Shown here: piece after piece, positions 1 to 64,000 of the stretch
How positions within the stretch are numbered: position 1 is the first letter of the stretch
How the letters are laid out: each line of letters begins with the position of its first letter
Origin: Shigella phage SHFML-26
Sequence record: KX130862
DNA length: 64,000 nucleotides
Reading direction: 5' to 3' (one strand)
Made by a program: the position numbers and the translations under genes
The notes under the pieces: generated by a model
What the model saw: only the letters and a program-made list of their open reading frames with translations
Told to the model about the DNA's origin: nothing
Databases searched by the model: none

Positions 1-71
1 CCAACTACTACCGCTGAAACCTGTGCAACCCACCACGCACAAGCAATAAGTACAGAATTCAAAATTTTCAT
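1..71 (-). CDS. partial CDS, N-terminal 23 codons only (gene continues past window start); hydrophobic N-terminus
   Basis: ATG at 69-71 (minus) preceded by GAGGT; ORF open to window edge. Confidence 0.3.
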   Translation of the reverse strand, partial: MKILNSVLIACAWWVAQVSAVVV

Positions 72-150
72 AATAACCTCATCACAAAAGTAAATGTTAA
101 ACAAATTAATGGAATACTAATTAACCAAACAAAACACCACCATAATGAAC

Positions 151-414
151 TCATAGTTCAATCTCAGCGATTTTCATTTCATTATTGTTAATAGCATTTT
201 TAAGACTATCCGAAAGAATTACATTCCAGTGGTCATTCATATGACCATTAACTAAGCGTGTAATTTCTTCGGGAGTTGAAAAATAAGGCGTATCAGACTC
301 CCAATGCGATAATCCTAAGCGAGTATAAATCATGCCTTCATCATCGCTAGAATATTCAACTGACACAAACTCATCAGTTATTTTATGTTTAGCGTAATAA
401 AATTTAAATTTCAT
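151..414 (-). CDS. hypothetical small protein (87 aa)
   Basis: ORF track 151..513; start moved to ATG at 412-414 (MKFKFYY) behind GGAG SD and early promoter. Confidence 0.45.
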   Translation of the reverse strand: MKFKFYYAKHKITDEFVSVEYSSDDEGMIYTRLGLSHWESDTPYFSTPEEITRLVNGHMNDHWNVILSDSLKNAINNNEMKIAEIEL

Positions 415-420
415 TTTACT

Positions 421-457
421 CTCCAAATCCGTATCAGTTGATAGTTGTATAGTACCA
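421..457 (-). repeat. conserved promoter-leader cassette CTCCAAATCCGTATCAGTTGATAGTTGTATAGTACCA (copy 1)
   Basis: Near-identical copies at 27018-27054 and 54181-54217; partial copies at 52752-52777, 57783-57803, 8420-8441. Confidence 0.6.
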
Positions 458-494
458 CGGTCCTTGTGGTATGTAAACCATTTTGTGAAATTTT

Positions 495-1052
495 TTAAAT
501 GGAAAGATACCATCCGCTGTAGTTGCTTTTTCTTACAACCTTACGAAGGTCTTCTCTATCACCGATGAACTTCGGAGTGTATTGGATGACACCTGGATGA
601 ATTTCTTTAGTGTTGAATATAATTATACAGTCAGCGACTTGATGATTTAGAATGGGCCCTAGATTTATTCCAGAACCATATGGATACTCTCCGCTGCATC
701 CTGTTGTCACCGAAATCCAACGTGAGTCAGTTTGATGTGTCTTAACTTCTACACGAAGCCCGCAGTATCTTGGATGCGCCAATACATCCCATGCATATGT
801 GTACGGATCATCGACATCTTCTTGACCTTTGTTAACATACCCGCTCATCCAATCTGCTACAAAAAACTCTGCGTACACAGCGATACGGCATCTTTCGATA
901 ACTTCTGCCTTATCCTGATTTGGGTTTTGTTTTAAAGAGTATCTTGCAGTATCAACAATTTTGACCTTCATTTCACTAGTCAAGTCACTGTTCGATAGGG
1001 TAAATGTCGGAATCTGAAATAGTCTCTGTAACCCCGGATTCGTTTTCTGCAT
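495..1052 (-). CDS. denB: putative endonuclease IV (DenB-like), 185 aa
   Basis: 185-aa ORF downstream of rIIB; assignment by size and position only. Confidence 0.4.
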   Translation of the reverse strand: MQKTNPGLQRLFQIPTFTLSNSDLTSEMKVKIVDTARYSLKQNPNQDKAEVIERCRIAVYAEFFVADWMSGYVNKGQEDVDDPYTYAWDVLAHPRYCGLRVEVKTHQTDSRWISVTTGCSGEYPYGSGINLGPILNHQVADCIIIFNTKEIHPGVIQYTPKFIGDREDLRKVVRKSNYSGWYLSI

Positions 1053-1314
1053 TTAAACTTTCCTTTTTACCACTAAGATAAGCGTTATACACTTTAAGAG
1101 TACCATAGTAAATTCGATCATTTTCATCTAAAGAATTACGATCAAGTTCATCGAGATTCTTTTTGTCCATGACTATAACATCATTGCAGTAAAGAACTCC
1201 AAGTTTTTCATGCCCAAACTCGAATTTATTGCAGTACACAATATTAACGTAATGATTACCATGTAGAGAAATTTCTTTTATGTCGGTGTCACCGATATTC
1301 ATACAATAAATCAT
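985..1314 (-). CDS. hypothetical protein
   Basis: ORF track; overlaps start of 495..1052 ORF. Confidence 0.35.
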   Translation of the reverse strand: MIYCMNIGDTDIKEISLHGNHYVNIVYCNKFEFGHEKLGVLYCNDVIVMDKKNLDELDRNSLDENDRIYYGTLKVYNAYLSGKKESLNAENESGVTETISDSDIYPIEQ

Positions 1315-1321
1315 AATTTAC

Positions 1322-1345
1322 CTTAAAACAAAAGGGCCGAAGCCC
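1322..1345 (-). terminator. intrinsic terminator (GGGCUUCGGCCC hairpin + U-run)
   Basis: GC stem with UUCG tetraloop followed by TTTTGTTTT on minus strand. Confidence 0.55.
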
Positions 1346-1540
1346 TTATTTGAATTGTTCAATTCTTTTCTCTAAACAGTCAGCATAAGATTTCATTGAG
1401 ATAAACTGCGAAAGTAACAGTTCTTGCTCAACTGCACTAACTGTTAGAAACTTTGCGCTTTCTAAAAATTTGCTCAGTGCATTAATTTTGAGCATTAATT
1501 GATCGTATTCTTCTTTTACTCGTGCTTGATAACCTAACAT
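1346..1540 (-). CDS. hypothetical protein (64 aa), ends EQFK like rIIB
   Basis: ORF track; flanked by GGGCCGAAGCCC hairpins. Confidence 0.4.
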   Translation of the reverse strand: MLGYQARVKEEYDQLMLKINALSKFLESAKFLTVSAVEQELLLSQFISMKSYADCLEKRIEQFK

Positions 1541-1568
1541 AATTTTCCTTAGTTAAGGGCCGAAGCCC

Positions 1569-2507
1569 TTATTTAAATTGTTCAGTAACGTCTTCAACTA
1601 CTTCGTATTGGCAGGTACGCATTTTAGCATCGTTGTAATCAATCGGAATTGATACTACATCGCGAGGATGAACTTTAACTTTTACAACTCGGCTGGTTGA
1701 ACTACCAAAGTGACGAATATAAGATTTAGAACACACATGCAGACCGCGAGAACAAGTCTGTGTATCATCGTCATTCACACGAGTACGTGGCATTTTAACT
1801 ACTTTACCCGGACTGTTATCAAAGGTGTTTGAGTGACAGTCAAAGTAATTGCTGCGAACTACTTTCCAAGCATAGAAGTAGCCATCTTCTGTAATTTCAA
1901 TATCGTTTGCTACCAAGAAATCAAAGAGTCGAGATACCGCTTTTTGGCTTGGGTTTTCCAACAGATTTTCCAAGAACGGAAAATAAAATTCAAAGTTTTC
2001 GCCTTTTTCCATCGAGTCAAGAATACGATCAACCAAACCAGACCGCAATTCAATATTTTGATAGAACAAGCTTCCACCTTCAATTCGAACATCGCCGGAA
2101 ATATATTTTTCAACAGCGCGACGAACATTAATTTTTTGTGCAGCTTCTTCCAGCTTATCTGCTACAAGCAGATTAAGAATTTCCTGGAAGTTTGAATGAG
2201 TATTAGGAGTTGCGTTATAAGTTACACCGTCAACAGTAATTGAAATGAATTTTTTAGATGCATTCCAAATAATGTCAGATTTAGCAACTGGAGCAATAAC
2301 TGCATCGCTATTAACTTTAACTGTAATATCACCGCTAATAGTAACTTTAGGGCGTTTAGCTTCTTCAGCATTTTTCAAAACACGACGGATTGTGTCAACC
2401 GATACATCCTTCCAATAAGCCAATTCCTGTTGGGTGTAATTACCACTTGAATACAGTTTAACAATTTCAGCTTGTTCGTTTTTGGTCAGGCATTTAATAT
2501 TGTACAT
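1569..2507 (-). CDS. rIIB: rIIB protein (312 aa)
   Basis: 312-aa ORF directly downstream of rIIA; sequence recognised as T-even rIIB. Confidence 0.9.
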   Translation of the reverse strand: MYNIKCLTKNEQAEIVKLYSSGNYTQQELAYWKDVSVDTIRRVLKNAEEAKRPKVTISGDITVKVNSDAVIAPVAKSDIIWNASKKFISITVDGVTYNATPNTHSNFQEILNLLVADKLEEAAQKINVRRAVEKYISGDVRIEGGSLFYQNIELRSGLVDRILDSMEKGENFEFYFPFLENLLENPSQKAVSRLFDFLVANDIEITEDGYFYAWKVVRSNYFDCHSNTFDNSPGKVVKMPRTRVNDDDTQTCSRGLHVCSKSYIRHFGSSTSRVVKVKVHPRDVVSIPIDYNDAKMRTCQYEVVEDVTEQFK

Positions 2508-2518
2508 AATTTTCCTTA

Positions 2519-4696
2519 TTAGGCCGCAAGGGCCTTCATAGTTTTAGCGATTTGAGAAACTTCATCATCACTTAAAGAGTTGCGATAACCGATGAAGTCG
2601 GAAACAATACGGAATTTCTTGGTAAACTCAGCAACCATTTTATCGCTGTTTTTTGAAGCATTATTTGATAATACATCAAAAAGATTAGTTACTGTCCAGA
2701 TGTCATGACCGATGGTATCTTTTCCACCATTAAAATATACGCCCCGTAATGAACTAACCATATTAGCGAGTCGTGTATATTCTTCAGAAACTTCATCTAT
2801 ACTGAAGTACTTCATCATAAAATCTAACTCAGGATACTTGATAATTTTATCAATATATCGTTTAGCTGAACTTGAATAACCTACATACTTATCATAATCT
2901 ACATCATCAAAAGCATCTACATATAAATCACGCAAAGCTTCAAAAATACATTGGCACTGACCGAGTTCTTTTACCTTTTTCTGCAAAAGCGGACGAATAA
3001 CATAAAATTCATTAATGCCAATAAGATTAGCCATACGAATCAAAATATTCATAGATGGATGACAAAGAGATGTAGTACCATCCATAGAGAAAATATCAGA
3101 ACGATGCATATACGCTACATACCCAGTAATTTCATCTGCTTCTGATGTGAGCGTAAATAATTCCTCTTTTTCCCAGCGCCCGTCTTTAATTTCAAACTTA
3201 AATGCTGTAGCAGCTTTAGGACGAGGAGCTTTACTTTTAACTACCTTTGGAATATAACTTTTTACTAAAGCTTCAATTTCTGACAAATAATGAATGTTAA
3301 CTTCATCACTTTCAAACATCGCCATAATATCAGGGAGTAAATCAATCTGCGATTCTACTTCTGGATTAATAAACAGAAGACGTTCGTTATGATGAATATT
3401 CAAAGTGTTATTAAATTCACTATCATCTAACGCTCGTGCTAATCCACGAACAATATTAACACGATTTTTAATATTATCAATAACGATATTAATTTTTGTT
3501 GTATTAATACCAAACAGACGATAACTTGATGCAACGGCTGAAGTTTCATGACTTTGCTTAATGCGCTTCAGTCGAGGGTCAAGATTTACTTCATACACAA
3601 CTCCTGCATTGCATAACTTACTATCAGGTTCAAACATGCTTTGCATCTTCTTATATGACAGATTTTTAGTCGTAAATTTGACTGAATTACTAATCATATA
3701 ATCTCGAGCAGAATACCCCATCTTCATCAATTCACGATATGTGTGACGAGGAGATGTAGATTCTTTAAATCGTTTTACATCTTCATTAAATGCTTTCTCA
3801 CTGAGTTCTTTAACTCGTTCAATAATATTTTTACGAGTGCGATCATCCAGTGAAAGAGCCTCGCGAGATGGAGCAATATCAAGTGAACCCATTGGAAACT
3901 TAATGTAATTCACTTCATTGCGAATGCTTAGCCAGTTACGGTCTCTAATAACACCATCAATAGGATAAACAATACCGCCATAGATAGCATATAATCCACC
4001 ACGATCAGGCCAGTATCTTTCTGGATTTACACCATAATAATCATCAAAATCAGGAAAATAATCAATTTCGCGGTCAAGACCATTAATGATAGCCAAATCT
4101 TTGAACGGTCGCATGATATAAGAAACTTCATAAGCAAAGTTTCTAAAATCTTTTTCTTCAACTGGAACTACGATTTCAATACCAGTTTTATCATCTGGAC
4201 CCATTTCTTTTACGAATGTAGGTTTAATCTGTGGGCCATCACCATCCATGTAAGCTACATAACCACGAATTTCACCTTTATGATACGAAGTAATACTAAA
4301 CGTATCAGTATAACTAAACGGAGATTTAGAACCTAAACCAAATCCGCCAATAAAGTCATTAGATTCAGCTTTAGATGAACTGAAGTATGAATTATACAAC
4401 CCAGGAGAATTATCATCACCTTGAATATCAAAATCACTCATACCCGGACCAAAATCTCGACAAACAAATCGCGGATCTAAACGTCCAGGAACTTGTATAA
4501 TAAATTTTTCAGGATTTCCATTAAGTGCATGAGCATCAATCATGTTAGTAATCAATTCACGGACTACTGCGCGAATCTTGTTTGTATACAAATCAGATGA
4601 CAGAATTTTAAATACTTTAGGAGATGCTGTGATGCTAAATGCTTTTGATTTAGAACCATTACCAAGAATTGTTTCTTTTTCAGTAGTGATAATCAT
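2519..4696 (-). CDS. rIIA: rIIA protein (725 aa)
   Basis: 725-aa ORF, recognised rIIA sequence and length. Confidence 0.9.
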
Positions 4697-4706
4697 AATT
4701 TCCTCA

Positions 4707-4910
4707 TTAATTCATATTACGCTTAATAACTTCGGCAACTTCTAGTAGTTCATCTTTAGTTGCGGTGTCGGATTGAATTTTATCTCTAATATCCTTAAAG
4801 CGGTTTTTAAATTCTTCGGCTTCTCCCATATCGAAAAAGCGTTGAATGATTCTATATTCTCGATGAACTGCTTTATCAAAAAGTTCTAAATTTACTTTAT
4901 ATGATTTCAT
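4707..4910 (-). CDS. rIIA.1-like small protein
   Basis: 67-aa ORF between topoisomerase gene and rIIA, behind an early promoter. Confidence 0.55.
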
Positions 4911-4935
4911 TTCAATATCCTCATTTGCCCAATTA

Positions 4936-4965
4936 ATTATACCACATCCTTGTGGTAAAGTAAAC
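4936..4965 (-). promoter_or_regulatory. T4-type early promoter (GTTTAC -35, 18-nt spacer, TATAAT -10) for rIIA.1-rIIA-rIIB
   Basis: Minus strand reads GTTTACTTTACCACAAGGATGTGGTATAAT. Confidence 0.6.
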
Positions 4966-6782
4966 TACTGACTCATCCATTCTTTACGAAGGTCAGCATT
5001 ATCTCCCATGAGCATTTCAAAAAGCTCTTTCCAGTTCTCAGGAAGTTTAACAACATCATATACTGGGTTTTGAATCATCTCACGATATTCAGATTTTTCC
5101 AAAGAGCCAAGTCCCTTAATATAACGGATGCTATGTTTAGGTAGAGCATCTTTGGCACTCTCATATTCAGCGACTGTATAAAACCATTCTTGTTTTTTAC
5201 CGACCTGAGCGATGATTACAGGAGTTTTGACAAAACGAATTCGTCCTTGCTCAAACAATTCTGGCCAATTACTAAAAAATCCGAGCAGAGAAGGATAAAT
5301 GCTTCCTAGACCATCATGGTCAGCATCAGTCATAATAGCAATATTATGATAATTCAAGTTTTCAGCTTTTTCACCGAGAACTAATCCAGTGATTGCGCAA
5401 ATATCAAACAGTTCTTTGTTTTTAAGCATATCTGCATAAGACATACCCCAACTGTTGAGAACTTTACCGCGCAATGGATAACCACCGTGAAGTTCTTTAT
5501 CACGAACATCAATAAGATATCCGATAGCAGAATCACCCTCAGTCAAGAAAAGAGTAGTATCAGCATCTTTACCGCAAAGATTCGCTTTGATATGTTTATG
5601 AACCTTAGCTTTAGAAGCCTTTTTAGCTGCTTTAGTTTCTGCTGCTTTTTCTGCCGCCAATTTACGAGCCAAAGCAGCTTCAATAATCGGCATTAGAATT
5701 GCTTCATTATTTAGAATAGCACGTGAAATCTTTTTAGCATCAAGCTGAATATGACTACGGATTTCACCAAATGGAGAAGTCAAACGCTCTTTAGTTTGAG
5801 AATCAAATCGCATGTTTTTCATATCACGGACAAACATAACGATAGTCAAACATTCTTTAACGCGTGCTTTAGTCACATCAATTTTGAACTTACGTTTGAT
5901 TTGTGGAATAAGGTCTTCACAAATATCATCCATAACACAGTCAATGTGATGGCCACCATTCTTAGTGTGGATGTTATTCACATAAGTTAATTGACGAAAT
6001 CCATCCGGTGAACGACCAACTGCAATAGAACAATTTTCTTGTTCTTGAACAATAGCATGCTCATCATATTGGCGTGCATATTTCTTAAAATTGCCCTGAA
6101 CCTTTTTACCATTAAAGGTAAATTGAATATCAGGATAAACTACTGCAAGTGTCTGGAGACGATCTAATGTAATGTCAAGATAAACTTGGGACAGCTCATT
6201 AGTTTCAAATGACATAAAATCAGGAATGAAAGTAACACGAGTTCCTTTCCATTTTCCAGGAATATCTTCCCATGATTTATTTTCCATGCCATTTGAACAA
6301 CGAACTACAATATTATTTTGACCATCACCAGTTTCACCGACAAACATCACAGAAAAAATGTTAGTTAAACTAGAACCAACACCGTTCATACCACCGGTGA
6401 CACGTTCTTTATCATCACCGAAGTTACCACCTGCTTTTGGAATAGTCCATGCAGCAACAGGACCAGGAATTTCTTCACCGGTAGGTGTTTTAACCATCGC
6501 TTGTGGAATACCACGACCGTTATCTTCAACTGTTACTTGATTGTTTTTAATAGTAACATTAATTTTATTTGCGAATTTAAACTTAGTACGAATACCTTCA
6601 TCTACTGAGTTATCGATAATTTCATCAATAAGCTTAACAAGACCAGGTACATACTGAACACTTTCCCATTTACCAAACAGAAAGCGCTCATGCATTTCAT
6701 TAGCTGAAGAGCCAATGTACATGCCGCTACGCTTTTTGATATGTTCAATATCACTCAGAATTTTAATTTCATTCTTAATCAT
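4965..6782 (-). CDS. 39: DNA topoisomerase II large subunit (gene 39), single unsplit ORF of 605 aa
   Basis: GHKL ATPase and Toprim-like motifs (DNGRGIP, TEGDSA); ATG at 6780-6782 behind GAGGA; no gene-60 split or bypass gap. Confidence 0.9.
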   Translation of the reverse strand: MIKNEIKILSDIEHIKKRSGMYIGSSANEMHERFLFGKWESVQYVPGLVKLIDEIIDNSVDEGIRTKFKFANKINVTIKNNQVTVEDNGRGIPQAMVKTPTGEEIPGPVAAWTIPKAGGNFGDDKERVTGGMNGVGSSLTNIFSVMFVGETGDGQNNIVVRCSNGMENKSWEDIPGKWKGTRVTFIPDFMSFETNELSQVYLDITLDRLQTLAVVYPDIQFTFNGKKVQGNFKKYARQYDEHAIVQEQENCSIAVGRSPDGFRQLTYVNNIHTKNGGHHIDCVMDDICEDLIPQIKRKFKIDVTKARVKECLTIVMFVRDMKNMRFDSQTKERLTSPFGEIRSHIQLDAKKISRAILNNEAILMPIIEAALARKLAAEKAAETKAAKKASKAKVHKHIKANLCGKDADTTLFLTEGDSAIGYLIDVRDKELHGGYPLRGKVLNSWGMSYADMLKNKELFDICAITGLVLGEKAENLNYHNIAIMTDADHDGLGSIYPSLLGFFSNWPELFEQGRIRFVKTPVIIAQVGKKQEWFYTVAEYESAKDALPKHSIRYIKGLGSLEKSEYREMIQNPVYDVVKLPENWKELFEMLMGDNADLRKEWMSQ

Positions 6783-6834
6783 CACTTATCCTCGTTTGGT
6801 TTCGGGAATATTATACTCCGGTAATCATAAAGCT

Positions 6835-6853
6835 AAAGGCCCGAAGGCCTTTT
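6835..6853 (-). terminator. stem-loop (AAAGGCC-CGAA-GGCCTTT), possible bidirectional terminator
   Basis: 7-bp stem; weak U-run on minus strand. Confidence 0.35.
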
Positions 6854-7121
6854 ATTTAAAACGGATAGTCGAATCCTTAAAGAACAACCCAGAACATACG
6901 GTTCCTTCTACTTTTTGCCCAGTAGGTCCAATAGCACGAAATCCAGTATGCTGGAAATCATTTTCAGAGCAACCGAACCAGTTATATCCAGTGATTTCAA
7001 TATTAGTAAAACCACTTGAAGACAAAATTTTAGTTGCATTATCAGCATCAGTACATCCTACTAAAGACACTACTAGTACTAATGCCGCGATAGAACGATT
7101 AATATATTTCATAATTTTCAC
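6852..7121 (-). CDS. putative lipoprotein (signal peptide with LVGC lipobox)
   Basis: ORF track; N-terminal signal and lipobox. Confidence 0.5.
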   Translation of the reverse strand: MKIMKYINRSIAALVLVVSLVGCTDADNATKILSSSGFTNIEITGYNWFGCSENDFQHTGFRAIGPTGQKVEGTVCSGLFFKDSTIRFK

Positions 7122-7489
7122 TCAAATTTAATGGCTTGAAGGAGACTAATAATTCTCAAGCGACTTCCTTCATCTTTAACTGTAAAAGAAAGAGGGTCAC
7201 CAGACTTCATAGTGATAGTGCATTCAAAATCAAAATCTTCGGGAACTTCTTCGAAGAAGTCAAATTCTTCATCATAAATTAAAACTTCACTCCGAAGACT
7301 GTGAAGAATTTTTCCGTCATTTCCAGATGCTGTACTAATCATTGTAACATTATTACCTTTCATATCTTCAACGATAAATTCGCTTGTAGATATTACATTA
7401 CTAATAGAACCATTCCTATAAATAGCAGAAAATAGATATTTCTTTTCTTCACCTTCGCGAATGCGATATTTCTTACCAATTTTAAACAT
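7118..7489 (-). CDS. hypothetical protein
   Basis: ORF track; 4-nt overlap with upstream gene. Confidence 0.5.
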   Translation of the reverse strand: MFKIGKKYRIREGEEKKYLFSAIYRNGSISNVISTSEFIVEDMKGNNVTMISTASGNDGKILHSLRSEVLIYDEEFDFFEEVPEDFDFECTITMKSGDPLSFTVKDEGSRLRIISLLQAIKFE

Positions 7490-7492
7490 AAT

Positions 7493-7669
7493 TACCCTTT
7501 AAGTAAGTCGTAAAATCCACCATTCACATGCTTAGGGGCAGAGACTAACCGAATAGCAATCCGATGACAATCAGGACATACATCAGTATCTCTTTCAGAA
7601 ATTTTCTTGATTTTTTCGTATTCTTTTGCGCAGTCTTTTGATTGACATTTATAATCATAAAGCGGCATA
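7493..7669 (-). CDS. small zinc-ribbon protein (58 aa, CxxC...CxxC)
   Basis: Own translation of minus strand: MPLYDYKCQSKDCAKEYEKIKKISERDTDVCPDCHRIA...; below ORF-track cutoff. Confidence 0.4.
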
Positions 7670-7670
7670 A

Positions 7671-8084
7671 TTATTCCTTAAAGTGAGCTTTCAACATCTG
7701 ATACAAGGACCATGCCTGTTCATTATTTTCAATAGTAACTTTCATTACAGGGAATTTAGATTGATCAGTTATCGGTGCAGATTCTTCCTGCTCTTCAGCT
7801 GCCTGGTATGGATTTTCAACTTCATTAAAGAATTCAGCTTCATTCGATGAAAGCCAAATAAAATCTTCATCCAAAATATCTTTACCAGAAGATAGTACTA
7901 AATTTCCAGCAAATGACATAATTTTAATAGGACGCCCAAGAGCATCCACATCTAAAATTTTAAAAGGATGCATACCTAAACGGCGTGCATAGATTCCGTT
8001 ATCAGTATGGTCTTTAATAAAATTTTCTTGAGCTTGTTTATTTTTAAATTGATACCATTTATTAACTTCAAATCTAATAGCCAT
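7671..8084 (-). CDS. hypothetical protein
   Basis: ORF track. Confidence 0.5.
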
Positions 8085-8302
8085 TAATAAATTTCCTTCC
8101 AGTAAGTTGTGCCATCTTCAGTGATTTCACGGAATACACCATAAATTGGTTGTTTATCACCGACTTTCTCATATACATAAACCGAAGTCAAGTGAGTAAA
8201 CTTGATAGTGTGTTCCTTTTGAACTACTACCAAATCTGGATCGAATAATACATCTTCAAATTCATCATTAGTGCAATTCTGAACAATTTTACGTTTCATC
8301 AT
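8084..8302 (-). CDS. hypothetical protein
   Basis: ORF track. Confidence 0.45.
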
Positions 8303-8473
8303 AATTTCCTCATTAATTGAACATTGGAGCGATGCGTTTCAGAAGAGTATCAGCGCACCTTTAACGAATTATCCATTTTATTCTTCAAGTTGTTTTCTGT
8401 ATCAGTAGTTGATATTGATATAGTACCATAATCAACTACTGATGTATATAGTTTTATGAAAAAATTTTAAACT

Positions 8474-8965
8474 TTATGCATAGCGAGCTTTGCTGTAGTG
8501 TTTAATCCAACTTTCAGGAATGACTTTGTATGTTCCTAAAAATACCGCGTTGTATAACTTAACGCCATCTTCTACCCATTGATCAGTAATGTATGCACAC
8601 ATAGCGCGAGTACGCTGAGGAAGTGGTTGTCCACCTTCGGTAAATTCAAACTCATAAGGAGCAATGAACTTGATAGCTTGACCAAGTTTCCACTTAAAGT
8701 CTACACCTACATGCGAAGTATCAATCGTTTCAATTCCTTTAGCAGGAACAGCTTTCAAAAACGCAGGCTCAAGAAATTTCCATCGAACATAACCAAACTG
8801 GGGCTTAGACATTCCATCTTTAGCAATGATACGTACTTTTACTTCAGAATCTTCATCTTTAACACCGTGTTTAAGCTGAATGCTTACAACTTCGACCAAT
8901 TTTCCTGCTGCTTTAGAACGGGATTTATCAGATACACGAGCAATTTCACCGATATTAATATTCAT
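8474..8965 (-). CDS. hypothetical protein, apparent paralog of 9042..9584
   Basis: Shared C-terminal motif TDQW(V/I)EDGV.L.N.V. Confidence 0.5.
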   Translation of the reverse strand: MNINIGEIARVSDKSRSKAAGKLVEVVSIQLKHGVKDEDSEVKVRIIAKDGMSKPQFGYVRWKFLEPAFLKAVPAKGIETIDTSHVGVDFKWKLGQAIKFIAPYEFEFTEGGQPLPQRTRAMCAYITDQWVEDGVKLYNAVFLGTYKVIPESWIKHYSKARYA

Positions 8966-9009
8966 AATTATCTCTCACTTGTTAAAAAGATTTTATACTC
9001 CACAGGACC

Positions 9010-9039
9010 ATTATACTCTGGTCCCAAGAGTTTGTAAAC
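9010..9039 (-). promoter_or_regulatory. T4-type early promoter
   Basis: GTTTAC ... TATAAT on minus strand. Confidence 0.55.
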
Positions 9040-9041
9040 TA

Positions 9042-9584
9042 TTAATTCAAAATAGCTACCACTGCACTACGAGGTACTACGCTAAAATCACCTGCATGAA
9101 CAACGTTCAGGAGTTCAACACCATCTTCAATCCATTGGTCTGTTACCCAACCGCAGACGCAAATGAATGGAGTCTTGATAGCAACTGCACGAGTCAAAAG
9201 GTCAGTAGGATCAACTTCTTGGAAGAGGATAAGCTCTGCTTCAAAGACTATAGTTTTAATTACTTCATCATTATCTAAGCGATGTGCTCGAATCACATAA
9301 GCTTTATTCTTATCATGCCAATTACTTTTTGAAAAACTTTTAACCACAAACTCGCCTTCACCAAAAACACTAGTCAATGCTTTATAACCCAAATCTAGTT
9401 CAGTAGTTTTAATTTCAGTTTCAACCAGTTTGTAGGTTTTGCCAATTTCGATGGTCCGAGCAGTCATAAATGTTTCCTTAATTTCTAATGGTTTAATAAG
9501 AGTGCCGTACATGCTTGCTATATCCATATCAAACAGCTTATCTACAGGATTCGGTGTGTATTCAGGATTATAATTAAATTTCAT
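9042..9584 (-). CDS. hypothetical protein, apparent paralog of 8474..8965
   Basis: Shared C-terminal motif; early promoter upstream. Confidence 0.5.
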   Translation of the reverse strand: MKFNYNPEYTPNPVDKLFDMDIASMYGTLIKPLEIKETFMTARTIEIGKTYKLVETEIKTTELDLGYKALTSVFGEGEFVVKSFSKSNWHDKNKAYVIRAHRLDNDEVIKTIVFEAELILFQEVDPTDLLTRAVAIKTPFICVCGWVTDQWIEDGVELLNVVHAGDFSVVPRSAVVAILN

Positions 9585-9586
9585 AA

Positions 9587-10126
9587 TTATCTCATTTCAA
9601 TAAAATCTACAAGTTCAGCATGGGATTTACGGAACATTACTTGGTGTCCGCCAATAATAACTTGGTCATCTGGCACTTCGTATACAGCAAGATAAAATCC
9701 TTTAGAAGATAATTCTTCACGCTCTTCTCGTGTGAACCATCTCATCATATCATATTCGCTAGCGAAAGCAAAATGATAAAGAGCTACAAACCATCCGGGA
9801 ATATGATATTCTACTCCAACATAATCTTTCTTGAACTTAGTATTAATTACGATATTAGCATTTTTAACTAATAGTTTGTCTTCGTGCGGAAGAGGAATTC
9901 TTTTATTATCATTACTATGATGCATAAAATTAGGTCTGTCATAACCTACGTGTAATAACCACTCTTCACTCCATGAATCTATTATACTTCTATATGGCGT
10001 TATTTGAACACAAAGATTTCGACGTATTGTTATAGCATCTTCATAATTAAGAATACTAAAAGATGATTCAACACGATAAATTTTCATTTTATTATCCTCA
10101 GTAGCTATGGTGTTATAATACCACAA
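9587..10126 (-). CDS. hypothetical protein
   Basis: ORF track; early promoter at 10113-10144. Confidence 0.5.
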   Translation of the reverse strand: MWYYNTIATEDNKMKIYRVESSFSILNYEDAITIRRNLCVQITPYRSIIDSWSEEWLLHVGYDRPNFMHHSNDNKRIPLPHEDKLLVKNANIVINTKFKKDYVGVEYHIPGWFVALYHFAFASEYDMMRWFTREEREELSSKGFYLAVYEVPDDQVIIGGHQVMFRKSHAELVDFIEMR

Positions 10127-10144
10127 CTAACCGAGGAAGTAAAC
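10113..10144 (-). promoter_or_regulatory. T4-type early promoter
   Basis: GTTTAC ... TATTAT on minus strand. Confidence 0.5.
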
Positions 10145-10150
10145 AACTTT

Positions 10151-10834
10151 TTATCGTTTTGTTGGAAGAGACAGAGGATCGCATTCTTCCTCTGACGGAG
10201 CATCTTCAAGACCCATAGCATATCGCAAAGCATACTTCATCATCAGGATGTCTTTCGCACAGTCATGAATAGAATCATGCGCAACGAATCCATCTAAAGT
10301 TCCTTTTGGAAGAGGACATGTGGTCATATCACGAACAAGCAGAAGTGCTTCAATTCTGGTACGAATATCACGCTGATTCCAGAATTTACACGGTTCTAAC
10401 TTAAATGTATCAAGCTCATTCTCAGAAACGCCATTAAGACGTTGAATATCACGAATGAGATCGACTAAAATTGGAAAATCAAACGACATTCCACGGCACC
10501 AACCTTGAGATTTCCAAGGATCGATATTATGTGCATTGATGTAATCATTAAATTTTGCAATACCGTCGATAGTGCTTACATCTTCATCGGACGGTGCAAT
10601 ATTTTTTCGAGCTTCAGGGGATTGATTCTTCCACCATTCGATAGTGCTTTTAGTAAAAAGACGGTGTCCTTTTTGGCTTTTTAAATCAAATTTGATTTTA
10701 ATGCCACGTGAAACTAATTCATCGAATGTTTCAACGACTTCTGGATTAGGGTCAAAAGCAATTACAGCTAAATCAATAACAGCTGCCTTTTCGCCGCTTC
10801 CCATTGTTTCAAAATCTATAATAAAATCAAACAT
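10151..10834 (-). CDS. dexA: exonuclease A (DexA), DEDD-type 3'-5' exonuclease
   Basis: 227 aa; N-terminal DFETMG motif; recognised DexA sequence. Confidence 0.8.
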   Translation of the reverse strand: MFDFIIDFETMGSGEKAAVIDLAVIAFDPNPEVVETFDELVSRGIKIKFDLKSQKGHRLFTKSTIEWWKNQSPEARKNIAPSDEDVSTIDGIAKFNDYINAHNIDPWKSQGWCRGMSFDFPILVDLIRDIQRLNGVSENELDTFKLEPCKFWNQRDIRTRIEALLLVRDMTTCPLPKGTLDGFVAHDSIHDCAKDILMMKYALRYAMGLEDAPSEEECDPLSLPTKR

Positions 10835-11076
10835 TAAATTTTCCTTGCTAAATCGCGAATTTGACCTACAGTATAGTCTTGAATATAAACTTTATTAATA
10901 GGCTCATCAATAAATTTTGCCATAGATTCAATGTCTTTTTGTATCTCTTCAAGACTGTATACTATCTTTGAAGCTTTTTCGCGAATAGTAATATTTTCAG
11001 GACCCGGATTTTCTTCAATGACAGCTTTAACATTTGTCATAAGAGATTTAAACTGGTACCAACTCAATTCAATCAT
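10834..11076 (-). CDS. hypothetical protein
   Basis: ORF track. Confidence 0.45.
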   Translation of the reverse strand: MIELSWYQFKSLMTNVKAVIEENPGPENITIREKASKIVYSLEEIQKDIESMAKFIDEPINKVYIQDYTVGQIRDLARKI

Positions 11077-11329
11077 TAATAATCGCCTTATAAAGATAGC
11101 TAATTTCGCCTAAAATATAATCATTGATTGTAACAGTTTTCACTTCACCACAAAAGAATTCTAACGCAATTAAATCTCGTTCAATTTCTTCTAATTGAAG
11201 CCTCAACTTACTAGATTCTATTTTTACAGTTTCACGATTTTTGCTATAAGCAATTTCATAAATTTCGCTTACTTTATCTTGAAGAAGATAAAACTGATCT
11301 TTAGTTATTTCCACGAATAGCTTCCTCAA
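11069..11329 (-). CDS. hypothetical protein
   Basis: ORF track. Confidence 0.45.
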   Translation of the reverse strand: MRKLFVEITKDQFYLLQDKVSEIYEIAYSKNRETVKIESSKLRLQLEEIERDLIALEFFCGEVKTVTINDYILGEISYLYKAIIND

Positions 11330-11561
11330 ATTTAATCAGTAATTTACAAACACTTTCATCTAGTGTAATTACCGTATCTGTATTACTGTGATATGATTGT
11401 TTTTCAATTCGTTTAATTGCTAATATAGTATCACTTATAAGATAAAGCTTATGAAGGAGCTCAGCTCCTGTTACCATAACATTAAGATTATCTTGCTTAT
11501 TAGTATGCTTCCTTATACCATCTATTAGACGATTTAAATATTTTGAATTGATGTTAATCAT
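11301..11561 (-). CDS. hypothetical protein
   Basis: ORF track. Confidence 0.45.
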   Translation of the reverse strand: MININSKYLNRLIDGIRKHTNKQDNLNVMVTGAELLHKLYLISDTILAIKRIEKQSYHSNTDTVITLDESVCKLLIKFEEAIRGNN

Positions 11562-11567
11562 ATATCC

Positions 11568-12887
11568 TCACACATAAAATACATCATAACGACCACGAGT
11601 AACACCAACATAAAGAAGTTGTTGAGCCAATTCAGCATCTGCATAATGAATACAAGGCGTATAAATGAAAGCACGGTCTACAGACATGCCCTGTGCTTTA
11701 TGGAATGTTGATGCAGGAAGTGCTTTCACTTTACTAAACTGTGATTTAGCATCCCAAAAATCACTCCATGGAGCTTTTCCGCCTTTGTTCCAATTTTTAT
11801 AAGTTTCTGCCGTTTTACCTAAAAATAGATTAAACTTATATAGCTCTTCATCAGATGAAATTATTTTAATCTTTTCACGATAATATTCATCATCGCCGTA
11901 AGTTTCTACTGTTAAATCCCAATGACGAATTAAGTATTCTCCAGAAACACCACGAGCTTTAACAAAGGTTGATGTATACTCTGCTTCTATAATACGAACT
12001 AATTGTCCGTTGTTAAAAATAATTTCTGACACAGGCTTTCCATCAATTTTATATGTTTTAATTAATGGTTCCTGCATTACAATAATTTCACCGACAATAA
12101 AATCTTTATCAGTTTCAAAAATCTTTTTACGAATAATGCTATTTAACTTATCAACAGATTTATTCGTAAATGCCATTACGCGATTTTCAAACAAATCATC
12201 TAGAGATTTGACGATTGAAAAATAATTTACCATAAAATCGCGTAAAGCGGTATCACCAGTAAATCCACGTACTCCATGCCCGTCAACAACTTTATCATAA
12301 ATCCACTTACCGTTACGAACGTCAGTAGCTACATCAATAATAGGAGCATTACTGCGTTTAACTTCAGTGAGTTCACACTGATAAAAATCTTTATGTGTAA
12401 AGAATGGACTGATATAAGCAGTGTTTTCTCCTGGGTCAACAGGTCTAATCTGCTTATTATCACCTATTCCAATTATAGTACACCACGGCGGGATAGTTGA
12501 AAGCAGAATTTTAAATAGCTTTCTATCATACATTGACACTTCATCGCAGATTAATACCCTGCATTTAGCTAAATCTGGTACTTCCTTCTGCTCAAAGAGG
12601 ACATTTTCTTCATATGTTACAGGGTTAATTTTAAGAATACTGTGAATAGTACTCGCTTCTTTCCCTGATAGTTTTGAAAGAATCTTTTTAGCTGCATGAG
12701 TAGGAGCTGCTAAAATAATACCAGTTTCACCCGTAGATATTAAAGCTTCAATGATGAACTTAGTAAGAGTAGTCTTACCGGTACCGGCAGGTCCATTAAT
12801 AGTTACATGATGTTTCTTTTCTTTAATAGCCTTCATAACAATGTTAAAGGCATTTTTCTGGCCTTCGGTCAAATCATCAAATGTCAT
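11568..12887 (-). CDS. dda: Dda DNA helicase (SF1B), 439 aa
   Basis: Walker A GPAGTGKT, Walker B CDEVSM; recognised Dda sequence and length. Confidence 0.9.
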   Translation of the reverse strand: MTFDDLTEGQKNAFNIVMKAIKEKKHHVTINGPAGTGKTTLTKFIIEALISTGETGIILAAPTHAAKKILSKLSGKEASTIHSILKINPVTYEENVLFEQKEVPDLAKCRVLICDEVSMYDRKLFKILLSTIPPWCTIIGIGDNKQIRPVDPGENTAYISPFFTHKDFYQCELTEVKRSNAPIIDVATDVRNGKWIYDKVVDGHGVRGFTGDTALRDFMVNYFSIVKSLDDLFENRVMAFTNKSVDKLNSIIRKKIFETDKDFIVGEIIVMQEPLIKTYKIDGKPVSEIIFNNGQLVRIIEAEYTSTFVKARGVSGEYLIRHWDLTVETYGDDEYYREKIKIISSDEELYKFNLFLGKTAETYKNWNKGGKAPWSDFWDAKSQFSKVKALPASTFHKAQGMSVDRAFIYTPCIHYADAELAQQLLYVGVTRGRYDVFYV

Positions 12888-13195
12888 CGTAAATTCCCTG
12901 CAATTGGTATACTAACAATACGCCCAGTATCTAAAATTCGCTGATATAATCTTTGTGTGTCTACGTCAGGCTTAACATGTTTAACTTCTATTTTATTAAA
13001 CCAAAATTTACGTGGAGTCTCAACTAATCTTGGAATTCCCTTACCTAAAGCTAGTCGATACTGCTCTTTAAGAGTAGTAAATACTTTATCAGCAATCTTC
13101 CATTCAAAAAATACAGCAGGACGATGTTCATCAAGAGGAACAGGCACTGCAAATCCATCTTTGTCTCTATAAACTATCGCATATACATAAAACAT
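12884..13195 (-). CDS. hypothetical protein (dda.1 position)
   Basis: ORF track; ATGA overlap with dda. Confidence 0.5.
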   Translation of the reverse strand: MFYVYAIVYRDKDGFAVPVPLDEHRPAVFFEWKIADKVFTTLKEQYRLALGKGIPRLVETPRKFWFNKIEVKHVKPDVDTQRLYQRILDTGRIVSIPIAGNLR

Positions 13196-13196
13196 A

Positions 13197-13943
13197 TTAT
13201 CCTCGGATAAGTTTAAAAATTGAACAATTTAGCGGGTATCCTCTTTTCAGTTTAAGTTTATCAATAAAAGACAAATTTTGATACCGCTCTACACCTTGAA
13301 TAATTTTATCACACATATCATATTGCATTTCTGCTTCTGACAACTTTTTCACAGTTTTCCAATCCGAGCCTTTAAGAAGAACGTTCAATTTAACAACTTC
13401 AGCGCCTTCTGCTATACGAGAACCATCAATACGAGCTTTGAGTGCTACAATCGTTAGCTTAATGTCTGAGGTTTGTTTTGATTTAGAAAGCTGAGAAATG
13501 TGTTCAATTCGGTTTTCACGTTTTTTCTGTATAGCTTTAATTTGATTATAAGTCTTTTTGATTTTAGCCCATTTCTTTTCATCTAAATTTAGTTTATAAA
13601 CTTTTTTCGCAGATGAACGACCAATTCGCAAAGCAAATAAATCACGCTTTTCAATCAACTCTTCTAAAGTATAATCAGAACGAAATGTATTGTACTTTTT
13701 CTTTACTGCAATAACATTCCCTTTAATGTATCCAACGTTATTATCAAAACGTTCTAATGATAATTTCTCTCCTTCAATACGATTATCAAAAGGTTCTCCT
13801 GAGTAAGCACAAACTTTTTGATCTAAAATGTTCTTAATGTAATTGAAGTCTAAGTTAAAATCTTTAGAACGTCTTTTTGCAGATGCCTGAGTATGCTCTA
13901 GACGACGTTTAATTTTACGAATTTGATTATTAGACAGCTTCAT
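13197..13943 (-). CDS. hypothetical protein in the srd position (Srd-like by position only)
   Basis: 248-aa ORF between dda.1 and modA; early promoter upstream. Confidence 0.4.
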   Translation of the reverse strand: MKLSNNQIRKIKRRLEHTQASAKRRSKDFNLDFNYIKNILDQKVCAYSGEPFDNRIEGEKLSLERFDNNVGYIKGNVIAVKKKYNTFRSDYTLEELIEKRDLFALRIGRSSAKKVYKLNLDEKKWAKIKKTYNQIKAIQKKRENRIEHISQLSKSKQTSDIKLTIVALKARIDGSRIAEGAEVVKLNVLLKGSDWKTVKKLSEAEMQYDMCDKIIQGVERYQNLSFIDKLKLKRGYPLNCSIFKLIRG

Positions 13944-13978
13944 ATTTTTCTCACATCTTACGGACGGTTAACTACTTA

Positions 13979-14009
13979 TACTATAACATTTTTACTTTAA
14001 CTTGTAAAC
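13979..14009 (-). promoter_or_regulatory. T4-type early promoter upstream of srd-position gene
   Basis: GTTTACA ... TATAGT. Confidence 0.5.
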
Positions 14010-14066
14010 AACTTTATGTAAAAATGCTTTAAAACTTTCATGGTATAATGAATCTAAGTCCTTCCA

Positions 14067-14669
14067 TTATAGATTAAATCCTTCAAAATCAAGAGTATAG
14101 ATAGTGTATGTTGAACACTTTTTGTACTCATATCTATCTGCAATTCTAAATACACTTCCAGCTGGTATCATTACTTCTTGTTCATCTGAAACTAATTCCA
14201 TATTACGATAACGATGACTATCCGGAAACTTAAAGTTTGGATTGTATTCTTTACAACGTAAAGCTTTTATAGCATACTCCTGGAAATTAAACACCATAGG
14301 AGCTTTGAATTCAAAAATAACTTGTGTGTTGTATTCTAATCCAGAAGCAAAATGTAGAGCTATATTTTTATCATATGAAGCTGATACTACTTTATCAAAT
14401 GTAATAATATCAATTCCTTGATTTAACACCTGTTTAATCTCAACTGGAACACCTCTCCAAAGAGGTTTATCGTTTGGAACCAAACGAGATTTGACTATTT
14501 CATTTAACCAAGAATGATCGTCTGGTTTATTAGTAATACAATGAATTAAAAGTTCAATTTCAGATAAATTAAATCCTTCGGAAAGTAATTCTTCACGAAT
14601 AGAAGCACGCACCGATGCATCCATTGATTTGATTTTAAAATCTTTTAATTGCATTGCTGAATATTTCAT
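14067..14669 (-). CDS. modA: ADP-ribosyltransferase ModA-like (200 aa)
   Basis: R-S-E-type ART motifs (WRG, SASYD, EQEVMIP); size and position. Confidence 0.6.
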   Translation of the reverse strand: MKYSAMQLKDFKIKSMDASVRASIREELLSEGFNLSEIELLIHCITNKPDDHSWLNEIVKSRLVPNDKPLWRGVPVEIKQVLNQGIDIITFDKVVSASYDKNIALHFASGLEYNTQVIFEFKAPMVFNFQEYAIKALRCKEYNPNFKFPDSHRYRNMELVSDEQEVMIPAGSVFRIADRYEYKKCSTYTIYTLDFEGFNL

Positions 14670-15289
14670 TCAACTACCTCAATATCATAAACTTTAAATG
14701 TTCCAAATGAATCGTGTAATTTTTCTTTTGAAATAGAAGTTATTTTATACTTTCCAATTGGAATCATCCATTCTTGTTCACGCACAATCATCATTAAGTT
14801 ATCAGTACGCTCTGAATCTAATCCATCAGTATCTTCATATGTATACTTAAACTCAGTATTAGGAGAAGAAAGTATAATATCGCTGATATGGTCAGAATAA
14901 TTAAAAGCTTTATCAGTTTTTAAGCGAAATATTATTTCAGTGAAATACTCAACATAAGAAAAACCACATGCTGTGTGCAAACTAGTAGTAAATGAATCTA
15001 CTCTGTTCGTTGAAAACACTTCTCCGACTTGTAAATCTTTAATGAGTTCTTTTGTCGATTTTGATATACCACGATATAACTGATATGGTGATTTAGTTAA
15101 ATGCTTTTTAATGATTTTATTCAACTGCTGATGAAGAGCTTCATTCTTTTTAGCTTCCATACATTGCCAAAGAATTGACTGTTCAAAGTCAGTAAATTTT
15201 TCACAGACCTTTTTATACATATCATATTGAAAATCAACGCTTTCAGCTTTTATAGATAACTGTTCAACATCTGCAAGATTAATAATCAT
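14666..15289 (-). CDS. modB: ADP-ribosyltransferase ModB-like (207 aa)
   Basis: ART motifs (YRG, FSTNR, EQEWMIP); ATGA overlap with modA. Confidence 0.6.
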   Translation of the reverse strand: MIINLADVEQLSIKAESVDFQYDMYKKVCEKFTDFEQSILWQCMEAKKNEALHQQLNKIIKKHLTKSPYQLYRGISKSTKELIKDLQVGEVFSTNRVDSFTTSLHTACGFSYVEYFTEIIFRLKTDKAFNYSDHISDIILSSPNTEFKYTYEDTDGLDSERTDNLMMIVREQEWMIPIGKYKITSISKEKLHDSFGTFKVYDIEVVE

Positions 15290-15315
15290 GATAGCCTCCG
15301 TATACTTCAGAAGCT

Positions 15316-15345
15316 ATCATATCATTGTTAGAAAGGAAAGTAAAC
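15316..15345 (-). promoter_or_regulatory. T4-type early promoter upstream of modB
   Basis: GTTTAC ... TATGAT. Confidence 0.5.
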
Positions 15346-15356
15346 AACTTTTTGAA

Positions 15357-15539
15357 TTATTTTGCCCAAGGAGCCCAAGGCGGAGGGTCAAGATGGTATG
15401 AAGCTAGTTCTTCTAGAAGAGCATCTGGGGCTTCAATTCCATAATTCTGTAATACTATACGGTACTCTTTCTTATAATCACTAGAATCATTCTGGATATT
15501 CGTAGAATGATTATCTTCTAACATCTCAAATAAATCCAT
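15357..15539 (-). CDS. hypothetical protein
   Basis: ORF track. Confidence 0.4.
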   Translation of the reverse strand: MDLFEMLEDNHSTNIQNDSSDYKKEYRIVLQNYGIEAPDALLEELASYHLDPPPWAPWAK

Positions 15540-15547
15540 ACTAATTC

Positions 15548-16030
15548 CTAGCGATAAAAACCAAAATAACGATTAGCTTCAATAATCTTTCTTTCTTCTT
15601 CAGACATTCTCCAGCGTAGTCCAACATCAAAATGAGCCCAGACCATCTTAACAAATGCATTTATATCTTTAATATCTTCAATAATGAATGTTTTACTTTT
15701 AGAAGGTTGACCTGCTAAATTAAGTGCTAATTTAACTTTATCGTCTTCAAACAGGGCAAAAAGACCATATTCATGAGCTCTTTTATAGCCTTTAATAGTT
15801 AAAGCTTCAGAAGAAGAAAACGGTGAATCAGTATTCTGTAAAATATCTTCAGTATGCTTTATAATTAGAATAACATTTTCTGGATATTTTCTTTCTTTTA
15901 TATCTTTAATTAAAAGATCCGGATTTTCTGCTAAAGGAATAATTAATGAGCATTTTTTATCAAGTGCATTTACTGATTTACCTTCTTTAGACATAAATTC
16001 TATTGAATAATGTTTTGCTACTTCAATCAT
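15548..16030 (-). CDS. hypothetical protein
   Basis: ORF track. Confidence 0.5.
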
Positions 16031-16183
16031 GCGATTTCCTCTTGCCTACTAATGGACCATCAGGAATTTTGTTTTCCTGGATATATTTCTCATTTTCTTC
16101 CATCATTTTACTGCCAATTTTAAGAAGCAAATCCATTGCTTCATTTGCTTTAGCTTTAGCCTCTTCTAATATCATATCTCTGT

Positions 16184-16387
16184 TCACGATTTATCCCCAT
16201 AGATGTCTCTCATTAATTTAAGCGCTGAGCGTTCTAATTTCTTTTCTTTCTCAGCACTAATCATTGATTTCATCCATTCTTCCGATTCGTTCTGCATTTC
16301 TTTATTTACTTGTTCAACCCAACCATCATCAATGTACATTGAGTTTGGTCTATTGAACCATTCAAACATTTTCTTCAGAACTTTCAT
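16184..16387 (-). CDS. hypothetical protein
   Basis: ORF track. Confidence 0.4.
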
Positions 16388-16859
16388 TTGTTTTACCTAA
16401 AACAACAGTAGGAGCATCATCAAATTCATGAATTTTTAGCAAATTTGGATGTAAACTATTCCATACAGAAGAAATAAAGTATGATAAAGCGTCTTCACTC
16501 GCAATTATAAATTTATTTCCTTTATCTATTTTCCAACTATATACTGAATCATACGAATAAAATGATAAAGGTTTATTATTATAATGTTCTGTGCTAACGT
16601 TAATGTATTCTGATTTAGTAAATGCTTCAATTGCTCTAAACGGAATATTTGGCACAGTTTCAATAATACCAATCTTTTTAAGTTTTATTTCAGCATCTTC
16701 TGGAACTGGCATTGAAACGAAATTTTCTACGAGATACATTGGGTCACAATAACCCTTATCAATCATTACTGCTACAGTAATTGGAACATCTTTAGCAAAC
16801 GACATGCTATTACTGCTAATATACATTTCAAACAAAATCGCTTCCATAATTTTCCTCAA
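16362..16859 (-). CDS. hypothetical protein
   Basis: ORF track. Confidence 0.5.
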
Positions 16860-17194
16860 TCACAAGATGTAGATGAACAACTAGAATCACAAGAACTTCC
16901 ACATGAATCGCCCGTCCATACATGAACAGGAACATTAGTGTCATATGAATCAGAACTAGACTGTGTATTCTGCGTATTAGATGATGTAGGTGTTGACCAG
17001 CGCCAAGGATTTTTATAATATTCTTGGGCTTCTTCATAAGTCATAGTAACTGCTTCTACTGTTCCATCTCCCATATAAACATATTCAACTACAGTTAAAG
17101 GAAGGTAGTCATTTGAAATAGGAACTACACCTTCTCCGGGAGTTGTAGAGAAAAAATCCGTAAAGAAACTTTTAAACCAATTAAAGATAAACAT
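16856..17194 (-). CDS. hypothetical protein with Cys/Ser-rich C-terminal tail
   Basis: ORF track; C-terminus [15 protein letters not shown]. Confidence 0.45.
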
Positions 17195-17400
17195 TACAAA
17201 AAGCCTCTTTTGAATTCAACTTGCTTCTCGCCATAATCATATCGAATCTCTGCATTAAATTCAACAGAACCATCTGCGTACATCATAAATGAATGCACAA
17301 CAACTTCTGTAGACCATGGCTGTAGTTCATATTTCTTCATTACATGCCGTGAAATGATAATATCTAAATCTTCATTTGGTTTAATCCAGCGATTTAACAT
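17194..17400 (-). CDS. hypothetical protein
   Basis: ORF track; early promoter at 17427-17456. Confidence 0.45.
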   Translation of the reverse strand: MLNRWIKPNEDLDIIISRHVMKKYELQPWSTEVVVHSFMMYADGSVEFNAEIRYDYGEKQVEFKRGFL

Positions 17401-17426
17401 AGTGCTCTCCTCTATAAGATAATTCT

Positions 17427-17456
17427 ATTATACCATACTCATTTTGGAAAGTAAAC
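17427..17456 (-). promoter_or_regulatory. T4-type early promoter directly after soc terminator
   Basis: GTTTAC ... TATAAT. Confidence 0.55.
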
Positions 17457-17460
17457 CGGT

Positions 17461-17490
17461 AAAATGAAAAAAGGACTCCCGAAGGAGTCC
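17461..17490 (-). terminator. intrinsic terminator after soc
   Basis: GGACUCC-UUCG-GGAGUCC then UUUUUUCAUUUU. Confidence 0.65.
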
Positions 17491-17498
17491 TTGAATTA

Positions 17499-17735
17499 TT
17501 AACCACCTATTTCTGTAGGCGTAAACATTGCAGCATTCTTAGTTTTCCAAGTTGCTGCATCGGAAACTACATCAGAATAAGCTGCTTTTTCTGAAGGAAA
17601 GATTTGATAATGAGAATCTGCAATACGGTGTTCATTTGAATATACATCAAATGCTACAGAAACTTCCATACCTTTAACTTCTTTGCCTTCACCCGCTGGA
17701 TGAGTAAAGGTCTTGATGTTAACGAAACCACCCAT
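17499..17735 (-). CDS. soc: small outer capsid protein Soc
   Basis: 78-aa ORF recognised as Soc; late promoter TATAAATA upstream; terminator downstream. Confidence 0.8.
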   Translation of the reverse strand: MGGFVNIKTFTHPAGEGKEVKGMEVSVAFDVYSNEHRIADSHYQIFPSEKAAYSDVVSDAATWKTKNAAMFTPTEIGG

Positions 17736-17766
17736 AATAAACTCCTTTATTGTTTAATTACAGGTG

Positions 17767-17774
17767 TATTTATA
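17767..17774 (-). promoter_or_regulatory. T4 late promoter TATAAATA upstream of soc
   Basis: Exact TATAAATA on minus strand ~30 nt before soc start. Confidence 0.6.
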
Positions 17775-17944
17775 TCAGTCTTCAATGAAAACTTGTGCCA
17801 GGAATTCGTGTTCATCTTGAATTTGTTTATATAAAGCCATTACAGCATTTATATTAGAGCTATCTACTTTAAGTTGATAGGCATACCACTCGTATAAATT
17901 AATTAAAGCTTTTTGTCGTCTAATAAATTCTTCTTTGGATATTT

Positions 17945-18145
17945 TCATTTTGAATGCTCTATAATTAATTTTAAGGCTTCTTTACTGACAAAAATTTCAT
18001 CAAGACCTTCTTCTACACCCCAATCAACTACACGAAGCTGATTAGATAAGAGCTCGTATGTGAGCTCCTTGTCATAATTTTTAAATAGCTGGTCAATACG
18101 TTTCTTGTGGGCTTTCTTAAGCTGGCGTTTATTTAAACGAGCCAT
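17945..18145 (-). CDS. hypothetical protein
   Basis: ORF track. Confidence 0.4.
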   Translation of the reverse strand: MARLNKRQLKKAHKKRIDQLFKNYDKELTYELLSNQLRVVDWGVEEGLDEIFVSKEALKLIIEHSK

Positions 18146-18663
18146 TAATAACCTCGGTCTTGACGAGCGAAGTTTTCAGCATTTTTCAGATAATAAAGTT
18201 TAAAGATTTCTTCAGCCGTAAGACCGAGGCCTTGGAACATGTTCAGAACGAAATGAAGAATATCAATCATTTCGAATTTAATTTCCAACTGGTCTTGTGG
18301 AGACAAATCAGTAATCAGAGTTTCACGTCGTTCACCATGTTGAGCTTTCCAAGGCTTCCATACAGCAGATGCATCTTTTTCACCATTGCTCATACCACCA
18401 AGAGAAGTCAATAGTTCGCGGAATTCATCATCAATATAATCTTTCTGATTACGCAGCCAATCAACAACTTCACCCGCAGTAGCCAAATCATCAGGATGAC
18501 GGTTATATTCAGGTTTATCTTTAGCTAAACGAACCTGCAGAGATTTCTGCATATCAAGCATAACTTGCAACGGGTCTTTTTCATCACCGAGAATATCCCA
18601 GTATTCATTTTGAGCTTTATCAGCGCCTTCAATCAGTTGTGAACATTCATTAAAGTATGCCAT
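18145..18663 (-). CDS. 56: dCTP pyrophosphatase (gene 56, MazG-like)
   Basis: Start moved to ATG at 18661-18663 (MAYFNECSQL) behind AAGGAAA; 172 aa. Confidence 0.8.
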   Translation of the reverse strand: MAYFNECSQLIEGADKAQNEYWDILGDEKDPLQVMLDMQKSLQVRLAKDKPEYNRHPDDLATAGEVVDWLRNQKDYIDDEFRELLTSLGGMSNGEKDASAVWKPWKAQHGERRETLITDLSPQDQLEIKFEMIDILHFVLNMFQGLGLTAEEIFKLYYLKNAENFARQDRGY

Positions 18664-18734
18664 TATTTTTCCTTTCAATTCATGGGTTAGTAGATTAATT
18701 ATACAATAAATATATAAAGCAATAAGGAGGATAT

Positions 18735-18935
18735 ATGGTACAAAAATTAATGGCACTTGTTAATGCCATAAAAGGTAATAAAAAACGTATAGCTTTTACT
18801 ATTTCTGCTATGGTAGGAATTTTACTCTGGAATTTTGTTTTATCACCAATTGCTATTGCTCATGGTGTTAATATTCCAGTAATTACTCTTGATACATTCG
18901 TAGATTTAGCATTTGCTTTAGTTGGGTTAATTTAA
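18735..18935 (+). CDS. small hydrophobic membrane protein (66 aa)
   Basis: Only convincing plus-strand ORF; AGGAGG SD 6 nt upstream of ATG; lies between genes 56 and 61. Confidence 0.4.
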   Translation: MVQKLMALVNAIKGNKKRIAFTISAMVGILLWNFVLSPIAIAHGVNIPVITLDTFVDLAFALVGLI

Positions 18936-19960
18936 ATCTTAGCGTATTTAGATAGCCGCATTTTAGCCATCAACCCTTGGGCAATATTATTTTTCATATA
19001 TTCCATAATTTGTTTAGGGGTTGCACCTTCCTTTCTAATCATATCATTAACATCTTTTGATTTCCAGGGAGATTTATCCCAAAACATAACCCTTTCTCCT
19101 GCATCAACTAATTTAGTCATTCGTTTAATAGTGTCAGGGTGACGAGGTTCATTATCTAAAACCCATACACGTCTATCTTTAAATGGAACAATTTCTAGGT
19201 CTAATTGACCACCCGTAATAGCTATACCATTTTCAATAAAAAGTGAATCTATAGGTCCTTCTAGAACATATACATCACCATCTTTGACTCGTTCGACTCC
19301 ATAAATTTTTGTTGCCTCAGGATAAGCTTTGATGGTGATATATTTTTGAGGAGCATCTTTCTTTAATGCACGTCCTTGAAAAGACTCAGCTTTTCCGTTA
19401 GCATTATAAATTGGAATAACAAGACGAGGCTCAGGTATTTCCTTTTTATATGTTCCTGGCGCTATACTATTAACTAATTTAGGCCATTCGGTTGTAAACC
19501 AAAGATATTTCCATTTATCCTTTGGAATACAACGAGCTTTTACATATTTTATAATTGGATGGTCTTCCGCCAGTTTATCTAATCTAATGCATGACGGAAG
19601 AGATTTAATTATTTTCTTCTCAGGTTGTTTAGGAAGTTCTTTAGGTTTTTCTACTGGACGACTTTTACCTTTTTCCTTTCTTATTTCAAAGATATACTCA
19701 CGATATAAATCAGGTTCAAACTCCTTTAAATATATTCCGATTGGTGCATGATAGTTACAGTTATAACAATGAATATTTCCTTCATTATTATCGCCATAAT
19801 ACCATCCACGGGCTTTATTTTGGTCGGTTTTTGAATCTCCACAAACAGGACATCTAAACCGTAATTTAAAAGTTGAACTATTATTTACTTGTGTGAATTT
19901 AGGTAAATGAGCTAATGCACGGTATGCAAACTCATTATCAATCCAAGGTATTGATGACAT
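18932..19960 (-). CDS. 61: DNA primase (gene 61)
   Basis: 342 aa; N-terminal zinc ribbon CPVCGDS...CYNC; Toprim-like core. Confidence 0.85.
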   Translation of the reverse strand: MSSIPWIDNEFAYRALAHLPKFTQVNNSSTFKLRFRCPVCGDSKTDQNKARGWYYGDNNEGNIHCYNCNYHAPIGIYLKEFEPDLYREYIFEIRKEKGKSRPVEKPKELPKQPEKKIIKSLPSCIRLDKLAEDHPIIKYVKARCIPKDKWKYLWFTTEWPKLVNSIAPGTYKKEIPEPRLVIPIYNANGKAESFQGRALKKDAPQKYITIKAYPEATKIYGVERVKDGDVYVLEGPIDSLFIENGIAITGGQLDLEIVPFKDRRVWVLDNEPRHPDTIKRMTKLVDAGERVMFWDKSPWKSKDVNDMIRKEGATPKQIMEYMKNNIAQGLMAKMRLSKYAKI

Positions 19961-19962
19961 TT

Positions 19963-20127
19963 TTACTCTTCTTTTTCTTTAGATTCCTCTTTTTTCTTTT
20001 TAGGAATCTGTTCAGGACCTTTATTTACTACAGCGCCTGACGTTGTTCCAGTGGAGATATTTTCAGGATTACCACCTGAATCTCCAGCTACCATATCTTC
20101 TTTAATAAATTCTTTATATGTTTTCAT
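19963..20127 (-). CDS. small acidic/basic protein (54 aa)
   Basis: Own translation (MKTYKEFIKEDMVAGDSGGNPEN...); GAGGT SD. Confidence 0.35.
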   Translation of the reverse strand: MKTYKEFIKEDMVAGDSGGNPENISTGTTSGAVVNKGPEQIPKKKKEESKEKEE

Positions 20128-20128
20128 A

Positions 20129-20755
20129 TTAACCTCTATTCATAAAAGCATTAAAAATTTGGTCATCAATAGAAACATCTACTTTAGACTGTTTTTCTGA
20201 TGGTAATTCATATCCACATATTACAATTTTGTGATCAATATCAAAATACACAGAAGCAATATGATTAATGATGTTTTCAGTAAAGTCTAAATCAACATCA
20301 ATATCTTTTTGACCACAGCCCAAAGGATAAATAATGCGAGTAATTCGATTATCTTTAACAAAGATTCCACCGACATACTCTGTGCTGTGTTTAAAGTCTA
20401 CACGCCGACGAAATGAAAAATATTCAGGCTCTTTATGAGCTCTGCTCATAGGACACAACGAGTAACTAGAATAAGAGATGTCAAATCCTACGCCTTCGAT
20501 ATGAGCCAAAGTGTCATGATTAAACCAATTATAATCGTACGCCAAATCCATTAGATTATAATATGTAAAAGGCACCGGATTAACATCATTAGTCACAAGC
20601 ATATAATTAGCAACTGCTATAATTTCATTGTTTTTAACGAATACAAACCGTGATTGATGTGAATGACCCGGACCCGCGTTTTCACGATTAATGATATAAC
20701 ACTGGGCACCTTTATATTTGTATGTATCTTTACACTTGTGCATTTGATAGAGCAT
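20129..20755 (-). CDS. hypothetical protein (61.2 position; possible AdfA-like by position)
   Basis: 208-aa ORF between primase and sp. Confidence 0.45.
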   Translation of the reverse strand: MLYQMHKCKDTYKYKGAQCYIINRENAGPGHSHQSRFVFVKNNEIIAVANYMLVTNDVNPVPFTYYNLMDLAYDYNWFNHDTLAHIEGVGFDISYSSYSLCPMSRAHKEPEYFSFRRRVDFKHSTEYVGGIFVKDNRITRIIYPLGCGQKDIDVDLDFTENIINHIASVYFDIDHKIVICGYELPSEKQSKVDVSIDDQIFNAFMNRG

Positions 20756-21048
20756 TATTCACCTACTACTTCAGCAATGATATTTTTATTATTAAAGTTT
20801 TTATCGCAATACAGAACATAATTATACTGCATTACACCACCAGACTTAAGCTGTTTTTGTACTTCAGCTTTCATTTCAGGACGATCACGCTCAACGATAT
20901 TCATAATATCTGCTTCAATTTGAGTTTCAACCTCAGTCTGATCTGCAGTCATAGACCATTCGCACAAATCTTTGTCATAACCCGCCATAGCAGGCTGAGC
21001 AGCGCAAGAAGATAAAGCAAAAATTGCAGCAAAGATAAATTTTTTCAT
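20755..21048 (-). CDS. sp: Spackle (Sp) periplasmic protein
   Basis: 97 aa with signal peptide, recognised Sp sequence; late promoter upstream. Confidence 0.75.
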   Translation of the reverse strand: MKKFIFAAIFALSSCAAQPAMAGYDKDLCEWSMTADQTEVETQIEADIMNIVERDRPEMKAEVQKQLKSGGVMQYNYVLYCDKNFNNKNIIAEVVGE

Positions 21049-21069
21049 GATAATCTCCTCAGTAGTTTA

Positions 21070-21077
21070 TATTTATA
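21070..21077 (-). promoter_or_regulatory. T4 late promoter TATAAATA upstream of sp
   Basis: Exact TATAAATA on minus strand. Confidence 0.5.
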
Positions 21078-21111
21078 GTATCTCAATTTCCAATAAAAGT
21101 AAACAGTTATT

Positions 21112-21363
21112 TTAAAACTTCTGCAAATCACATGTTACAAACTGTTTCTCTAACTTGGCGATTTTACGAAAGTATCTTTTGCATTGACGAATCTGTCGCT
21201 TTGTAGGGCGCACAACAAACTTAATAAATTCCACTCGACCAAATGGAGGGCTTTCTTCTGCCGGAATATCTAATACTAATTCCCACGTATCTGCAATAAG
21301 TGCTTTGAATTGAGTATTTTTCCTGACGTTATACGGAGTAGGTTTAAATAAAACAATATGCAT
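21112..21363 (-). CDS. basic small protein (61.4 position; possible TifA-like)
   Basis: ORF track 21112..21405; start moved to M15 to abut dmd; K/R-rich. Confidence 0.4.
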   Translation of the reverse strand: MHIVLFKPTPYNVRKNTQFKALIADTWELVLDIPAEESPPFGRVEFIKFVVRPTKRQIRQCKRYFRKIAKLEKQFVTCDLQKF

Positions 21364-21364
21364 A

Positions 21365-21547
21365 TTATCCTCGGCAATCCACTTCACATACTTTCTTGTC
21401 ATCAATGAAAGCTTTAACTAATGCTTTATTAACTTCAGCATATTGAGTAGTAGCCCATTGAACGTCATCTTTCATCATTGTGATCTCTTTAGTAAACATG
21501 CTTTCGTTCTTAAACCACCCCATAAAAACTACCTTTACCAATTCCAT
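21365..21547 (-). CDS. dmd: Dmd antitoxin (inhibitor of RnlA/LsoA)
   Basis: 60-aa ORF recognised as Dmd; directly upstream of gene 41 region. Confidence 0.75.
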   Translation of the reverse strand: MELVKVVFMGWFKNESMFTKEITMMKDDVQWATTQYAEVNKALVKAFIDDKKVCEVDCRG

Positions 21548-21576
21548 AACAATCTCCTCATTTAACCAACAAGACT

Positions 21577-21606
21577 ACTATACCATAGTCTTGTCAGCTT
21601 GTAAAC
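21577..21606 (-). promoter_or_regulatory. T4-type early promoter upstream of dmd
   Basis: GTTTAC ... TATAGT. Confidence 0.5.
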
Positions 21607-23033
21607 TAAAATTTTAATTCATTTGCCAAAGCATCTAACTGAGCTCGAGCGGATTCGTTTCTTTGATAGCGATTCTGTTCAGCCTGAATCTGCTGTGAAC
21701 CTGCTACTTCGTTCACTTCAGTTGGAGTAGAATCTTGTTCAATTTCTACCCATTTCTGATTTCCTTTTTGAACACCCATCAAAAACTTATTCCATTTATT
21801 CTTATCACCGTATCGTGATTTGATTTGCTTAATAAGTTGTTGTTCAGCAGCTGCTAGCTCCTCGGTTTCAATGACCGCAAGCATAAAATCGGCTGTTGCT
21901 GGAAGGCCGGCAGATTCTGCAATATCGCTCATGTTAACATCAGAAGAGTCCCAAGCTTGTTTACCAACCTGTGCTGCGGTCCAAAGAACAGTTTCGGTTT
22001 CAACAGCCAGAGCACGCAATTCCTCTGCGATAGCTTTAACAGTTGTGTAACTATTTTCTGAATAAACTCTGATGCGGCAAGATTTACAAATACCCAGATA
22101 GTCAACAATAATGATTGTTGGAACAAAATTCTTCTTGAGCTTCAATTCATTCAAGAGAGACCTGAATGTATTAGCGTCTGCTCCACCAGTAGGATACTGT
22201 TTAACGATTAAACGTCCAAGAGTAGATTTCTCACGCCATTTTTCCATTTTTCCTTTATACTCAGCGTAAGAAATATGCCCATCATCAATGTCATCAAGAG
22301 AAACATCAAGCATATTAGCATCAATACGCTTAGCACAGACTTCTTCTGCCATTTCCATGGAAATGTAAAGAACATTATGTCCGAGCTGCAAATAATCTGC
22401 TGCCAATGAACACAGACCTAATGACTTACCGACGTTAACACCAGCCATTAAAACGTTCAGTGTTCCAGTTTCAGCTCCACCTTTAGTAATTTTATTTAGA
22501 ATTTTGAGTCTAAATGGAACCTTACGAGCTTTATTCATATAAGATAGCCAACGTGCTTCGTAGTCATCCATCCAATCATGACCAACGTAACTATCAAATG
22601 AAATTGATAATGCTTGGCGCATGATGTCAGGAATAGCACCTACATCTGGCATTTTCTTATTTCGTTTTTCCGGAGGAAGCTCAGCATTAGTTTGAATTTC
22701 AATTATTTTAGACGTAGCATTAAACATCGCCCTTTGCTGAACATATTTTTCTGTTTCTTTTACTAACCAGCTATGGTCTTCTGGAGAATCGGCTAGTTTC
22801 GAAATAAGTGTTTTTACACCAGAATATTCTGTTTCAGTAAATGAACTATTTTCTAATGCAACATTTAACGCATTAATAGATGGAACGCTATGGTACTCAT
22901 TAACATGAGATTTAATTAATTTGAATGTATTTTTAGCTGGACCACTTTCAAAATATTCTGAATCCATATATGGCCAAACTTTTGAAAAATAAGCTTGATC
23001 AAATATGAGATGAGAAAGAATAATTTCTACCAC
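21606..23033 (-). CDS. 41: replicative DNA helicase (gene 41, DnaB-like)
   Basis: 475 aa; Walker A GVNVGKS; recognised gp41 sequence. Confidence 0.9.
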   Translation of the reverse strand: MVEIILSHLIFDQAYFSKVWPYMDSEYFESGPAKNTFKLIKSHVNEYHSVPSINALNVALENSSFTETEYSGVKTLISKLADSPEDHSWLVKETEKYVQQRAMFNATSKIIEIQTNAELPPEKRNKKMPDVGAIPDIMRQALSISFDSYVGHDWMDDYEARWLSYMNKARKVPFRLKILNKITKGGAETGTLNVLMAGVNVGKSLGLCSLAADYLQLGHNVLYISMEMAEEVCAKRIDANMLDVSLDDIDDGHISYAEYKGKMEKWREKSTLGRLIVKQYPTGGADANTFRSLLNELKLKKNFVPTIIIVDYLGICKSCRIRVYSENSYTTVKAIAEELRALAVETETVLWTAAQVGKQAWDSSDVNMSDIAESAGLPATADFMLAVIETEELAAAEQQLIKQIKSRYGDKNKWNKFLMGVQKGNQKWVEIEQDSTPTEVNEVAGSQQIQAEQNRYQRNESARAQLDALANELKF

Positions 23034-23042
23034 ACTTACTCC

Positions 23043-23405
23043 TTAAAAGAATTTAAATTTTTTCTTTGACCTTTTATTAAATGCATCTTGTAGTTGCATT
23101 GTAATACATTTTTCTACATGAGGAGCTAACTCAGCTTTTCTTTCTTGGTCAAGAACAGCAAAGTCCATTACGACTTTTCCATCAACCCAATCTAATTTTG
23201 TCACATACACAATGTGTGTAGAACCGTCTTCTAGTTTAATGACAATCTCCTGGATAACATTTTCCATAGCGGATTTAATTATCTTAAGAGACTCATTAAA
23301 AAGACGTTCTTTTCTTTCTTCTTCCCCCTCCGAAGAGGGGGATTCATCGATAATTTCTAGATCTAAATCTAAATCATCTTTATTCATTAAATTCTTCCAT
23401 ATCAC
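23043..23405 (-). CDS. 40: gene 40-like protein (120 aa)
   Basis: Position between 41 and uvsX; size. Confidence 0.5.
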   Translation of the reverse strand: MIWKNLMNKDDLDLDLEIIDESPSSEGEEERKERLFNESLKIIKSAMENVIQEIVIKLEDGSTHIVYVTKLDWVDGKVVMDFAVLDQERKAELAPHVEKCITMQLQDAFNKRSKKKFKFF

Positions 23406-24561
23406 TTAACTGCTCGAGGTCAGTTTCTAAATCAGCAGCTGATTTACTTTTACTTTCTGGAGATTTAAATTTTTCAACCTTTGAGTTAATCAATTCATCA
23501 ACTTCAGCTTCAACAATTTCATTACTATCAATAGCACCTAACTGATAAGCACGTTTAATAGCATCTCGGAATGGTTGATGCTTAAATAAAGGACCCCAGA
23601 ATGTAGTGCAGTTGGTATCTTTTGCACGCCAAGATTTTTCTTCGCGAATCATCTCACCGGTTTCTTCATCAAGAAATTCACGAGCATACCAGCCATTTTT
23701 AGGTTTTACCACGAATCCTAATTCTAGAGCCATATCTAACAATCCAGAATAAGGATCGATACCACCGTCAAATTTAACATCAATAAAGAATTTACTTTTT
23801 TCTTTAACGGTACGAGATTTTTCTACATTTAGAACAAATTGATACCCCTGAAGATCGGAACCATCTTTAATCTGGCGCTTACCGATAATGAATACAGTAT
23901 CAGCCGAATACATTACGCCTGTACCACCTGTCATCACGGTTTTACTAAACATTTCGATTGTTTCAATTGTATGGTTAACCGCAACACATGGAATATTTTT
24001 AATGCTAAAATAAGGAGTAACAATACGGAATAATGACTTCAGTGATTTAGCACGAGTCATATCTGCCACAGATTTTTCATTCAAGGCATCTTCCGTTTCT
24101 TTCTTAGAAGCCATATTACCAATTGAGTCGATGAATACAATAACTTTTTCACCACGCTCAATAGCTTCAAGCTGATTCACCATATCAATTTTCAGCTGTT
24201 CAACTGACTGGATTGGTGTGTGAATTACTCGTTCCGGGTCAACTCCCATGGATCGCAAATAAGCTGGAGTAATACCAAATTCGCTATCATAGAATAGACA
24301 AACCGCGTCAGGATATTTGTTCAAATACGCCGCAACCATAGTCAAAGACATATTTGATTTAAAGTGTTTAGAAGGACCTGCAAAAATGGTTAAACCAGAC
24401 TGCATACCACCGTCAATCGCACCTGAAATAGCGATATTAAGCATTGGGATTTTTGTACGGATTACATCCTTTTCATTAAAGAATTTAGATGTAGTCAGTT
24501 CAGCAGTCATTTTAGAAGTGGAAGCTTTAATCAAACGGGATTTTAAATCTGCAATAGACAT
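23380..24561 (-). CDS. uvsX: UvsX recombinase (RecA-like)
   Basis: Walker A GPSKHFKS; recognised UvsX sequence. Confidence 0.9.
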   Translation of the reverse strand: MSIADLKSRLIKASTSKMTAELTTSKFFNEKDVIRTKIPMLNIAISGAIDGGMQSGLTIFAGPSKHFKSNMSLTMVAAYLNKYPDAVCLFYDSEFGITPAYLRSMGVDPERVIHTPIQSVEQLKIDMVNQLEAIERGEKVIVFIDSIGNMASKKETEDALNEKSVADMTRAKSLKSLFRIVTPYFSIKNIPCVAVNHTIETIEMFSKTVMTGGTGVMYSADTVFIIGKRQIKDGSDLQGYQFVLNVEKSRTVKEKSKFFIDVKFDGGIDPYSGLLDMALELGFVVKPKNGWYAREFLDEETGEMIREEKSWRAKDTNCTTFWGPLFKHQPFRDAIKRAYQLGAIDSNEIVEAEVDELINSKVEKFKSPESKSKSAADLETDLEQLSDMEEFNE

Positions 24562-24638
24562 TCATTTTTTCCATAGGCATCATTATATTTTCCTCACTGG
24601 TTAAAGATAGAGTAATTATAACACAATAAATTTAGGCA

Positions 24639-25481
24639 TTAATCAACTGCTATTGGATGAATAGCATTAAACTTATGAAACGCTTCTGATTTTTCTTTGC
24701 GCGAAACACACATGCGAAGAACCTTTAATGGCTCGTCTTCTTCACCTAATGATTTTCGTTTTTCAATATTAGAAGTTTTCCAACGAGCTTGCTCTGGAAA
24801 CTCTCTATTGATTTGCTCAAGCGCTCTATTATGTTTAGAATTACTACGAATTGAGCTACATCCGCCTGGAGCTTGCGCTTTTCCAGATACAACCAGATAT
24901 TTGAACAAGGCCAAATGCGGATAACCTTGATTAATTAAATTGAGAAATGCATACATATCTTCGCATAAATCAATTTTTCCATACCCAATTTGTTCTGTTG
25001 TAAGTTTTCCAAGGTCATACCAAGTATTCGTGAATCCATATGAATTTTCACGATAATTACCCCAAGATGAAGTAATTTTAAAAATTGGTAAACGAGCATG
25101 ACCATGATAATACCCGCAATCCATGGCATCTTCAACGTATTGAATCAATTCATAGAACTGTTCACGAGTTAGCTGATTAATTTTATCTACGCAGCGACGA
25201 TCATCTTTCTTTCGCATTGAACTCATACGAATAGTAGTATCATCATCAATCATCCAAATTCGTTGACCTGCATACATATCAGTAATTGCTTTACGAGTAC
25301 CAGCAATTCCGTTAACATCATCAGGAATAGTTATAATTTTAGCTCTAGACCCGTAAGCGTCATAATAAGCTTTTTCTTCGTGTTCACGCACTACAATATG
25401 AGGTTCATAATCAGTCGGAAACATATCAAGGGCAGAAACTGCCCCTACGCGTTGATAGCTTGGAATTACGAATTGAATCAT
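24639..25481 (-). CDS. glycosyltransferase (GT-A-like with DxD motif) in the DNA glucosyltransferase position
   Basis: MIDDD motif; ATG at 25479-25481 forms ATGA overlap with gene 42 stop. Confidence 0.6.
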   Translation of the reverse strand: MIQFVIPSYQRVGAVSALDMFPTDYEPHIVVREHEEKAYYDAYGSRAKIITIPDDVNGIAGTRKAITDMYAGQRIWMIDDDTTIRMSSMRKKDDRRCVDKINQLTREQFYELIQYVEDAMDCGYYHGHARLPIFKITSSWGNYRENSYGFTNTWYDLGKLTTEQIGYGKIDLCEDMYAFLNLINQGYPHLALFKYLVVSGKAQAPGGCSSIRSNSKHNRALEQINREFPEQARWKTSNIEKRKSLGEEDEPLKVLRMCVSRKEKSEAFHKFNAIHPIAVD

Positions 25482-26218
25482 TTCCACTCACCGTTATAAT
25501 CTTTTTTCGCAATATGAGTTTCGCCAGTTTTCCACCAATGGTCAACCAAATAAAAATGACGGGAATACACATGAAGGCTCCCGACATTCCATATAATGGA
25601 ACCTGCTTTATACTGACGAGTTGAATCACCTGCATTCAAATCAGATACTAATTTATCTAGTACGTATTTTTGCCATGCATAATCATTACGGAATCCGAAA
25701 ACCACGTCATTTGAACGCATGCTTACTACTGCATTGACTTTCTTGTCACGAATCAGATACTGTACGGTATTCGTACACATGAAATCTGACATACCATCTT
25801 TATTGTAGTCAAACTGCATAGATGGACGAGTATAAATCATGATACCACGTCGAGAATCAGGATTTTGACCAAGTTCAGCTAGACACATATCATATTGAGC
25901 ATAGTTATCTTCTGACCAGATAGCCCAACCATAATTCGAGTTAATTTCACCTTTAGAAGATGCTACCTGCTGCCAAATCTTTGGTGTTTCACCTGGAATA
26001 TCTTTAACAAACAAGCTCTTAGATTTATACCATTCAAGTTCACGCTGGATGTATTCATCATTAAGAGCGCCAAAAATAAACGGTTCATCTGCTACAAATG
26101 ATGCGCCAATAATTTCAATAGTTTTAACGCCAGTTTTATCAACTACGAAATCTTTTTCTTTTAATGCAAGCCCCAAATGAAGACGGATTTCTTCAACTGT
26201 CATAGAGTCACTAATCAT
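25478..26218 (-). CDS. 42: dCMP hydroxymethylase (gene 42)
   Basis: 246 aa; thymidylate-synthase-like fold; recognised sequence. Confidence 0.9.
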   Translation of the reverse strand: MISDSMTVEEIRLHLGLALKEKDFVVDKTGVKTIEIIGASFVADEPFIFGALNDEYIQRELEWYKSKSLFVKDIPGETPKIWQQVASSKGEINSNYGWAIWSEDNYAQYDMCLAELGQNPDSRRGIMIYTRPSMQFDYNKDGMSDFMCTNTVQYLIRDKKVNAVVSMRSNDVVFGFRNDYAWQKYVLDKLVSDLNAGDSTRQYKAGSIIWNVGSLHVYSRHFYLVDHWWKTGETHIAKKDYNGEWK

Positions 26219-26225
26219 TTAAACC

Positions 26226-26375
26226 TCAATTGATACATTCATATTTAACTTGTAACAGTAATAAACCCCAACCTAAAATAATAGTTGGAATCATAAGAGG
26301 AACCGTTACACTATAGTATATACTTATTATAATCATCAAGATTAAAAGCAATACTGCTAAAATTTTGCTTTTCAT
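26226..26375 (-). CDS. small membrane protein (49 aa)
   Basis: Own translation MKSKILAVLLLILMIIISIYY...; ATGA overlap with imm stop. Confidence 0.35.
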   Translation of the reverse strand: MKSKILAVLLLILMIIISIYYSVTVPLMIPTIILGWGLLLLQVKYECIN

Positions 26376-26623
26376 TCCTTCTCTCTGATGATAATTACCT
26401 GATTTGGCTGTGCAGACTTTTTGGTTTCACCCGCAATTGACCAAATAAAGGTAATAAACCAACCAATAATTGACCAGTTAAACAGTAAAGATGTAAAAAA
26501 GATTCCTACTGTCGATTTTGACCCACGCATCAAGGCGATGAACCATGGAAGCATGTATATAATAATAGCCAACACGCCTGAAACTAAAACCATAAAAATT
26601 GAACCTGCTACTAAAGTTTCCAT
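26372..26623 (-). CDS. imm: immunity protein Imm (membrane)
   Basis: 83-aa two-TM protein, recognised Imm. Confidence 0.75.
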   Translation of the reverse strand: METLVAGSIFMVLVSGVLAIIIYMLPWFIALMRGSKSTVGIFFTSLLFNWSIIGWFITFIWSIAGETKKSAQPNQVIIIREKE

Positions 26624-26630
26624 GTTTTCC

Positions 26631-27011
26631 TCACTTAGTCAAATTTTTTACGCATGAATTATAAGAATTCACTACATACTCCATCGGAGCATTTTTACCA
26701 GTACGCCATTGGTAATTATTAGCCCAATTAGCCCAAAGTTCGGCACAGTAGTTTTCAATTTTTTCTTCGCGTGTAATTACATCTGAATTACGATACGCTT
26801 GAGCAGATTCATCTGGACGAATAGCTTCGTCAAAATTCGCCTGCATTTGTTCTACTGTCTGTTTTGGAGCCTCTTTATAACACTTAACATTAGGATTATA
26901 AAATTTGCTTGAACAATTTACAATTTTTCCTACATCAGACTGATTTACTACCGGTCCTTGAGCTACACAACCAGTAAGACCTAATGCAATAACCAAAATA
27001 GCGATTTTCAT
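26631..27011 (-). CDS. lipoprotein (imm.1 position)
   Basis: Start moved to MKIAILVIALGLTGC; lipobox; early promoter and GGAG SD. Confidence 0.5.
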   Translation of the reverse strand: MKIAILVIALGLTGCVAQGPVVNQSDVGKIVNCSSKFYNPNVKCYKEAPKQTVEQMQANFDEAIRPDESAQAYRNSDVITREEKIENYCAELWANWANNYQWRTGKNAPMEYVVNSYNSCVKNLTK

Positions 27012-27017
27012 TTTACT

Positions 27018-27054
27018 CTCCAAATCCGTATCAGTTGATAGTTGTATAGTACCA
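27018..27054 (-). repeat. conserved promoter-leader cassette (copy 2)
   Basis: Identical 37-mer to 421-457. Confidence 0.6.
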
Positions 27055-27075
27055 TGGAAGAACAGGGATGTAAAC
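27046..27075 (-). promoter_or_regulatory. T4-type early promoter upstream of imm.1-position lipoprotein gene
   Basis: GTTTACA ... TACTAT. Confidence 0.5.
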
Positions 27076-27161
27076 CGTTTTAGTTGAAAAATTTTTAAAT
27101 TGAATCCAAAGGGTCCAGAATCATCTGTTTTTCATAAGTATAGATTTATATTACTTGTATG

Positions 27162-27186
27162 AAAAAGGGACCCGGAGGTCCCTAGA
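27162..27186 (-). terminator. intrinsic terminator after gene 43
   Basis: GGGACC-UCCG-GGUCCC then UUUUUCAU. Confidence 0.6.
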
Positions 27187-27195
27187 TTTATTCTA

Positions 27196-29895
27196 TCAGC
27201 CAAACAGGAAGTCTAACGAAGCTTTTTCTTCATAGTCCATACCTGCCGATTCACACATACCTGCAAGCGGCTTAACAAACGATTTTTGGAACAAAGTTGA
27301 GTAGTCAATCCAAGATAGTACGTCAGAACGAATTTCTTTTGGAAGTTCTGTACCTGATGGCCAAGCAATGCACTTGTCACCAAATGGATTTCCTTCACGT
27401 AATGGAAGAACCATTACTTTATTTCCATCCAAAATTGGAGCTACACCTAAACCACTAACAGCTCGACGATAAGTTAGCACACCACGAATATGGAATGGGC
27501 ATTTAAATCCTGGCCAACCTTTATCATCATATTTCGCTATATCGTTCGCAGTTTTTACTTCAGCAATAACTTTATAGTCAAGTTGACGATATTCTTTCTC
27601 GAAGTTCTTGTAGTATTCTTGGACAGACTCTTCACCTTCCTGAAGAATACGACGAATACTTTCTTCGAGAGCTTCTTGCACCGCTTTTGGTGTTGAACTC
27701 TGCTGAGTTTCCATACCCATGATTTTTAGATGCGGTTCGGCAAATCGCTTATCTTCCATATCATAAACGTTCAGAGCATAACGTTTTTTCGCTTTCCAAA
27801 ATCCACCAACACCCTTTGAACCAAGCGGAGGGCAAGAAATAGCTTCACGGTCCATATGCATCAGATGCTCGCGGTTATTCATATAATCACATAACTCACG
27901 ATATGCAACATCAATCATAGGTTCCATCTTTTTCTTACCAAACTGATTCATGAATTCAACTAAATCATTTTGTTCTTTAAAGCGGTCAAGACCTACTTTT
28001 TCAATTACTTTATCTACACAAACATATACCGAATCAGTATCACCTGCTGCGATGAAATCTTCACCATTAGTTCCACATACTTTATTCAGATATTCATTAA
28101 TTTTGCGAGCAATCCATTGAATACCGACTTGACCGAAAATTGTGATAGCAGTAGCATTTCGCAAATCATAGTAGCGGAAATGAATATTACCAAGAGCACC
28201 ATAAAGACTGTTAATAAGAATTTTACGGTTCAACTGATTTGTGTTAGCAAGTGTAGCAGCTTTTTCACATTCTTCAATCAGACTGTTAAGAACAGATTCG
28301 GTGTAATTCGATAATTCGTTTAAGAAATCATCATTGAACTTAACATATCGTTCAACTTCCGGTTTAGTTGAACAGGACCCTGCGCCTTTCATAATAATCT
28401 TTTTAATAGCTTCGGCATTCATTTCTTCAGCGAACATTTTCTTTTTCCAATCTTTACGCTGGAAAAATACTTTAGCGATTTCCTTTGGAATGATACCTTC
28501 TTGATGCTTATCATACATCCATCCATTCGGAGAACAAGAATATTCATCACTCGGTTTAGGAGCTGTTCCTGCGATATATTCATGAATTGGATGAACTTTA
28601 AACTGCCCACGAATAGTCTCAGGACTAATGTTAACCTGACGAATAATGCTCGGATACAGAGACGTCAAGTCAAAACTCATAATATATCGACGAGCAATTG
28701 GTTTAGGTTCAAATACAAATGCACCCGGAAAACTCTGTTTAACGTGCGAACCTTGTTGAGGAATAACCTTATGTTCACCTTTCAATGAGTTAAAAATAAT
28801 AGCATCCCAAGTTTTAATAGGACTCATTACACCAGAAAAAGGCATTTTAGCATAATAAGACATACTTAAAACTAGATCGATAAACCCGCGAATTTTATCA
28901 ATTGCTTGAACTGATTCTACGTCAATGATGTTATAACTAATGTATCGTTGATGATTAGTCTCACGAAGTTTATTAATAGGACCGTCGTATGGTAATTTAC
29001 CTTTTTTGGTTTCATGTTGAGCAACTGATTCCAAAGAGAATGACGGCAAATTAGTAAATGCGAATTTCTTATACAAATCTAAATAATCAAGAATAGATAC
29101 GCCATCAATAGAATAAATTTCTTTGCTACCGTACATATTTTGAATTAGTTTAGATTTTACCCGACCGATTGGAGAGAAACGTTTCATACTGCGTTCACCT
29201 AGAATCATTTTAACGCGATTCATAATATATGGAACGTCAAACCCCTCAATATTCCAACCAGTAAAAATAGCAGGTCGTTTCTGTTCCCAGAGATTGATAT
29301 ATTCCATGAGCATATCACGCTCATTATCGAATGGCATATAAATTACTCGGTCAAGAATTTCTTGAGGAACTTCATCACCACCTTCACAGTCAAGCTTAGC
29401 AGCTAACTTTGCATCCCATTTTGATACTGAACCGTACATTGAATTCAAAAGGTCGAAAACATAAAAACGATCATCAATTGAATCGTAATGAGTGATAGCA
29501 TCAATTTCATATTCAGCTTTCATTGGGTCAGGAAATTTATCACCAGTAACCTCAATGTCACAGTTAGCTACACGAACAAATTTTCGGTCATAAACAATTT
29601 CTGAACCATACGTATCACTGATATAAGCGAGTTTAAAATCGTTCATACCGAGAGCTTCGAGACCGATGTCTTCCATTCGTTTCATCCAATCTCGAGCATA
29701 TTTCATTGATGGTAAATTTTTGAGGTAGCGCTAGTTTTTACCATAGATGTCTTTGTACTTTGACTCTTCCTTACAATGCCTAAACATAGTTGGAAGATAT
29801 TCTACTTCACGAGTACGTTCCTTTCCGTTTTCATCAATATAACGTTCAACAATGTTATTTCCGACTGTTTCAATAGAGATATAAAATTCTTTCAT
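27196..29895 (-). CDS. 43: DNA polymerase (gene 43, family B), interrupted by in-frame TAG at 29731..29733 (codon 55); longest ORF 27196..29706
   Basis: ATG at 29893-29895 ([14 protein letters not shown]...); exo and pol motifs (FDIE, YGDTDS); translational operator hairpin upstream. Confidence 0.85.
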
Positions 29896-29945
29896 AGATA
29901 TTCCTTAGTTTATAGCCCGAGTTATTAGGCTCTTGATATATTATA
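29896..29945 (-). promoter_or_regulatory. gene 43 leader: translational operator hairpin (GAGCCUAAUAACUCGGGCU) plus SD, with upstream TATAAT -10 element
   Basis: Hairpin read directly at 29914-29932; matches known gp43 autoregulatory operator. Confidence 0.6.
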
Positions 29946-29947
29946 CT

Positions 29948-29969
29948 CCAAATAAGGGGCCGAAGCCCC
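29948..29969 (-). terminator. stem-loop/terminator upstream of gene 43 leader
   Basis: GGGGCUUCGGCCCC then UUAUUUGG. Confidence 0.5.
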
Positions 29970-29973
29970 TTGC

Positions 29974-30195
29974 TTAAATTAGTACTATTTGTCGGTGAAA
30001 AATTGTCATTCCATCTGCATTAATTGACTTAACGACCGCAGTAAAGTGTTTTTGTTCTGGGTGAATTAATTTTTGAAATTCTACCTGAAATTTTAGTTGA
30101 AGGTTTTCTGGTAAATCGAAAAGTGTTTCTGTTGCAGAAAGATTATATTTTTCTTTAAGAGACGCCATGTATTCTTGTGGAGTTATAGCAGTCAT
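29974..30195 (-). CDS. hypothetical protein (73 aa) between regA remnant and gene 43
   Basis: ATG at 30193-30195, 1 nt after upstream TAA; ends just before terminator hairpin. Confidence 0.45.
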   Translation of the reverse strand: MTAITPQEYMASLKEKYNLSATETLFDLPENLQLKFQVEFQKLIHPEQKHFTAVVKSINADGMTIFHRQIVLI

Positions 30196-30196
30196 A

Positions 30197-30976
30197 TTAA
30201 TTACCAATCGTATATTTAGGAACGAGTTTCCATTCATGCTTTTGTTTAAAAGAAATAACTCGGAAGTTATTAGTTAAATCTTTCATAAAAGTTCTTTGAC
30301 CAGGAACGATTTCAATCAGTCCCCAATCTTCTAATAGCCATGCAATCGAATCACGACGAACTTCATCTTCTTCTGTCATTTCAACTTGGCGACCATCCAT
30401 ACGAAGCATTTCTTTAAAATGAACGATATAGTGCTTGCAGATTTCAGTCAATCGACGAATCATCTGCTTCATCATTTCAATTTTATCTTCATCGGTCGGT
30501 TGACCGAACGTAATAACTCGGCAGCGTGACTGAAGTGGTTTAATAATACCATCAATATTATTAGCAGTAATAATAATACTGCAGTTTGAACTATAAGCTT
30601 CCATAAAGGAACGAAGATGTCGCTGAGACTCTGCTAACCCTGAGCGGTCAAATTCATCAATAACGATTACTTTTTGACGACCATCAAATGAAGCTGCACT
30701 AGCAAAATTAGTCAAAGGACCACGAACGAAATCAATTTTACAGTCTGATCCATTCACAAACATCATATCAGCATTTACATCATGACACAATGCTTTTGCT
30801 ACAGTTGTTTTACCTGTTCCTGGAGAAGGAGAATGAAGAATAATATGTGGAATTTTACCTTTACTTGTAATAGATTTAAAGGTTTCTTTATCAAAGGCGG
30901 GAAGAATACATTCATCGATAGTAGATGGACGATATTTCTGTTCAAGAATGTGTTCTTTTTCATTTACAGTAATCAT
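30197..30976 (-). CDS. 44: clamp-loader gp44 N-terminal 182 aa fused in frame to RegA C-terminal 77 aa (gene 62 absent)
   Basis: ATG at 30974-30976 behind GAGGA; Walker A GTGKTT, Walker B VIVIDEFD, SRC motif; tail YIVHFKEM...KYTIGN matches RegA C-terminus. Confidence 0.7.
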   Translation of the reverse strand: MITVNEKEHILEQKYRPSTIDECILPAFDKETFKSITSKGKIPHIILHSPSPGTGKTTVAKALCHDVNADMMFVNGSDCKIDFVRGPLTNFASAASFDGRQKVIVIDEFDRSGLAESQRHLRSFMEAYSSNCSIIITANNIDGIIKPLQSRCRVITFGQPTDEDKIEMMKQMIRRLTEICKHYIVHFKEMLRMDGRQVEMTEEDEVRRDSIAWLLEDWGLIEIVPGQRTFMKDLTNNFRVISFKQKHEWKLVPKYTIGN

Positions 30977-31002
30977 AATTTCCTCATTCAAGTTTTAGTG
31001 TA

Positions 31003-31026
31003 AATTATAAAGGGCCGAAGCCCTTT
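31003..31026 (-). terminator. intrinsic terminator after gene 45
   Basis: AAAGGGCUUCGGCCCUUU then UAUAAUUU. Confidence 0.55.
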
Positions 31027-31027
31027 A

Positions 31028-31714
31028 TTAAAAATCGTGGGTAGAATCAGCTTCAAGAGCTACTACATAATTCGCATGTTCACCTTCAAATTTAGCAGCA
31101 CCTTGTTTACCTTTTGCCCAGAGCAGAAGTTTATAATTTCCTGGTTGCATTTTCATATTTGCCATGTTGATAATGAAATTAAATGTATTTTCACCATCAT
31201 AATCACCAAGAGTCAAAGAATATTTAACACGGGTCAAAGCAGAATCTTCTACTTTATTAAAACCGTTAATTACGATTTTACCTTCTTTTACTGTGATAGC
31301 AATTGTATCAATCTGCAGACCACGAGATACACGCAACAGCTGTTGAAGGTCTTCAGCTTTAATTTCAGTAACAACAGATGCTACCGGGAATGGAATTGGT
31401 TTATTAGGAGCAACTACTGTGCTCGGATCAGCTGCTGGCCAAAAAATTGTTGAACGAGCATCAGCAATTTTAATATTTCCATCTTCTGACTGGGAAATTT
31501 CTGCATCGTCATTAACTAGGGACAGAATACCGAGAAAACCGTTCAAATCGTAAATTGCTACATCAAAATCAATAGTGTCAGAAATATTTGCTTCCGCATA
31601 AGTTGTACCATTAACTGCGCGAGTCATAATAAATTGACCAGATTTAAGCATAATGCCAGAGTTAATAGTAGCGAAATTTTTAAGCAGAGCAGTAGTATCT
31701 TTAGACAGTTTCAT
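31028..31714 (-). CDS. 45: sliding clamp (gene 45)
   Basis: 228 aa, recognised gp45 sequence. Confidence 0.9.
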   Translation of the reverse strand: MKLSKDTTALLKNFATINSGIMLKSGQFIMTRAVNGTTYAEANISDTIDFDVAIYDLNGFLGILSLVNDDAEISQSEDGNIKIADARSTIFWPAADPSTVVAPNKPIPFPVASVVTEIKAEDLQQLLRVSRGLQIDTIAITVKEGKIVINGFNKVEDSALTRVKYSLTLGDYDGENTFNFIINMANMKMQPGNYKLLLWAKGKQGAAKFEGEHANYVVALEADSTHDF

Positions 31715-31769
31715 GTAATTTCCTTCAATTCAAATGAGATTTAATTTTATAACTAATTTAATAAAGCAA

Positions 31770-32159
31770 TTAACGATTAAAATCGGCAGCAATTGTTTCC
31801 GCAACAATTTGAGCAGCAACAATTAGACGTTCATCTGCATTACCACAATAATCATCTTCAAGACGTTCACCACATGAAGTCATAATAAATTTAGCACCAG
31901 CATTTAGAGATTCTGTAGTATGTTTGCGCATTAGTTCAATCCATTTATTACTTACTTCACGATCGATAGCTTCATAATACGCATGACGAGCAGGTGCAGA
32001 TTTAATTTTGTTCTGAATAACTTCCATTGCGTTATCAGAAAGAGACAAAACCCATGCTCGACGAATTTTATTTTGGTTTTGTGGATTTGATTCAGAACGC
32101 ACGTGTTTTGGCTGAATATCTTTTACATCAACAGTATAATTCACAGTAATTTTAGTCAT
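31770..32159 (-). CDS. rpbA: RNA polymerase-binding protein RpbA
   Basis: 129 aa, position between 45 and 46. Confidence 0.7.
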
Positions 32160-32168
32160 AATACACCT

Positions 32169-32357
32169 TTAGTCATAATAATCAGTAACAGTCCAAGCTT
32201 CATTTCTATTGGACATTATTTTTGTATATTCTGCTTTAAATGCATTCTTAAGCATAGATTCAGTAACTATATGCTCTTCATTAGAAAAATTATTTCTCAG
32301 AATATATCGTTTTATTTCAGGAATAGTTAATAGATGCTGTCCAGTTGAATATTCCAT
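32169..32357 (-). CDS. hypothetical protein (45.2 position)
   Basis: ORF track. Confidence 0.5.
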   Translation of the reverse strand: MEYSTGQHLLTIPEIKRYILRNNFSNEEHIVTESMLKNAFKAEYTKIMSNRNEAWTVTDYYD

Positions 32358-32412
32358 GTTTTTCCTCCATAGAGATTATACTCTAATAAATTAAAGCATA
32401 ATCTCTTATAAA

Positions 32413-34095
32413 TTAAACCATTACAGTAAATCGACCAACTTTCTTCATTTGAAGATGCTGACCATATGCTTGCGGGTCGTGGTCTCTATGTGAAATAACA
32501 AAAACATTAGTATTTTTTAAACTATCTAAAATAGTTGAAATAGCTTTTACACCTTCAACATCGGTTGCTGAATCAAAAACTTCGTCAAGAATTAACGTGT
32601 TTATTTTAACACCTGAAACTTTTTCAGCAATATCACGCCAAGTAAATAAAAGAGCAATATCAATTCGTGCTTTTTCGCCTTGACTGAATGAAGCATAACT
32701 AAAATCTTCACGACCGCGGGATTTAATTGTCTCATTAAATTCTTCATCTAATGTAAACACATAATCCGCTTCCATTATTTTAAGATAATGGTTAATCTGC
32801 TTATTAAATAATGGAATGTACTTTTTAATAATAGCACCTTTAATACCAGAATCTTTGAGCATATCAGTCAAAATTCCTCGGTGGTATTTTTCCATTACTA
32901 AATTAGTTTTTGTCTTAACAATTTTATCAAGTTCTTCTTGAAGCAGTGCTATTTCATCAGCATGGTCAATAAACTCGGATGATGCTTTTTCTATAGCTGC
33001 TTTAACTTTTTTAGCTTTATCTACAGTCGTGATTAGAGATTGCTTTTTATTGCGAATATCATTCGCCAACGTCTGCTGAGTTTTAATATTATCTCGGTAT
33101 TCATCAACAAGAACTTTTAAATTATCACGATGTGTTGAAAGCTGTTCAAACGAATGCGTACATTCAGAAACTTTATCTTTAATTTTAGAAACAACTTTAT
33201 CACCGGAACTCAATTGTGACAAACAGGTTGGACATAATCCACCTTCGTGATACATATTAATGACTTTATTATACGAGTCAATTTTTGATTTAATTAAAAC
33301 TGCTTCTTGACCGATTTTATTAAATGCATCAGTCGGGTCTTCATCTAAAACAATATTAACTAATCTTTCATTAGCTTTTTCTATTTCCGATTTTAGCGTT
33401 CTAGCTTCTTTTGCCAAATCATCATACATATTTTGCAGACGAGTAAGATTGTCACCCGTTAATTTTTTCTGGCGTTCAACGTTATCATTATATATTTTAA
33501 TTTGTTGGATAATACTATCTTTTTTAACGTCAAGCACTTGGTTTTGTGAATTTAATTCACGTATTAGTGCTTTATTAAGCTTATCCATTTCAGCTAATGT
33601 TCCTACCTCAAGCAGGTCTTCCACAAGCTTTCTTCGCGCAGGGGTCGACAAACCCATGAAAGGGGTATACCCTGCTGTACCAAGGACAACAATCTGCTTG
33701 AAACTGGCATATGACATTCCGATAAGCTGTTCAAATTCTGCTTGGAAATCTTTACTGCTGGCAGATTCATTAAGACGTGTACCGTTAACGGTGATTTCAA
33801 AAACGTTCGGTTTTTGTCCTCTTTTGATATAGTACTTTTTCTCATCATATTCCATCCACAGTTCAACTAAAAGTTCTTTCTTATTTGTGCTGTTTATTAA
33901 TTGGCCTTTCTTTACATCACGAAATGGCTTGCCAAAAAGCCCAAATGTGATGGCTTCTAACATAGTAGACTTACCACCGCCATTTCGTCCAGTAATAAGA
34001 GTTTTTTGAACCTTATCTAATTGAATGTCAACTCCATTTTGACCAACTGACATTATATTTTTATATTTTACTCTATTAAGTTTAAATGATTTCAT
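32413..34095 (-). CDS. 46: recombination endonuclease subunit gp46 (SbcC/Rad50-like ATPase)
   Basis: 560 aa; Walker A GRNGGGKST, coiled-coil middle, CPTC zinc hook, signature and D-loop at C-terminus. Confidence 0.9.
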   Translation of the reverse strand: MKSFKLNRVKYKNIMSVGQNGVDIQLDKVQKTLITGRNGGGKSTMLEAITFGLFGKPFRDVKKGQLINSTNKKELLVELWMEYDEKKYYIKRGQKPNVFEITVNGTRLNESASSKDFQAEFEQLIGMSYASFKQIVVLGTAGYTPFMGLSTPARRKLVEDLLEVGTLAEMDKLNKALIRELNSQNQVLDVKKDSIIQQIKIYNDNVERQKKLTGDNLTRLQNMYDDLAKEARTLKSEIEKANERLVNIVLDEDPTDAFNKIGQEAVLIKSKIDSYNKVINMYHEGGLCPTCLSQLSSGDKVVSKIKDKVSECTHSFEQLSTHRDNLKVLVDEYRDNIKTQQTLANDIRNKKQSLITTVDKAKKVKAAIEKASSEFIDHADEIALLQEELDKIVKTKTNLVMEKYHRGILTDMLKDSGIKGAIIKKYIPLFNKQINHYLKIMEADYVFTLDEEFNETIKSRGREDFSYASFSQGEKARIDIALLFTWRDIAEKVSGVKINTLILDEVFDSATDVEGVKAISTILDSLKNTNVFVISHRDHDPQAYGQHLQMKKVGRFTVMV

Positions 34096-34110
34096 TTTGT
34101 ATCCAATTGT

Positions 34111-34965
34111 TCACAATGAAGAAAATTCTTTAACTAAAGCCTGTAATGAAGCCTCTATTGGATATCCATTCTTAACTAACATTTTCCTAAACATCACATG
34201 TTTAGGACGATTATATGATATCCACAATTCATACAATTTATCTTTATTATCCCAATGATAGCCTTTTCGTCGAGATGCTATATGAGCTTTTCTAATCTCC
34301 GGATTTTTCCAACTAGCAGCTACTGAATTTGATATAGCTATTTTATATTCAGGTTTTGATAAAGCAGCACGAACAGCCTTTTGGTGTTTAATTTTATTTT
34401 CTTCGTTATTAAACCATTCCCTTGAAGCCATTGAAATTTTTTGTTTTGTTTTAAAATTATTTAATCTTTCTTTGTTATCTTTCCTATTTTTTGCTACTGA
34501 AAAATATTTTAATGCCCTTTCTCTAGCAGCATTTCTATTTTGCGGATTTGAATAATATTGTTGAAGCCTTTTTGATATTGTGTCACTTACATCTTGTTTT
34601 ATAAAACTATATTCAGCAGCTATTAAATCAACTTCGGCTAAAGATAAATTTTTATATGTTTTTCCTGACATCATTCTATTTAAAGCATTTAGCATTTTTC
34701 CATTTTTACCTTTTGCTAATAAGAAATGTGCTTTAAAATGATTAAAATGACTTAAATTAACTAAATTCCATGTAGATTTTAAATATTCAGGAAATATTGA
34801 TTTAGGAAGCACGTGATGTGCTTCCGTTTTACCTGGAGTTTTAACAGTTGAATTCATAGAAATAAAATTAATGTAAGACTTGGCGTCTTCTTCACTCAAC
34901 GCTAATTTTTCAACTAATTCCTTTATTAAAAATTCATCATTAATGTCAAGTTTAAAATTCTTCAC
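34111..34965 (-). CDS. free-standing HNH homing endonuclease
   Basis: HNH-like motif (EAHHVLP...NLVNLSHFNHF); GTG start at 34963-34965 behind AAGGAA; inserted between 46 and 47. Confidence 0.65.
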   Translation of the reverse strand: MKNFKLDINDEFLIKELVEKLALSEEDAKSYINFISMNSTVKTPGKTEAHHVLPKSIFPEYLKSTWNLVNLSHFNHFKAHFLLAKGKNGKMLNALNRMMSGKTYKNLSLAEVDLIAAEYSFIKQDVSDTISKRLQQYYSNPQNRNAARERALKYFSVAKNRKDNKERLNNFKTKQKISMASREWFNNEENKIKHQKAVRAALSKPEYKIAISNSVAASWKNPEIRKAHIASRRKGYHWDNKDKLYELWISYNRPKHVMFRKMLVKNGYPIEASLQALVKEFSSL

Positions 34966-35165
34966 AAAAGATTCCTTTTAATGTATCTTTTAGACCATTC
35001 TATCATATCATCATAATCTAAAAAGTATTCATCAAATTCAGCCATGCAAACAACGCCTTGTGCTGTTTTTGATGTAATATAAATTATTCCAACATATCTA
35101 GAATCTTCTTCGGTATAATCAATATTTGCTATGAATTCATCATTAATGTCAAATGTCGAAAACTT
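34962..35165 (-). CDS. hypothetical protein (46.1 position)
   Basis: Start placed at GTG 35163-35165 behind AGGA; N-terminus KFSTFDINDEF repeats the HNH gene start. Confidence 0.4.
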   Translation of the reverse strand, partial: KFSTFDINDEFIANIDYTEEDSRYVGIIYITSKTAQGVVCMAEFDEYFLDYDDMIEWSKRYIKRNLL

Positions 35166-35412
35166 CACAATACGCATCCTTAATACAAGATACAGCCATA
35201 TCTCGTAATGATTTAAGTGTGTCATTATCTAAAATGTTGAAGTTAAAAGATACAGCCCAATCTGTACAGACCGTAACCTTTTTAATACAATTATCTTCAA
35301 CCTCTAACGGTTCAAACCAATATTCAATAATTTCTTTATGACCAATATCATCTTTTACTTCGCATTCAAAATGCTGACTCATCATAACATTTTTAAATTC
35401 ATCAAAAGTCAT
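35149..35412 (-). CDS. hypothetical protein (46.2 position)
   Basis: ORF track; ATGA overlap with gene 47. Confidence 0.45.
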   Translation of the reverse strand: MTFDEFKNVMMSQHFECEVKDDIGHKEIIEYWFEPLEVEDNCIKKVTVCTDWAVSFNFNILDNDTLKSLRDMAVSCIKDAYCEVFDI

Positions 35413-36428
35413 TGTGTTGCCTCTACATATAGCTGATTTGCATATTGAATAAGTGCTTCACGGTCAGAATCAGTGATGTCTGGAATTGCATTAATGTATT
35501 CTTCCATCAATGTCTGAAGCGATTGAACTTCAACTTCTTCACTGTCATCTGACTCGACAGAGTTATCAATCTTTGACACAACTCGTAATGAATGCACAAC
35601 TTTTTCTAGTTCAGATTCGAACTTCGTTAGATTTTTGTCTACTTCAGTTACTATAACACGTACTGATAGATTTGTAAAATCTTTATAGTCAATTTTTCCT
35701 TTAAATGGATAATGAATTCTACGATGCCAGGTAGTATTGTTTGGAATAAATTCCATTCGTTCTGTTTCTGTATCAAACATCCAGAACCCACGAGGGTCAT
35801 TCTCGTCACCTGCAGTTAGTGTCCATGGTGTCCCAATATATCTAACGTTAGCAGCCTCAGAGATAGTATGGAAGTGACCAGACCACACTTCTTTATAAGT
35901 CTTAAGGAAATCAGGTTCAAGACCGTGAGATTTCATTCCTTTATAAAAATAAAATCCATTCAGTTCCCAGTGACCAACACAAAAAGAAGCAGATGAAGTT
36001 TTGATGTGCTCAAGAATTTCACCAGTATTTTCTTCGCACATCCAAGGAATTAAATCAATTAAACATCCGTCAAAATCTACTGTAGTAGGCTTATCATATA
36101 CTTTAACATTAGGATATTTAGCCAAAAGCTCAGTAGAAGCATTTGGATGCATTACATTTTTGTAGTGGAGATCGTGATTTCCTACAATAGTATGTAATGT
36201 GATTCCAGCACCATCAAGCATTTGAACTATTTCACGGGCAAACTCCATAGTTTTATGCGTGATCGCTTTTCGTACATCAAAAATATCACCGTATTGAATC
36301 CATACCGTAATTCCATTTTTCTTAGAATATTCTATCGCTTGCTTAATTCCATCAATTTGAATACCGCGAATCCACTCATCATCAGCTTTAACGCCTAAAT
36401 GCCAATCACCCAAGTTTAGTATTTTCAT
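35409..36428 (-). CDS. 47: recombination endonuclease subunit gp47 (SbcD/Mre11-like)
   Basis: 339 aa; phosphoesterase motifs (GDWHLG, GNHD, GHWE). Confidence 0.9.
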   Translation of the reverse strand: MKILNLGDWHLGVKADDEWIRGIQIDGIKQAIEYSKKNGITVWIQYGDIFDVRKAITHKTMEFAREIVQMLDGAGITLHTIVGNHDLHYKNVMHPNASTELLAKYPNVKVYDKPTTVDFDGCLIDLIPWMCEENTGEILEHIKTSSASFCVGHWELNGFYFYKGMKSHGLEPDFLKTYKEVWSGHFHTISEAANVRYIGTPWTLTAGDENDPRGFWMFDTETERMEFIPNNTTWHRRIHYPFKGKIDYKDFTNLSVRVIVTEVDKNLTKFESELEKVVHSLRVVSKIDNSVESDDSEEVEVQSLQTLMEEYINAIPDITDSDREALIQYANQLYVEATQ

Positions 36429-36565
36429 ATATCAAGAACCGTCATTGAAATGCAAAATAAAATTATTGAAATAAATCCATCTGGAGTGCTAAAGAACCCA
36501 ATCCAACATGCTCTAGTGAATAGATAAAATGCGAGAAAAAGTATCACATATCCAAGAAATATCAT
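36425..36565 (-). CDS. small membrane protein (46 aa)
   Basis: Own translation MIFLGYVILFLAFYLF...; ATGA overlap with gene 47 start. Confidence 0.3.
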   Translation of the reverse strand: MIFLGYVILFLAFYLFTRACWIGFFSTPDGFISIILFCISMTVLDI

Positions 36566-36579
36566 TATATCAAACTCCG

Positions 36580-36606
36580 TATAAAGCTAAAGGGCCGAAG
36601 CCCTTT
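36580..36606 (-). terminator. stem-loop/terminator after a-gt
   Basis: AAAGGGCUUCGGCCCUUU overlapping a-gt stop. Confidence 0.45.
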
Positions 36607-37807
36607 ATTTTGTAATAATGTCAAACTGTTCTTTAAAGCAGAAGCTTGAATCTTGATGCTGATACAAAAATTCATAAGCTTTTTCTCGCTCACGGTCATA
36701 AAGAGCTCGGTCAGATGACAGTTCTTTAATACGTTCAAATGTTGATTCCATGTCATTTTCATCAAACCAAATGATACCGCTATCATGCGAGGTCAAAGGA
36801 GTATTATCAACACGGAATTTTAAATTTTCGCCAGTAGATTTCCAAAATACCGGAATTGTTCCACATGCACCAAGCTCGAGATGAGTATATTCTAAAGAAC
36901 GTTGTAGATATTTTTTGTCCAACTTACTCAACTGATAACCAAATCCGGATTTACTCATGCGTTCAAGCATTTCGCTATTTACATAACGGTCAAGAATTTG
37001 CGTTGGCAAATTAGGAGCAATTTTAATTTGGTCTACTTGATGAAGACGATAATACTCATATGGAATTCCTTTTTCTTTAATAGGAATGAACGCTGGAGAA
37101 CGTTCCAGACCTTCCATAATAGTACTTAGCCCAGCAGGTTTAAGATGTTTTTCGTGAAAATCAAACATCTGATAAAAACCTTTCCATGTAGTCGTACGAC
37201 CAATCCAGCGGTTGACATTCATGTTAATTTCAGAAACATCTTTCCAGTAGGTTGATCGAACCTTCGCAATATCCATAGGAGGCTGAAAGTTGTATACAGT
37301 CGGTGCTTCTTCAATATCATCAAACAAAGAAACAGTTTCTGGATACCATTCTTTCATCAGAACTTTATTAAAATCACCATTATCAGAATGACTAAAAATA
37401 ACATCAGCTCGACGAACAGTTTCTTCTAATCCCAAATTTCGGCGCAAAGAAAGAGAAGAATGGTCATGTTGATAAACTACAACACGAACTGAAGGTTTAA
37501 TGTTATCAATAATTTTTTTATAGTTATTAATAGTGTCTTCTTCGACTGAAGTAGCAGGAACTGAATTGATAATTAGAATATCACAATCATTTACCAGCTT
37601 AAGTGTTTTATCGTATTCTTTTGCCAATAAAACCGGAATTGAAAATGATTTATAATCATGTGCACAGTTACGAGTAAATGATTTATCTTTAGCATAAACC
37701 AAAGTTACTTCATGACCATTTTTAATAAACCAATCACGTTGCTCAAGAGAAAATTTAGTTACACCGCAACCTTCAAGACCTCGAGCCATAAAAATACATA
37801 CTTTCAT
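36605..37807 (-). CDS. agt: DNA alpha-glucosyltransferase (a-gt)
   Basis: 400 aa, GT-B-like; position after gene 47. Confidence 0.8.
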   Translation of the reverse strand: MKVCIFMARGLEGCGVTKFSLEQRDWFIKNGHEVTLVYAKDKSFTRNCAHDYKSFSIPVLLAKEYDKTLKLVNDCDILIINSVPATSVEEDTINNYKKIIDNIKPSVRVVVYQHDHSSLSLRRNLGLEETVRRADVIFSHSDNGDFNKVLMKEWYPETVSLFDDIEEAPTVYNFQPPMDIAKVRSTYWKDVSEINMNVNRWIGRTTTWKGFYQMFDFHEKHLKPAGLSTIMEGLERSPAFIPIKEKGIPYEYYRLHQVDQIKIAPNLPTQILDRYVNSEMLERMSKSGFGYQLSKLDKKYLQRSLEYTHLELGACGTIPVFWKSTGENLKFRVDNTPLTSHDSGIIWFDENDMESTFERIKELSSDRALYDREREKAYEFLYQHQDSSFCFKEQFDIITK

Positions 37808-37844
37808 TTAATATCCTCTTTGTTTTGGTTTATTTTACCAAAAA

Positions 37845-37874
37845 TTTATAAAGCAATATAGGAGCCGAAGCTCC
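37845..37874 (-). terminator. intrinsic terminator
   Basis: GGAGCUUCGGCUCC then U-rich tract. Confidence 0.5.
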
Positions 37875-38047
37875 TATCCACATAATACGCCATACAGAGG
37901 CTCGTTAGAACTTTTAAATTTTATGCGCTTATATTTTATAGTTCCTTCTGCTTTAGCTTTATCATGAGACTCTTTAAAGCGTCTCATCATTTCCTCTTTA
38001 GAGAAACGAATTTTATTATAATCTATTTCAGAAGTCTGGGTGTTCAT
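37874..38047 (-). CDS. small basic protein (57 aa)
   Basis: Own translation MNTQTSEIDYNKIRFSKEEMMRRF...; terminator hairpin at stop. Confidence 0.35.
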   Translation of the reverse strand: MNTQTSEIDYNKIRFSKEEMMRRFKESHDKAKAEGTIKYKRIKFKSSNEPLYGVLCG

Positions 38048-38050
38048 CTT

Positions 38051-38257
38051 TCATAACTGCCACCATTTTTTGACTTGATAAGAATCAACCCACACTTTCA
38101 TATTAGGGTCTGCTCTTACAATAGGAGGATTAACTTCTTTAATTGAACTATCATGGTATTCTTTTTCAGAAATTTTCACACAAAGATGACCATTCAAAGA
38201 TTCAGTAAATCCTGCATTAATTTTAAGACGCTTGAATTTTACGTGTGTAAGCATCAA
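38051..38257 (-). CDS. hypothetical protein
   Basis: ORF track. Confidence 0.45.
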   Translation of the reverse strand: MMLTHVKFKRLKINAGFTESLNGHLCVKISEKEYHDSSIKEVNPPIVRADPNMKVWVDSYQVKKWWQL

Positions 38258-38540
38258 TCATATCCTCAATTTGCGATCTAGTAGTCTTCCAAAGAATACT
38301 GATGAGTTCATCGTTATATGGCTGTTTTAGAATATCCCGACTTTTCTTGATAGCATATTCGTATTGAGCAAAATTATTATTTTCAGCTGCAATCTGAGCG
38401 TGCTTATAAAGACGATTCAGTTCGCGTTTGTTTTTAGACAATAACTTATTTGCTTTTCTTTCTGCTTCAAGACGGTTCTTTTCTTCAATAGAAGAAATAA
38501 GCTTTTCCACTTCATTATTAATTTCGGGTTTATCAGTCAT
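38223..38540 (-). CDS. hypothetical protein
   Basis: ORF track. Confidence 0.45.
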   Translation of the reverse strand: MTDKPEINNEVEKLISSIEEKNRLEAERKANKLLSKNKRELNRLYKHAQIAAENNNFAQYEYAIKKSRDILKQPYNDELISILWKTTRSQIEDMIDAYTRKIQAS

Positions 38541-38541
38541 A

Positions 38542-38760
38542 TTATTTCTCTAATATAAAATAAAAATCATCATCTGTTAAATGATACCGATAGTTTAATT
38601 CTACACCATTAGATTTAAAAGCGGTATCATACGGATTTTCTGGATCAATATCAATGTCAAGAGCTAAAACTTCCCTGAGATACATTTTAAGTAAATAGGG
38701 AATAGCTTCAACTTCAGGTATTTCTTCCAAGAATCCGGAGAGGTTAATCGTTAGCCTCAT
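38542..38760 (-). CDS. hypothetical protein
   Basis: ORF track. Confidence 0.45.
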
Positions 38761-39301
38761 ATAAAAAATCCAAACTAGGAGAATCGTCTACAACACTTTT
38801 CTTTTCAGCCCCCGGTGTTCTATAGGTTGATTCTTCGTAATGCGTCATTTTATCGTAGATGTCTTGAATAAAAGTTTCATCTACTAACGCAACCATATCG
38901 TCGTCACGACTGTCATAGACATTGTGAACGAAGTAACTGTATTTCTTTGCAACTTCCTTACGTTCTTTTTTAATACGTTGGACGAATGCATTAAAACAAG
39001 CTTGAGTTATATACGCATGTGGGTTTTTATATTTCGTTTCATCAAAATTATGAAGCCCCTTAATAGAAGCTTCTATACCATCTGCAATCATTTCTTGTTT
39101 CCAAGACTGGGTGTATCCTGAAAAGTTGAAACGTTTAGATAAGCCTTCTGCAATAAGCATAATGGCTAATCCGATAGTATCATTCTGACGAACTACTTTA
39201 TTTGGGTCTTTATTATTTGCTAATTCTGTTTTCCAATCAATAATAGCTTGTAAAAGCTCTTTATTGTTTACGTAATTATATTTAGGCTTAGTTTCTGACA
39301 T
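38744..39301 (-). CDS. 55: late sigma factor gp55
   Basis: Recognised gp55 sequence ([20 protein letters not shown]...); 185 aa. Confidence 0.85.
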
Positions 39302-39379
39302 TTTCACCTCTTAGCTCAATTCATAGATCTATTATATCATAATATTTGAAGATCTATCTTAAAGCATAGAGGATATCAG

Positions 39380-39649
39380 TTATCTAAGTAAACAATATGC
39401 TTGGAACACTTTCTCCATCATCTTTTTAAATTCATGAATATCTATATAATGACTAGTTAAATCAGCATGATATAAAAAGTCTAAAAACTTTTCATGTGTG
39501 CTAACATATTCACTTTCATTTAATTCAGAAACATGACTTTCCCAATATCCAACACCAGTCTTATTTGGGAAAAATGAAATTTTCATGTATTGGTCAACAT
39601 AGAAAATGCCATAATTTTCAATAGTAATAGAAATATTAATAAATTTCAT
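39380..39649 (-). CDS. hypothetical protein
   Basis: ORF track. Confidence 0.45.
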   Translation of the reverse strand: MKFINISITIENYGIFYVDQYMKISFFPNKTGVGYWESHVSELNESEYVSTHEKFLDFLYHADLTSHYIDIHEFKKMMEKVFQAYCLLR

Positions 39650-39861
39650 ACATTCATCAACTTAGCCGCTTCAAGAGCTGCATCTAGTGAATCAAATTGG
39701 TCAACATATTCAATCAATTCGCCGTAATTGGCATATAACCACCATTGGCTAAATTCATACTCAAGGATGAATCCGTTTCCTTCAATTTGAGTTAAACCAA
39801 TGCCATTTGTATTTACTTCATATCCAGCAAGACGCAAATCGTTAATAAGAGCTTCGTTCAT
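39646..39861 (-). CDS. hypothetical protein
   Basis: ORF track. Confidence 0.45.
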   Translation of the reverse strand: MNEALINDLRLAGYEVNTNGIGLTQIEGNGFILEYEFSQWWLYANYGELIEYVDQFDSLDAALEAAKLMNV

Positions 39862-39863
39862 AA

Positions 39864-40190
39864 TTATACCTTAGTAATTTTCAGGTCTGCAAATTTTTTC
39901 TTACGTTGATTTTTCATGCGACGAATAGTTTTATCGGAAATTTCATGCTTTTGATAAGCTTTAGATTCTACACCAAAAGCTTTAACATCAAATTCTGACA
40001 AGATATATTGAACCAACAATTCACGGACAGTATTGCGTCCAATCTTCTGATCATTCTGTTTCATCGTCTGATGAAGCTCTTTTTCCCATTTATCCAAAAT
40101 TTGAGGAGTTACAATATCGCCTTTTTCTAGCAAAGAAACTACTTTATCATATGCGTAAGAATTGATGGCGTTTTTAATTTGAATAGTCAT
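39864..40190 (-). CDS. hypothetical protein
   Basis: ORF track. Confidence 0.5.
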   Translation of the reverse strand: MTIQIKNAINSYAYDKVVSLLEKGDIVTPQILDKWEKELHQTMKQNDQKIGRNTVRELLVQYILSEFDVKAFGVESKAYQKHEISDKTIRRMKNQRKKKFADLKITKV

Positions 40191-40221
40191 ACATTATCCT
40201 CAATTACGTTAAAATTTTATT

Positions 40222-40242
40222 ATCCAAAAAGGGCCGAAGCCC
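40222..40242 (-). terminator. intrinsic terminator
   Basis: GGGCUUCGGCCC then UUUUUGG. Confidence 0.55.
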
Positions 40243-40443
40243 TTAGCTAAACTTTTTGGCACCCTTCCAGCCTTCGTACATCATTGCGACTGACAATGAC
40301 AAAGCTCCTTCACATGCTGCATACTTATTATTCCAGAACCAATTTAGAAAAACTTCATCCTCAATACCATTGTGTTTCATGTTCTGGAAAAATTTGGCGC
40401 GTTCTTCAGCAATTCGCTGCGATAATTTAGATTCAGGATTCAT
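40243..40443 (-). CDS. hypothetical protein
   Basis: ORF track; terminator hairpin at 3' end. Confidence 0.45.
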   Translation of the reverse strand: MNPESKLSQRIAEERAKFFQNMKHNGIEDEVFLNWFWNNKYAACEGALSLSVAMMYEGWKGAKKFS

Positions 40444-40575
40444 TTAAATTTCCCAATTACCATTTTCATCAATAAATTTAATCCAGTCATTTACTGACCA
40501 CTTAGTTGTATCACCTTTTGGAGTAACATTTAAAATATATAGCCCTTGCTTAAAAAGCATTCGTTTGATATTCAT
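40444..40575 (-). CDS. hypothetical small protein
   Basis: ORF track 40444..40659 trimmed to internal Met to avoid overlap. Confidence 0.3.
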   Translation of the reverse strand: MNIKRMLFKQGLYILNVTPKGDTTKWSVNDWIKFIDENGNWEI

Positions 40576-40582
40576 ATTTTCC

Positions 40583-40876
40583 TCAGCTGTAACGATAGCG
40601 CTCGTTTGATTTACGTTTAGCAACTCGTTGAGAAATATTATAATCAAAATCATCGTCAATGTAAACTGATTTTTTCAACTTTCTTACTTCACCACGTAAT
40701 TGACGATTCAATTCATTCTTAACCTCTGAATCAACACCTCGCATACGTCGCCATTTATCTGAGCGAAAAATGTTTTCAACCATATCTTTATGACTTACAC
40801 CATCAGGAGCTTTACGCTTTCCGAAATAGTCATAATCACGCACTTTTAAGTCTTTACGACGATACGTTTTACCCAT
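40583..40876 (-). CDS. hypothetical basic protein
   Basis: ORF track 40583..40921 trimmed to internal Met. Confidence 0.4.
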   Translation of the reverse strand: MGKTYRRKDLKVRDYDYFGKRKAPDGVSHKDMVENIFRSDKWRRMRGVDSEVKNELNRQLRGEVRKLKKSVYIDDDFDYNISQRVAKRKSNERYRYS

Positions 40877-41051
40877 GGAGTTTAATTTCCTTAGCAACTG
40901 AACTAAATACAGCACGGTCACAAATCATGTGTTTATGTAACTTAAGTATAAGATAATAAACATCATAACCATTTACGTAAGTAACGCGAACAGCATTACC
41001 ATTAATAAGATAATACTGTCCCTTTTTAATTTCTTTATCAATCATAACCAT
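40869..41051 (-). CDS. hypothetical protein
   Basis: ORF track; early promoter at 41082-41110. Confidence 0.4.
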   Translation of the reverse strand: MVMIDKEIKKGQYYLINGNAVRVTYVNGYDVYYLILKLHKHMICDRAVFSSVAKEIKLHG

Positions 41052-41177
41052 ATCAATTCCTCAAAGGCAATTCATGTGTTAATAATACCACAGTTTGAGC
41101 TCGTTGTAAACAACTTTGTGAAAATTATTTTAGGGAATGATAAGAAAGGAACGATAGCTTAGAATGGTAATATACAG

Positions 41178-41206
41178 AATGTGAGAAAGAAAGGCCCAGA
41201 GGGCCC
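41178..41206 (-). terminator. intrinsic terminator after nrdH
   Basis: GGGCCCUCUGGGCC then UUUCUUUCU. Confidence 0.5.
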
Positions 41207-41209
41207 GTC

Positions 41210-41533
41210 TTAATCTTCTATGATATCTCTATCATATCCAAGTGAAATGAGAGTTTCTTTGAAGTGTTTAATGTTCTTTTGTCTAGAATCATTAATGAAA
41301 ATGACTGGATAACGAATGTTAAGAGATGTGAATCCAGCGCGTTTAGCAAGAGATACAATCAGCGGACGATCATACTCAATCTTACCGTTATTTGTAAGAA
41401 CTTTATAGAAAGTAAAAGGAGCATTGAGCTCCTTTAGAAGTTTTGTAACTGATTGACATCCAGGACAACGACCTACTTCTTCGGGGATGCCATAGATTTC
41501 AATCTTATTCTTTAAGTTCGAGTTTTGTTCCAC
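41210..41533 (-). CDS. nrdH: glutaredoxin-like protein NrdH (CPGC active site)
   Basis: CPGC motif; start placed at GTG 41531-41533 behind AAGGAA because upstream ORF overlaps first 52 codons. Confidence 0.55.
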   Translation of the reverse strand: MEQNSNLKNKIEIYGIPEEVGRCPGCQSVTKLLKELNAPFTFYKVLTNNGKIEYDRPLIVSLAKRAGFTSLNIRYPVIFINDSRQKNIKHFKETLISLGYDRDIIED

Positions 41534-41816
41534 GAGAAATAATTCCTTGATAAGCCCAGTATGGCGGGTTAACAGAATCCTCACCAGAGTTTTCTTCAGG
41601 AAAATAAACCTGGATAACGAAGCCGGATTCATCAAAGGTGAAATAAGTAGTAGGCAGTTCACCTAACAAATCGGCACGAGCGTTGATTTCTTCGAGGTCT
41701 TGTTCACGTCCAGCCCAGAAGCTTGGGTTCAGACTACATTCATAGAAATAATAGTCATTACCGAACATATCAAAACCATTCCAACTCTCTACTACATACC
41801 GCTCAAAACTAATCAT
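41505..41816 (-). CDS. hypothetical protein
   Basis: ORF track. Confidence 0.45.
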   Translation of the reverse strand: MISFERYVVESWNGFDMFGNDYYFYECSLNPSFWAGREQDLEEINARADLLGELPTTYFTFDESGFVIQVYFPEENSGEDSVNPPYWAYQGIISRGTKLELKE

Positions 41817-41818
41817 AA

Positions 41819-42034
41819 TTAAGCCTTTTTATCAAGAACAGCATTCAGCTTGTTAGTAATTTTATCCAGACGCTCATTAAACTCACTAGAAGATAAGCCC
41901 TTTTCTGGAGAAATTAAACTAATCACGAAAAATATAGCAATAAAAGGAATAAGGAAAATAGCTCCAACTGCCATAAACAGAAAGAATGTTACAGTTGTAA
42001 GAAAATCAGCTAAACCTTTACGAAATTTATACAT
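41819..42034 (-). CDS. small membrane protein
   Basis: ORF track; one hydrophobic segment. Confidence 0.45.
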   Translation of the reverse strand: MYKFRKGLADFLTTVTFFLFMAVGAIFLIPFIAIFFVISLISPEKGLSSSEFNERLDKITNKLNAVLDKKA

Positions 42035-42149
42035 ATTTTACCCTTAATTAATTAACCAAGCATTGATAAGCACTAAACTATATTGGGAATAAAATTCTGG
42101 ACCAAAATGAAAAATCATATCATTTATAGTATCCATAATGTAATTCAGT

Positions 42150-42620
42150 TTAATCATGTTTCCACACCCCATCGGTATTTGACCAAAGTCGCTGATTATC
42201 TGATCCTCGCCACAGCTTTTTAGTCGGAAGATTTTTCTCATACTTCCCATCAATAATAACATCAACATATTTAAGCATTTCTAGCTGTTTAATATCTTCA
42301 AACTTATATCCTGTCCACAACCAAATGCTTTTATTGGGATAAAGATTTTTAATAGTTTGAACCACAGAGTGAATCACGTCTCTGTTATCAGGATAAAGAG
42401 GGTCTCCTCCAGTTATAGTTAATCCTTCTATATAATCATTATTCAAACATTCAATCAATTGTTCTAGTGTTTCACCGGTGAATGGAATACCATTTCTAGC
42501 ATTCCATGTTGATTTATTATAACACCCTTCACATTTATGCAAACAACCTGTAACGAAAAGAACAGTTCTGCAACCAGGGCCATTCACAAAGCAGCACGGG
42601 TATATTCTGTCATAATTCAT
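42150..42620 (-). CDS. nrdG: anaerobic ribonucleotide reductase activating protein NrdG (radical SAM)
   Basis: Cys-rich radical-SAM-like cluster; start moved to MNYDRIY (ATGA overlap with upstream gene). Confidence 0.8.
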   Translation of the reverse strand: MNYDRIYPCCFVNGPGCRTVLFVTGCLHKCEGCYNKSTWNARNGIPFTGETLEQLIECLNNDYIEGLTITGGDPLYPDNRDVIHSVVQTIKNLYPNKSIWLWTGYKFEDIKQLEMLKYVDVIIDGKYEKNLPTKKLWRGSDNQRLWSNTDGVWKHD

Positions 42621-43447
42621 AATAATATCCAATTTTTCCAAGCTTCATCAGTAGAATTACAGCGTTTTAGTATAAGATGTCTAGAAACTTTTATGGCATT
42701 TGAGCACTTTTTAATTGAATCATATTTAATACCGTCAACTGAAACGGTTTTGCTAGTTGGAGAAATTTTTCCATACATTGGATTTTTTGAACCAACTTGA
42801 AGTCCTTTTAAAGCTTTTGAAAGCTTTTGTCTAGATTCCAATGACATGGGAGAATTCTTTTTACCTTCAATAATTCGCTTGCGATGAAGTTCGCGTTCTT
42901 CTTCACTCAAAGAATTGTAATATTTTTTAACACCGTTTGATATAGATAATTTATCTTTCTCAGACCGCTCTCCAGCTAATTTACTTCTAACATCTTTTCG
43001 CTTCATAGCTATGCTTACGGCTTTATTTAAATTTGCTTGATGCTCTGGCGTACGTTTATATTTCTTTAAAGCACGTGAAATAGCTATTTTAGTTTCTTCT
43101 GTTCTCTTTTTACCTTTATTTGCTAAACTATTTTTGTGGCGATGTTCAAGTGTCTGTTCATAGGCAGTTCCACCTTTTCCACCAGGTTTAATATTATATG
43201 TATTTTCTTTTAGACAATACTCTTCAGTTACAAGTTCAGCTTCTTTATCATACATTTGCTTTTCATTATCAAAAACATATAAAATTTCTTTATAAAAATT
43301 TTTTCTACCATATTTTAATAAAGCAGCACGAATCAATGTTCCTGATCCCATATAACCGTCATTTATATTATCGGTGCTATGCGCACCGATATATTCCTTT
43401 GAATTAATTATATTTGTTATTTTATAAATTATATAATACCTATGCAT
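42617..43447 (-). CDS. free-standing GIY-YIG homing endonuclease
   Basis: N-terminal GIY-YIG motifs (YYIIYKITN...EYIGAHS...YMGSG); overlaps nrdG start and nrdD end. Confidence 0.7.
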   Translation of the reverse strand: MHRYYIIYKITNIINSKEYIGAHSTDNINDGYMGSGTLIRAALLKYGRKNFYKEILYVFDNEKQMYDKEAELVTEEYCLKENTYNIKPGGKGGTAYEQTLEHRHKNSLANKGKKRTEETKIAISRALKKYKRTPEHQANLNKAVSIAMKRKDVRSKLAGERSEKDKLSISNGVKKYYNSLSEEERELHRKRIIEGKKNSPMSLESRQKLSKALKGLQVGSKNPMYGKISPTSKTVSVDGIKYDSIKKCSNAIKVSRHLILKRCNSTDEAWKNWILL

Positions 43448-45257
43448 GTTTTACTCGTTTTACCATTTCTTTCATTTTACCTAAATTCCATGGAACAACG
43501 CTAGGAGTTCCAAGATATCCGCATGTTCTTCTTATTGTATTCATCTTTTTAGGATCAGTTTCTCCACAAATAGAACAAACAAATCCGTTTTCAGTAGGAG
43601 TCATTTCATGGGTACTTCCGCATGTAAAACACTTATCTACTGGCATGTTAACACCAAAATAATCTAAATGTTGTACAGCATAATCCCATACAGCCTCAAG
43701 ACCTTTTAGGTTATTTTTCATATCAGGAAGTTCAACATAAGAAATGTGACCACCTGTCGCAATGAAATGATATGGCGCTTCACGAGAAATTTTTTCAAAC
43801 GGAGTAATATTTTCTTCTACTGAAACGTGGAAACTATTAGTGTACCAGCCTTTATCGGTAACATCTTTTACACTTCCATATTTTTCTGTATCAAGTTTAC
43901 AGAAGCGATAACAAAGGTTTTCAGCAGGAGTCGAATATAAACTAAAAGCAAATCCAGTTCTTTCAGTCCACTGTTTAAGATGAGCATTCATTTTAGTTAA
44001 AATTTCTTGTCCAATATCACGACCGACAAGAATATTCAATTCGTGAATACCAATGTATCCTAGGGACACTGAACTTCTACCATTTTTAAATAACTCAATT
44101 ATATCGTCATCAGGTTTAAGACGAACCCCGAATGCACCTTCTTGGTAAAGAATAGGAGCAACAGTCGCTTTAACTCCTTTTAAGGAACTAATTCTACACA
44201 TCAAAGCTTCAAAACATAAATCCATTCGTTCATTGAATAATTCAACAAATTTCTGTTCATTGAACTGTGTTCCAATATAAGAATCTAACGCGATGCGAGG
44301 AAGATTCAGTGTTACAACACCAAGATTATTACGTCCATCAAGAATTTCATTACCAGTCGAATCTTTCCATACGCTCAAGAAACTACGGCAACCCATTGGA
44401 GAAACAGGAATAGATGAACCAGTGATAGCTTTATTGTTCTTAGCTGAAATAATATCAGGATACATTCTTTTGCTTGCACACTCTAGAGCAAGCTGCTTAA
44501 TATCATAGTTCGGATCGTCTTTATAAAGATTAACACCTTCTTCAACAAACATAACAAGCTTAGGGAAAATAGGAGTTATCCCATCACGACCAAGACCTTT
44601 AATACGATTTTTCAGAATTGCTTTCTGAATCATTCGTTCAGTCCAGTCAGTTCCTGTACCAAATGTAATTGTTACAAAAGGAGTCTGTCCGTTTGAACTA
44701 AAGAGAGTATTTACTTCATATTCATAAGCTTGGAATGCATCGTATACGTCTTTTTCTGTTTTAGATTGAGCATAATTTAACGCATCAGCGATTTGCCATT
44801 TTTCTGCATCCTCAATATGTTTTGCATAGGTGCGTTTAACATAAGGAGAAAGTACTTTATCTACATTAGCAAAAGTCGTTCCGCCGTATTGGTGAGAAGC
44901 AACCTGTGCAGTAATTTGTGCCATAATTGCAGTAGCAACGCCAATTGATTTAGGAGTTTCAATCTGCGCATTACCTAGCTTAAATCCGTTCTCAAGCATT
45001 CCTTTTAAATCTACTAAACAGCAATTAGTAAATGGAAGAGCAGGGGAATAATCAATATCGTGGAAATGAATAATTCCGCTTTCATGCGCTTTCATAATAA
45101 AAGACGGGACCATATTTTTGGCAATGTGTTTAGACACAATACCAGCCATAAGGTCCCGTTGAGTTGGAAAAACACGAGAATCTTTATTAGCATTCTCGTT
45201 TAAAAGGTCTTTATTAGTTTTATGAATCAATCCTTCAATTTCTTTTTCAATTGTCAT
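43440..45257 (-). CDS. nrdD: anaerobic ribonucleoside-triphosphate reductase NrdD (intronless)
   Basis: 605 aa; C-terminal glycyl-radical region and Cys-rich zinc site; continuous ORF. Confidence 0.9.
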   Translation of the reverse strand: MTIEKEIEGLIHKTNKDLLNENANKDSRVFPTQRDLMAGIVSKHIAKNMVPSFIMKAHESGIIHFHDIDYSPALPFTNCCLVDLKGMLENGFKLGNAQIETPKSIGVATAIMAQITAQVASHQYGGTTFANVDKVLSPYVKRTYAKHIEDAEKWQIADALNYAQSKTEKDVYDAFQAYEYEVNTLFSSNGQTPFVTITFGTGTDWTERMIQKAILKNRIKGLGRDGITPIFPKLVMFVEEGVNLYKDDPNYDIKQLALECASKRMYPDIISAKNNKAITGSSIPVSPMGCRSFLSVWKDSTGNEILDGRNNLGVVTLNLPRIALDSYIGTQFNEQKFVELFNERMDLCFEALMCRISSLKGVKATVAPILYQEGAFGVRLKPDDDIIELFKNGRSSVSLGYIGIHELNILVGRDIGQEILTKMNAHLKQWTERTGFAFSLYSTPAENLCYRFCKLDTEKYGSVKDVTDKGWYTNSFHVSVEENITPFEKISREAPYHFIATGGHISYVELPDMKNNLKGLEAVWDYAVQHLDYFGVNMPVDKCFTCGSTHEMTPTENGFVCSICGETDPKKMNTIRRTCGYLGTPSVVPWNLGKMKEMVKRVKHA

Positions 45258-45727
45258 TTTAAACTCTTTCTAAGCTGCTTCTTAAATGAAGCTATTAACT
45301 GTGTTTTGGTGTCAGATTCATTATATTCAAATCCTCTTTGAAGCATCTCGGCCATCATTTCCTCTTTTCCTAAACGAGAAAATTCCTTTGATTTATCTCC
45401 AACAAAGTTAGGGTGAATATTATTTTGGGTGTAATCGGATTTTAAATAAGTAAGTAAATTTTCTAACCATTCAAGATAATCAACACCTTGACCCTTTAAG
45501 CCAGAACGATTAAATTTGTGCTTCATTTGACCTTCTGCAGCATTGCAGAGATTACAAAGCAATCCACGTACCTTTCCTGCTTTTGGTCCATTTAATTCAT
45601 GGTCATGATCGAGGTGATTAGATTGAACATCAGGATTTAATTCTCGTTGGCAAATTAAGCATTTACCGTTTTGTGCATCATAAAATTTCTGTTTTTCTTC
45701 TTTGTATAATTTGCCAGTCAATAACAT
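45254..45727 (-). CDS. 49: endonuclease VII (gene 49), Holliday junction resolvase
   Basis: 157 aa; CxxC...H-N-H-like zinc motif; recognised sequence. Confidence 0.85.
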   Translation of the reverse strand: MLLTGKLYKEEKQKFYDAQNGKCLICQRELNPDVQSNHLDHDHELNGPKAGKVRGLLCNLCNAAEGQMKHKFNRSGLKGQGVDYLEWLENLLTYLKSDYTQNNIHPNFVGDKSKEFSRLGKEEMMAEMLQRGFEYNESDTKTQLIASFKKQLRKSLK

Positions 45728-45767
45728 AATAAAACCCTTACCTTAAATAGATAAGGGTATTTATTAT

Positions 45768-45944
45768 TTAAGTATTGTAAAACATTCGATGCAATCGTTT
45801 ATACTGTCGAATCATCTTTTTAGTAGGACGAGAATAGGTTCCTACGCAAGTGGTCATATGAGGGTCCGTAGAATGTCCTTTAATAAAAAGTTTCCAAACC
45901 TTACCGCCATTTAACTTTTCAGTATAAACCAATTCGGTTTTCAT
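45768..45944 (-). CDS. small protein (58 aa) sharing C-terminus MIRQYKRLH.MFYNT with next gene
   Basis: Own translation; below ORF-track cutoff. Confidence 0.3.
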   Translation of the reverse strand: MKTELVYTEKLNGGKVWKLFIKGHSTDPHMTTCVGTYSRPTKKMIRQYKRLHRMFYNT

Positions 45945-45980
45945 TAAAATGCCTTGTCAGAAAAAGAATTTTGAGTTTTT

Positions 45981-46484
45981 TCAAGTATTATAAAACATTT
46001 GATGCAATCGCTTATATTGCCGAATCATTTGGTCAGAAAAAGAATTTTGTGTTTCAAGCCATTCAATGTACTCTGCGGCAGCTTGCATTAAATTTCCTTC
46101 ATAACCATCAATATCTTTTTTCAATGCCACTTTAGCTAATGCATATGAAATACGTTCACCTTGAAAAGCGGCTTTAGGCTTCTGAGCATCTTGGCTAGTT
46201 CTCTCTACAACTTCTTCAATTTCGCCATTTTCAACGGATTCAGTATTCCACAAGCACCAATACGTAATTGGCTTATCATAGATGTTAATAATCTTTCCGT
46301 CGGAAAGTTCAATTTCAATAATTCCAGTATCAGGCTCTATATCATCTTCACATTCTTTTGTAAGTTCACGAACTTTAAAGACAGTACCTGCACTAAGTTC
46401 CGGCCAGTAATTACATAGCCCTGTATCAACACGATTAATTCTAAACCACTTATCTACTGTAATCATGTCCCATCTCCATATCAA
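45981..46484 (-). CDS. hypothetical protein (pin position)
   Basis: 167-aa ORF after gene 49; assignment by position only. Confidence 0.4.
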   Translation of the reverse strand: MIWRWDMITVDKWFRINRVDTGLCNYWPELSAGTVFKVRELTKECEDDIEPDTGIIEIELSDGKIINIYDKPITYWCLWNTESVENGEIEEVVERTSQDAQKPKAAFQGERISYALAKVALKKDIDGYEGNLMQAAAEYIEWLETQNSFSDQMIRQYKRLHQMFYNT

Positions 46485-46588
46485 TTAAGTCATTTATCGT
46501 TGGTTCATTATATACTGTTTCTTCATCAGTGTAAACCGGTTCTTCCGGCTCTGGCTCTACAGTTTCCCATCTAGCCGCCCACCAGGGT

Positions 46589-46798
46589 TTAACCCCGAAG
46601 CTTATTAAGTTCTTCATAATCAATCCAGGATTCTAGTCCTGATGGCAAATCAGATTCAATTTCCCAAAGAAGCTCTTCAATTTTCTGAAGACGATCTAGT
46701 TCTTCAGCTGGAATAGTAACCATTGATGGAGTTCTTGATACACTAATATCGTAAATCATATTTACCCCAGTTTGACCATGCAATCGCCGTATTTCCAC
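46589..46798 (-). CDS. hypothetical protein
   Basis: ORF track. Confidence 0.4.
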   Translation of the reverse strand: MEIRRLHGQTGVNMIYDISVSRTPSMVTIPAEELDRLQKIEELLWEIESDLPSGLESWIDYEELNKLRG

Positions 46799-46977
46799 TT
46801 AGAAATAGACTTTTCGCCATTAGAATAATAAACTTCGAGTTTAGCACGGTTATTTTTAATTTGAATAACCTTGGCTGTCATTAAAGTTCCATACCCATAG
46901 TAAACTGCAACTTCATCACCTACATATACCGCGCTTCCGCGGTAATCATGGATATAATCAGTTCCTTCGAGCATCAT
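46762..46977 (-). CDS. hypothetical protein
   Basis: ORF track. Confidence 0.4.
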   Translation of the reverse strand: MMLEGTDYIHDYRGSAVYVGDEVAVYYGYGTLMTAKVIQIKNNRAKLEVYYSNGEKSISKWKYGDCMVKLG

Positions 46978-47237
46978 TTAAAGTATTCCCGCAATTGGTC
47001 AAATCCACCAATATGACTTCCATCAGGAGCAAATACCTGAGGCATTGTTAAGCCGATTTGAGTATCACGACCTAGTTTAGTCAGAAGCTCAGCGATTTTC
47101 TCATCATCAAAAACACCTTTTTCCGGCATAATGTTGATAAATTCAAACGGCTGTTTCTTCACGGTCAAAAGACGTTTTGCATTATCGCAATACACGCATT
47201 TGTGGATGTTGCTATCATAACCATATACTTTAAACAT
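46974..47237 (-). CDS. nrdC: glutaredoxin/thioredoxin NrdC (CVYC)
   Basis: 87 aa, CVYC active site. Confidence 0.8.
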   Translation of the reverse strand: MFKVYGYDSNIHKCVYCDNAKRLLTVKKQPFEFINIMPEKGVFDDEKIAELLTKLGRDTQIGLTMPQVFAPDGSHIGGFDQLREYFK

Positions 47238-47238
47238 A

Positions 47239-47481
47239 TTATTCCTTAATTCCTAATACTTGTTTAAAAGTCTCGTCGTAATCAAGACTTTGGCCTGTTT
47301 GTTCTTTATGTTTGTATATAATATCACTTACTTCTGATAGCATATTTTTATATGAACGAGTTAAAGCAGATTTAAGCACGCTGTATCTATCAGGAAATTT
47401 ACCGTGTTCATTATAATAAGCTATTGCTAATTCACGGACTGCCTTTTCAGCAGCCTCCATATATTCTTTACGCTTTGTCAT
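47239..47481 (-). CDS. hypothetical protein
   Basis: ORF track 47239..47622 trimmed to internal Met ([13 protein letters not shown]). Confidence 0.4.
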
Positions 47482-47782
47482 TTTCTTCTCGGTCAAATCG
47501 GTGTTTACAATGGCGACATTTATAACGAAGATTACTAGTCTGCCAATGGACCAATTGCACCTGTTCAGTTCCACATTCAGGGCAATTAGGAACGTTTTTA
47601 GAAGCACGTTCGCGGCGTTCAACCATGACCATTACAGAATCCCAATTAATAGGGCTGCTATAATCATCACAACCATGAATCTTTCCACGCATTTCCAAAT
47701 CGTCTTCTTCACCGGCCATAATAATTTTAATTAAACTGGAATTACTTGAAGCTGCAATGTCTTCTAATAGACGCTTTTTCAT
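47468..47782 (-). CDS. zinc-ribbon protein
   Basis: CPECG...CRHCKH motif. Confidence 0.5.
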
Positions 47783-48708
47783 TTCAATACCTCAATAGCA
47801 TTACGTAAACCATTTGCTTTTGCATTAAGAGCTTTTAACAATTTGGTGTGTTCTGCAATTTGGGCTTCAACTTCAATCAAACGAGCATTGAGATATTCGC
47901 GTTCTTCACTCAGATTATCAGCCTTTTCTGCTTTAGGTTCTTTTACAACTTGCTTATATGTATTAGGGTTCTTCAGTTTAATTAGAATGCGTGAACTGTA
48001 CAGCATTGAACCATTATCTTCGGTTTCGTCATACATTTCCACTACGTCCATCATCTCCACCATCGTGCAGAGTTTATAAGACAACGAACGAATAATTTTG
48101 TTGTGCTTATTAATTTCTCTAGCTGTCATGGTGCCGAGATTACGTGAGTAATAATAAGGAACCTGGATATTAATTAATACTGATGAACCACCTGGCTTGT
48201 GTGTTACTTCATCAGCAATAACCCAATCCTTAACATGAACTGTATTTGTACGGTCATCGCCCGCGGTAAATAGTTTACGAGCATGCTTAAAAAGCATATT
48301 CACTTGGTCATTGAATTGACAAGCGAATTTATCAGCAAATTTAGTTTCGGGAATGGTAGATAACCAATCAGCCAAATGGGTCCTTTTAACATCGTTAACA
48401 ATAGTAAATTCAACCAAATCGGTTATAGATGTCTCAGATTTAATGAAGCTCGGCTTCATAAAGTTTTTAATGTTATCACTAGCTACAGTAGAAGATAACA
48501 GACGAGAACGTTTAAACCATTGAAGCAAATTGCCTAACGAATGAGAATAAGCGTTCTGAGTATCTTTACAGATATGATTTTCCTGGCCAACATATTGAAG
48601 GAAATCACGAAGAATATTATTGATTACTGCCCTGTGTCCTATCTGATAATTACGATGTTTAGTAATAAGACTGTCAAAATAATCAATATAATGTTTACGA
48701 GTTTTCAT
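47779..48708 (-). CDS. hypothetical protein with C-terminal coiled coil (array member 1 of 4)
   Basis: ORF track; heptad-like tail. Confidence 0.55.
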   Translation of the reverse strand: MKTRKHYIDYFDSLITKHRNYQIGHRAVINNILRDFLQYVGQENHICKDTQNAYSHSLGNLLQWFKRSRLLSSTVASDNIKNFMKPSFIKSETSITDLVEFTIVNDVKRTHLADWLSTIPETKFADKFACQFNDQVNMLFKHARKLFTAGDDRTNTVHVKDWVIADEVTHKPGGSSVLINIQVPYYYSRNLGTMTAREINKHNKIIRSLSYKLCTMVEMMDVVEMYDETEDNGSMLYSSRILIKLKNPNTYKQVVKEPKAEKADNLSEEREYLNARLIEVEAQIAEHTKLLKALNAKANGLRNAIEVLK

Positions 48709-48760
48709 GTTCTTCTCACTTTGTTAATGGTTTATACTCCGAGCCATCCTTGGCTTTAAA

Positions 48761-49762
48761 TTACTTAATTAACTGTAAAGCTTGTTCAAGACGATCCAGG
48801 CGATTAACAGATTCTTCCCAAATCCTTTTAGCCTGCTCATATTCTTTCTGTGCTTTATTAGAAATTTCTAGAACTTCTTTATAAGCTTTTTCTAGTGCAA
48901 TAACTTCTGGACGAATTTCTATCGGTTCAGGTGAATCGTCAAGACATTCCATTAGTTCCTCAAGGGTAGTTTCTTCTTTAGGAGTATTCACAATTTCATC
49001 ACATTTTTGTTGGTAAATTTCTTTATCAGTCGGTGAGTACGCGCACTTTACTTCACGAAGACTAACTACAATTTTATATCCTTCCCAACCACCCATATTT
49101 TTGAAAGGATATGTATGAATACTTTTTACAGTTTCCATACAATCCAAAGCCGTCTCTAATTGATGAGTTATAGTGCTAGCAATTGAGAAAAATTTATTAA
49201 TATTCTTTTGGTTAGCTTCTGGTGTAAAAAATTCGTAATTCACAAAAATAGCTACTTTATTTTTATCAAGCTCATATTCTTTTACGATAATCATATCAGA
49301 AGCCAAAGGATGAATTTGACGATAATCGCCATAACATAATTTAGAAGCTGATTTTAGAATTTGTCCTTTAAAAAGTCTGAAATTACTAATCCAACGACGA
49401 GTAAAAATATTCTTAGGGTCTTCTTTGATATTAAGATGATAAGAATTAACATCACCGAACCAATTGTATCCTATTACACCTTTAGTTCGTTTAATTTCTT
49501 TCCCAAAATTATCAAGAATATCCCGATTAACCAAATATGAAAGAAGACGAGACCCTTTAAAGGTTTTCTTGATAACATCTTTATCTACACGGCTAGAAAT
49601 TTTACGAATTTCATGAATAAATTTAGTAGAAGAAACAATACTTGCATCAATACTACTGAGCCATTGATTGATAATAGAAAGAACAGCGTTCTGACTAGAC
49701 ATGGGTTTAACTTTATCATCAATAACCCTATTGAATGATTTGATATATTCGTTACGAGTCAT
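48761..49762 (-). CDS. hypothetical protein with C-terminal coiled coil (array member 2 of 4)
   Basis: Start moved to MTRNEYIKS behind GAGGAG because early promoter -10 overlaps track start. Confidence 0.55.
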   Translation of the reverse strand: MTRNEYIKSFNRVIDDKVKPMSSQNAVLSIINQWLSSIDASIVSSTKFIHEIRKISSRVDKDVIKKTFKGSRLLSYLVNRDILDNFGKEIKRTKGVIGYNWFGDVNSYHLNIKEDPKNIFTRRWISNFRLFKGQILKSASKLCYGDYRQIHPLASDMIIVKEYELDKNKVAIFVNYEFFTPEANQKNINKFFSIASTITHQLETALDCMETVKSIHTYPFKNMGGWEGYKIVVSLREVKCAYSPTDKEIYQQKCDEIVNTPKEETTLEELMECLDDSPEPIEIRPEVIALEKAYKEVLEISNKAQKEYEQAKRIWEESVNRLDRLEQALQLIK

Positions 49763-49790
49763 ATTAATCTCCTCAGTAGAAAGTAAGAAC

Positions 49791-49820
49791 ATTATACCAC
49801 ATCCTTGTGGAAAAGTAAAC
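49791..49820 (-). promoter_or_regulatory. T4-type early promoter inside coiled-coil gene array
   Basis: GTTTAC ... TATAAT. Confidence 0.55.
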
Positions 49821-50842
49821 TAGTTCAGTGCATTTAGTGCATTGTTCAGTTTAGAACGTTGCTTCGTAAGATTTTTGACTTTTTCTTGAGCTTTTTCCAG
49901 CATCTTTTCAGCTTCTAACACTTCATTAGTTGCTTTAACAAGTTCATCATCTACTGCCTTGATAGACTTCTCAATCGCATCCGCGTGCCATTTTTCAACA
50001 GGTTTAAGACTCGGATTTTCAACAGGAAGAAAATTCACTTTATTAAATTTCCATGCGTCTTTATTACCTGAGCTATACATCCAAAATTTAGGATCGTTTG
50101 ATGAGCAATTAGATAAATTTAAGTTATCTTGCACTTCCTGCTTTTTCTCTTGCGGGACTTCGTCCTTTCTCAAAAAATCGTATTTAAATGAAACGATCAT
50201 ATCAAGTTCATATGTTGTTGTATGTTCCCAATTTCGCTCAAAACGAGGTAAAATCTTAGATTGAACAGCAGCAACAACATCCATATACTTAAATGCTTCT
50301 GTCAGCTGTGATTTAAGACATTCACAAATTGAAAGAGAATTTTTAGTATTAGGCTTAAAGCTAATTCGTGCAGTTCTATTATTTTCTTTTAATGGTCTTA
50401 CTTCCATCTGAAGAGTATAACCATCAAATTTCAGATTCTTTAAGTTAATATCAGAGCCTTTTAATCGACTAGCAGTAGACAAAATTTGCTTTAATTGTCT
50501 ACGGAACAGAGCAATAAATCTCCATTCAATACGATAATGATTTGGATTGAAAAATCCAGATGATAAATCGACCTTACTTTGACCAACGCCTTGAACAATC
50601 AAAGGATTTTTATAATCAATAGTTTTACAGAAATCGGTGAGCTGTTCACGAGCAGTCATTTGCGTAATATACCCTGCTTTACTAAAATTACGCACCCATT
50701 CGCTGCTATTCAGATATTTAAAGTGATGAATAGCACGATTAACTTTATCAGGGTCTAAATTATTTTCACACAAAAATGTCATAACATCACGAGTATAGCT
50801 GGCATTACGAACCATATCTTCAATTTGAGAACGAGTTTTCAT
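49820..50842 (-). CDS. hypothetical protein with C-terminal coiled coil (array member 3 of 4)
   Basis: ORF track. Confidence 0.55.
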   Translation of the reverse strand: MKTRSQIEDMVRNASYTRDVMTFLCENNLDPDKVNRAIHHFKYLNSSEWVRNFSKAGYITQMTAREQLTDFCKTIDYKNPLIVQGVGQSKVDLSSGFFNPNHYRIEWRFIALFRRQLKQILSTASRLKGSDINLKNLKFDGYTLQMEVRPLKENNRTARISFKPNTKNSLSICECLKSQLTEAFKYMDVVAAVQSKILPRFERNWEHTTTYELDMIVSFKYDFLRKDEVPQEKKQEVQDNLNLSNCSSNDPKFWMYSSGNKDAWKFNKVNFLPVENPSLKPVEKWHADAIEKSIKAVDDELVKATNEVLEAEKMLEKAQEKVKNLTKQRSKLNNALNALN

Positions 50843-50850
50843 AGTGTTCC

Positions 50851-51756
50851 TTAAGATTTAAGTAAATCGACAATTTTAATTAACTTTTCACGCTCAGATT
50901 TAGCTTTACTACTCAGTCCAGATAGTCTGAAAATTTCATCATCATATTGTTGAATAGAAATATTTAGCTCTTCAATCTGCTTATTAAAATAAGCAATTTG
51001 TTCAGAATGTTTTTCATTACTACGAACTGGTACAGGTTTTGTAGGCAATTTAGTTGAACTGGATTCATCTGGGCGATAAATTAAAATACAACTTGAACCA
51101 ATCGGACATTTAGCACCAGACACATATTCTAATGTTCCGGCTTCTTTTAAAACTTCAAAAGCTAAACAGAGATGATGCCCCATATTAACATAATCAGTAG
51201 AGCGAGCTCTGATGTAATAATCATCTCCGCGAATACTAAATTTAAAGCATTTAAGGTCTTCTGTATTATTGGTCTTAAAAATCATTTGTTTATCTAGACC
51301 TTTAGCTAATCGAGCGCCTAATGCTAATAATCGTCGTTGATTTTCCCACAAATCCGCAATCATTTGATCGAATGACAATTTCGGCATTAGTCTACCATAA
51401 AGGTCATATCCTTTATTATAATTGCGAAGAATTTCACTCGCGTTAATACGAGACAACGCTCCAATTTTATTAAGGGCTTTCATGATGCGATTAGATAAAC
51501 TCATTCCAGACCCGTTTGTTCGCTGTAAATGTTTTTCTAATCCAAATCCAATATCAACTTTAAATTTATCTAAAATTTTGGCATGAACATCTCTGTCAAT
51601 AACATTCAAATCCAAAGTTGGGTTAAATCTATGAAAAAATTTATCTGGCTCTCCACGACGAAGTACAGTCCATTCATTCATCATTTTTTTATTAACTAAA
51701 GATTTAATTACTGCATTGACATTATTAATTACTACTGACATATTTTCCTCACTCAA
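50851..51756 (-). CDS. hypothetical protein with C-terminal coiled coil (array member 4 of 4)
   Basis: ORF track. Confidence 0.55.
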   Translation of the reverse strand: MSEENMSVVINNVNAVIKSLVNKKMMNEWTVLRRGEPDKFFHRFNPTLDLNVIDRDVHAKILDKFKVDIGFGLEKHLQRTNGSGMSLSNRIMKALNKIGALSRINASEILRNYNKGYDLYGRLMPKLSFDQMIADLWENQRRLLALGARLAKGLDKQMIFKTNNTEDLKCFKFSIRGDDYYIRARSTDYVNMGHHLCLAFEVLKEAGTLEYVSGAKCPIGSSCILIYRPDESSSTKLPTKPVPVRSNEKHSEQIAYFNKQIEELNISIQQYDDEIFRLSGLSSKAKSEREKLIKIVDLLKS

Positions 51757-52157
51757 TTTTCAATTTTACTAAATACACAGAATATGATGGAAAAGACTAT
51801 ATAAGCACCGCACACAGATTGAACTAATACCATTCCAAAGAACCAAATAATATTATCAAACAGTGTCTGTTTTACGTCGAAAGGACGTAAACTTACAGTA
51901 ATATTATCACCTTTTTCTATTGAAGAATACATCTCTGGGGAAATATATTCACTAAATCTATAACCGTCTTTGAGTTCATATACAGCAATAAACGATAAAC
52001 TAGACCCCTTTCCTTGAGTTCCTGTAAGGGTATTAACTACAGTAACATCATAATCTTTATAATGCATATAATCATTAATTGCGTAATAACCATATGCAAC
52101 TACTACACATAAACAACATATCAATAAATTCAATCTTTTAATTATCAACTGTTTCAT
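51753..52157 (-). CDS. membrane protein (two TM segments)
   Basis: ORF track; ATGA overlap with downstream gene. Confidence 0.5.
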   Translation of the reverse strand: MKQLIIKRLNLLICCLCVVVAYGYYAINDYMHYKDYDVTVVNTLTGTQGKGSSLSFIAVYELKDGYRFSEYISPEMYSSIEKGDNITVSLRPFDVKQTLFDNIIWFFGMVLVQSVCGAYIVFSIIFCVFSKIEN

Positions 52158-52212
52158 AATAATCTCAATTAAAAGGGCTTAGAACCATTATACCATCCTT
52201 GGTATAAAGCGG

Positions 52213-52740
52213 TTATGCGAGTACCGTCTTTAACCGTTCTTCAAACTTCCGAAGAGTATTCTGGCGTTCAGCTCTTTGCTTTTTGTAAGTTTCAATACGC
52301 TCTGAAATGAGAGTGTATCGTTCATTTACTGATTCTTTCATAAAATCAGGAATTTCACGAGAAGCTTTAATCTCATCAAATTTATCAATAACAGCTTGCT
52401 CTTCAGCAATTAAGTTATCATACATCAAAATATCTTTCTTGATGAACTCAATATCTTCTTGAGTTACACGAGATAATTTAGATGCTTTATCCTTTTTGTA
52501 TTGTTCGTTAGTATCACGAGACCAGTGTAATGTACGATTTTTATTCGTATTCTTGTAAATTTCTACAATACCAATCTCATCAATAATAACGATCCAATTC
52601 CAACGGGATTTGTAAATTTGTCCTCCATCAACTGTAATTTCACCTCCGATTGAGATGTCATTAAAGAACTTGCTTTGTGCTTCAGATTTAAATTTACCAT
52701 CGTTGTAATTTACCAGGTTGAAAATATCTTTAGCGTTCAT
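52213..52740 (-). CDS. hypothetical protein
   Basis: Start moved to MNAKDIF behind GGAGG and early promoter. Confidence 0.5.
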   Translation of the reverse strand: MNAKDIFNLVNYNDGKFKSEAQSKFFNDISIGGEITVDGGQIYKSRWNWIVIIDEIGIVEIYKNTNKNRTLHWSRDTNEQYKKDKASKLSRVTQEDIEFIKKDILMYDNLIAEEQAVIDKFDEIKASREIPDFMKESVNERYTLISERIETYKKQRAERQNTLRKFEERLKTVLA

Positions 52741-52800
52741 TTTGTGTTCCTCCGTAGTTGATAGTTGTATAGTACCACAGAGGAACGGTCTTGTAAACAA

Positions 52801-53115
52801 CTAAAAGAAACTTCTTTCACAATTTTTTCCACTGAACCAAGCGCTCACTGCTTTCTTAGTCTCAGGAGCGGTGTTATCCATAAACCATTCAAAGGCAGCC
52901 TTTTTATGATTCTGGAGGGCTTCTCGGGCTTTAATCTGCTCACGGTCTATTAACACTAACATATGAGCCTTTCTTGTCACCATGGGCTTCTTATGATTTT
53001 TTGAATACTCCCAATCATTTGTCCATCGCATTGTCGTTGCGAACTGAAATACTGCTTCTTTAATTTTAGTTTCGTAAATTTCACGAGCCTTTGAGTATAA
53101 CATCATTACCTCCAT
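52801..53115 (-). CDS. hypothetical protein
   Basis: ORF track. Confidence 0.45.
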   Translation of the reverse strand: MEVMMLYSKAREIYETKIKEAVFQFATTMRWTNDWEYSKNHKKPMVTRKAHMLVLIDREQIKAREALQNHKKAAFEWFMDNTAPETKKAVSAWFSGKNCERSFF

Positions 53116-53205
53116 TTACCAGTTTAATTCTAGTCATCTTTTTAATGGCAGTCCATATAATCTATTTCTGAACTGCCTTTTTGTCTTAGAAGTCCTCTTA
53201 TGAAT

Positions 53206-54174
53206 TTATTTCAGAAGAGTAACCTCAGCGATTTCTTCCCAACCGTTTTTGTCGGTCATAATAAAGTCAGCAAGATAAAGAGCAGTACGCAGTGAAACAT
53301 TACGTAAACGGTTAACATTGACTTTCATCCATGATAATGCTTTATAAGTTTCTTCATCAGAAAGACCGCGCTTTTGCATCATGTCGGTTGAAAGAATAAC
53401 ATCTTCAACCCTGACCATAATTTCTTCATTAGTGTGAACACCCAAATCTAAATAAACTGAGCGGGACACTAATGCTTGTAAATGTGGAGCAAGTTTAGTA
53501 CCACGGTCTAATTCGCGGTCAATATCAACGTTTGTGATAAAAACAATTGTTCCTTTAAATTCAAACTCACGGTCAATGCCTTTTTCTTCTAAGTAAGAAG
53601 ATGCAGTGCTCCAGCAGACTTTACGGGTCTCTCCAGTGTCCAGAGCAGCTTTCAGAAGATTAAGAATGTCCATATCAGAGAAAACATCCACATCATCAAT
53701 CAAAAGGACAGAATTCTCTTCACGATTATTCCAAAGCTGCTCATAAAGACCAATACCAGAGATTTTACCATTAATGCTTTTATATTCAATGTATCCAATA
53801 TCATTTGCTTTATTCAAAGCTTTATCTAAAGAATACGTTTTACCAATACCCGCCGCACCAGAGATAATTAATGAACGAATGTTTCCGTTAATAATACCAT
53901 TCGTCATCATTCCCATAACATTAAATCTTTTATTAATGCGGGTTTTCATATCTTCATACGATTCTTTAACTTCTTCAACTTTTACACCATCATATGAAAT
54001 GTCTGATTTGTAAACCCAAACACCGCGACGCTTACCGTCAATTTCAACAAAAACTTTACCATCTCCTTGTGCATCTACCGGAGCATTATCTGGGAACCAT
54101 TCGCCTAAGAGCTCAAAAGTTCCAGAGATTTCTTTACCGAAGTAGATACCCTTATTGATAGTTACAGTTTTCAT
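53206..54174 (-). CDS. P-loop NTPase (Walker A GAAGIGKT, Walker B VLLIDDVD)
   Basis: Motifs read in translation; start moved to MKTVTINKG behind GGAG. Confidence 0.6.
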   Translation of the reverse strand: MKTVTINKGIYFGKEISGTFELLGEWFPDNAPVDAQGDGKVFVEIDGKRRGVWVYKSDISYDGVKVEEVKESYEDMKTRINKRFNVMGMMTNGIINGNIRSLIISGAAGIGKTYSLDKALNKANDIGYIEYKSINGKISGIGLYEQLWNNREENSVLLIDDVDVFSDMDILNLLKAALDTGETRKVCWSTASSYLEEKGIDREFEFKGTIVFITNVDIDRELDRGTKLAPHLQALVSRSVYLDLGVHTNEEIMVRVEDVILSTDMMQKRGLSDEETYKALSWMKVNVNRLRNVSLRTALYLADFIMTDKNGWEEIAEVTLLK

Positions 54175-54180
54175 TTTATT

Positions 54181-54217
54181 CTCCAAATCCGTATTAGTTG
54201 ATAGTTGTATAGTACCA
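54181..54217 (-). repeat. conserved promoter-leader cassette (copy 3, one mismatch)
   Basis: 37-mer with single substitution. Confidence 0.6.
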
Positions 54218-54238
54218 TAAAGCTTTATGCTTGTAAAC
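54209..54238 (-). promoter_or_regulatory. T4-type early promoter upstream of P-loop NTPase gene
   Basis: GTTTACA ... TACTAT. Confidence 0.5.
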
Positions 54239-54254
54239 CGTTTTGTGAAAAATT

Positions 54255-54287
54255 TTTGAAATAAAAAAGGGAGCCCGAAGGCTCCCT
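54255..54287 (-). terminator. intrinsic terminator after nucleotidyltransferase gene
   Basis: GGGAGCCUUCGGGCUCCC then UUUUUUAUUU. Confidence 0.65.
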
Positions 54288-54288
54288 A

Positions 54289-55302
54289 TCATTTATAATA
54301 ACTTCGGTGGTTTTCAAGATAGACCTTCTCAAGGAAGTCATCCCAGAAACCCATGTCTACTTTTTGCTGCATACCGTTCTTAGAAGCTTCAGTAGATGCT
54401 GCTTCTACTTGATCGACCACATCTTCCAAAAACTCTTGAACCGTTTTAAATGGATGTTTACCCAACTTCACGTCGAGAATAAATGGAGCGTCTTGAAGTG
54501 GATAAATCAAGTCGCCAGTTTTGTAAATTTCCAATAGTTGGAGTCCACCACGACAAGCATGGCTCAGAGCTTTCCAGTCAATACCTTCATTGGCTTCAGC
54601 CTTACGAGCGCGTTCACCATATTCAGCATCTAATTTGTTCAGTGACTGCTTAAGCTCAATAAGAGAAAGAGTTGTCTGATATTTACGACCCAACACTGTG
54701 TAAAACGTCTGTGGGCCTGTTTTCTCATGATTATGGAACACCCATTCACAGAATTCGTTTTCTGGAAGACGATGCTTAATATCTTCAACTTTAGTGCGAC
54801 GCTGCTTAATAGAACCATCTTCTTGATAATCAATCCATTGCTCAGGGATTTGATTAACTACTTTCAATACATCACGTAATGCAGCCAAACGAGAACCCTT
54901 GACACCGTATTTAGAAGCTTGCTTACGGACATATCCTAAATAGGATTTCATGTTAGTCGTATAAAAACGAGAACGGTTGTCTTGAATAAACTTCCATACA
55001 TCAGGCAAATCGGATTTAACCACTAGTTCAGGTGGAGTGTGAAGCATATCCAACGCTACAGTTTCACCATCTGCTGCTAATTTAAAGAAATACTTAAGAC
55101 TGTATAGTTCATGGTCAATATCATCTTTAGTGTTTTTAGATGATGTGTTGTTAGTGTTTTTACTCATATGCTCTTTAACATTTCCGATAAGAATATCGCG
55201 AGCAGGAGGAACAAAGATTTCTTTAAAATCTACATCAGATTCTGGGGTAGAAGTTCCATAAAGATGACTACCAAAATAGCTTTTCATTACTGTTTTCATC
55301 AT
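54289..55302 (-). CDS. Pol-beta-superfamily nucleotidyltransferase-like protein
   Basis: N-terminal GS...D.D signature (GSHLYGTSTPESDVDF). Confidence 0.55.
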   Translation of the reverse strand: MMKTVMKSYFGSHLYGTSTPESDVDFKEIFVPPARDILIGNVKEHMSKNTNNTSSKNTKDDIDHELYSLKYFFKLAADGETVALDMLHTPPELVVKSDLPDVWKFIQDNRSRFYTTNMKSYLGYVRKQASKYGVKGSRLAALRDVLKVVNQIPEQWIDYQEDGSIKQRRTKVEDIKHRLPENEFCEWVFHNHEKTGPQTFYTVLGRKYQTTLSLIELKQSLNKLDAEYGERARKAEANEGIDWKALSHACRGGLQLLEIYKTGDLIYPLQDAPFILDVKLGKHPFKTVQEFLEDVVDQVEAASTEASKNGMQQKVDMGFWDDFLEKVYLENHRSYYK

Positions 55303-55760
55303 TCAGCCTTATATTCAATAACAGGACATACTTTAGCTTTACGAGCTTTTAAAAATTCAACGATAATCGATTTCTTGGGTTGAATAGGAGGTAAACCTTT
55401 ATACGCCCTATCAATATTTTCTACGTGTAAAGCATAATCCTTTTTCCATTTATAATCTTTATATTTTTCACGCAAATGTGCAGGAATAACAAATGAACCG
55501 ATAATAAGTAAAACAACCAAAAGCGCAAGTATAAATGCCGATGGAAGAAGAGTCCATAAACTACCGAAAATAAGCCAACGTTGTAGGCTTTCTGCACAAA
55601 TAATTGTTAGCCCTACGAGTATAGCACATCCAAAAATAGAAACGAAAAATGTAGGAATGGCAATAGACCAAAAATATGCGCATAGTGTCTTAGGTCGTTG
55701 CCATTCATCGTTAAATAGTTTAAATAATTTATAGTGCCAAGAGTTTTCATTAATAATCAT
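55299..55760 (-). CDS. membrane protein (multiple TM segments)
   Basis: ORF track; ATGA overlap with nucleotidyltransferase gene. Confidence 0.5.
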   Translation of the reverse strand: MIINENSWHYKLFKLFNDEWQRPKTLCAYFWSIAIPTFFVSIFGCAILVGLTIICAESLQRWLIFGSLWTLLPSAFILALLVVLLIIGSFVIPAHLREKYKDYKWKKDYALHVENIDRAYKGLPPIQPKKSIIVEFLKARKAKVCPVIEYKAE

Positions 55761-55762
55761 AA

Positions 55763-56284
55763 TTATCCTTTCATTGAAGGCGTAACAGTTGTTAAATACT
55801 TAATCATAGCCTCAGCTTCTGATTTTGATAATGAAATTTCTCCATTGTTTTGACGAATAGAAATAAAATCCGGATGACGGTCACCACCAGCTTTTAAAAC
55901 ACACATATAAGTATCAGTTTCATCTTCAATATTTGAAATGATTGAAGCAGTTCCACATGAATGCGGTTTTTGATAAATCAATACAGCTTTTCTTCCGCCA
56001 TTTGACTGTTCATAAACTTTTAATACATCAAACAAATCACTTCTTTTATCAATAGCTAAAATGTTATTTTCATCTTCAATGTTAAATCCTTCGGATACTT
56101 CATAAAGTGTCACCCATAAATCGCCAATATCAATAACAGCGTTCACTTTTCCATGACTTTCAAGAGCATGACAAATTTTCTTGATTTCGTCATAACTCAT
56201 TTTAATAATATCATCTCCTTGAATAAGAAAGATGTCATTTTTAAATTCAACACGAATTAAACCACTTCCACTTGAAATAAACAT
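55763..56284 (-). CDS. hypothetical protein, paralog of 56291..56848
   Basis: Similar architecture and C-terminal motif (KYLTTVTPSM vs KTYLDSVIPTM). Confidence 0.5.
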   Translation of the reverse strand: MFISSGSGLIRVEFKNDIFLIQGDDIIKMSYDEIKKICHALESHGKVNAVIDIGDLWVTLYEVSEGFNIEDENNILAIDKRSDLFDVLKVYEQSNGGRKAVLIYQKPHSCGTASIISNIEDETDTYMCVLKAGGDRHPDFISIRQNNGEISLSKSEAEAMIKYLTTVTPSMKG

Positions 56285-56290
56285 ATTTCC

Positions 56291-56848
56291 TCACTTTGAA
56301 ATCATAGTTGGAATGACAGAATCAAGATAAGTCTTTAGTGCAATAGCTTCGTCTTTGGTAAATGTGACAATATGTGATCGAAAATCGTCGATTTGGCGAA
56401 TAGTTAAGACATCTCCCTCTTCATAACATTTTGATACATTTAAAAGAGTTTCATCATTCTGATTGCAAGCGTTAGTAATAATAGCATTGCAATTTTTGAG
56501 CCATTTTAAACTATGTTTTCTTTCATTAGAATAATAAAAATATTTAATCTTAGCTATAAAACTATCCCAATGGATAACTGATAAACACATTGACTCACTT
56601 TTAATATTAAATCCTGGGCATGAAGAATAAAAATGAATTTTGTGCTCATCATTGATACTTACTATTTTATCAGTATAAGGATATTCAATTTGGGTTAAAT
56701 GAATGATTTCACTAGGCGTAAAATATAGCATATCGTCTTCTTGCGTCAAACGATACATGTTATTTACTTTTTCTATAGCCAATTCACCAAAAAGCGGACT
56801 AACTTCTAATACTAATCGTTTCATATTGATTCTCTTCGACTCACTCAC
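56291..56848 (-). CDS. hypothetical protein, paralog of 55763..56284
   Basis: ORF track; early promoter upstream. Confidence 0.5.
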   Translation of the reverse strand: MSESKRINMKRLVLEVSPLFGELAIEKVNNMYRLTQEDDMLYFTPSEIIHLTQIEYPYTDKIVSINDEHKIHFYSSCPGFNIKSESMCLSVIHWDSFIAKIKYFYYSNERKHSLKWLKNCNAIITNACNQNDETLLNVSKCYEEGDVLTIRQIDDFRSHIVTFTKDEAIALKTYLDSVIPTMISK

Positions 56849-57015
56849 AATTACATACTCCTTTGAATAATATCAATAATGTTGTTCATCAGATTATAAG
56901 TAAACATTGGGTAATTATATTGAATCATTACATACACAACAAACAAAACTTTCATTCTCTTCTCCTTGACAGTTGACAAGATTACTATACCATAACCTTG
57001 CCAACTTGTAAACCG

Positions 57016-57189
57016 TTAAATGTTGTTTTCAATAAAATTCTGAAGCTTTGTGTGAGCATCAACCATGATTTTCATTTCTTCCTTTGCGAAAGCTGTACCT
57101 CTTTCCCGAGCAGAATACTCATAGTCAGAAACTGCATTAGCATATTCTTCAATTAGCTTCATTAAAAACATCTGCTTTTCAGTTTTCAT
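57016..57189 (-). CDS. small protein (57 aa) starting MKTEKQ
   Basis: Own translation; shares N-terminus with 57376..57579. Confidence 0.35.
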   Translation of the reverse strand: MKTEKQMFLMKLIEEYANAVSDYEYSARERGTAFAKEEMKIMVDAHTKLQNFIENNI

Positions 57190-57373
57190 TATTCCACCTA
57201 ATCATTTCAAGATATTGGACTAACTTAGCTTTAGATTTATCCAAATCCCTTTTAGCTGATTCTATACCATCGTATGAATATCCTTCACAATGCTCAACTG
57301 CTAATTGATATGAATCTATTTCAACATCACGTGCTAATTTAATGATTTTTTCAAACTGTTCGTGCGTTAGCAT
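57179..57373 (-). CDS. hypothetical small protein
   Basis: ORF track. Confidence 0.4.
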   Translation of the reverse strand: MLTHEQFEKIIKLARDVEIDSYQLAVEHCEGYSYDGIESAKRDLDKSKAKLVQYLEMIRWNNEN

Positions 57374-57375
57374 AC

Positions 57376-57579
57376 TTAAACTCTCGTATTATGATCGATA
57401 ATTTCATCAAGAAACATATCTAACGCTTCTAAAGCATTATCGACTTTAGTTTCAAAGTCTTTAATGCCTTTATTCGAAATACCCGATGAATACCAAGCAA
57501 AGTCAATCAGCTCTTCATCTGCTTTACGAATTGAAGCCACTAATTCCTTAATTTTATCCGCTTGCTTTTCAGTTTTCAT
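57376..57579 (-). CDS. small protein (67 aa) starting MKTEKQ
   Basis: ORF track 57376..57615 trimmed to MKTEKQ. Confidence 0.4.
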   Translation of the reverse strand: MKTEKQADKIKELVASIRKADEELIDFAWYSSGISNKGIKDFETKVDNALEALDMFLDEIIDHNTRV

Positions 57580-57767
57580 TATTCCACCACATATGACAGA
57601 GAGAATATTGCACACGCCATATGAGTTGCAGCTTCATCACACATATCATAACGTTTCTTAAGAAGTTCTACAAGTTCTTCACTAGTAACTTCATCCATGT
57701 CGACGAAAAAATCACCATTAATGATGACGTAGATATTTCCTTCTTGATTAAGTGCTTCAATTTTCAT
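57579..57767 (-). CDS. hypothetical small protein
   Basis: Start moved to ATG 57765-57767 behind GAGGAG and early promoter. Confidence 0.4.
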
Positions 57768-57830
57768 GATGTTCTCCTCTTTATCCGATAGTTGTATAGT
57801 ATCACAGTTCAAATGGAAAGTAAACCGGTA

Positions 57831-57857
57831 AAATGAAAAAAGTCTCCCGAAGGAGAC
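57831..57857 (-). terminator. intrinsic terminator
   Basis: GUCUCCUUCGGGAGAC then UUUUUUCAUUUU. Confidence 0.6.
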
Positions 57858-57862
57858 TAATG

Positions 57863-58249
57863 TTATTCGAGGGAAAGAAGATATTTACTCTGGTAAAACA
57901 TCCCAGTAATATCATCTATCGTGCTTTGAATGGCTGGAGGCATTTCTTTATAAATGCTGTTAGATTGGTCTAGTATGCGATCAATCATTTTAATTGTGTC
58001 GGTAGGAAGTTTACTGGCATCTGGAATAGAAGGCGTGTATTTTCTACCAGAATACCCCAAATATTGCTCACCAAATTTATCAATCAAATCTGGCAACTCA
58101 GAGAAAATAAAATCGTATGCTTTGTGTCTAGCATAACTTTTAGTTTCAAAATGCGCAGAATGAAAATAAGCTTGTGCAGCCATTAATAAACCTAAGTATT
58201 CATCTGCCTTTGAAGGTTTTCCACTTTGTGAAAAGTCGCTGAATTTCAT
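57863..58249 (-). CDS. hypothetical protein (rI.1 position)
   Basis: ORF track; ATGA overlap with rI. Confidence 0.5.
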
Positions 58250-58539
58250 TCAGTCTCCAATTTAATGTTCATAATTCTAGCGTATGATTGTGCCATCTCC
58301 GCGCCTCGCTCTATACATTCAAAATCAGAAGAGCACGGGTCATTTTTATAAGTCGTTCGCATAAAACTATAGAACTGTTCAGATGATTCTACGCTTTTAT
58401 TTTCAAAAAGCATATAAACGTGTCTAATACCAGATTCCATAAATTTATCAAAATGAGGATCGACATTCGCTTCAATTGGTGGAGATAAAGCAAACGCTAA
58501 TCCTAGCATGGCAAATAGTGCCGTTGCTTTTAAGGCCAT
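58246..58539 (-). CDS. rI: lysis inhibition regulator RI (signal-anchored)
   Basis: 97 aa with N-terminal signal; recognised RI sequence. Confidence 0.7.
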   Translation of the reverse strand: MALKATALFAMLGLAFALSPPIEANVDPHFDKFMESGIRHVYMLFENKSVESSEQFYSFMRTTYKNDPCSSDFECIERGAEMAQSYARIMNIKLETE

Positions 58540-58551
58540 AAAGGCCTCCTA

Positions 58552-58764
58552 TCATTTTTGTCCTGTATTTACTTTATGCCGATGCACGGCCTTAACTTTA
58601 TCAAGGTATTTTTCAAAATTTCGCAATCTAGTATAGTCTGCCGGAGATTGGTTGAGTGATACTTCTCGACGCAAAGCTGAAATGATATTTCCAACTTCCC
58701 TACGAATTTCATCTAATTGAAGAACAGTAAGATTGCGAAGTTGCTTTTCAGTTAATTGTAGCAT
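58552..58764 (-). CDS. hypothetical protein
   Basis: ORF track; late promoter upstream. Confidence 0.45.
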
Positions 58765-58789
58765 ATATACCCCTTTAGTTAGATAAACC

Positions 58790-58797
58790 TATTTATA
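58790..58797 (-). promoter_or_regulatory. T4 late promoter TATAAATA upstream of 58552..58764 gene
   Basis: Exact TATAAATA on minus strand. Confidence 0.5.
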
Positions 58798-58806
58798 ACT
58801 TTTGCA

Positions 58807-59388
58807 CTAACCGAGCTTTTTAGTTAATTCGTTCCAATGTTTTCTACACAAAGAAACATAAATTTCATCACCAATACAGATTTGATTACCTTCTTTAACT
58901 GGTGTTCCATCTTCCATTAATCGAGCTGTCATAATAGCTTTTTTACCACAATGACAAACTGCCTTTAGTTCAATAAGTTTATCTGCAATCGCCAAAAGTT
59001 CTTTAGAACCTTCAAATAATTTTCCAGCGAAATCAGTCCTTAGCCCATAAGCCATAACAGGAACATTATATGTATCAACAATTCGACTTAATTGATGCAC
59101 CTGTTCGGTTTTTAAAAACTGAGCTTCATCTACAAATACACAATGAATATCTTTTTGTGCTTCAGCCCATTTATAGAACTCAAAAATATCCATATCATCC
59201 GTAATAATATTCGCTTCCTGCTTAATTCCAATGCGAGAAACGACTTCACAGACAGAATCACGAGTATCAATAGCAGGCTTAAGAACTAATACACCCATTC
59301 CGCGTTCTTTATAATTATGTGCAGCAGTCAAAAGAGAAGCAGATTTTCCAGCATTCATTGCTGCGTAAGTAAAAATTAAACTCGCCAT
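58807..59388 (-). CDS. tk: thymidine kinase
   Basis: 193 aa; P-loop AAMNAGKS; C-terminal zinc Cys pairs. Confidence 0.9.
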   Translation of the reverse strand: MASLIFTYAAMNAGKSASLLTAAHNYKERGMGVLVLKPAIDTRDSVCEVVSRIGIKQEANIITDDMDIFEFYKWAEAQKDIHCVFVDEAQFLKTEQVHQLSRIVDTYNVPVMAYGLRTDFAGKLFEGSKELLAIADKLIELKAVCHCGKKAIMTARLMEDGTPVKEGNQICIGDEIYVSLCRKHWNELTKKLG

Positions 59389-59397
59389 ATCACCTTC

Positions 59398-59583
59398 TTA
59401 AAGCGTATTCACATAAGCTATTAATTCGTTTTCTTTCTTATCAAACCGATCAGCAAATTCTTCTTGCTGATCGGGAGATAGCGGGCCGTATTCATCATAA
59501 AAGGTGTTTGCTTCTGTATGCTCATCTAGAAGTTCATGGATAAGCTCAAACAATTTATCTTTTTGTTCTTTACTCAGACTCAT
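59398..59583 (-). CDS. hypothetical acidic small protein
   Basis: ORF track. Confidence 0.4.
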   Translation of the reverse strand: MSLSKEQKDKLFELIHELLDEHTEANTFYDEYGPLSPDQQEEFADRFDKKENELIAYVNTL

Positions 59584-59753
59584 ATATTAATTTCCAGGAG
59601 TTTTAAAATAATTCGCTTTTGCTTAAATATTTCCATAGTTAAATGACCAGTATCTTTTTGACCGATTCCAATGGCAAAACCTTTATTGACAGCGAGTTCA
59701 ATTAAATTATCAAGCTCACGTAACACTTCATATTGTAACTCAAAACTATTCAT
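59580..59753 (-). CDS. small protein (57 aa)
   Basis: Own translation MNSFELQYEVLRELDNLIELAVNKGF...; ATGA overlaps at both ends. Confidence 0.35.
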   Translation of the reverse strand: MNSFELQYEVLRELDNLIELAVNKGFAIGIGQKDTGHLTMEIFKQKRIILKLLEINI

Positions 59754-59962
59754 TTTGGTTTACCTTCTTTAACGAAATCAGGATAAGGATAAAATCCTGA
59801 ATAAAATCCTTCACCTTTATGATTGATGCATCCTTTATTAGAACAATAGCACCAATAATCGAAATCACAAGCCATTTCATCATTACATAAAGCAAAAACA
59901 ATCGGCCATTCACACTTTTCGCAGTGGGCATTTTTAAGAATACTAGTTTGGCTCATAACCAT
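59750..59962 (-). CDS. Cys-rich small protein (putative zinc-binding)
   Basis: ORF track 59750..59977 trimmed to internal Met; many Cys. Confidence 0.4.
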   Translation of the reverse strand: MVMSQTSILKNAHCEKCEWPIVFALCNDEMACDFDYWCYCSNKGCINHKGEGFYSGFYPYPDFVKEGKPK

Positions 59963-60165
59963 GTAACCTTTAAACAATATTCTTCTACATGTTGTTTACG
60001 ACCTTTCCTATCAATAAAGGTATATTCAACGAATGTTCCAATATAGTCTTTATCTACATCATGTGGACTATTAATTGGGCATTTAGTACGGCAAATGCGT
60101 TCCCATTGACGAATAATTTCCACTTTGTTTTTAGGATCAAACGGATGCGGGTAATGTACTTTCAT
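59953..60165 (-). CDS. hypothetical protein
   Basis: ORF track. Confidence 0.4.
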   Translation of the reverse strand: MKVHYPHPFDPKNKVEIIRQWERICRTKCPINSPHDVDKDYIGTFVEYTFIDRKGRKQHVEEYCLKVTWL

Positions 60166-60616
60166 AATCCACCACTATTAAATCAATATCAGGAGTAAAC
60201 ATGTCGATTAATTTAGAAACCTTATCCCAATCGCCGCCAGCAATACCGCAACCTATGCGTGGAATGTAAATTACTGGTTTAAACAAAAGGGTTTCTGCCT
60301 GTAGATTTAATTCTATCATGCAGTTTACTAAAGCACCATAATCAAGATTAGGACCCGGTTCGTATTGTGTATACAGGTTATAGCATATACCAAATCCCGT
60401 AGGACTATGTTTAAAAACAATAGACATATCGCCTAATTTATCACGAGAACCGTACTCGGTAGTGGTTTTATCTATTTCTAAAATTTTGGGATAGGCTCTT
60501 GCTAATTGACCTGCTACGCCAGAGCCCATTGTGTGGAAGCAATTGCACCCGTGCGCAATAATATTACCTTGAAGAAATAGGGCGACAATATCGCCCTTGA
60601 TATATTTTACAATCAT
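60137..60616 (-). CDS. macro-domain (ADP-ribose-binding/processing) protein
   Basis: Motif HGCNCFHTMGSGVAGQ resembles macro-domain NAAN + G-rich loop. Confidence 0.5.
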   Translation of the reverse strand: MIVKYIKGDIVALFLQGNIIAHGCNCFHTMGSGVAGQLARAYPKILEIDKTTTEYGSRDKLGDMSIVFKHSPTGFGICYNLYTQYEPGPNLDYGALVNCMIELNLQAETLLFKPVIYIPRIGCGIAGGDWDKVSKLIDMFTPDIDLIVVDYESTLPASV

Positions 60617-60954
60617 CTAGTACTCAATCCTCGATTATAAGAATCTACTAAACGGTCAACCATTGAATGACAAGCGGCTTTATCTTTCTCCTCCGCAACT
60701 GAACATTCTAAGGTATTCCACTTTTTAGCATATCGTTTTAACAATGTATCATTTTTGTATCTGCTTGATTTATCTCTTTCTCCGTCTTTATATGCATATA
60801 TTAATTTCTGCGCAAATTCAGCTTGGCATGCTTTATTTTTCCCGCAATAATCCGCTGCAGTACGGTTTACATACTCTCTAATTTCAGTATATGATGTATC
60901 TGCTAACGCAGAAAATGAAATTAATCCTATACATAAAACCAAAATTTTAGTCAT
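60613..60954 (-). CDS. secreted protein (signal peptide)
   Basis: ORF track; N-terminal signal sequence. Confidence 0.45.
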   Translation of the reverse strand: MTKILVLCIGLISFSALADTSYTEIREYVNRTAADYCGKNKACQAEFAQKLIYAYKDGERDKSSRYKNDTLLKRYAKKWNTLECSVAEEKDKAACHSMVDRLVDSYNRGLSTR

Positions 60955-61321
60955 TTACTATTTCCAAAAGTTTATTATTTTTAAGGTAATTAGCCTTTTC
61001 TAGGACTTCAGAAGCATATTTAGAACCTGCTTTAACATTCCATCCCGAATTATAAGAGGATATTGCTTTTCTTATATCGCCCTTATGTATATTTAACCAA
61101 TAAGAAAGTTCAATGTACGCCCAGGAAGCTGAATTGGACCGTTTATTCAACATTCTTTTTATTTCAGCATCGGTCATATTATAACCAAGTTCCTTGACTC
61201 TCGCTCGCATAGTAGGCAAATAATTTTGGAACATTCCATAGGCATGATGCTTTGGTTTAGATTTTAAATTAACTCCGGCAGAGCTTTCTTGCCACAAAAT
61301 AGCAGCCATTATATGACCCAA
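60947..61321 (-). CDS. lytic-transglycosylase-like (SLT domain) protein
   Basis: ES...AYGMFQ-type SLT motif. Confidence 0.5.
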   Translation of the reverse strand: MGHIMAAILWQESSAGVNLKSKPKHHAYGMFQNYLPTMRARVKELGYNMTDAEIKRMLNKRSNSASWAYIELSYWLNIHKGDIRKAISSYNSGWNVKAGSKYASEVLEKANYLKNNKLLEIVND

Positions 61322-61491
61322 TCCGCTCTTATGGATGTTTTTGTGTGTTTTATATTTTCCATCCTTAGAAAATTGTTCCCGAATTGATACGCGTAACGCA
61401 TGTTATCGAGTTGGACATTACTGAAAGTATGCTCGGAGCTATGTGCCATCATTGAAATGGCCAATAGACCAGCGAGTAGTGCTTTTCTCAT
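61309..61491 (-). CDS. small secreted protein
   Basis: ORF track; signal-like N-terminus. Confidence 0.35.
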   Translation of the reverse strand: MRKALLAGLLAISMMAHSSEHTFSNVQLDNMRYAYQFGNNFLRMENIKHTKTSIRADWVI

Positions 61492-61498
61492 GCTTACC

Positions 61499-61960
61499 TC
61501 ATTGAGTTTTAATTACTGCTTTAGAAGCCTTTCCTGGTAAACGACGACTGTTGATAATTGCCATCCTGCATTGAAGTGACGGGTTTTTGAACTTCTCATT
61601 AGGCTTACAAACCGTAAATCCAAGCCAAAGATTTCCATCTGTGATTTCTAAACGTCCAGGACGATATTCAACCCCATCAATAAAATCCTCGTCAATGTCA
61701 GGACGCGGAGGCATACTCAGGAATTCATTAACTTCTAAAACATGGTCTTTTATTTTATGGAATAATTCAAAAACATATGTCTCATCAATCTCCCGTTGAA
61801 TTGCACGATCAAGAAGATGTTGAGAATATTTTAGATGAAACGATGAGACTCCTGCTGCTTTTGATGCCTCACGAATCTCATTGTTAATTTGACGAAACTC
61901 CGACTCAAAATGACGACGAAGCTTATTTCGACGGATAAAAACTTCTGTATTGATAGTCAT
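61499..61960 (-). CDS. regB: RegB endoribonuclease
   Basis: 153 aa; recognised RegB sequence; early promoter upstream. Confidence 0.8.
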   Translation of the reverse strand: MTINTEVFIRRNKLRRHFESEFRQINNEIREASKAAGVSSFHLKYSQHLLDRAIQREIDETYVFELFHKIKDHVLEVNEFLSMPPRPDIDEDFIDGVEYRPGRLEITDGNLWLGFTVCKPNEKFKNPSLQCRMAIINSRRLPGKASKAVIKTQ

Positions 61961-61987
61961 GTTGTTCTCCTCTTAACTGATAGAAAA

Positions 61988-62017
61988 ATTATACCACAGT
62001 CAAGAGGAAAAGTAAAC
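61988..62017 (-). promoter_or_regulatory. T4-type early promoter upstream of regB
   Basis: GTTTAC ... TATAAT. Confidence 0.55.
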
Positions 62018-62019
62018 AG

Positions 62020-62340
62020 TTATTCTTTAAATCTAATCAATTTATTCATAGACTTTGAAACTTCTGCACGAACCTCATGTAGATTTTTGAGCTGTTCAAG
62101 ACGCTGCGTATAGTAAGCAATTTCATCTTCTTCGAGACAGTCCTGTGAATCTTCTTTAAGATAACGTGCATAGTCCTGGAAAGCGTTACGGACTACTTCC
62201 TGGAAATCATCAAGACTTTGAATTTTCTTAGGAGCAACAGATACACGACGAGGGGCAGTATAATACTCATAACCAAACCCTGCGCTTAATTGAGCCATTA
62301 GTATTTTTCCTCTGGTTGGAACACTGCACGACAAGCCCAC
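62020..62340 (-). CDS. hypothetical protein (vs.3 position)
   Basis: ORF track. Confidence 0.45.
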
Positions 62341-62564
62341 ATACTGGATTCTTTGAGTTTCGTTTTAGCAATAGTTAACTGATCGAGGCTTTCGGCGTAA
62401 TTCTTCGCGAGTTCATCATCTTCACAGCTATCAAATGCTTCCCAAAATTCATCGTATAAAGCATCAAAGATAAGTCCTAAACGAACTTCAGCGTCTTTAA
62501 TAGCATTTACTTTACCGATTTTTTCGTCGGTATGTGGCTTATAACCTTTAATATCTTCAATCAT
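62298..62564 (-). CDS. hypothetical protein (vs.4 position; possible Acb2-like cyclic-nucleotide sponge)
   Basis: ORF track trimmed to MIEDIKGY; assignment by position only. Confidence 0.35.
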
Positions 62565-62778
62565 ATTTGACTTCCTCACCAGTACATAAATCGTATTCAA
62601 CTAAACGAATAGGTTCATGAATGCCATATCCCTGAACAGAAATTTCTGTAGTAGGATAAATTCCATTAATATCACCCATGTTCCATGCTTCGTTAAATTG
62701 CTGTTCGCCTGAATTACTAAACCATTCGGCGAAAGCATTTAGCACATCTTCAGAACCTTCAATAATTATCTTTGCCAT
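62557..62778 (-). CDS. hypothetical protein
   Basis: ORF track. Confidence 0.4.
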   Translation of the reverse strand: MAKIIIEGSEDVLNAFAEWFSNSGEQQFNEAWNMGDINGIYPTTEISVQGYGIHEPIRLVEYDLCTGEEVKYD

Positions 62779-63140
62779 TACAAACTCTCGGTAAAGGTAC
62801 GAGCGATAACATCGCGCTGCTGTTCCGGAGTCAGAGAGTTAAAGCGAACTGCATAACCGGATACACGGATGGTCAGCTGCGGATATTTTTCCGGATGCTT
62901 AACTGCATCTTCCAGAGTTTCACGACGCAGAACGTTAACGTTCAGGTGTTGACCACCTTCAATTTTAACTGTAGGCTGTTGCTCAATTTCAATTTCACGG
63001 GCATGCAAACCGTAGAAAATTTCTGGGTCTACAAAAGAGTCCTCTTTAAAGGTTTTAGAGACAATAATTCGTGCTTGAATACCATCTTCAAAATAAATAG
63101 TACCTTTATGTGTGCCTTCAAGAATTTGATATGCTTTCAT
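62778..63140 (-). CDS. autonomous glycyl-radical cofactor-like protein (GrcA/YfiD-like)
   Basis: C-terminal glycyl-radical motif [11 protein letters not shown]. Confidence 0.6.
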
Positions 63141-63147
63141 ATAAACC

Positions 63148-63528
63148 TCAATTAGAAAATAAATTTATCCAAGATTGTTCTTTAATTAAAAACGGCTCAG
63201 AATCATATGCCATTAAACTTTGCGTAATTAATCCTTTAAAAGGTCCATCAATAAATTCCATGGTAAAATATGGAATTTTATTCATTAGCCGTGCATTAGG
63301 AGCAGTGCACAAAACTCTGCATCCTTTGAATACGCCTTTTTGTAATTTGTATTGCTTAGGATAAAATTCGCTTAAAATGTTATTTTTTGCCAAAATTTCA
63401 AAATGATTCACCAATTTATTTTTAATAGTTTTTGGCGAAAAATAAAGATATTCGAAAAGCTGAGTGTCTGTCATCATTGCATTCCGATTACGAAAAACTG
63501 CGGACGAGTAATACCACCAATGCAACAT
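63148..63528 (-). CDS. hypothetical protein
   Basis: ORF track. Confidence 0.4.
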
Positions 63529-63977
63529 TTACTATTACAGCAGTGTTGCACAGTTTCAATATGAATATCGTAAATTTTATCCATATCAGGAGATTTAACA
63601 GGCTCATCGATTATATACAAAATTCGCGAAAGAGATAAACCTCTGAACTTGCTTCCTTTATTACCGATAAAACTACGGACAGAATCAGTAAATAAGCGGA
63701 ATCGAATATCATCACTAGAATAACGAGAAAATTCTTTTTTAATGTGGCCTGCAGAAATTTTAGCGTAAGCTGAAGTATTAGAAAGAACAATAACTGTTCC
63801 ACCGTCATACAGCCAATTAGCAGCAAAGTTAGTCACAGCAGTTGATTTACCAGATTGGCGTCCACCATCTAGTCGAAGTGTACAATATTGTTTAAGCAAG
63901 TCTTCAAATGGTGGGGTATAATCGTTTTTACAAATTTCTTCTACTCTAGCATCAGAATGGTGTGTAAAAGCATTCAT
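63474..63977 (-). CDS. P-loop-containing hypothetical protein
   Basis: Walker A-like GGRQSGKST. Confidence 0.45.
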   Translation of the reverse strand: MNAFTHHSDARVEEICKNDYTPPFEDLLKQYCTLRLDGGRQSGKSTAVTNFAANWLYDGGTVIVLSNTSAYAKISAGHIKKEFSRYSSDDIRFRLFTDSVRSFIGNKGSKFRGLSLSRILYIIDEPVKSPDMDKIYDIHIETVQHCCNSKCCIGGITRPQFFVIGMQ

Positions 63978-64000
63978 CAGGGATAGATAAGGACCAGTTA

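Follow-up and report, generated by a model that had tools for sequence, protein, structure and literature searches.

The gene, structure and mechanism of vs.4/acb2 from phage T4 are already known, and the gene described here chiefly adds a correct annotation. The ligands of T4 Acb2 include 3',3'-cGAMP (Kd about 30-85 nM), other dinucleotides of CBASS and cGAS, and 2',3'-c-di-AMP. On a weakened type II CBASS strain (Cap2 mutant), T4 without vs.4 plates about 50-fold less well, and T4 Acb2 is toxic when expressed together with Panoptes optSE. The sponge action of T4 Acb2 lifts the signalling threshold of CBASS effectors such as CapV, as set out by Jenson et al. (PMC10097602). According to the same authors, the cGAMP site is built by two protomers; Y8 and F82 provide pi-stacking, Y8, H11, K23 and R79 make polar contacts, S74N disturbs the interactions with cGAMP and T12I removes a helix cap. 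The hexamer interface is described there as L29, A66, A73, A77 and, more mildly, F33, and interface mutations, including that of A73, abolished both oligomerisation and cGAMP binding; the amino acid introduced at A73 is given in the figures only (PMC10097602). In the published T4 hexamer, the N- and C-terminal tails close the ligand pocket.

The ligand range and the cost of this sponge have been defined in further work. T4 Acb2 was found to bind cyclic dinucleotides (3',3'-cGAMP with a Kd of about 84 nM), and not cA3 or cAAG, an exclusion attributed to a smaller three-fold pocket that is occluded by Y37, A57, L60, D61 and T64 (Cao et al., PMC10312549). T4 Acb2 is also both necessary and sufficient to trigger Panoptes, a system that guards a decoy pool of 2',3'-c-di-AMP; the protein binds this dinucleotide with a Kd of about 62 nM, depletion of the pool triggers the system, and loss-of-function mutants of acb2 escape it (PMC12657218).

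Most public records of vs.4 carry the label 'hypothetical protein'. Within the 64,000-nt stretch of DNA analysed here (hereafter the window), we identified a gene that we read, with a probability of roughly 0.93, as the vs.4/acb2 of a Tequatrovirus (T4-like phage), encoding a cyclic-dinucleotide sponge of the Acb2 type.

The vs.4 reading frame and its neighbourhood

The vs.4/acb2 coding sequence, assigned to the cyclic-dinucleotide sponge, occupies positions 62298..62564 on the minus strand (267 nt; 88 aa plus a TAA stop), running from an ATG at 62562-62564 to the TAA at 62298-62300. It encodes an acidic protein (20 D+E, 12 K+R) with a computed pI of 4.56 and mass of 10.2 kDa. An earlier note on this DNA, made from the letters alone, had placed an acidic protein of ~88 aa at 62298-62564, which is exact in every particular, and had left out the strand. 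A Shine-Dalgarno motif, GAGG, lies at 62574-62577 on the minus strand, 9 nt 5' of the ATG and within the 3' end of vs.5, and sequence comparison found the same motif in T4, Sf25 and T2. The stop of vs.5 overlaps the start of vs.4 by 8 nt (ATGATTGA), and the stop of vs.4 overlaps the start of vs.3 (TAATG); genes packed as tightly as this are typical of co-translated operons in phages, and vs.5 and vs.4 are probably translationally coupled.

Conservation rules out a chance open reading frame as the explanation of vs.4. A tblastn search with the product returned 1,230 phage records, 1,226 of them with at least 80% coverage, and relative to T4 the gene shows 11 synonymous and 6 non-synonymous codon changes. 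We dropped a longer reading of 100 aa, initiated at TTG (62298-62600) and proposed by the ORF finder, since in the homologues, T4 included, the protein starts with MIEDIKGY or with one to two residues ahead of it; the position of the GAGG motif ahead of the ATG of the 88-aa form also disfavours it. A 30-aa frame nested within vs.4 on the minus strand in another phase (62375-62467) lacks support, and no frame of at least 30 aa was found on the plus strand over the vs.4 region.

Over its final 5 kb the window is collinear with T4, in the order tk, tk.1-tk.4, vs, vs.1, regB and vs.3-vs.8. On a single strand, vs.6 and vs.5 come before vs.4, and vs.3 and regB after it; the T4 RefSeq and the annotation of Sf25 agree on this arrangement. 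The 5' neighbour of vs.4 is vs.5 (62557..62778, minus strand, 73 aa, PHROG 1986) and its 3' neighbour is vs.3 (62020..62298, minus strand, 92 aa), the product of which is identical in amino acids to T4 Vs.3. The endoribonuclease gene regB follows at 61499..61960 on the minus strand (Pfam REGB_T4, 231 bits; T4 annotation), and vs.6 has a glycyl-radical domain by Pfam. The earlier note had reached the vs.4 slot by counting genes onwards from regB, and the collinearity of regB, vs.3 and vs.4 with T4 bears out that count. Aligned to T4 DNA, vs.3 through vs.5 show 98% mean identity, and the 2.6 kb around vs.4 are 97% identical to many Tequatrovirus genomes, with 814 records matching.

Evidently, vs.4 is transcribed with the rest of the vs operon. 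In a scan of positions 61400-64000 for sigma-70 promoters and terminators, sites were not above those in shuffled sequence, and none was found directly upstream of vs.4. The only strong promoter-like site in this interval lies at 61988-62016 on the minus strand (TTTACT, a 17-nt spacer and a TG-extended TATAAT; 10/12), in the 59 nt that separate vs.3 from regB, ahead of the latter. This sigma-70-like site is identical in T4, and we take it to be the known promoter of regB.

We additionally observed differences in the reading frames around this segment. In T4, vs.1 encodes 181 aa; in the window it is split into a 60-aa frame (61309-61491) and a 124-aa frame (60947-61321), both on the minus strand, by a 1-bp deletion near 61380, where a G run reads GGG instead of the GGGG of T4 and Sf25; the split reflects either a sequencing error in the homopolymer or a true pseudogene. 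In one related phage record, vs.1 is annotated as transglycosylase SLT domain-containing. In vs.5 it is the T4 RefSeq (sequence L001, NC_000866, 4846-5058) that is the outlier, with a 1-bp deletion that cuts the product to 58 aa, the tail of which is out of frame, and leaves the gene 36 nt short of vs.4; the window, in contrast, has the overlap of vs.5 with vs.4, and the 73-aa form is kept in about 985 phage records. The frame in the vs.8 position (63474-63977, minus strand) encodes 167 aa, and is shorter than T4 vs.8 (219 aa); the 126-aa frame in the vs.7 position starts within its C-terminal end, with 55 nt in common. It contains a Walker-A-like motif, GGRQSGKST, and a weak match to Pfam AAA_14 (E 0.0096), below the cut-off. 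A 'terminase large subunit' label that one related record carries in the 2.6-kb stretch is taken to mean this frame.

Family membership, predicted fold and ligand pocket

The window protein and T4 Vs.4 (NP_049728) are identical at 82/88 positions (93%), in an alignment free of gaps, and the same 82/88 was obtained against the chain of PDB 7UQ2, in which T4 Vs.4 is complexed with cGAMP (E 1.2e-52). Pfam PF24729 (Acb2/Tad1 hairpin) matches it with 67.1 bits over a gathering cut-off of 27 bits (E 1.6e-18). It also matches PHROG 717 (E 4e-31), the family by which Jenson et al. defined Vs.4 homologues (PMC10097602). A large protein database yielded 136 cluster representatives of Vs.4, nearly all with PF24729, and the records found by tblastn come mostly from phages of Escherichia, Klebsiella, Shigella, Enterobacter and Yersinia. 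NCBIfam holds no model for the Vs.4 protein, and PHROGs describes PHROG 717 as of 'unknown function'; these blanks are annotation gaps and not evidence against membership of the Acb2 family. The exact 88-aa sequence occurs in no record of the phage collection, where the best matches, Sf25 among them, are 98.9% identical, and this is trivial allelic novelty only.

We modelled the window Vs.4 monomer with AlphaFold2 from an alignment of 54 sequences (mean pLDDT 88, pTM 0.72). The model contains helices at residues 13-45 and 50-81 with a short tip between them, and N- and C-terminal tails of lower confidence, so that the protomer is predicted to be an antiparallel hairpin of two helices and ~90 aa, as in the Acb2 family. 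Foldseek searches of the PDB with this model placed the 7UQ2 chains at the top (E 2.5e-9, TM 0.78) and the Acb2 of Pseudomonas phage PaMx33 second (8H2J/8H2X; probability 1.0, TM about 0.70), followed by generic helical hairpins with E > 0.7. In sequence, PaMx33 Acb2 (8H2J/8IXZ) aligns weakly with the window protein (E about 0.09), with the pocket Tyr and Lys in register.

The residues of the cyclic-dinucleotide pocket were conserved throughout. Window Vs.4 has Y8, H11, T12, K23, S74, R79 and F82, and across 54 cluster representatives Y8, H11, K23, A66, S74, R79 and F82 are invariant. In the earlier note the protein had been put forward, by position only, as a candidate Acb2-like anti-CBASS sponge, with a BLASTP comparison to T4 Vs.4/Acb2 and a structure prediction as the checks and an absence of similarity as the outcome that would count against it. 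The opposite was found: the comparison of the two proteins gave the 82 identities in 88, the threshold of PF24729 was passed, PHROG 717 was matched, and the predicted structure retrieved the Acb2 fold, both as 7UQ2 and as PaMx33 Acb2, with its pocket residues in place.

The residues that set the ligand class are likewise those of T4. Y37, A57, L60, D61 and T64, which block the cyclic-trinucleotide pocket in T4 Acb2, are all identical in window Vs.4. PaMx33 Acb2 also binds cyclic trinucleotides, via R67 and T74 (PMC10312549), where the window protein and T4 have D61 and T68. Thus, of the Arg and Thr that line the enlarged three-fold pocket of the dual-pocket subclass, window Vs.4 has the Thr, with Asp61 standing at the position of the Arg. 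On its sequence, window Vs.4 would be sorted with the dinucleotide-only T4 subclass, and not with the dual-pocket PaMx33/JBD67 subclass, because D61 and the occluding residues are identical to those of T4, which does not bind cA3; it should not bind cyclic trinucleotides. Since both the cGAMP-contact and the trinucleotide-blocking residues are kept, window Vs.4 is expected to function as T4 Acb2 does.

Divergence from T4 and the A73S substitution

Six changes separate window Vs.4 from T4 (E13D, L44F, N46S, C50D, F52L and A73S), four of them within residues 44-52; they are conservative exchanges or lie in a loop. D13 is the majority residue among the cluster representatives of the Vs.4 family. 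Residues 44-52 form the hairpin tip in the predicted model, and fall in the middle third of the family alignment (34-65), which is hypervariable. The combination F44/S46/D50/L52 is a common Tequatrovirus allele, found in Sf25, in a cluster of 373 members (P0001) and in 178 phage records at 95-99% identity, and the T4-type tip is that of the 298 phage records at 90-95% identity. Among Tequatroviruses the hairpin tip appears to exist in two main forms, L44/N46/C50/F52 and F44/S46/D50/L52.

This divergence is local. DNA identity to T4 is 92.5% in vs.4, with 6 amino acid changes, against 98-99% in regB, vs.3 and vs.6, with 0-2. The gene vs.4 is thus a hot spot of local divergence, which allelic exchange or arms-race selection would fit equally well; the raised divergence is compatible with selection to evade Panoptes and, equally, with simple exchange between T4-like phages.

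Among the hexamer-interface residues, L29, F33, A66 and A77 are unchanged in window Vs.4 and A73 is replaced by Ser, which is also the sole difference from the nearest public relative, Sf25. This raises the reading that the window acb2 is attenuated or inactive, A73S weakening the hexamer and hence dinucleotide binding, either in a decaying copy or in a variant that escapes a guard system such as Panoptes. We consider this improbable. Although A73 is reported by Jenson et al. as a hexamerisation residue the mutation of which abolishes binding (PMC10097602), the exchange of Ala for Ser adds a hydroxyl only, and the open reading frame is intact, with the ligand contacts and the other interface residues unaltered. 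Ala is kept at position 73 in 48/54 cluster representatives, which would favour attenuation, as would the status of A73S as the only change from the closest public homologue; yet Ser is present in 4/53 other representatives, all from full-length phage genomes, and in the IMG/VR contig UViG_2974787500 (Tequatrovirus, 96.8% identical to the window protein), where it stands on the different, T4-type allelic background. Exact-pattern scans of IMG/VR found S73 in 1 contig and A73 in 2 contigs, too few for allele frequencies. Loss-of-function mutants of acb2 do evade Panoptes (PMC12657218), and a milder form of the same idea is that A73S, alone or with the F44/S46/D50/L52 tip, tunes hexamer stability or affinity in such a way that CBASS is still blunted and less of the Panoptes decoy is drawn. 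We hold this to be a long shot; if true, tuning of the A73S type would be a natural counter-move in the arms race between sponge and guard. Our preferred reading is of a functional sponge, in which A73S is expected to be tolerated because Ser is a minimal change from Ala and recurs naturally at this position.

A shift in ligand range, such that window Vs.4 binds the Thoeris signal 3'cADPR or cyclic trinucleotides, is scarcely credible. Some members of the Acb2 family do block type I Thoeris rather than CBASS (PMC12393519), but the Thoeris-binding Acb2_43 relies on additional beta-strands at both termini and on other pocket residues (PMC12393519), which are absent from window Vs.4 and from its model. 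The hypervariability of residues 34-65 in the family, and the clustering of 4/6 differences from T4 at 44-52, might be taken as signs of such a shift; these four residues, however, belong to the tip of the modelled hairpin, far along the chain from the dinucleotide pocket with its N- and C-terminal residues, and both the dinucleotide pocket and the occluders of the trinucleotide pocket are identical to those of T4.

Expected action and comparison with known sponges

For the preferred reading, a dinucleotide sponge of the T4 type, we infer from homology to T4 Vs.4 that the protein forms a hexamer, binds its ligands and takes effect in vivo. The 10-kDa hairpin would assemble into an interlocked hexamer with three pockets, each between two protomers, and each pocket would clamp one cyclic dinucleotide, with Y8 and F82 stacking on it and Y8, H11, K23 and R79 making polar contacts. 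The sponge would sequester the signal without cleaving it, so that the host CBASS would need more of it before its effector fires, and this raised threshold would allow the phage to complete replication. Like T4 Acb2, window Vs.4 would also draw down the decoy dinucleotide pool, and it probably triggers the Panoptes guard system as well.

The window phage can accordingly be labelled as a carrier of an Acb2 anti-CBASS sponge. The acb2 label predicts reduced sensitivity to CBASS of the cGAMP type and sensitivity to guard systems of the Panoptes type, and such an annotation is useful for the choice of therapeutic phages and for the interpretation of host range. A73S, at the hexamer interface, is the only allele-specific point of note in the window vs.4.

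Two public records of vs.4 relatives deserve comment. In the T2 RefSeq (sequence L003, NC_054931, about 1719-1740), vs.4 has lost 2 bp at codon 7/8, where GGGTTATAAA has become GGG--ATAAA, and the annotated product starts MKILRD... and is without the ligand-stacking Y8; T2 may be without a functional Acb2, or its record may contain an error. A Vs.4 98.9% identical to the window protein is found in PV654520.1, 'Pseudomonas phage vB_PSGBLB0006', with P. aeruginosa as the host; the presence of a T4-like coliphage gene under a Pseudomonas label suggests a mislabelled host or contamination.

Window Vs.4 can be set beside four described sponges. Tad1 (Thoeris anti-defence 1) is a different protein, a signal sponge for gcADPR; by the name of PF24729 it has a helical hairpin domain in common with window Vs.4. 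PaMx33 Acb2 (8H2J, 8H2X, 8IXZ; Huiting et al. 2023) shares the fold and the family, its Y11 and K26 corresponding to Y8 and K23 in the window, but is only about 22% identical. T4 Vs.4 has the same length of 88 aa, the same slot between vs.5 and vs.3, and the same cGAMP-contact and trinucleotide-blocking residues. Closest of all is gp246 of Shigella phage Sf25, annotated as 'similar to phage T4 Vs.4', which is identical at 87/88 positions (98.9%) and shares both the tip allele and the vs.5 overlap, but has A73 where window Vs.4 has S73.

Follow-up and report, generated by a model that had tools for sequence, protein, structure and literature searches.

The gene at positions 62778..63140 (minus strand) of the window, by which I mean the whole 64,000-nt stretch of Shigella phage SHFML-26 DNA (sequence record KX130862) analysed here, is, judged by its sequence, the orthologue of T4 vs.6 (product Y06I) and a phage-encoded version of the E. 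coli protein GrcA/YfiD. The best explanation of the evidence as a whole, to which I assign a probability of roughly 0.87, is that its product serves as a spare part, restoring host pyruvate formate-lyase (PFL) that has been cleaved by oxygen. The feature is already known and in itself nothing new: it is annotated as GrcA in RefSeq and in hundreds of phage genomes, and its biochemically characterised T4 orthologue, Vs.6/Y06I, has been a validated PFL spare part since 2001. The DNA of the gene has a history of its own, and I take vs.6 to be a phage gene of long standing in which host grcA DNA has, on at least two occasions, taken the place of the half that encodes the plug.

A preliminary description of the gene also saw in it a GrcA-type spare part, for oxygen-damaged NrdD or for another host glycyl-radical enzyme. 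The spare part and the host enzyme as its target have stood up; NrdD as the target, NrdG as the activase and the adjacency of vs.6 to the genes of these two proteins have not.

The Gene and Its Surroundings

The list of open reading frames gives the gene exactly the ends stated above, with an ATG start, 120 aa and a TAA stop. A Shine-Dalgarno sequence, GAGG, can be read on the same strand at 63146..63149, 5 nt 5' of the ATG, where it overlaps the TGA with which the upstream gene, vs.7, ends, and the stop of vs.6 is shared with the start of the next gene in the form TAATG. Promoter-like sites within 61900..64000 number 8, as compared to 6.8 expected from shuffled sequences, and terminator-like sites in the same region number 1, as compared to 1.2 expected, an excess in neither case. 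Since promoter-like sites are not in excess, vs.6 is taken to be read within the gene string vs.8-vs.7-vs.6-vs.5-vs.4-vs.3-regB.

The 2 kb surrounding vs.6 share 97% identity with many genomes of Tequatrovirus (T4-like), several of which label the gene "autonomous glycyl radical cofactor", and the window is that of a T4-like phage, Tequatrovirus. In T4 and in Shigella phage Sf21, where the RefSeq name of the gene is "autonomous glycyl radical cofactor GrcA", the genes run tk ... vs, vs.1, regB, vs.3, vs.4, vs.5, vs.6, vs.7, vs.8, and the reading frames of the window follow the same order. The window gene is identical to T4 vs.6 (NP_049730.1) at 118 of 120 amino acids and at 356 of 363 nucleotides, the two amino acid changes being Q54 (P54 in T4) and R73 (H73 in T4). 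Its product matches phrog_1209 over the full length of the protein (5.7e-63, residues 1-120 on profile positions 1-121 of 121), and by both sequence and synteny it belongs to the Vs.6/Y06I phage family that goes by this number.

Homologues of vs.6 were found by tblastn in 1,587 phage records, from T4-like Straboviridae, T5-like Demerecviridae, and phages of Aeromonas and Vibrio. Some of these records name the gene "2-ketobutyrate formate-lyase", and one T5-like phage, IME178, has both a GrcA-like gene and nrdD. Nolan et al. (2006; PMC1524935) counted vs.6 among the ORFs common to all of the T4-like genomes they compared and noted its Gly_radical match.

The neighbours of vs.6 offer some observations in their own right. 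Two genes downstream lies the vs.4 homologue (62298..62600, minus strand), with a match of E=2.4e-18 to Pfam Acb2_Tad1_hairpin (PF24729), to which belong phage sponges that act on cyclic-nucleotide immune signals (anti-CBASS/Thoeris); its reading frame as called begins with TTG and runs to 100 aa, and its relatives are annotated with 88 aa. Upstream, the vs.7 reading frame (63148..63528, minus strand) is called with 126 aa and a 55-nt overlap with vs.8. Since its PHROG match begins only at residue 18 and its relatives have 109 aa, the true start is probably an internal ATG. The vs.8 homologue (63474..63977, minus strand) contains a Walker-A-like sequence, GGRQSGKST, and has a weak match to AAA_14 (E=0.0096, under the cut-off). 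In one related record, a gene of the vs.8 stretch bears the name "terminase large subunit", which is probably a mis-annotation.

A PFL-Type Glycyl Radical Domain

Profile and database scores put the similarity of Vs.6 to glycyl-radical and GrcA proteins far above chance. Against Pfam Gly_radical the protein scores 67 bits (E=2.5e-18), where the gathering cut-off is 22.2 bits, and the match covers residues 60-101 on profile positions 65-106. The E. coli GrcA of PDB entry 6OWR is matched with E=9e-42 and PflB with E=5e-26, and the best of the NCBIfam matches is to TIGR04365 spare_glycyl (1.2e-45). RVSGYAVRF, which the preliminary description had picked out as the glycyl-radical signature, occupies residues 92-100 (62841..62867, minus strand), and the sequence TIRVSGYAV at residues 90-98 conforms to the PROSITE-type glycine-radical pattern [STIV]-x-R-[IVT]-[CSA]-G-Y-x-[GACV]. 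HMMER alignments pair the radical glycine, G95 (codon GGT at 62856..62858), with G102 of GrcA and G734 of PflB.

The alignment to GrcA/YfiD that the same description had called for conserves the glycine-radical motif and, beyond that, shows all 60 of the C-terminal 60 residues of Vs.6 to be identical to those of the E. coli protein. Identity to residues 697-759 of PflB amounts to 49 of 63. The N-terminal half is far less similar: the HMMER alignment to GrcA extends in that direction only to residue 22, and the score of Vs.6 against TIGR04365, the GrcA equivalog model, is 154.9 bits, under the curated equivalog cut-off of 170 bits, which applies to the score of the whole protein. What keeps the score low is the N-terminal half, whose relationship to YfiD is distant, and I therefore class the protein with the GrcA-like proteins as a phage subfamily, Vs.6, and not as an equivalog of GrcA in the strict sense. 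The head of the protein (residues 1-59) does have a distant homologue in the disordered half of YfiD (residues 1-60). An AlphaFold2 model of Vs.6 made from the single sequence had a mean pLDDT of 34.8 and was unusable. In other respects Vs.6 has the traits of GrcA: it is a stand-alone glycyl radical domain without a catalytic barrel, encoded with its own ribosome-binding site and stop; it carries the glycine-radical signature; and its C-terminal half duplicates PFL residues 693-759. The idea of an autonomous glycyl-radical protein of the GrcA/YfiD type is thus borne out by the Pfam, PDB and NCBIfam matches alike.

The preliminary description went further and placed the gene alongside nrdD and nrdG, so that Vs.6 might be a spare glycyl-radical domain of the phage's NrdD, activated by the phage's NrdG. 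Both genes are indeed within the window: nrdD (class III ribonucleotide reductase; Pfam NRDD 3.6e-171) lies at 43440..45257 and nrdG (the NrdD activase; Pfam Fer4_12 1.6e-48 plus Radical_SAM) at 42150..42641, both on the minus strand. They are, however, separated from vs.6 by about 17.5 kb and by dozens of genes. Gene order is kinder to the idea in Aeromonas phage Ah1, where the vs.6 homologue comes directly after nrdG inside an nrd cluster; Nolan et al. likewise guessed, from the Pfam match, a function in nucleotide metabolism (PMC1524935); and spare parts for further glycyl radical enzymes have been raised as a possibility (PMC8683613). Against it, a BLASTP comparison of Vs.6 with the window's NrdD gives E=3.8, that is, no detectable similarity, and on this result the idea was rejected. 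The glycine loop of NrdD, IRRTCGYLG at residue 575, follows a CxxC...CxxC stretch, whereas the TIRVSGYAV of Vs.6 stands in a PFL-type context, as does the loop of even the Ah1 copy that adjoins nrdG. Vs.6 lacks similarity to the R-x-C-G-Y-L-G region that follows CxxC...CxxC and is not an NrdD-type domain. The identity of its plug to host GrcA, and its high identity to PflB, also argue against NrdD, and the published biochemistry of Y06I (PMC8683613) concerns PFL and the PFL activating enzyme (PFL-AE). Activation by an NrdG-type enzyme is unsupported, and service to NrdD as a spare domain is very improbable.

An observation unrelated to Vs.6 concerns the region between nrdD and nrdG, where a 276-aa reading frame (42617..43447, minus strand) overlaps both genes. 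It has matches to NUMOD3 and to the I-TevI DNA-binding domain and resembles a free-standing homing endonuclease; nrdD itself is an uninterrupted reading frame of 605 aa.

The "other host glycyl-radical enzyme" of the preliminary description is most plausibly PFL, as indicated by the identity of the plug to that of GrcA and by the literature on Y06I. It is conceivable that Vs.6 serves additional or other host enzymes of the PFL family, such as the 2-ketobutyrate formate-lyase TdcE, since the C-termini of these enzymes are very similar. In the search of E. coli DNA, the median number of homologous places was three per genome, the gene of Klebsiella phage JD18 matches the C-terminal regions of both pflB and tdcE, and there is the label in some phage records already mentioned. 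Nonetheless, PFL is the sole enzyme whose rescue has been shown for any GrcA, according to PMC8683613, and I give this extension of the function a slim chance.

Host DNA in the 3' Half of the Gene

The two halves of vs.6 differ in origin, to judge by their DNA. The 3' half, or tail (62778..62962, minus strand; residues 60-120 and the stop), matches E. coli grcA by blastn in 5,426 of 5,426 complete genomes, with 97.3% identity over nt 179-363 of vs.6, while the 5' half, or head (62963..63140, minus strand; residues 1-59 and the first base of codon 60), has no blastn match in the same 5,426 genomes. Identity to grcA begins abruptly at codon 60/61 (..AAA ATT / GAA GGT GGT..) and continues without a mismatch for 151 nt (62812..62962). 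The five differences from E. coli grcA are all synonymous and are grouped in the last 12 codons. The GC content of the head is 0.34, the same as the window average, and that of the tail 0.49; the corresponding GC3 values are 0.22 and 0.43, the latter equal to the GC3 of E. coli grcA. The border within the mosaic falls where, in YfiD, the structured plug domain begins.

Positions 1-50000 of the window produced no match by megablast against the 5,426 E. coli genomes. With positions 50001-64000, all of the matches listed fall on the vs.6 stretch, the grcA match at 62774..62962, and among the matches listed one record is pflB, at 79% over 62794..62963. Since identity to pflB DNA is merely about 79%, as compared to 97% for grcA, the donor of the tail was grcA, and pflB was rejected as the source of the host-like DNA.

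Could the tail have come to resemble grcA without any transfer of DNA, by convergence of codon usage added to amino acid constraint? The tails of T4, the window and the Mosigvirus JS09 differ from that of E. coli with dS of only 0.05-0.12. Enterobacterial grcA tails that encode the same protein differ from E. coli with dS from 0.36 (Citrobacter) to 1.0 (Salmonella), and with even the Citrobacter value exceeding those of the phages, convergence was rejected. An artefact of assembly or contamination was also rejected, since some 500 independent phage genomes, reference T4 among them, show the mosaic. When T4 is compared with JS09, dS is 0.49 for the head and 0.12 for the tail; the head has a pN of 0.053 and a pS of 0.358, the mark of purifying selection. 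The Tequatrovirus and Mosigvirus tails have 97-98% identity to Escherichia grcA. In a neighbour-joining tree of the 180-nt tail, the grouping of Tequatrovirus, Mosigvirus and Escherichia has a bootstrap support of 97%, and nowhere do the phages form a clade by themselves.

Recurrence in Other Phages

A similar relationship is seen with a different host. In Klebsiella phage JD18 (Jiaodavirus; L084, 223..585), the vs.6 tail is 95.4% identical to the grcA of K. pneumoniae and 87% identical to that of E. coli. The tails of vs.6 in Klebsiella T4-like phages have a GC content of 0.55-0.56 (0.56 in JD18), and in 77 phage records, nearly all of them named as Klebsiella phages and about 166 kb in length, the corresponding segment is 95-97% identical to the K. 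pneumoniae gene. Within Jiaodavirus, JD18 and PKO111 (L093, 223..585) have heads identical at 175 of 180 positions (dS 0.14) and tails identical at only 164 of 180 (dS 0.43). PKO111 is a phage of K. oxytoca, and no donor for its tail was found among the grcA genes compared, which did not include that of K. oxytoca. No phage tail reached 95% identity to Salmonella grcA, which might have made a third pair of this kind, and so the matching of tail to host is not universal. The tails of CC31, RB49, Earwig, PF-CE2, Cronuts, Aeromonas phage 31 and T5-like phages appear to have diverged long ago from all of the bacterial grcA genes tested.

These comparisons point to a replacement of the tail by Escherichia grcA DNA in Tequatrovirus/Mosigvirus and to a separate replacement by Klebsiella grcA DNA in Jiaodavirus. 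Both probably came about during infection, through homologous recombination between the phage and the DNA of its host. A more far-reaching proposal is that the tail is repeatedly overwritten by the grcA of the current host, a concerted evolution by recombination that would keep the spare part matched to PflB and PflA. I consider the odds on this to be about even: the replacement may be ongoing and adaptive, or it may come down to two lucky events. The searchable literature, which omits key subscription papers, contained no description that I could find of the host-identical 3' half or of its recurrence in Klebsiella phages.

Whatever its cause, the tail of vs.6 is a clear case of the flow of DNA from host to phage, and into a virulent phage whose DNA contains hydroxymethylcytosine. 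A tail that matches the host could mark the recent host history of a phage, and it could serve as a model for how auxiliary genes of phages stay compatible with the partner proteins of the host.

Two peculiarities of the bacterial records came to light in these searches. In Klebsiella aerogenes NCTC10006 (LR134122.1; L091, 200..583), the reading frame of grcA is disrupted immediately ahead of the glycine loop and the CDS as annotated stops short, probably through an error of sequencing or assembly. Several of the matching "plasmids" in PLSDB are multi-megabase records, evidently whole chromosomes.

Proposed Function

Residues 61-127 of YfiD are known from the literature to fold like PFL residues 693-759, into a beta strand, the glycine loop and a helix, and the disordered residues 1-60 to assist in binding to cleaved PFL and in activation. 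The radical on G102 of GrcA is handed to C419 of PflB, and PflA is required (PMC12338860). The host's PFL activating enzyme installs the radical on Y06I of T4 as well as on YfiD of E. coli, and both proteins restore PFL cleaved by oxygen (Wagner et al. 2001, as related in PMC8683613). Orthology, motif, domain identity, gene order and DNA mosaic have been computed here for the window gene; activation by PFL-AE and the rescue of cleaved PFL are carried over to it by analogy with the T4 orthologue and E. coli YfiD.

The sequence of events would then be as follows. In an infected enterobacterium at low oxygen, oxygen would cut the host's PflB at its radical glycine, G734. Vs.6 would bind to the cleaved enzyme, its C-terminal 60 residues standing in for the lost beta-strand, glycine loop and helix of PflB. 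The host activase PflA would place a radical on G95 of Vs.6, and this radical would restart catalysis by way of Cys419 of PflB. [quoted passage not shown] As to what the phage gains, I infer that it would be ATP, via acetyl-phosphate, and formate as a reductant for the phage's NrdD, hence dNTPs.

Class III ribonucleotide reductases use formate as their reductant, and the literature discusses a formate site in T4 NrdD (PMC4493059). Since formate is also a product of PFL, a connection between Vs.6 and NrdD is plausible, but an indirect one, and the association of vs.6 with NrdD and NrdG made by the preliminary description is best corrected in this sense: the likely link to the anaerobic ribonucleotide reductase of the phage is through the supply of formate. 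In Aeromonas phage Ah1 (L096), the vs.6 homologue (5001..5384) is found within the series nrdA-nrdB-nrdD-nrdG-vs.6-nrdC-nrdH and overlaps the stop of nrdG by 4 nt, its loop still of the PFL type. This context is the best hint that gene order gives of an indirect service to anaerobic dNTP synthesis.

One consideration against a spare part for PFL is that the host's own GrcA already supplies an identical plug. The value of the phage copy may lie in its expression after the host is shut off or in its differing N-terminal half. A quite different idea is that Vs.6 is a decoy, titrating PflA or blocking PflB to stop the fermentation of the host, or else is a captured host fragment with no function at all: the N-terminal half is strongly unlike that of host GrcA, and the 3' half is plainly captured host DNA. 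A decoy or a dead fragment is hard to reconcile with the report that Y06I restores PFL activity (PMC8683613). Nor would one expect from it an intact reading frame with its own ribosome-binding site, conserved in 1,587 phage genomes of two phage families, or a head held under purifying selection (pN/pS about 0.15). I regard it as the least credible of the explanations considered. In the searchable literature, which leaves out most subscription journals, I came upon neither an in vivo phenotype for a vs.6 mutant nor any measurement made during anaerobic infection.

Comparison with Known Systems

The closest cellular counterpart of Vs.6 is E. coli GrcA/YfiD (P68066; 6OWR; TIGR04365), also a stand-alone protein, of about 14 kDa, with the same last 60 residues, radical glycine included. 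GrcA has 127 aa, as compared to the 120 aa of Vs.6, and the N-terminal halves of the two are weakly similar. At the DNA level, vs.6 shares with grcA the 3' 185 nt at 97% identity, but unlike grcA it is part of a gene string in a virulent phage and has a 5' half with the base composition of the phage. Both proteins presumably work by the same mechanism, a PflA-dependent rescue of cleaved PflB. The C-terminal glycyl radical domain of PflB (residues 693-759) has the same RVSGYAVRF loop and is the part for which Vs.6 would substitute; the catalytic barrel of PflB, about 690 residues, is absent from Vs.6. The glycyl radical domain of the phage's NrdD shares with Vs.6 the Pfam Gly_radical match and a glycine loop with G-Y, but differs in its activase (NrdG), in its loop (IRRTCGYLG) and in the lack of any pairwise similarity.

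Among phages, the Vs.6 of T4 is likewise encoded between vs.7 and vs.5 and is likewise a mosaic. Its tail is identical to E. coli grcA at 177 of 180 positions, the differences being two that are synonymous and the codon change to H73, as compared to five synonymous differences in the tail of the window gene; R73 of the window allele is the state found in host GrcA. The mosaic itself has a parallel outside this family. The psbA gene of cyanophages, an auxiliary metabolic gene, has reportedly undergone intragenic recombination between host and phage and is said to carry host-derived patches, much as vs.6 does, in a different gene, a different group of hosts and a different lineage of phages.
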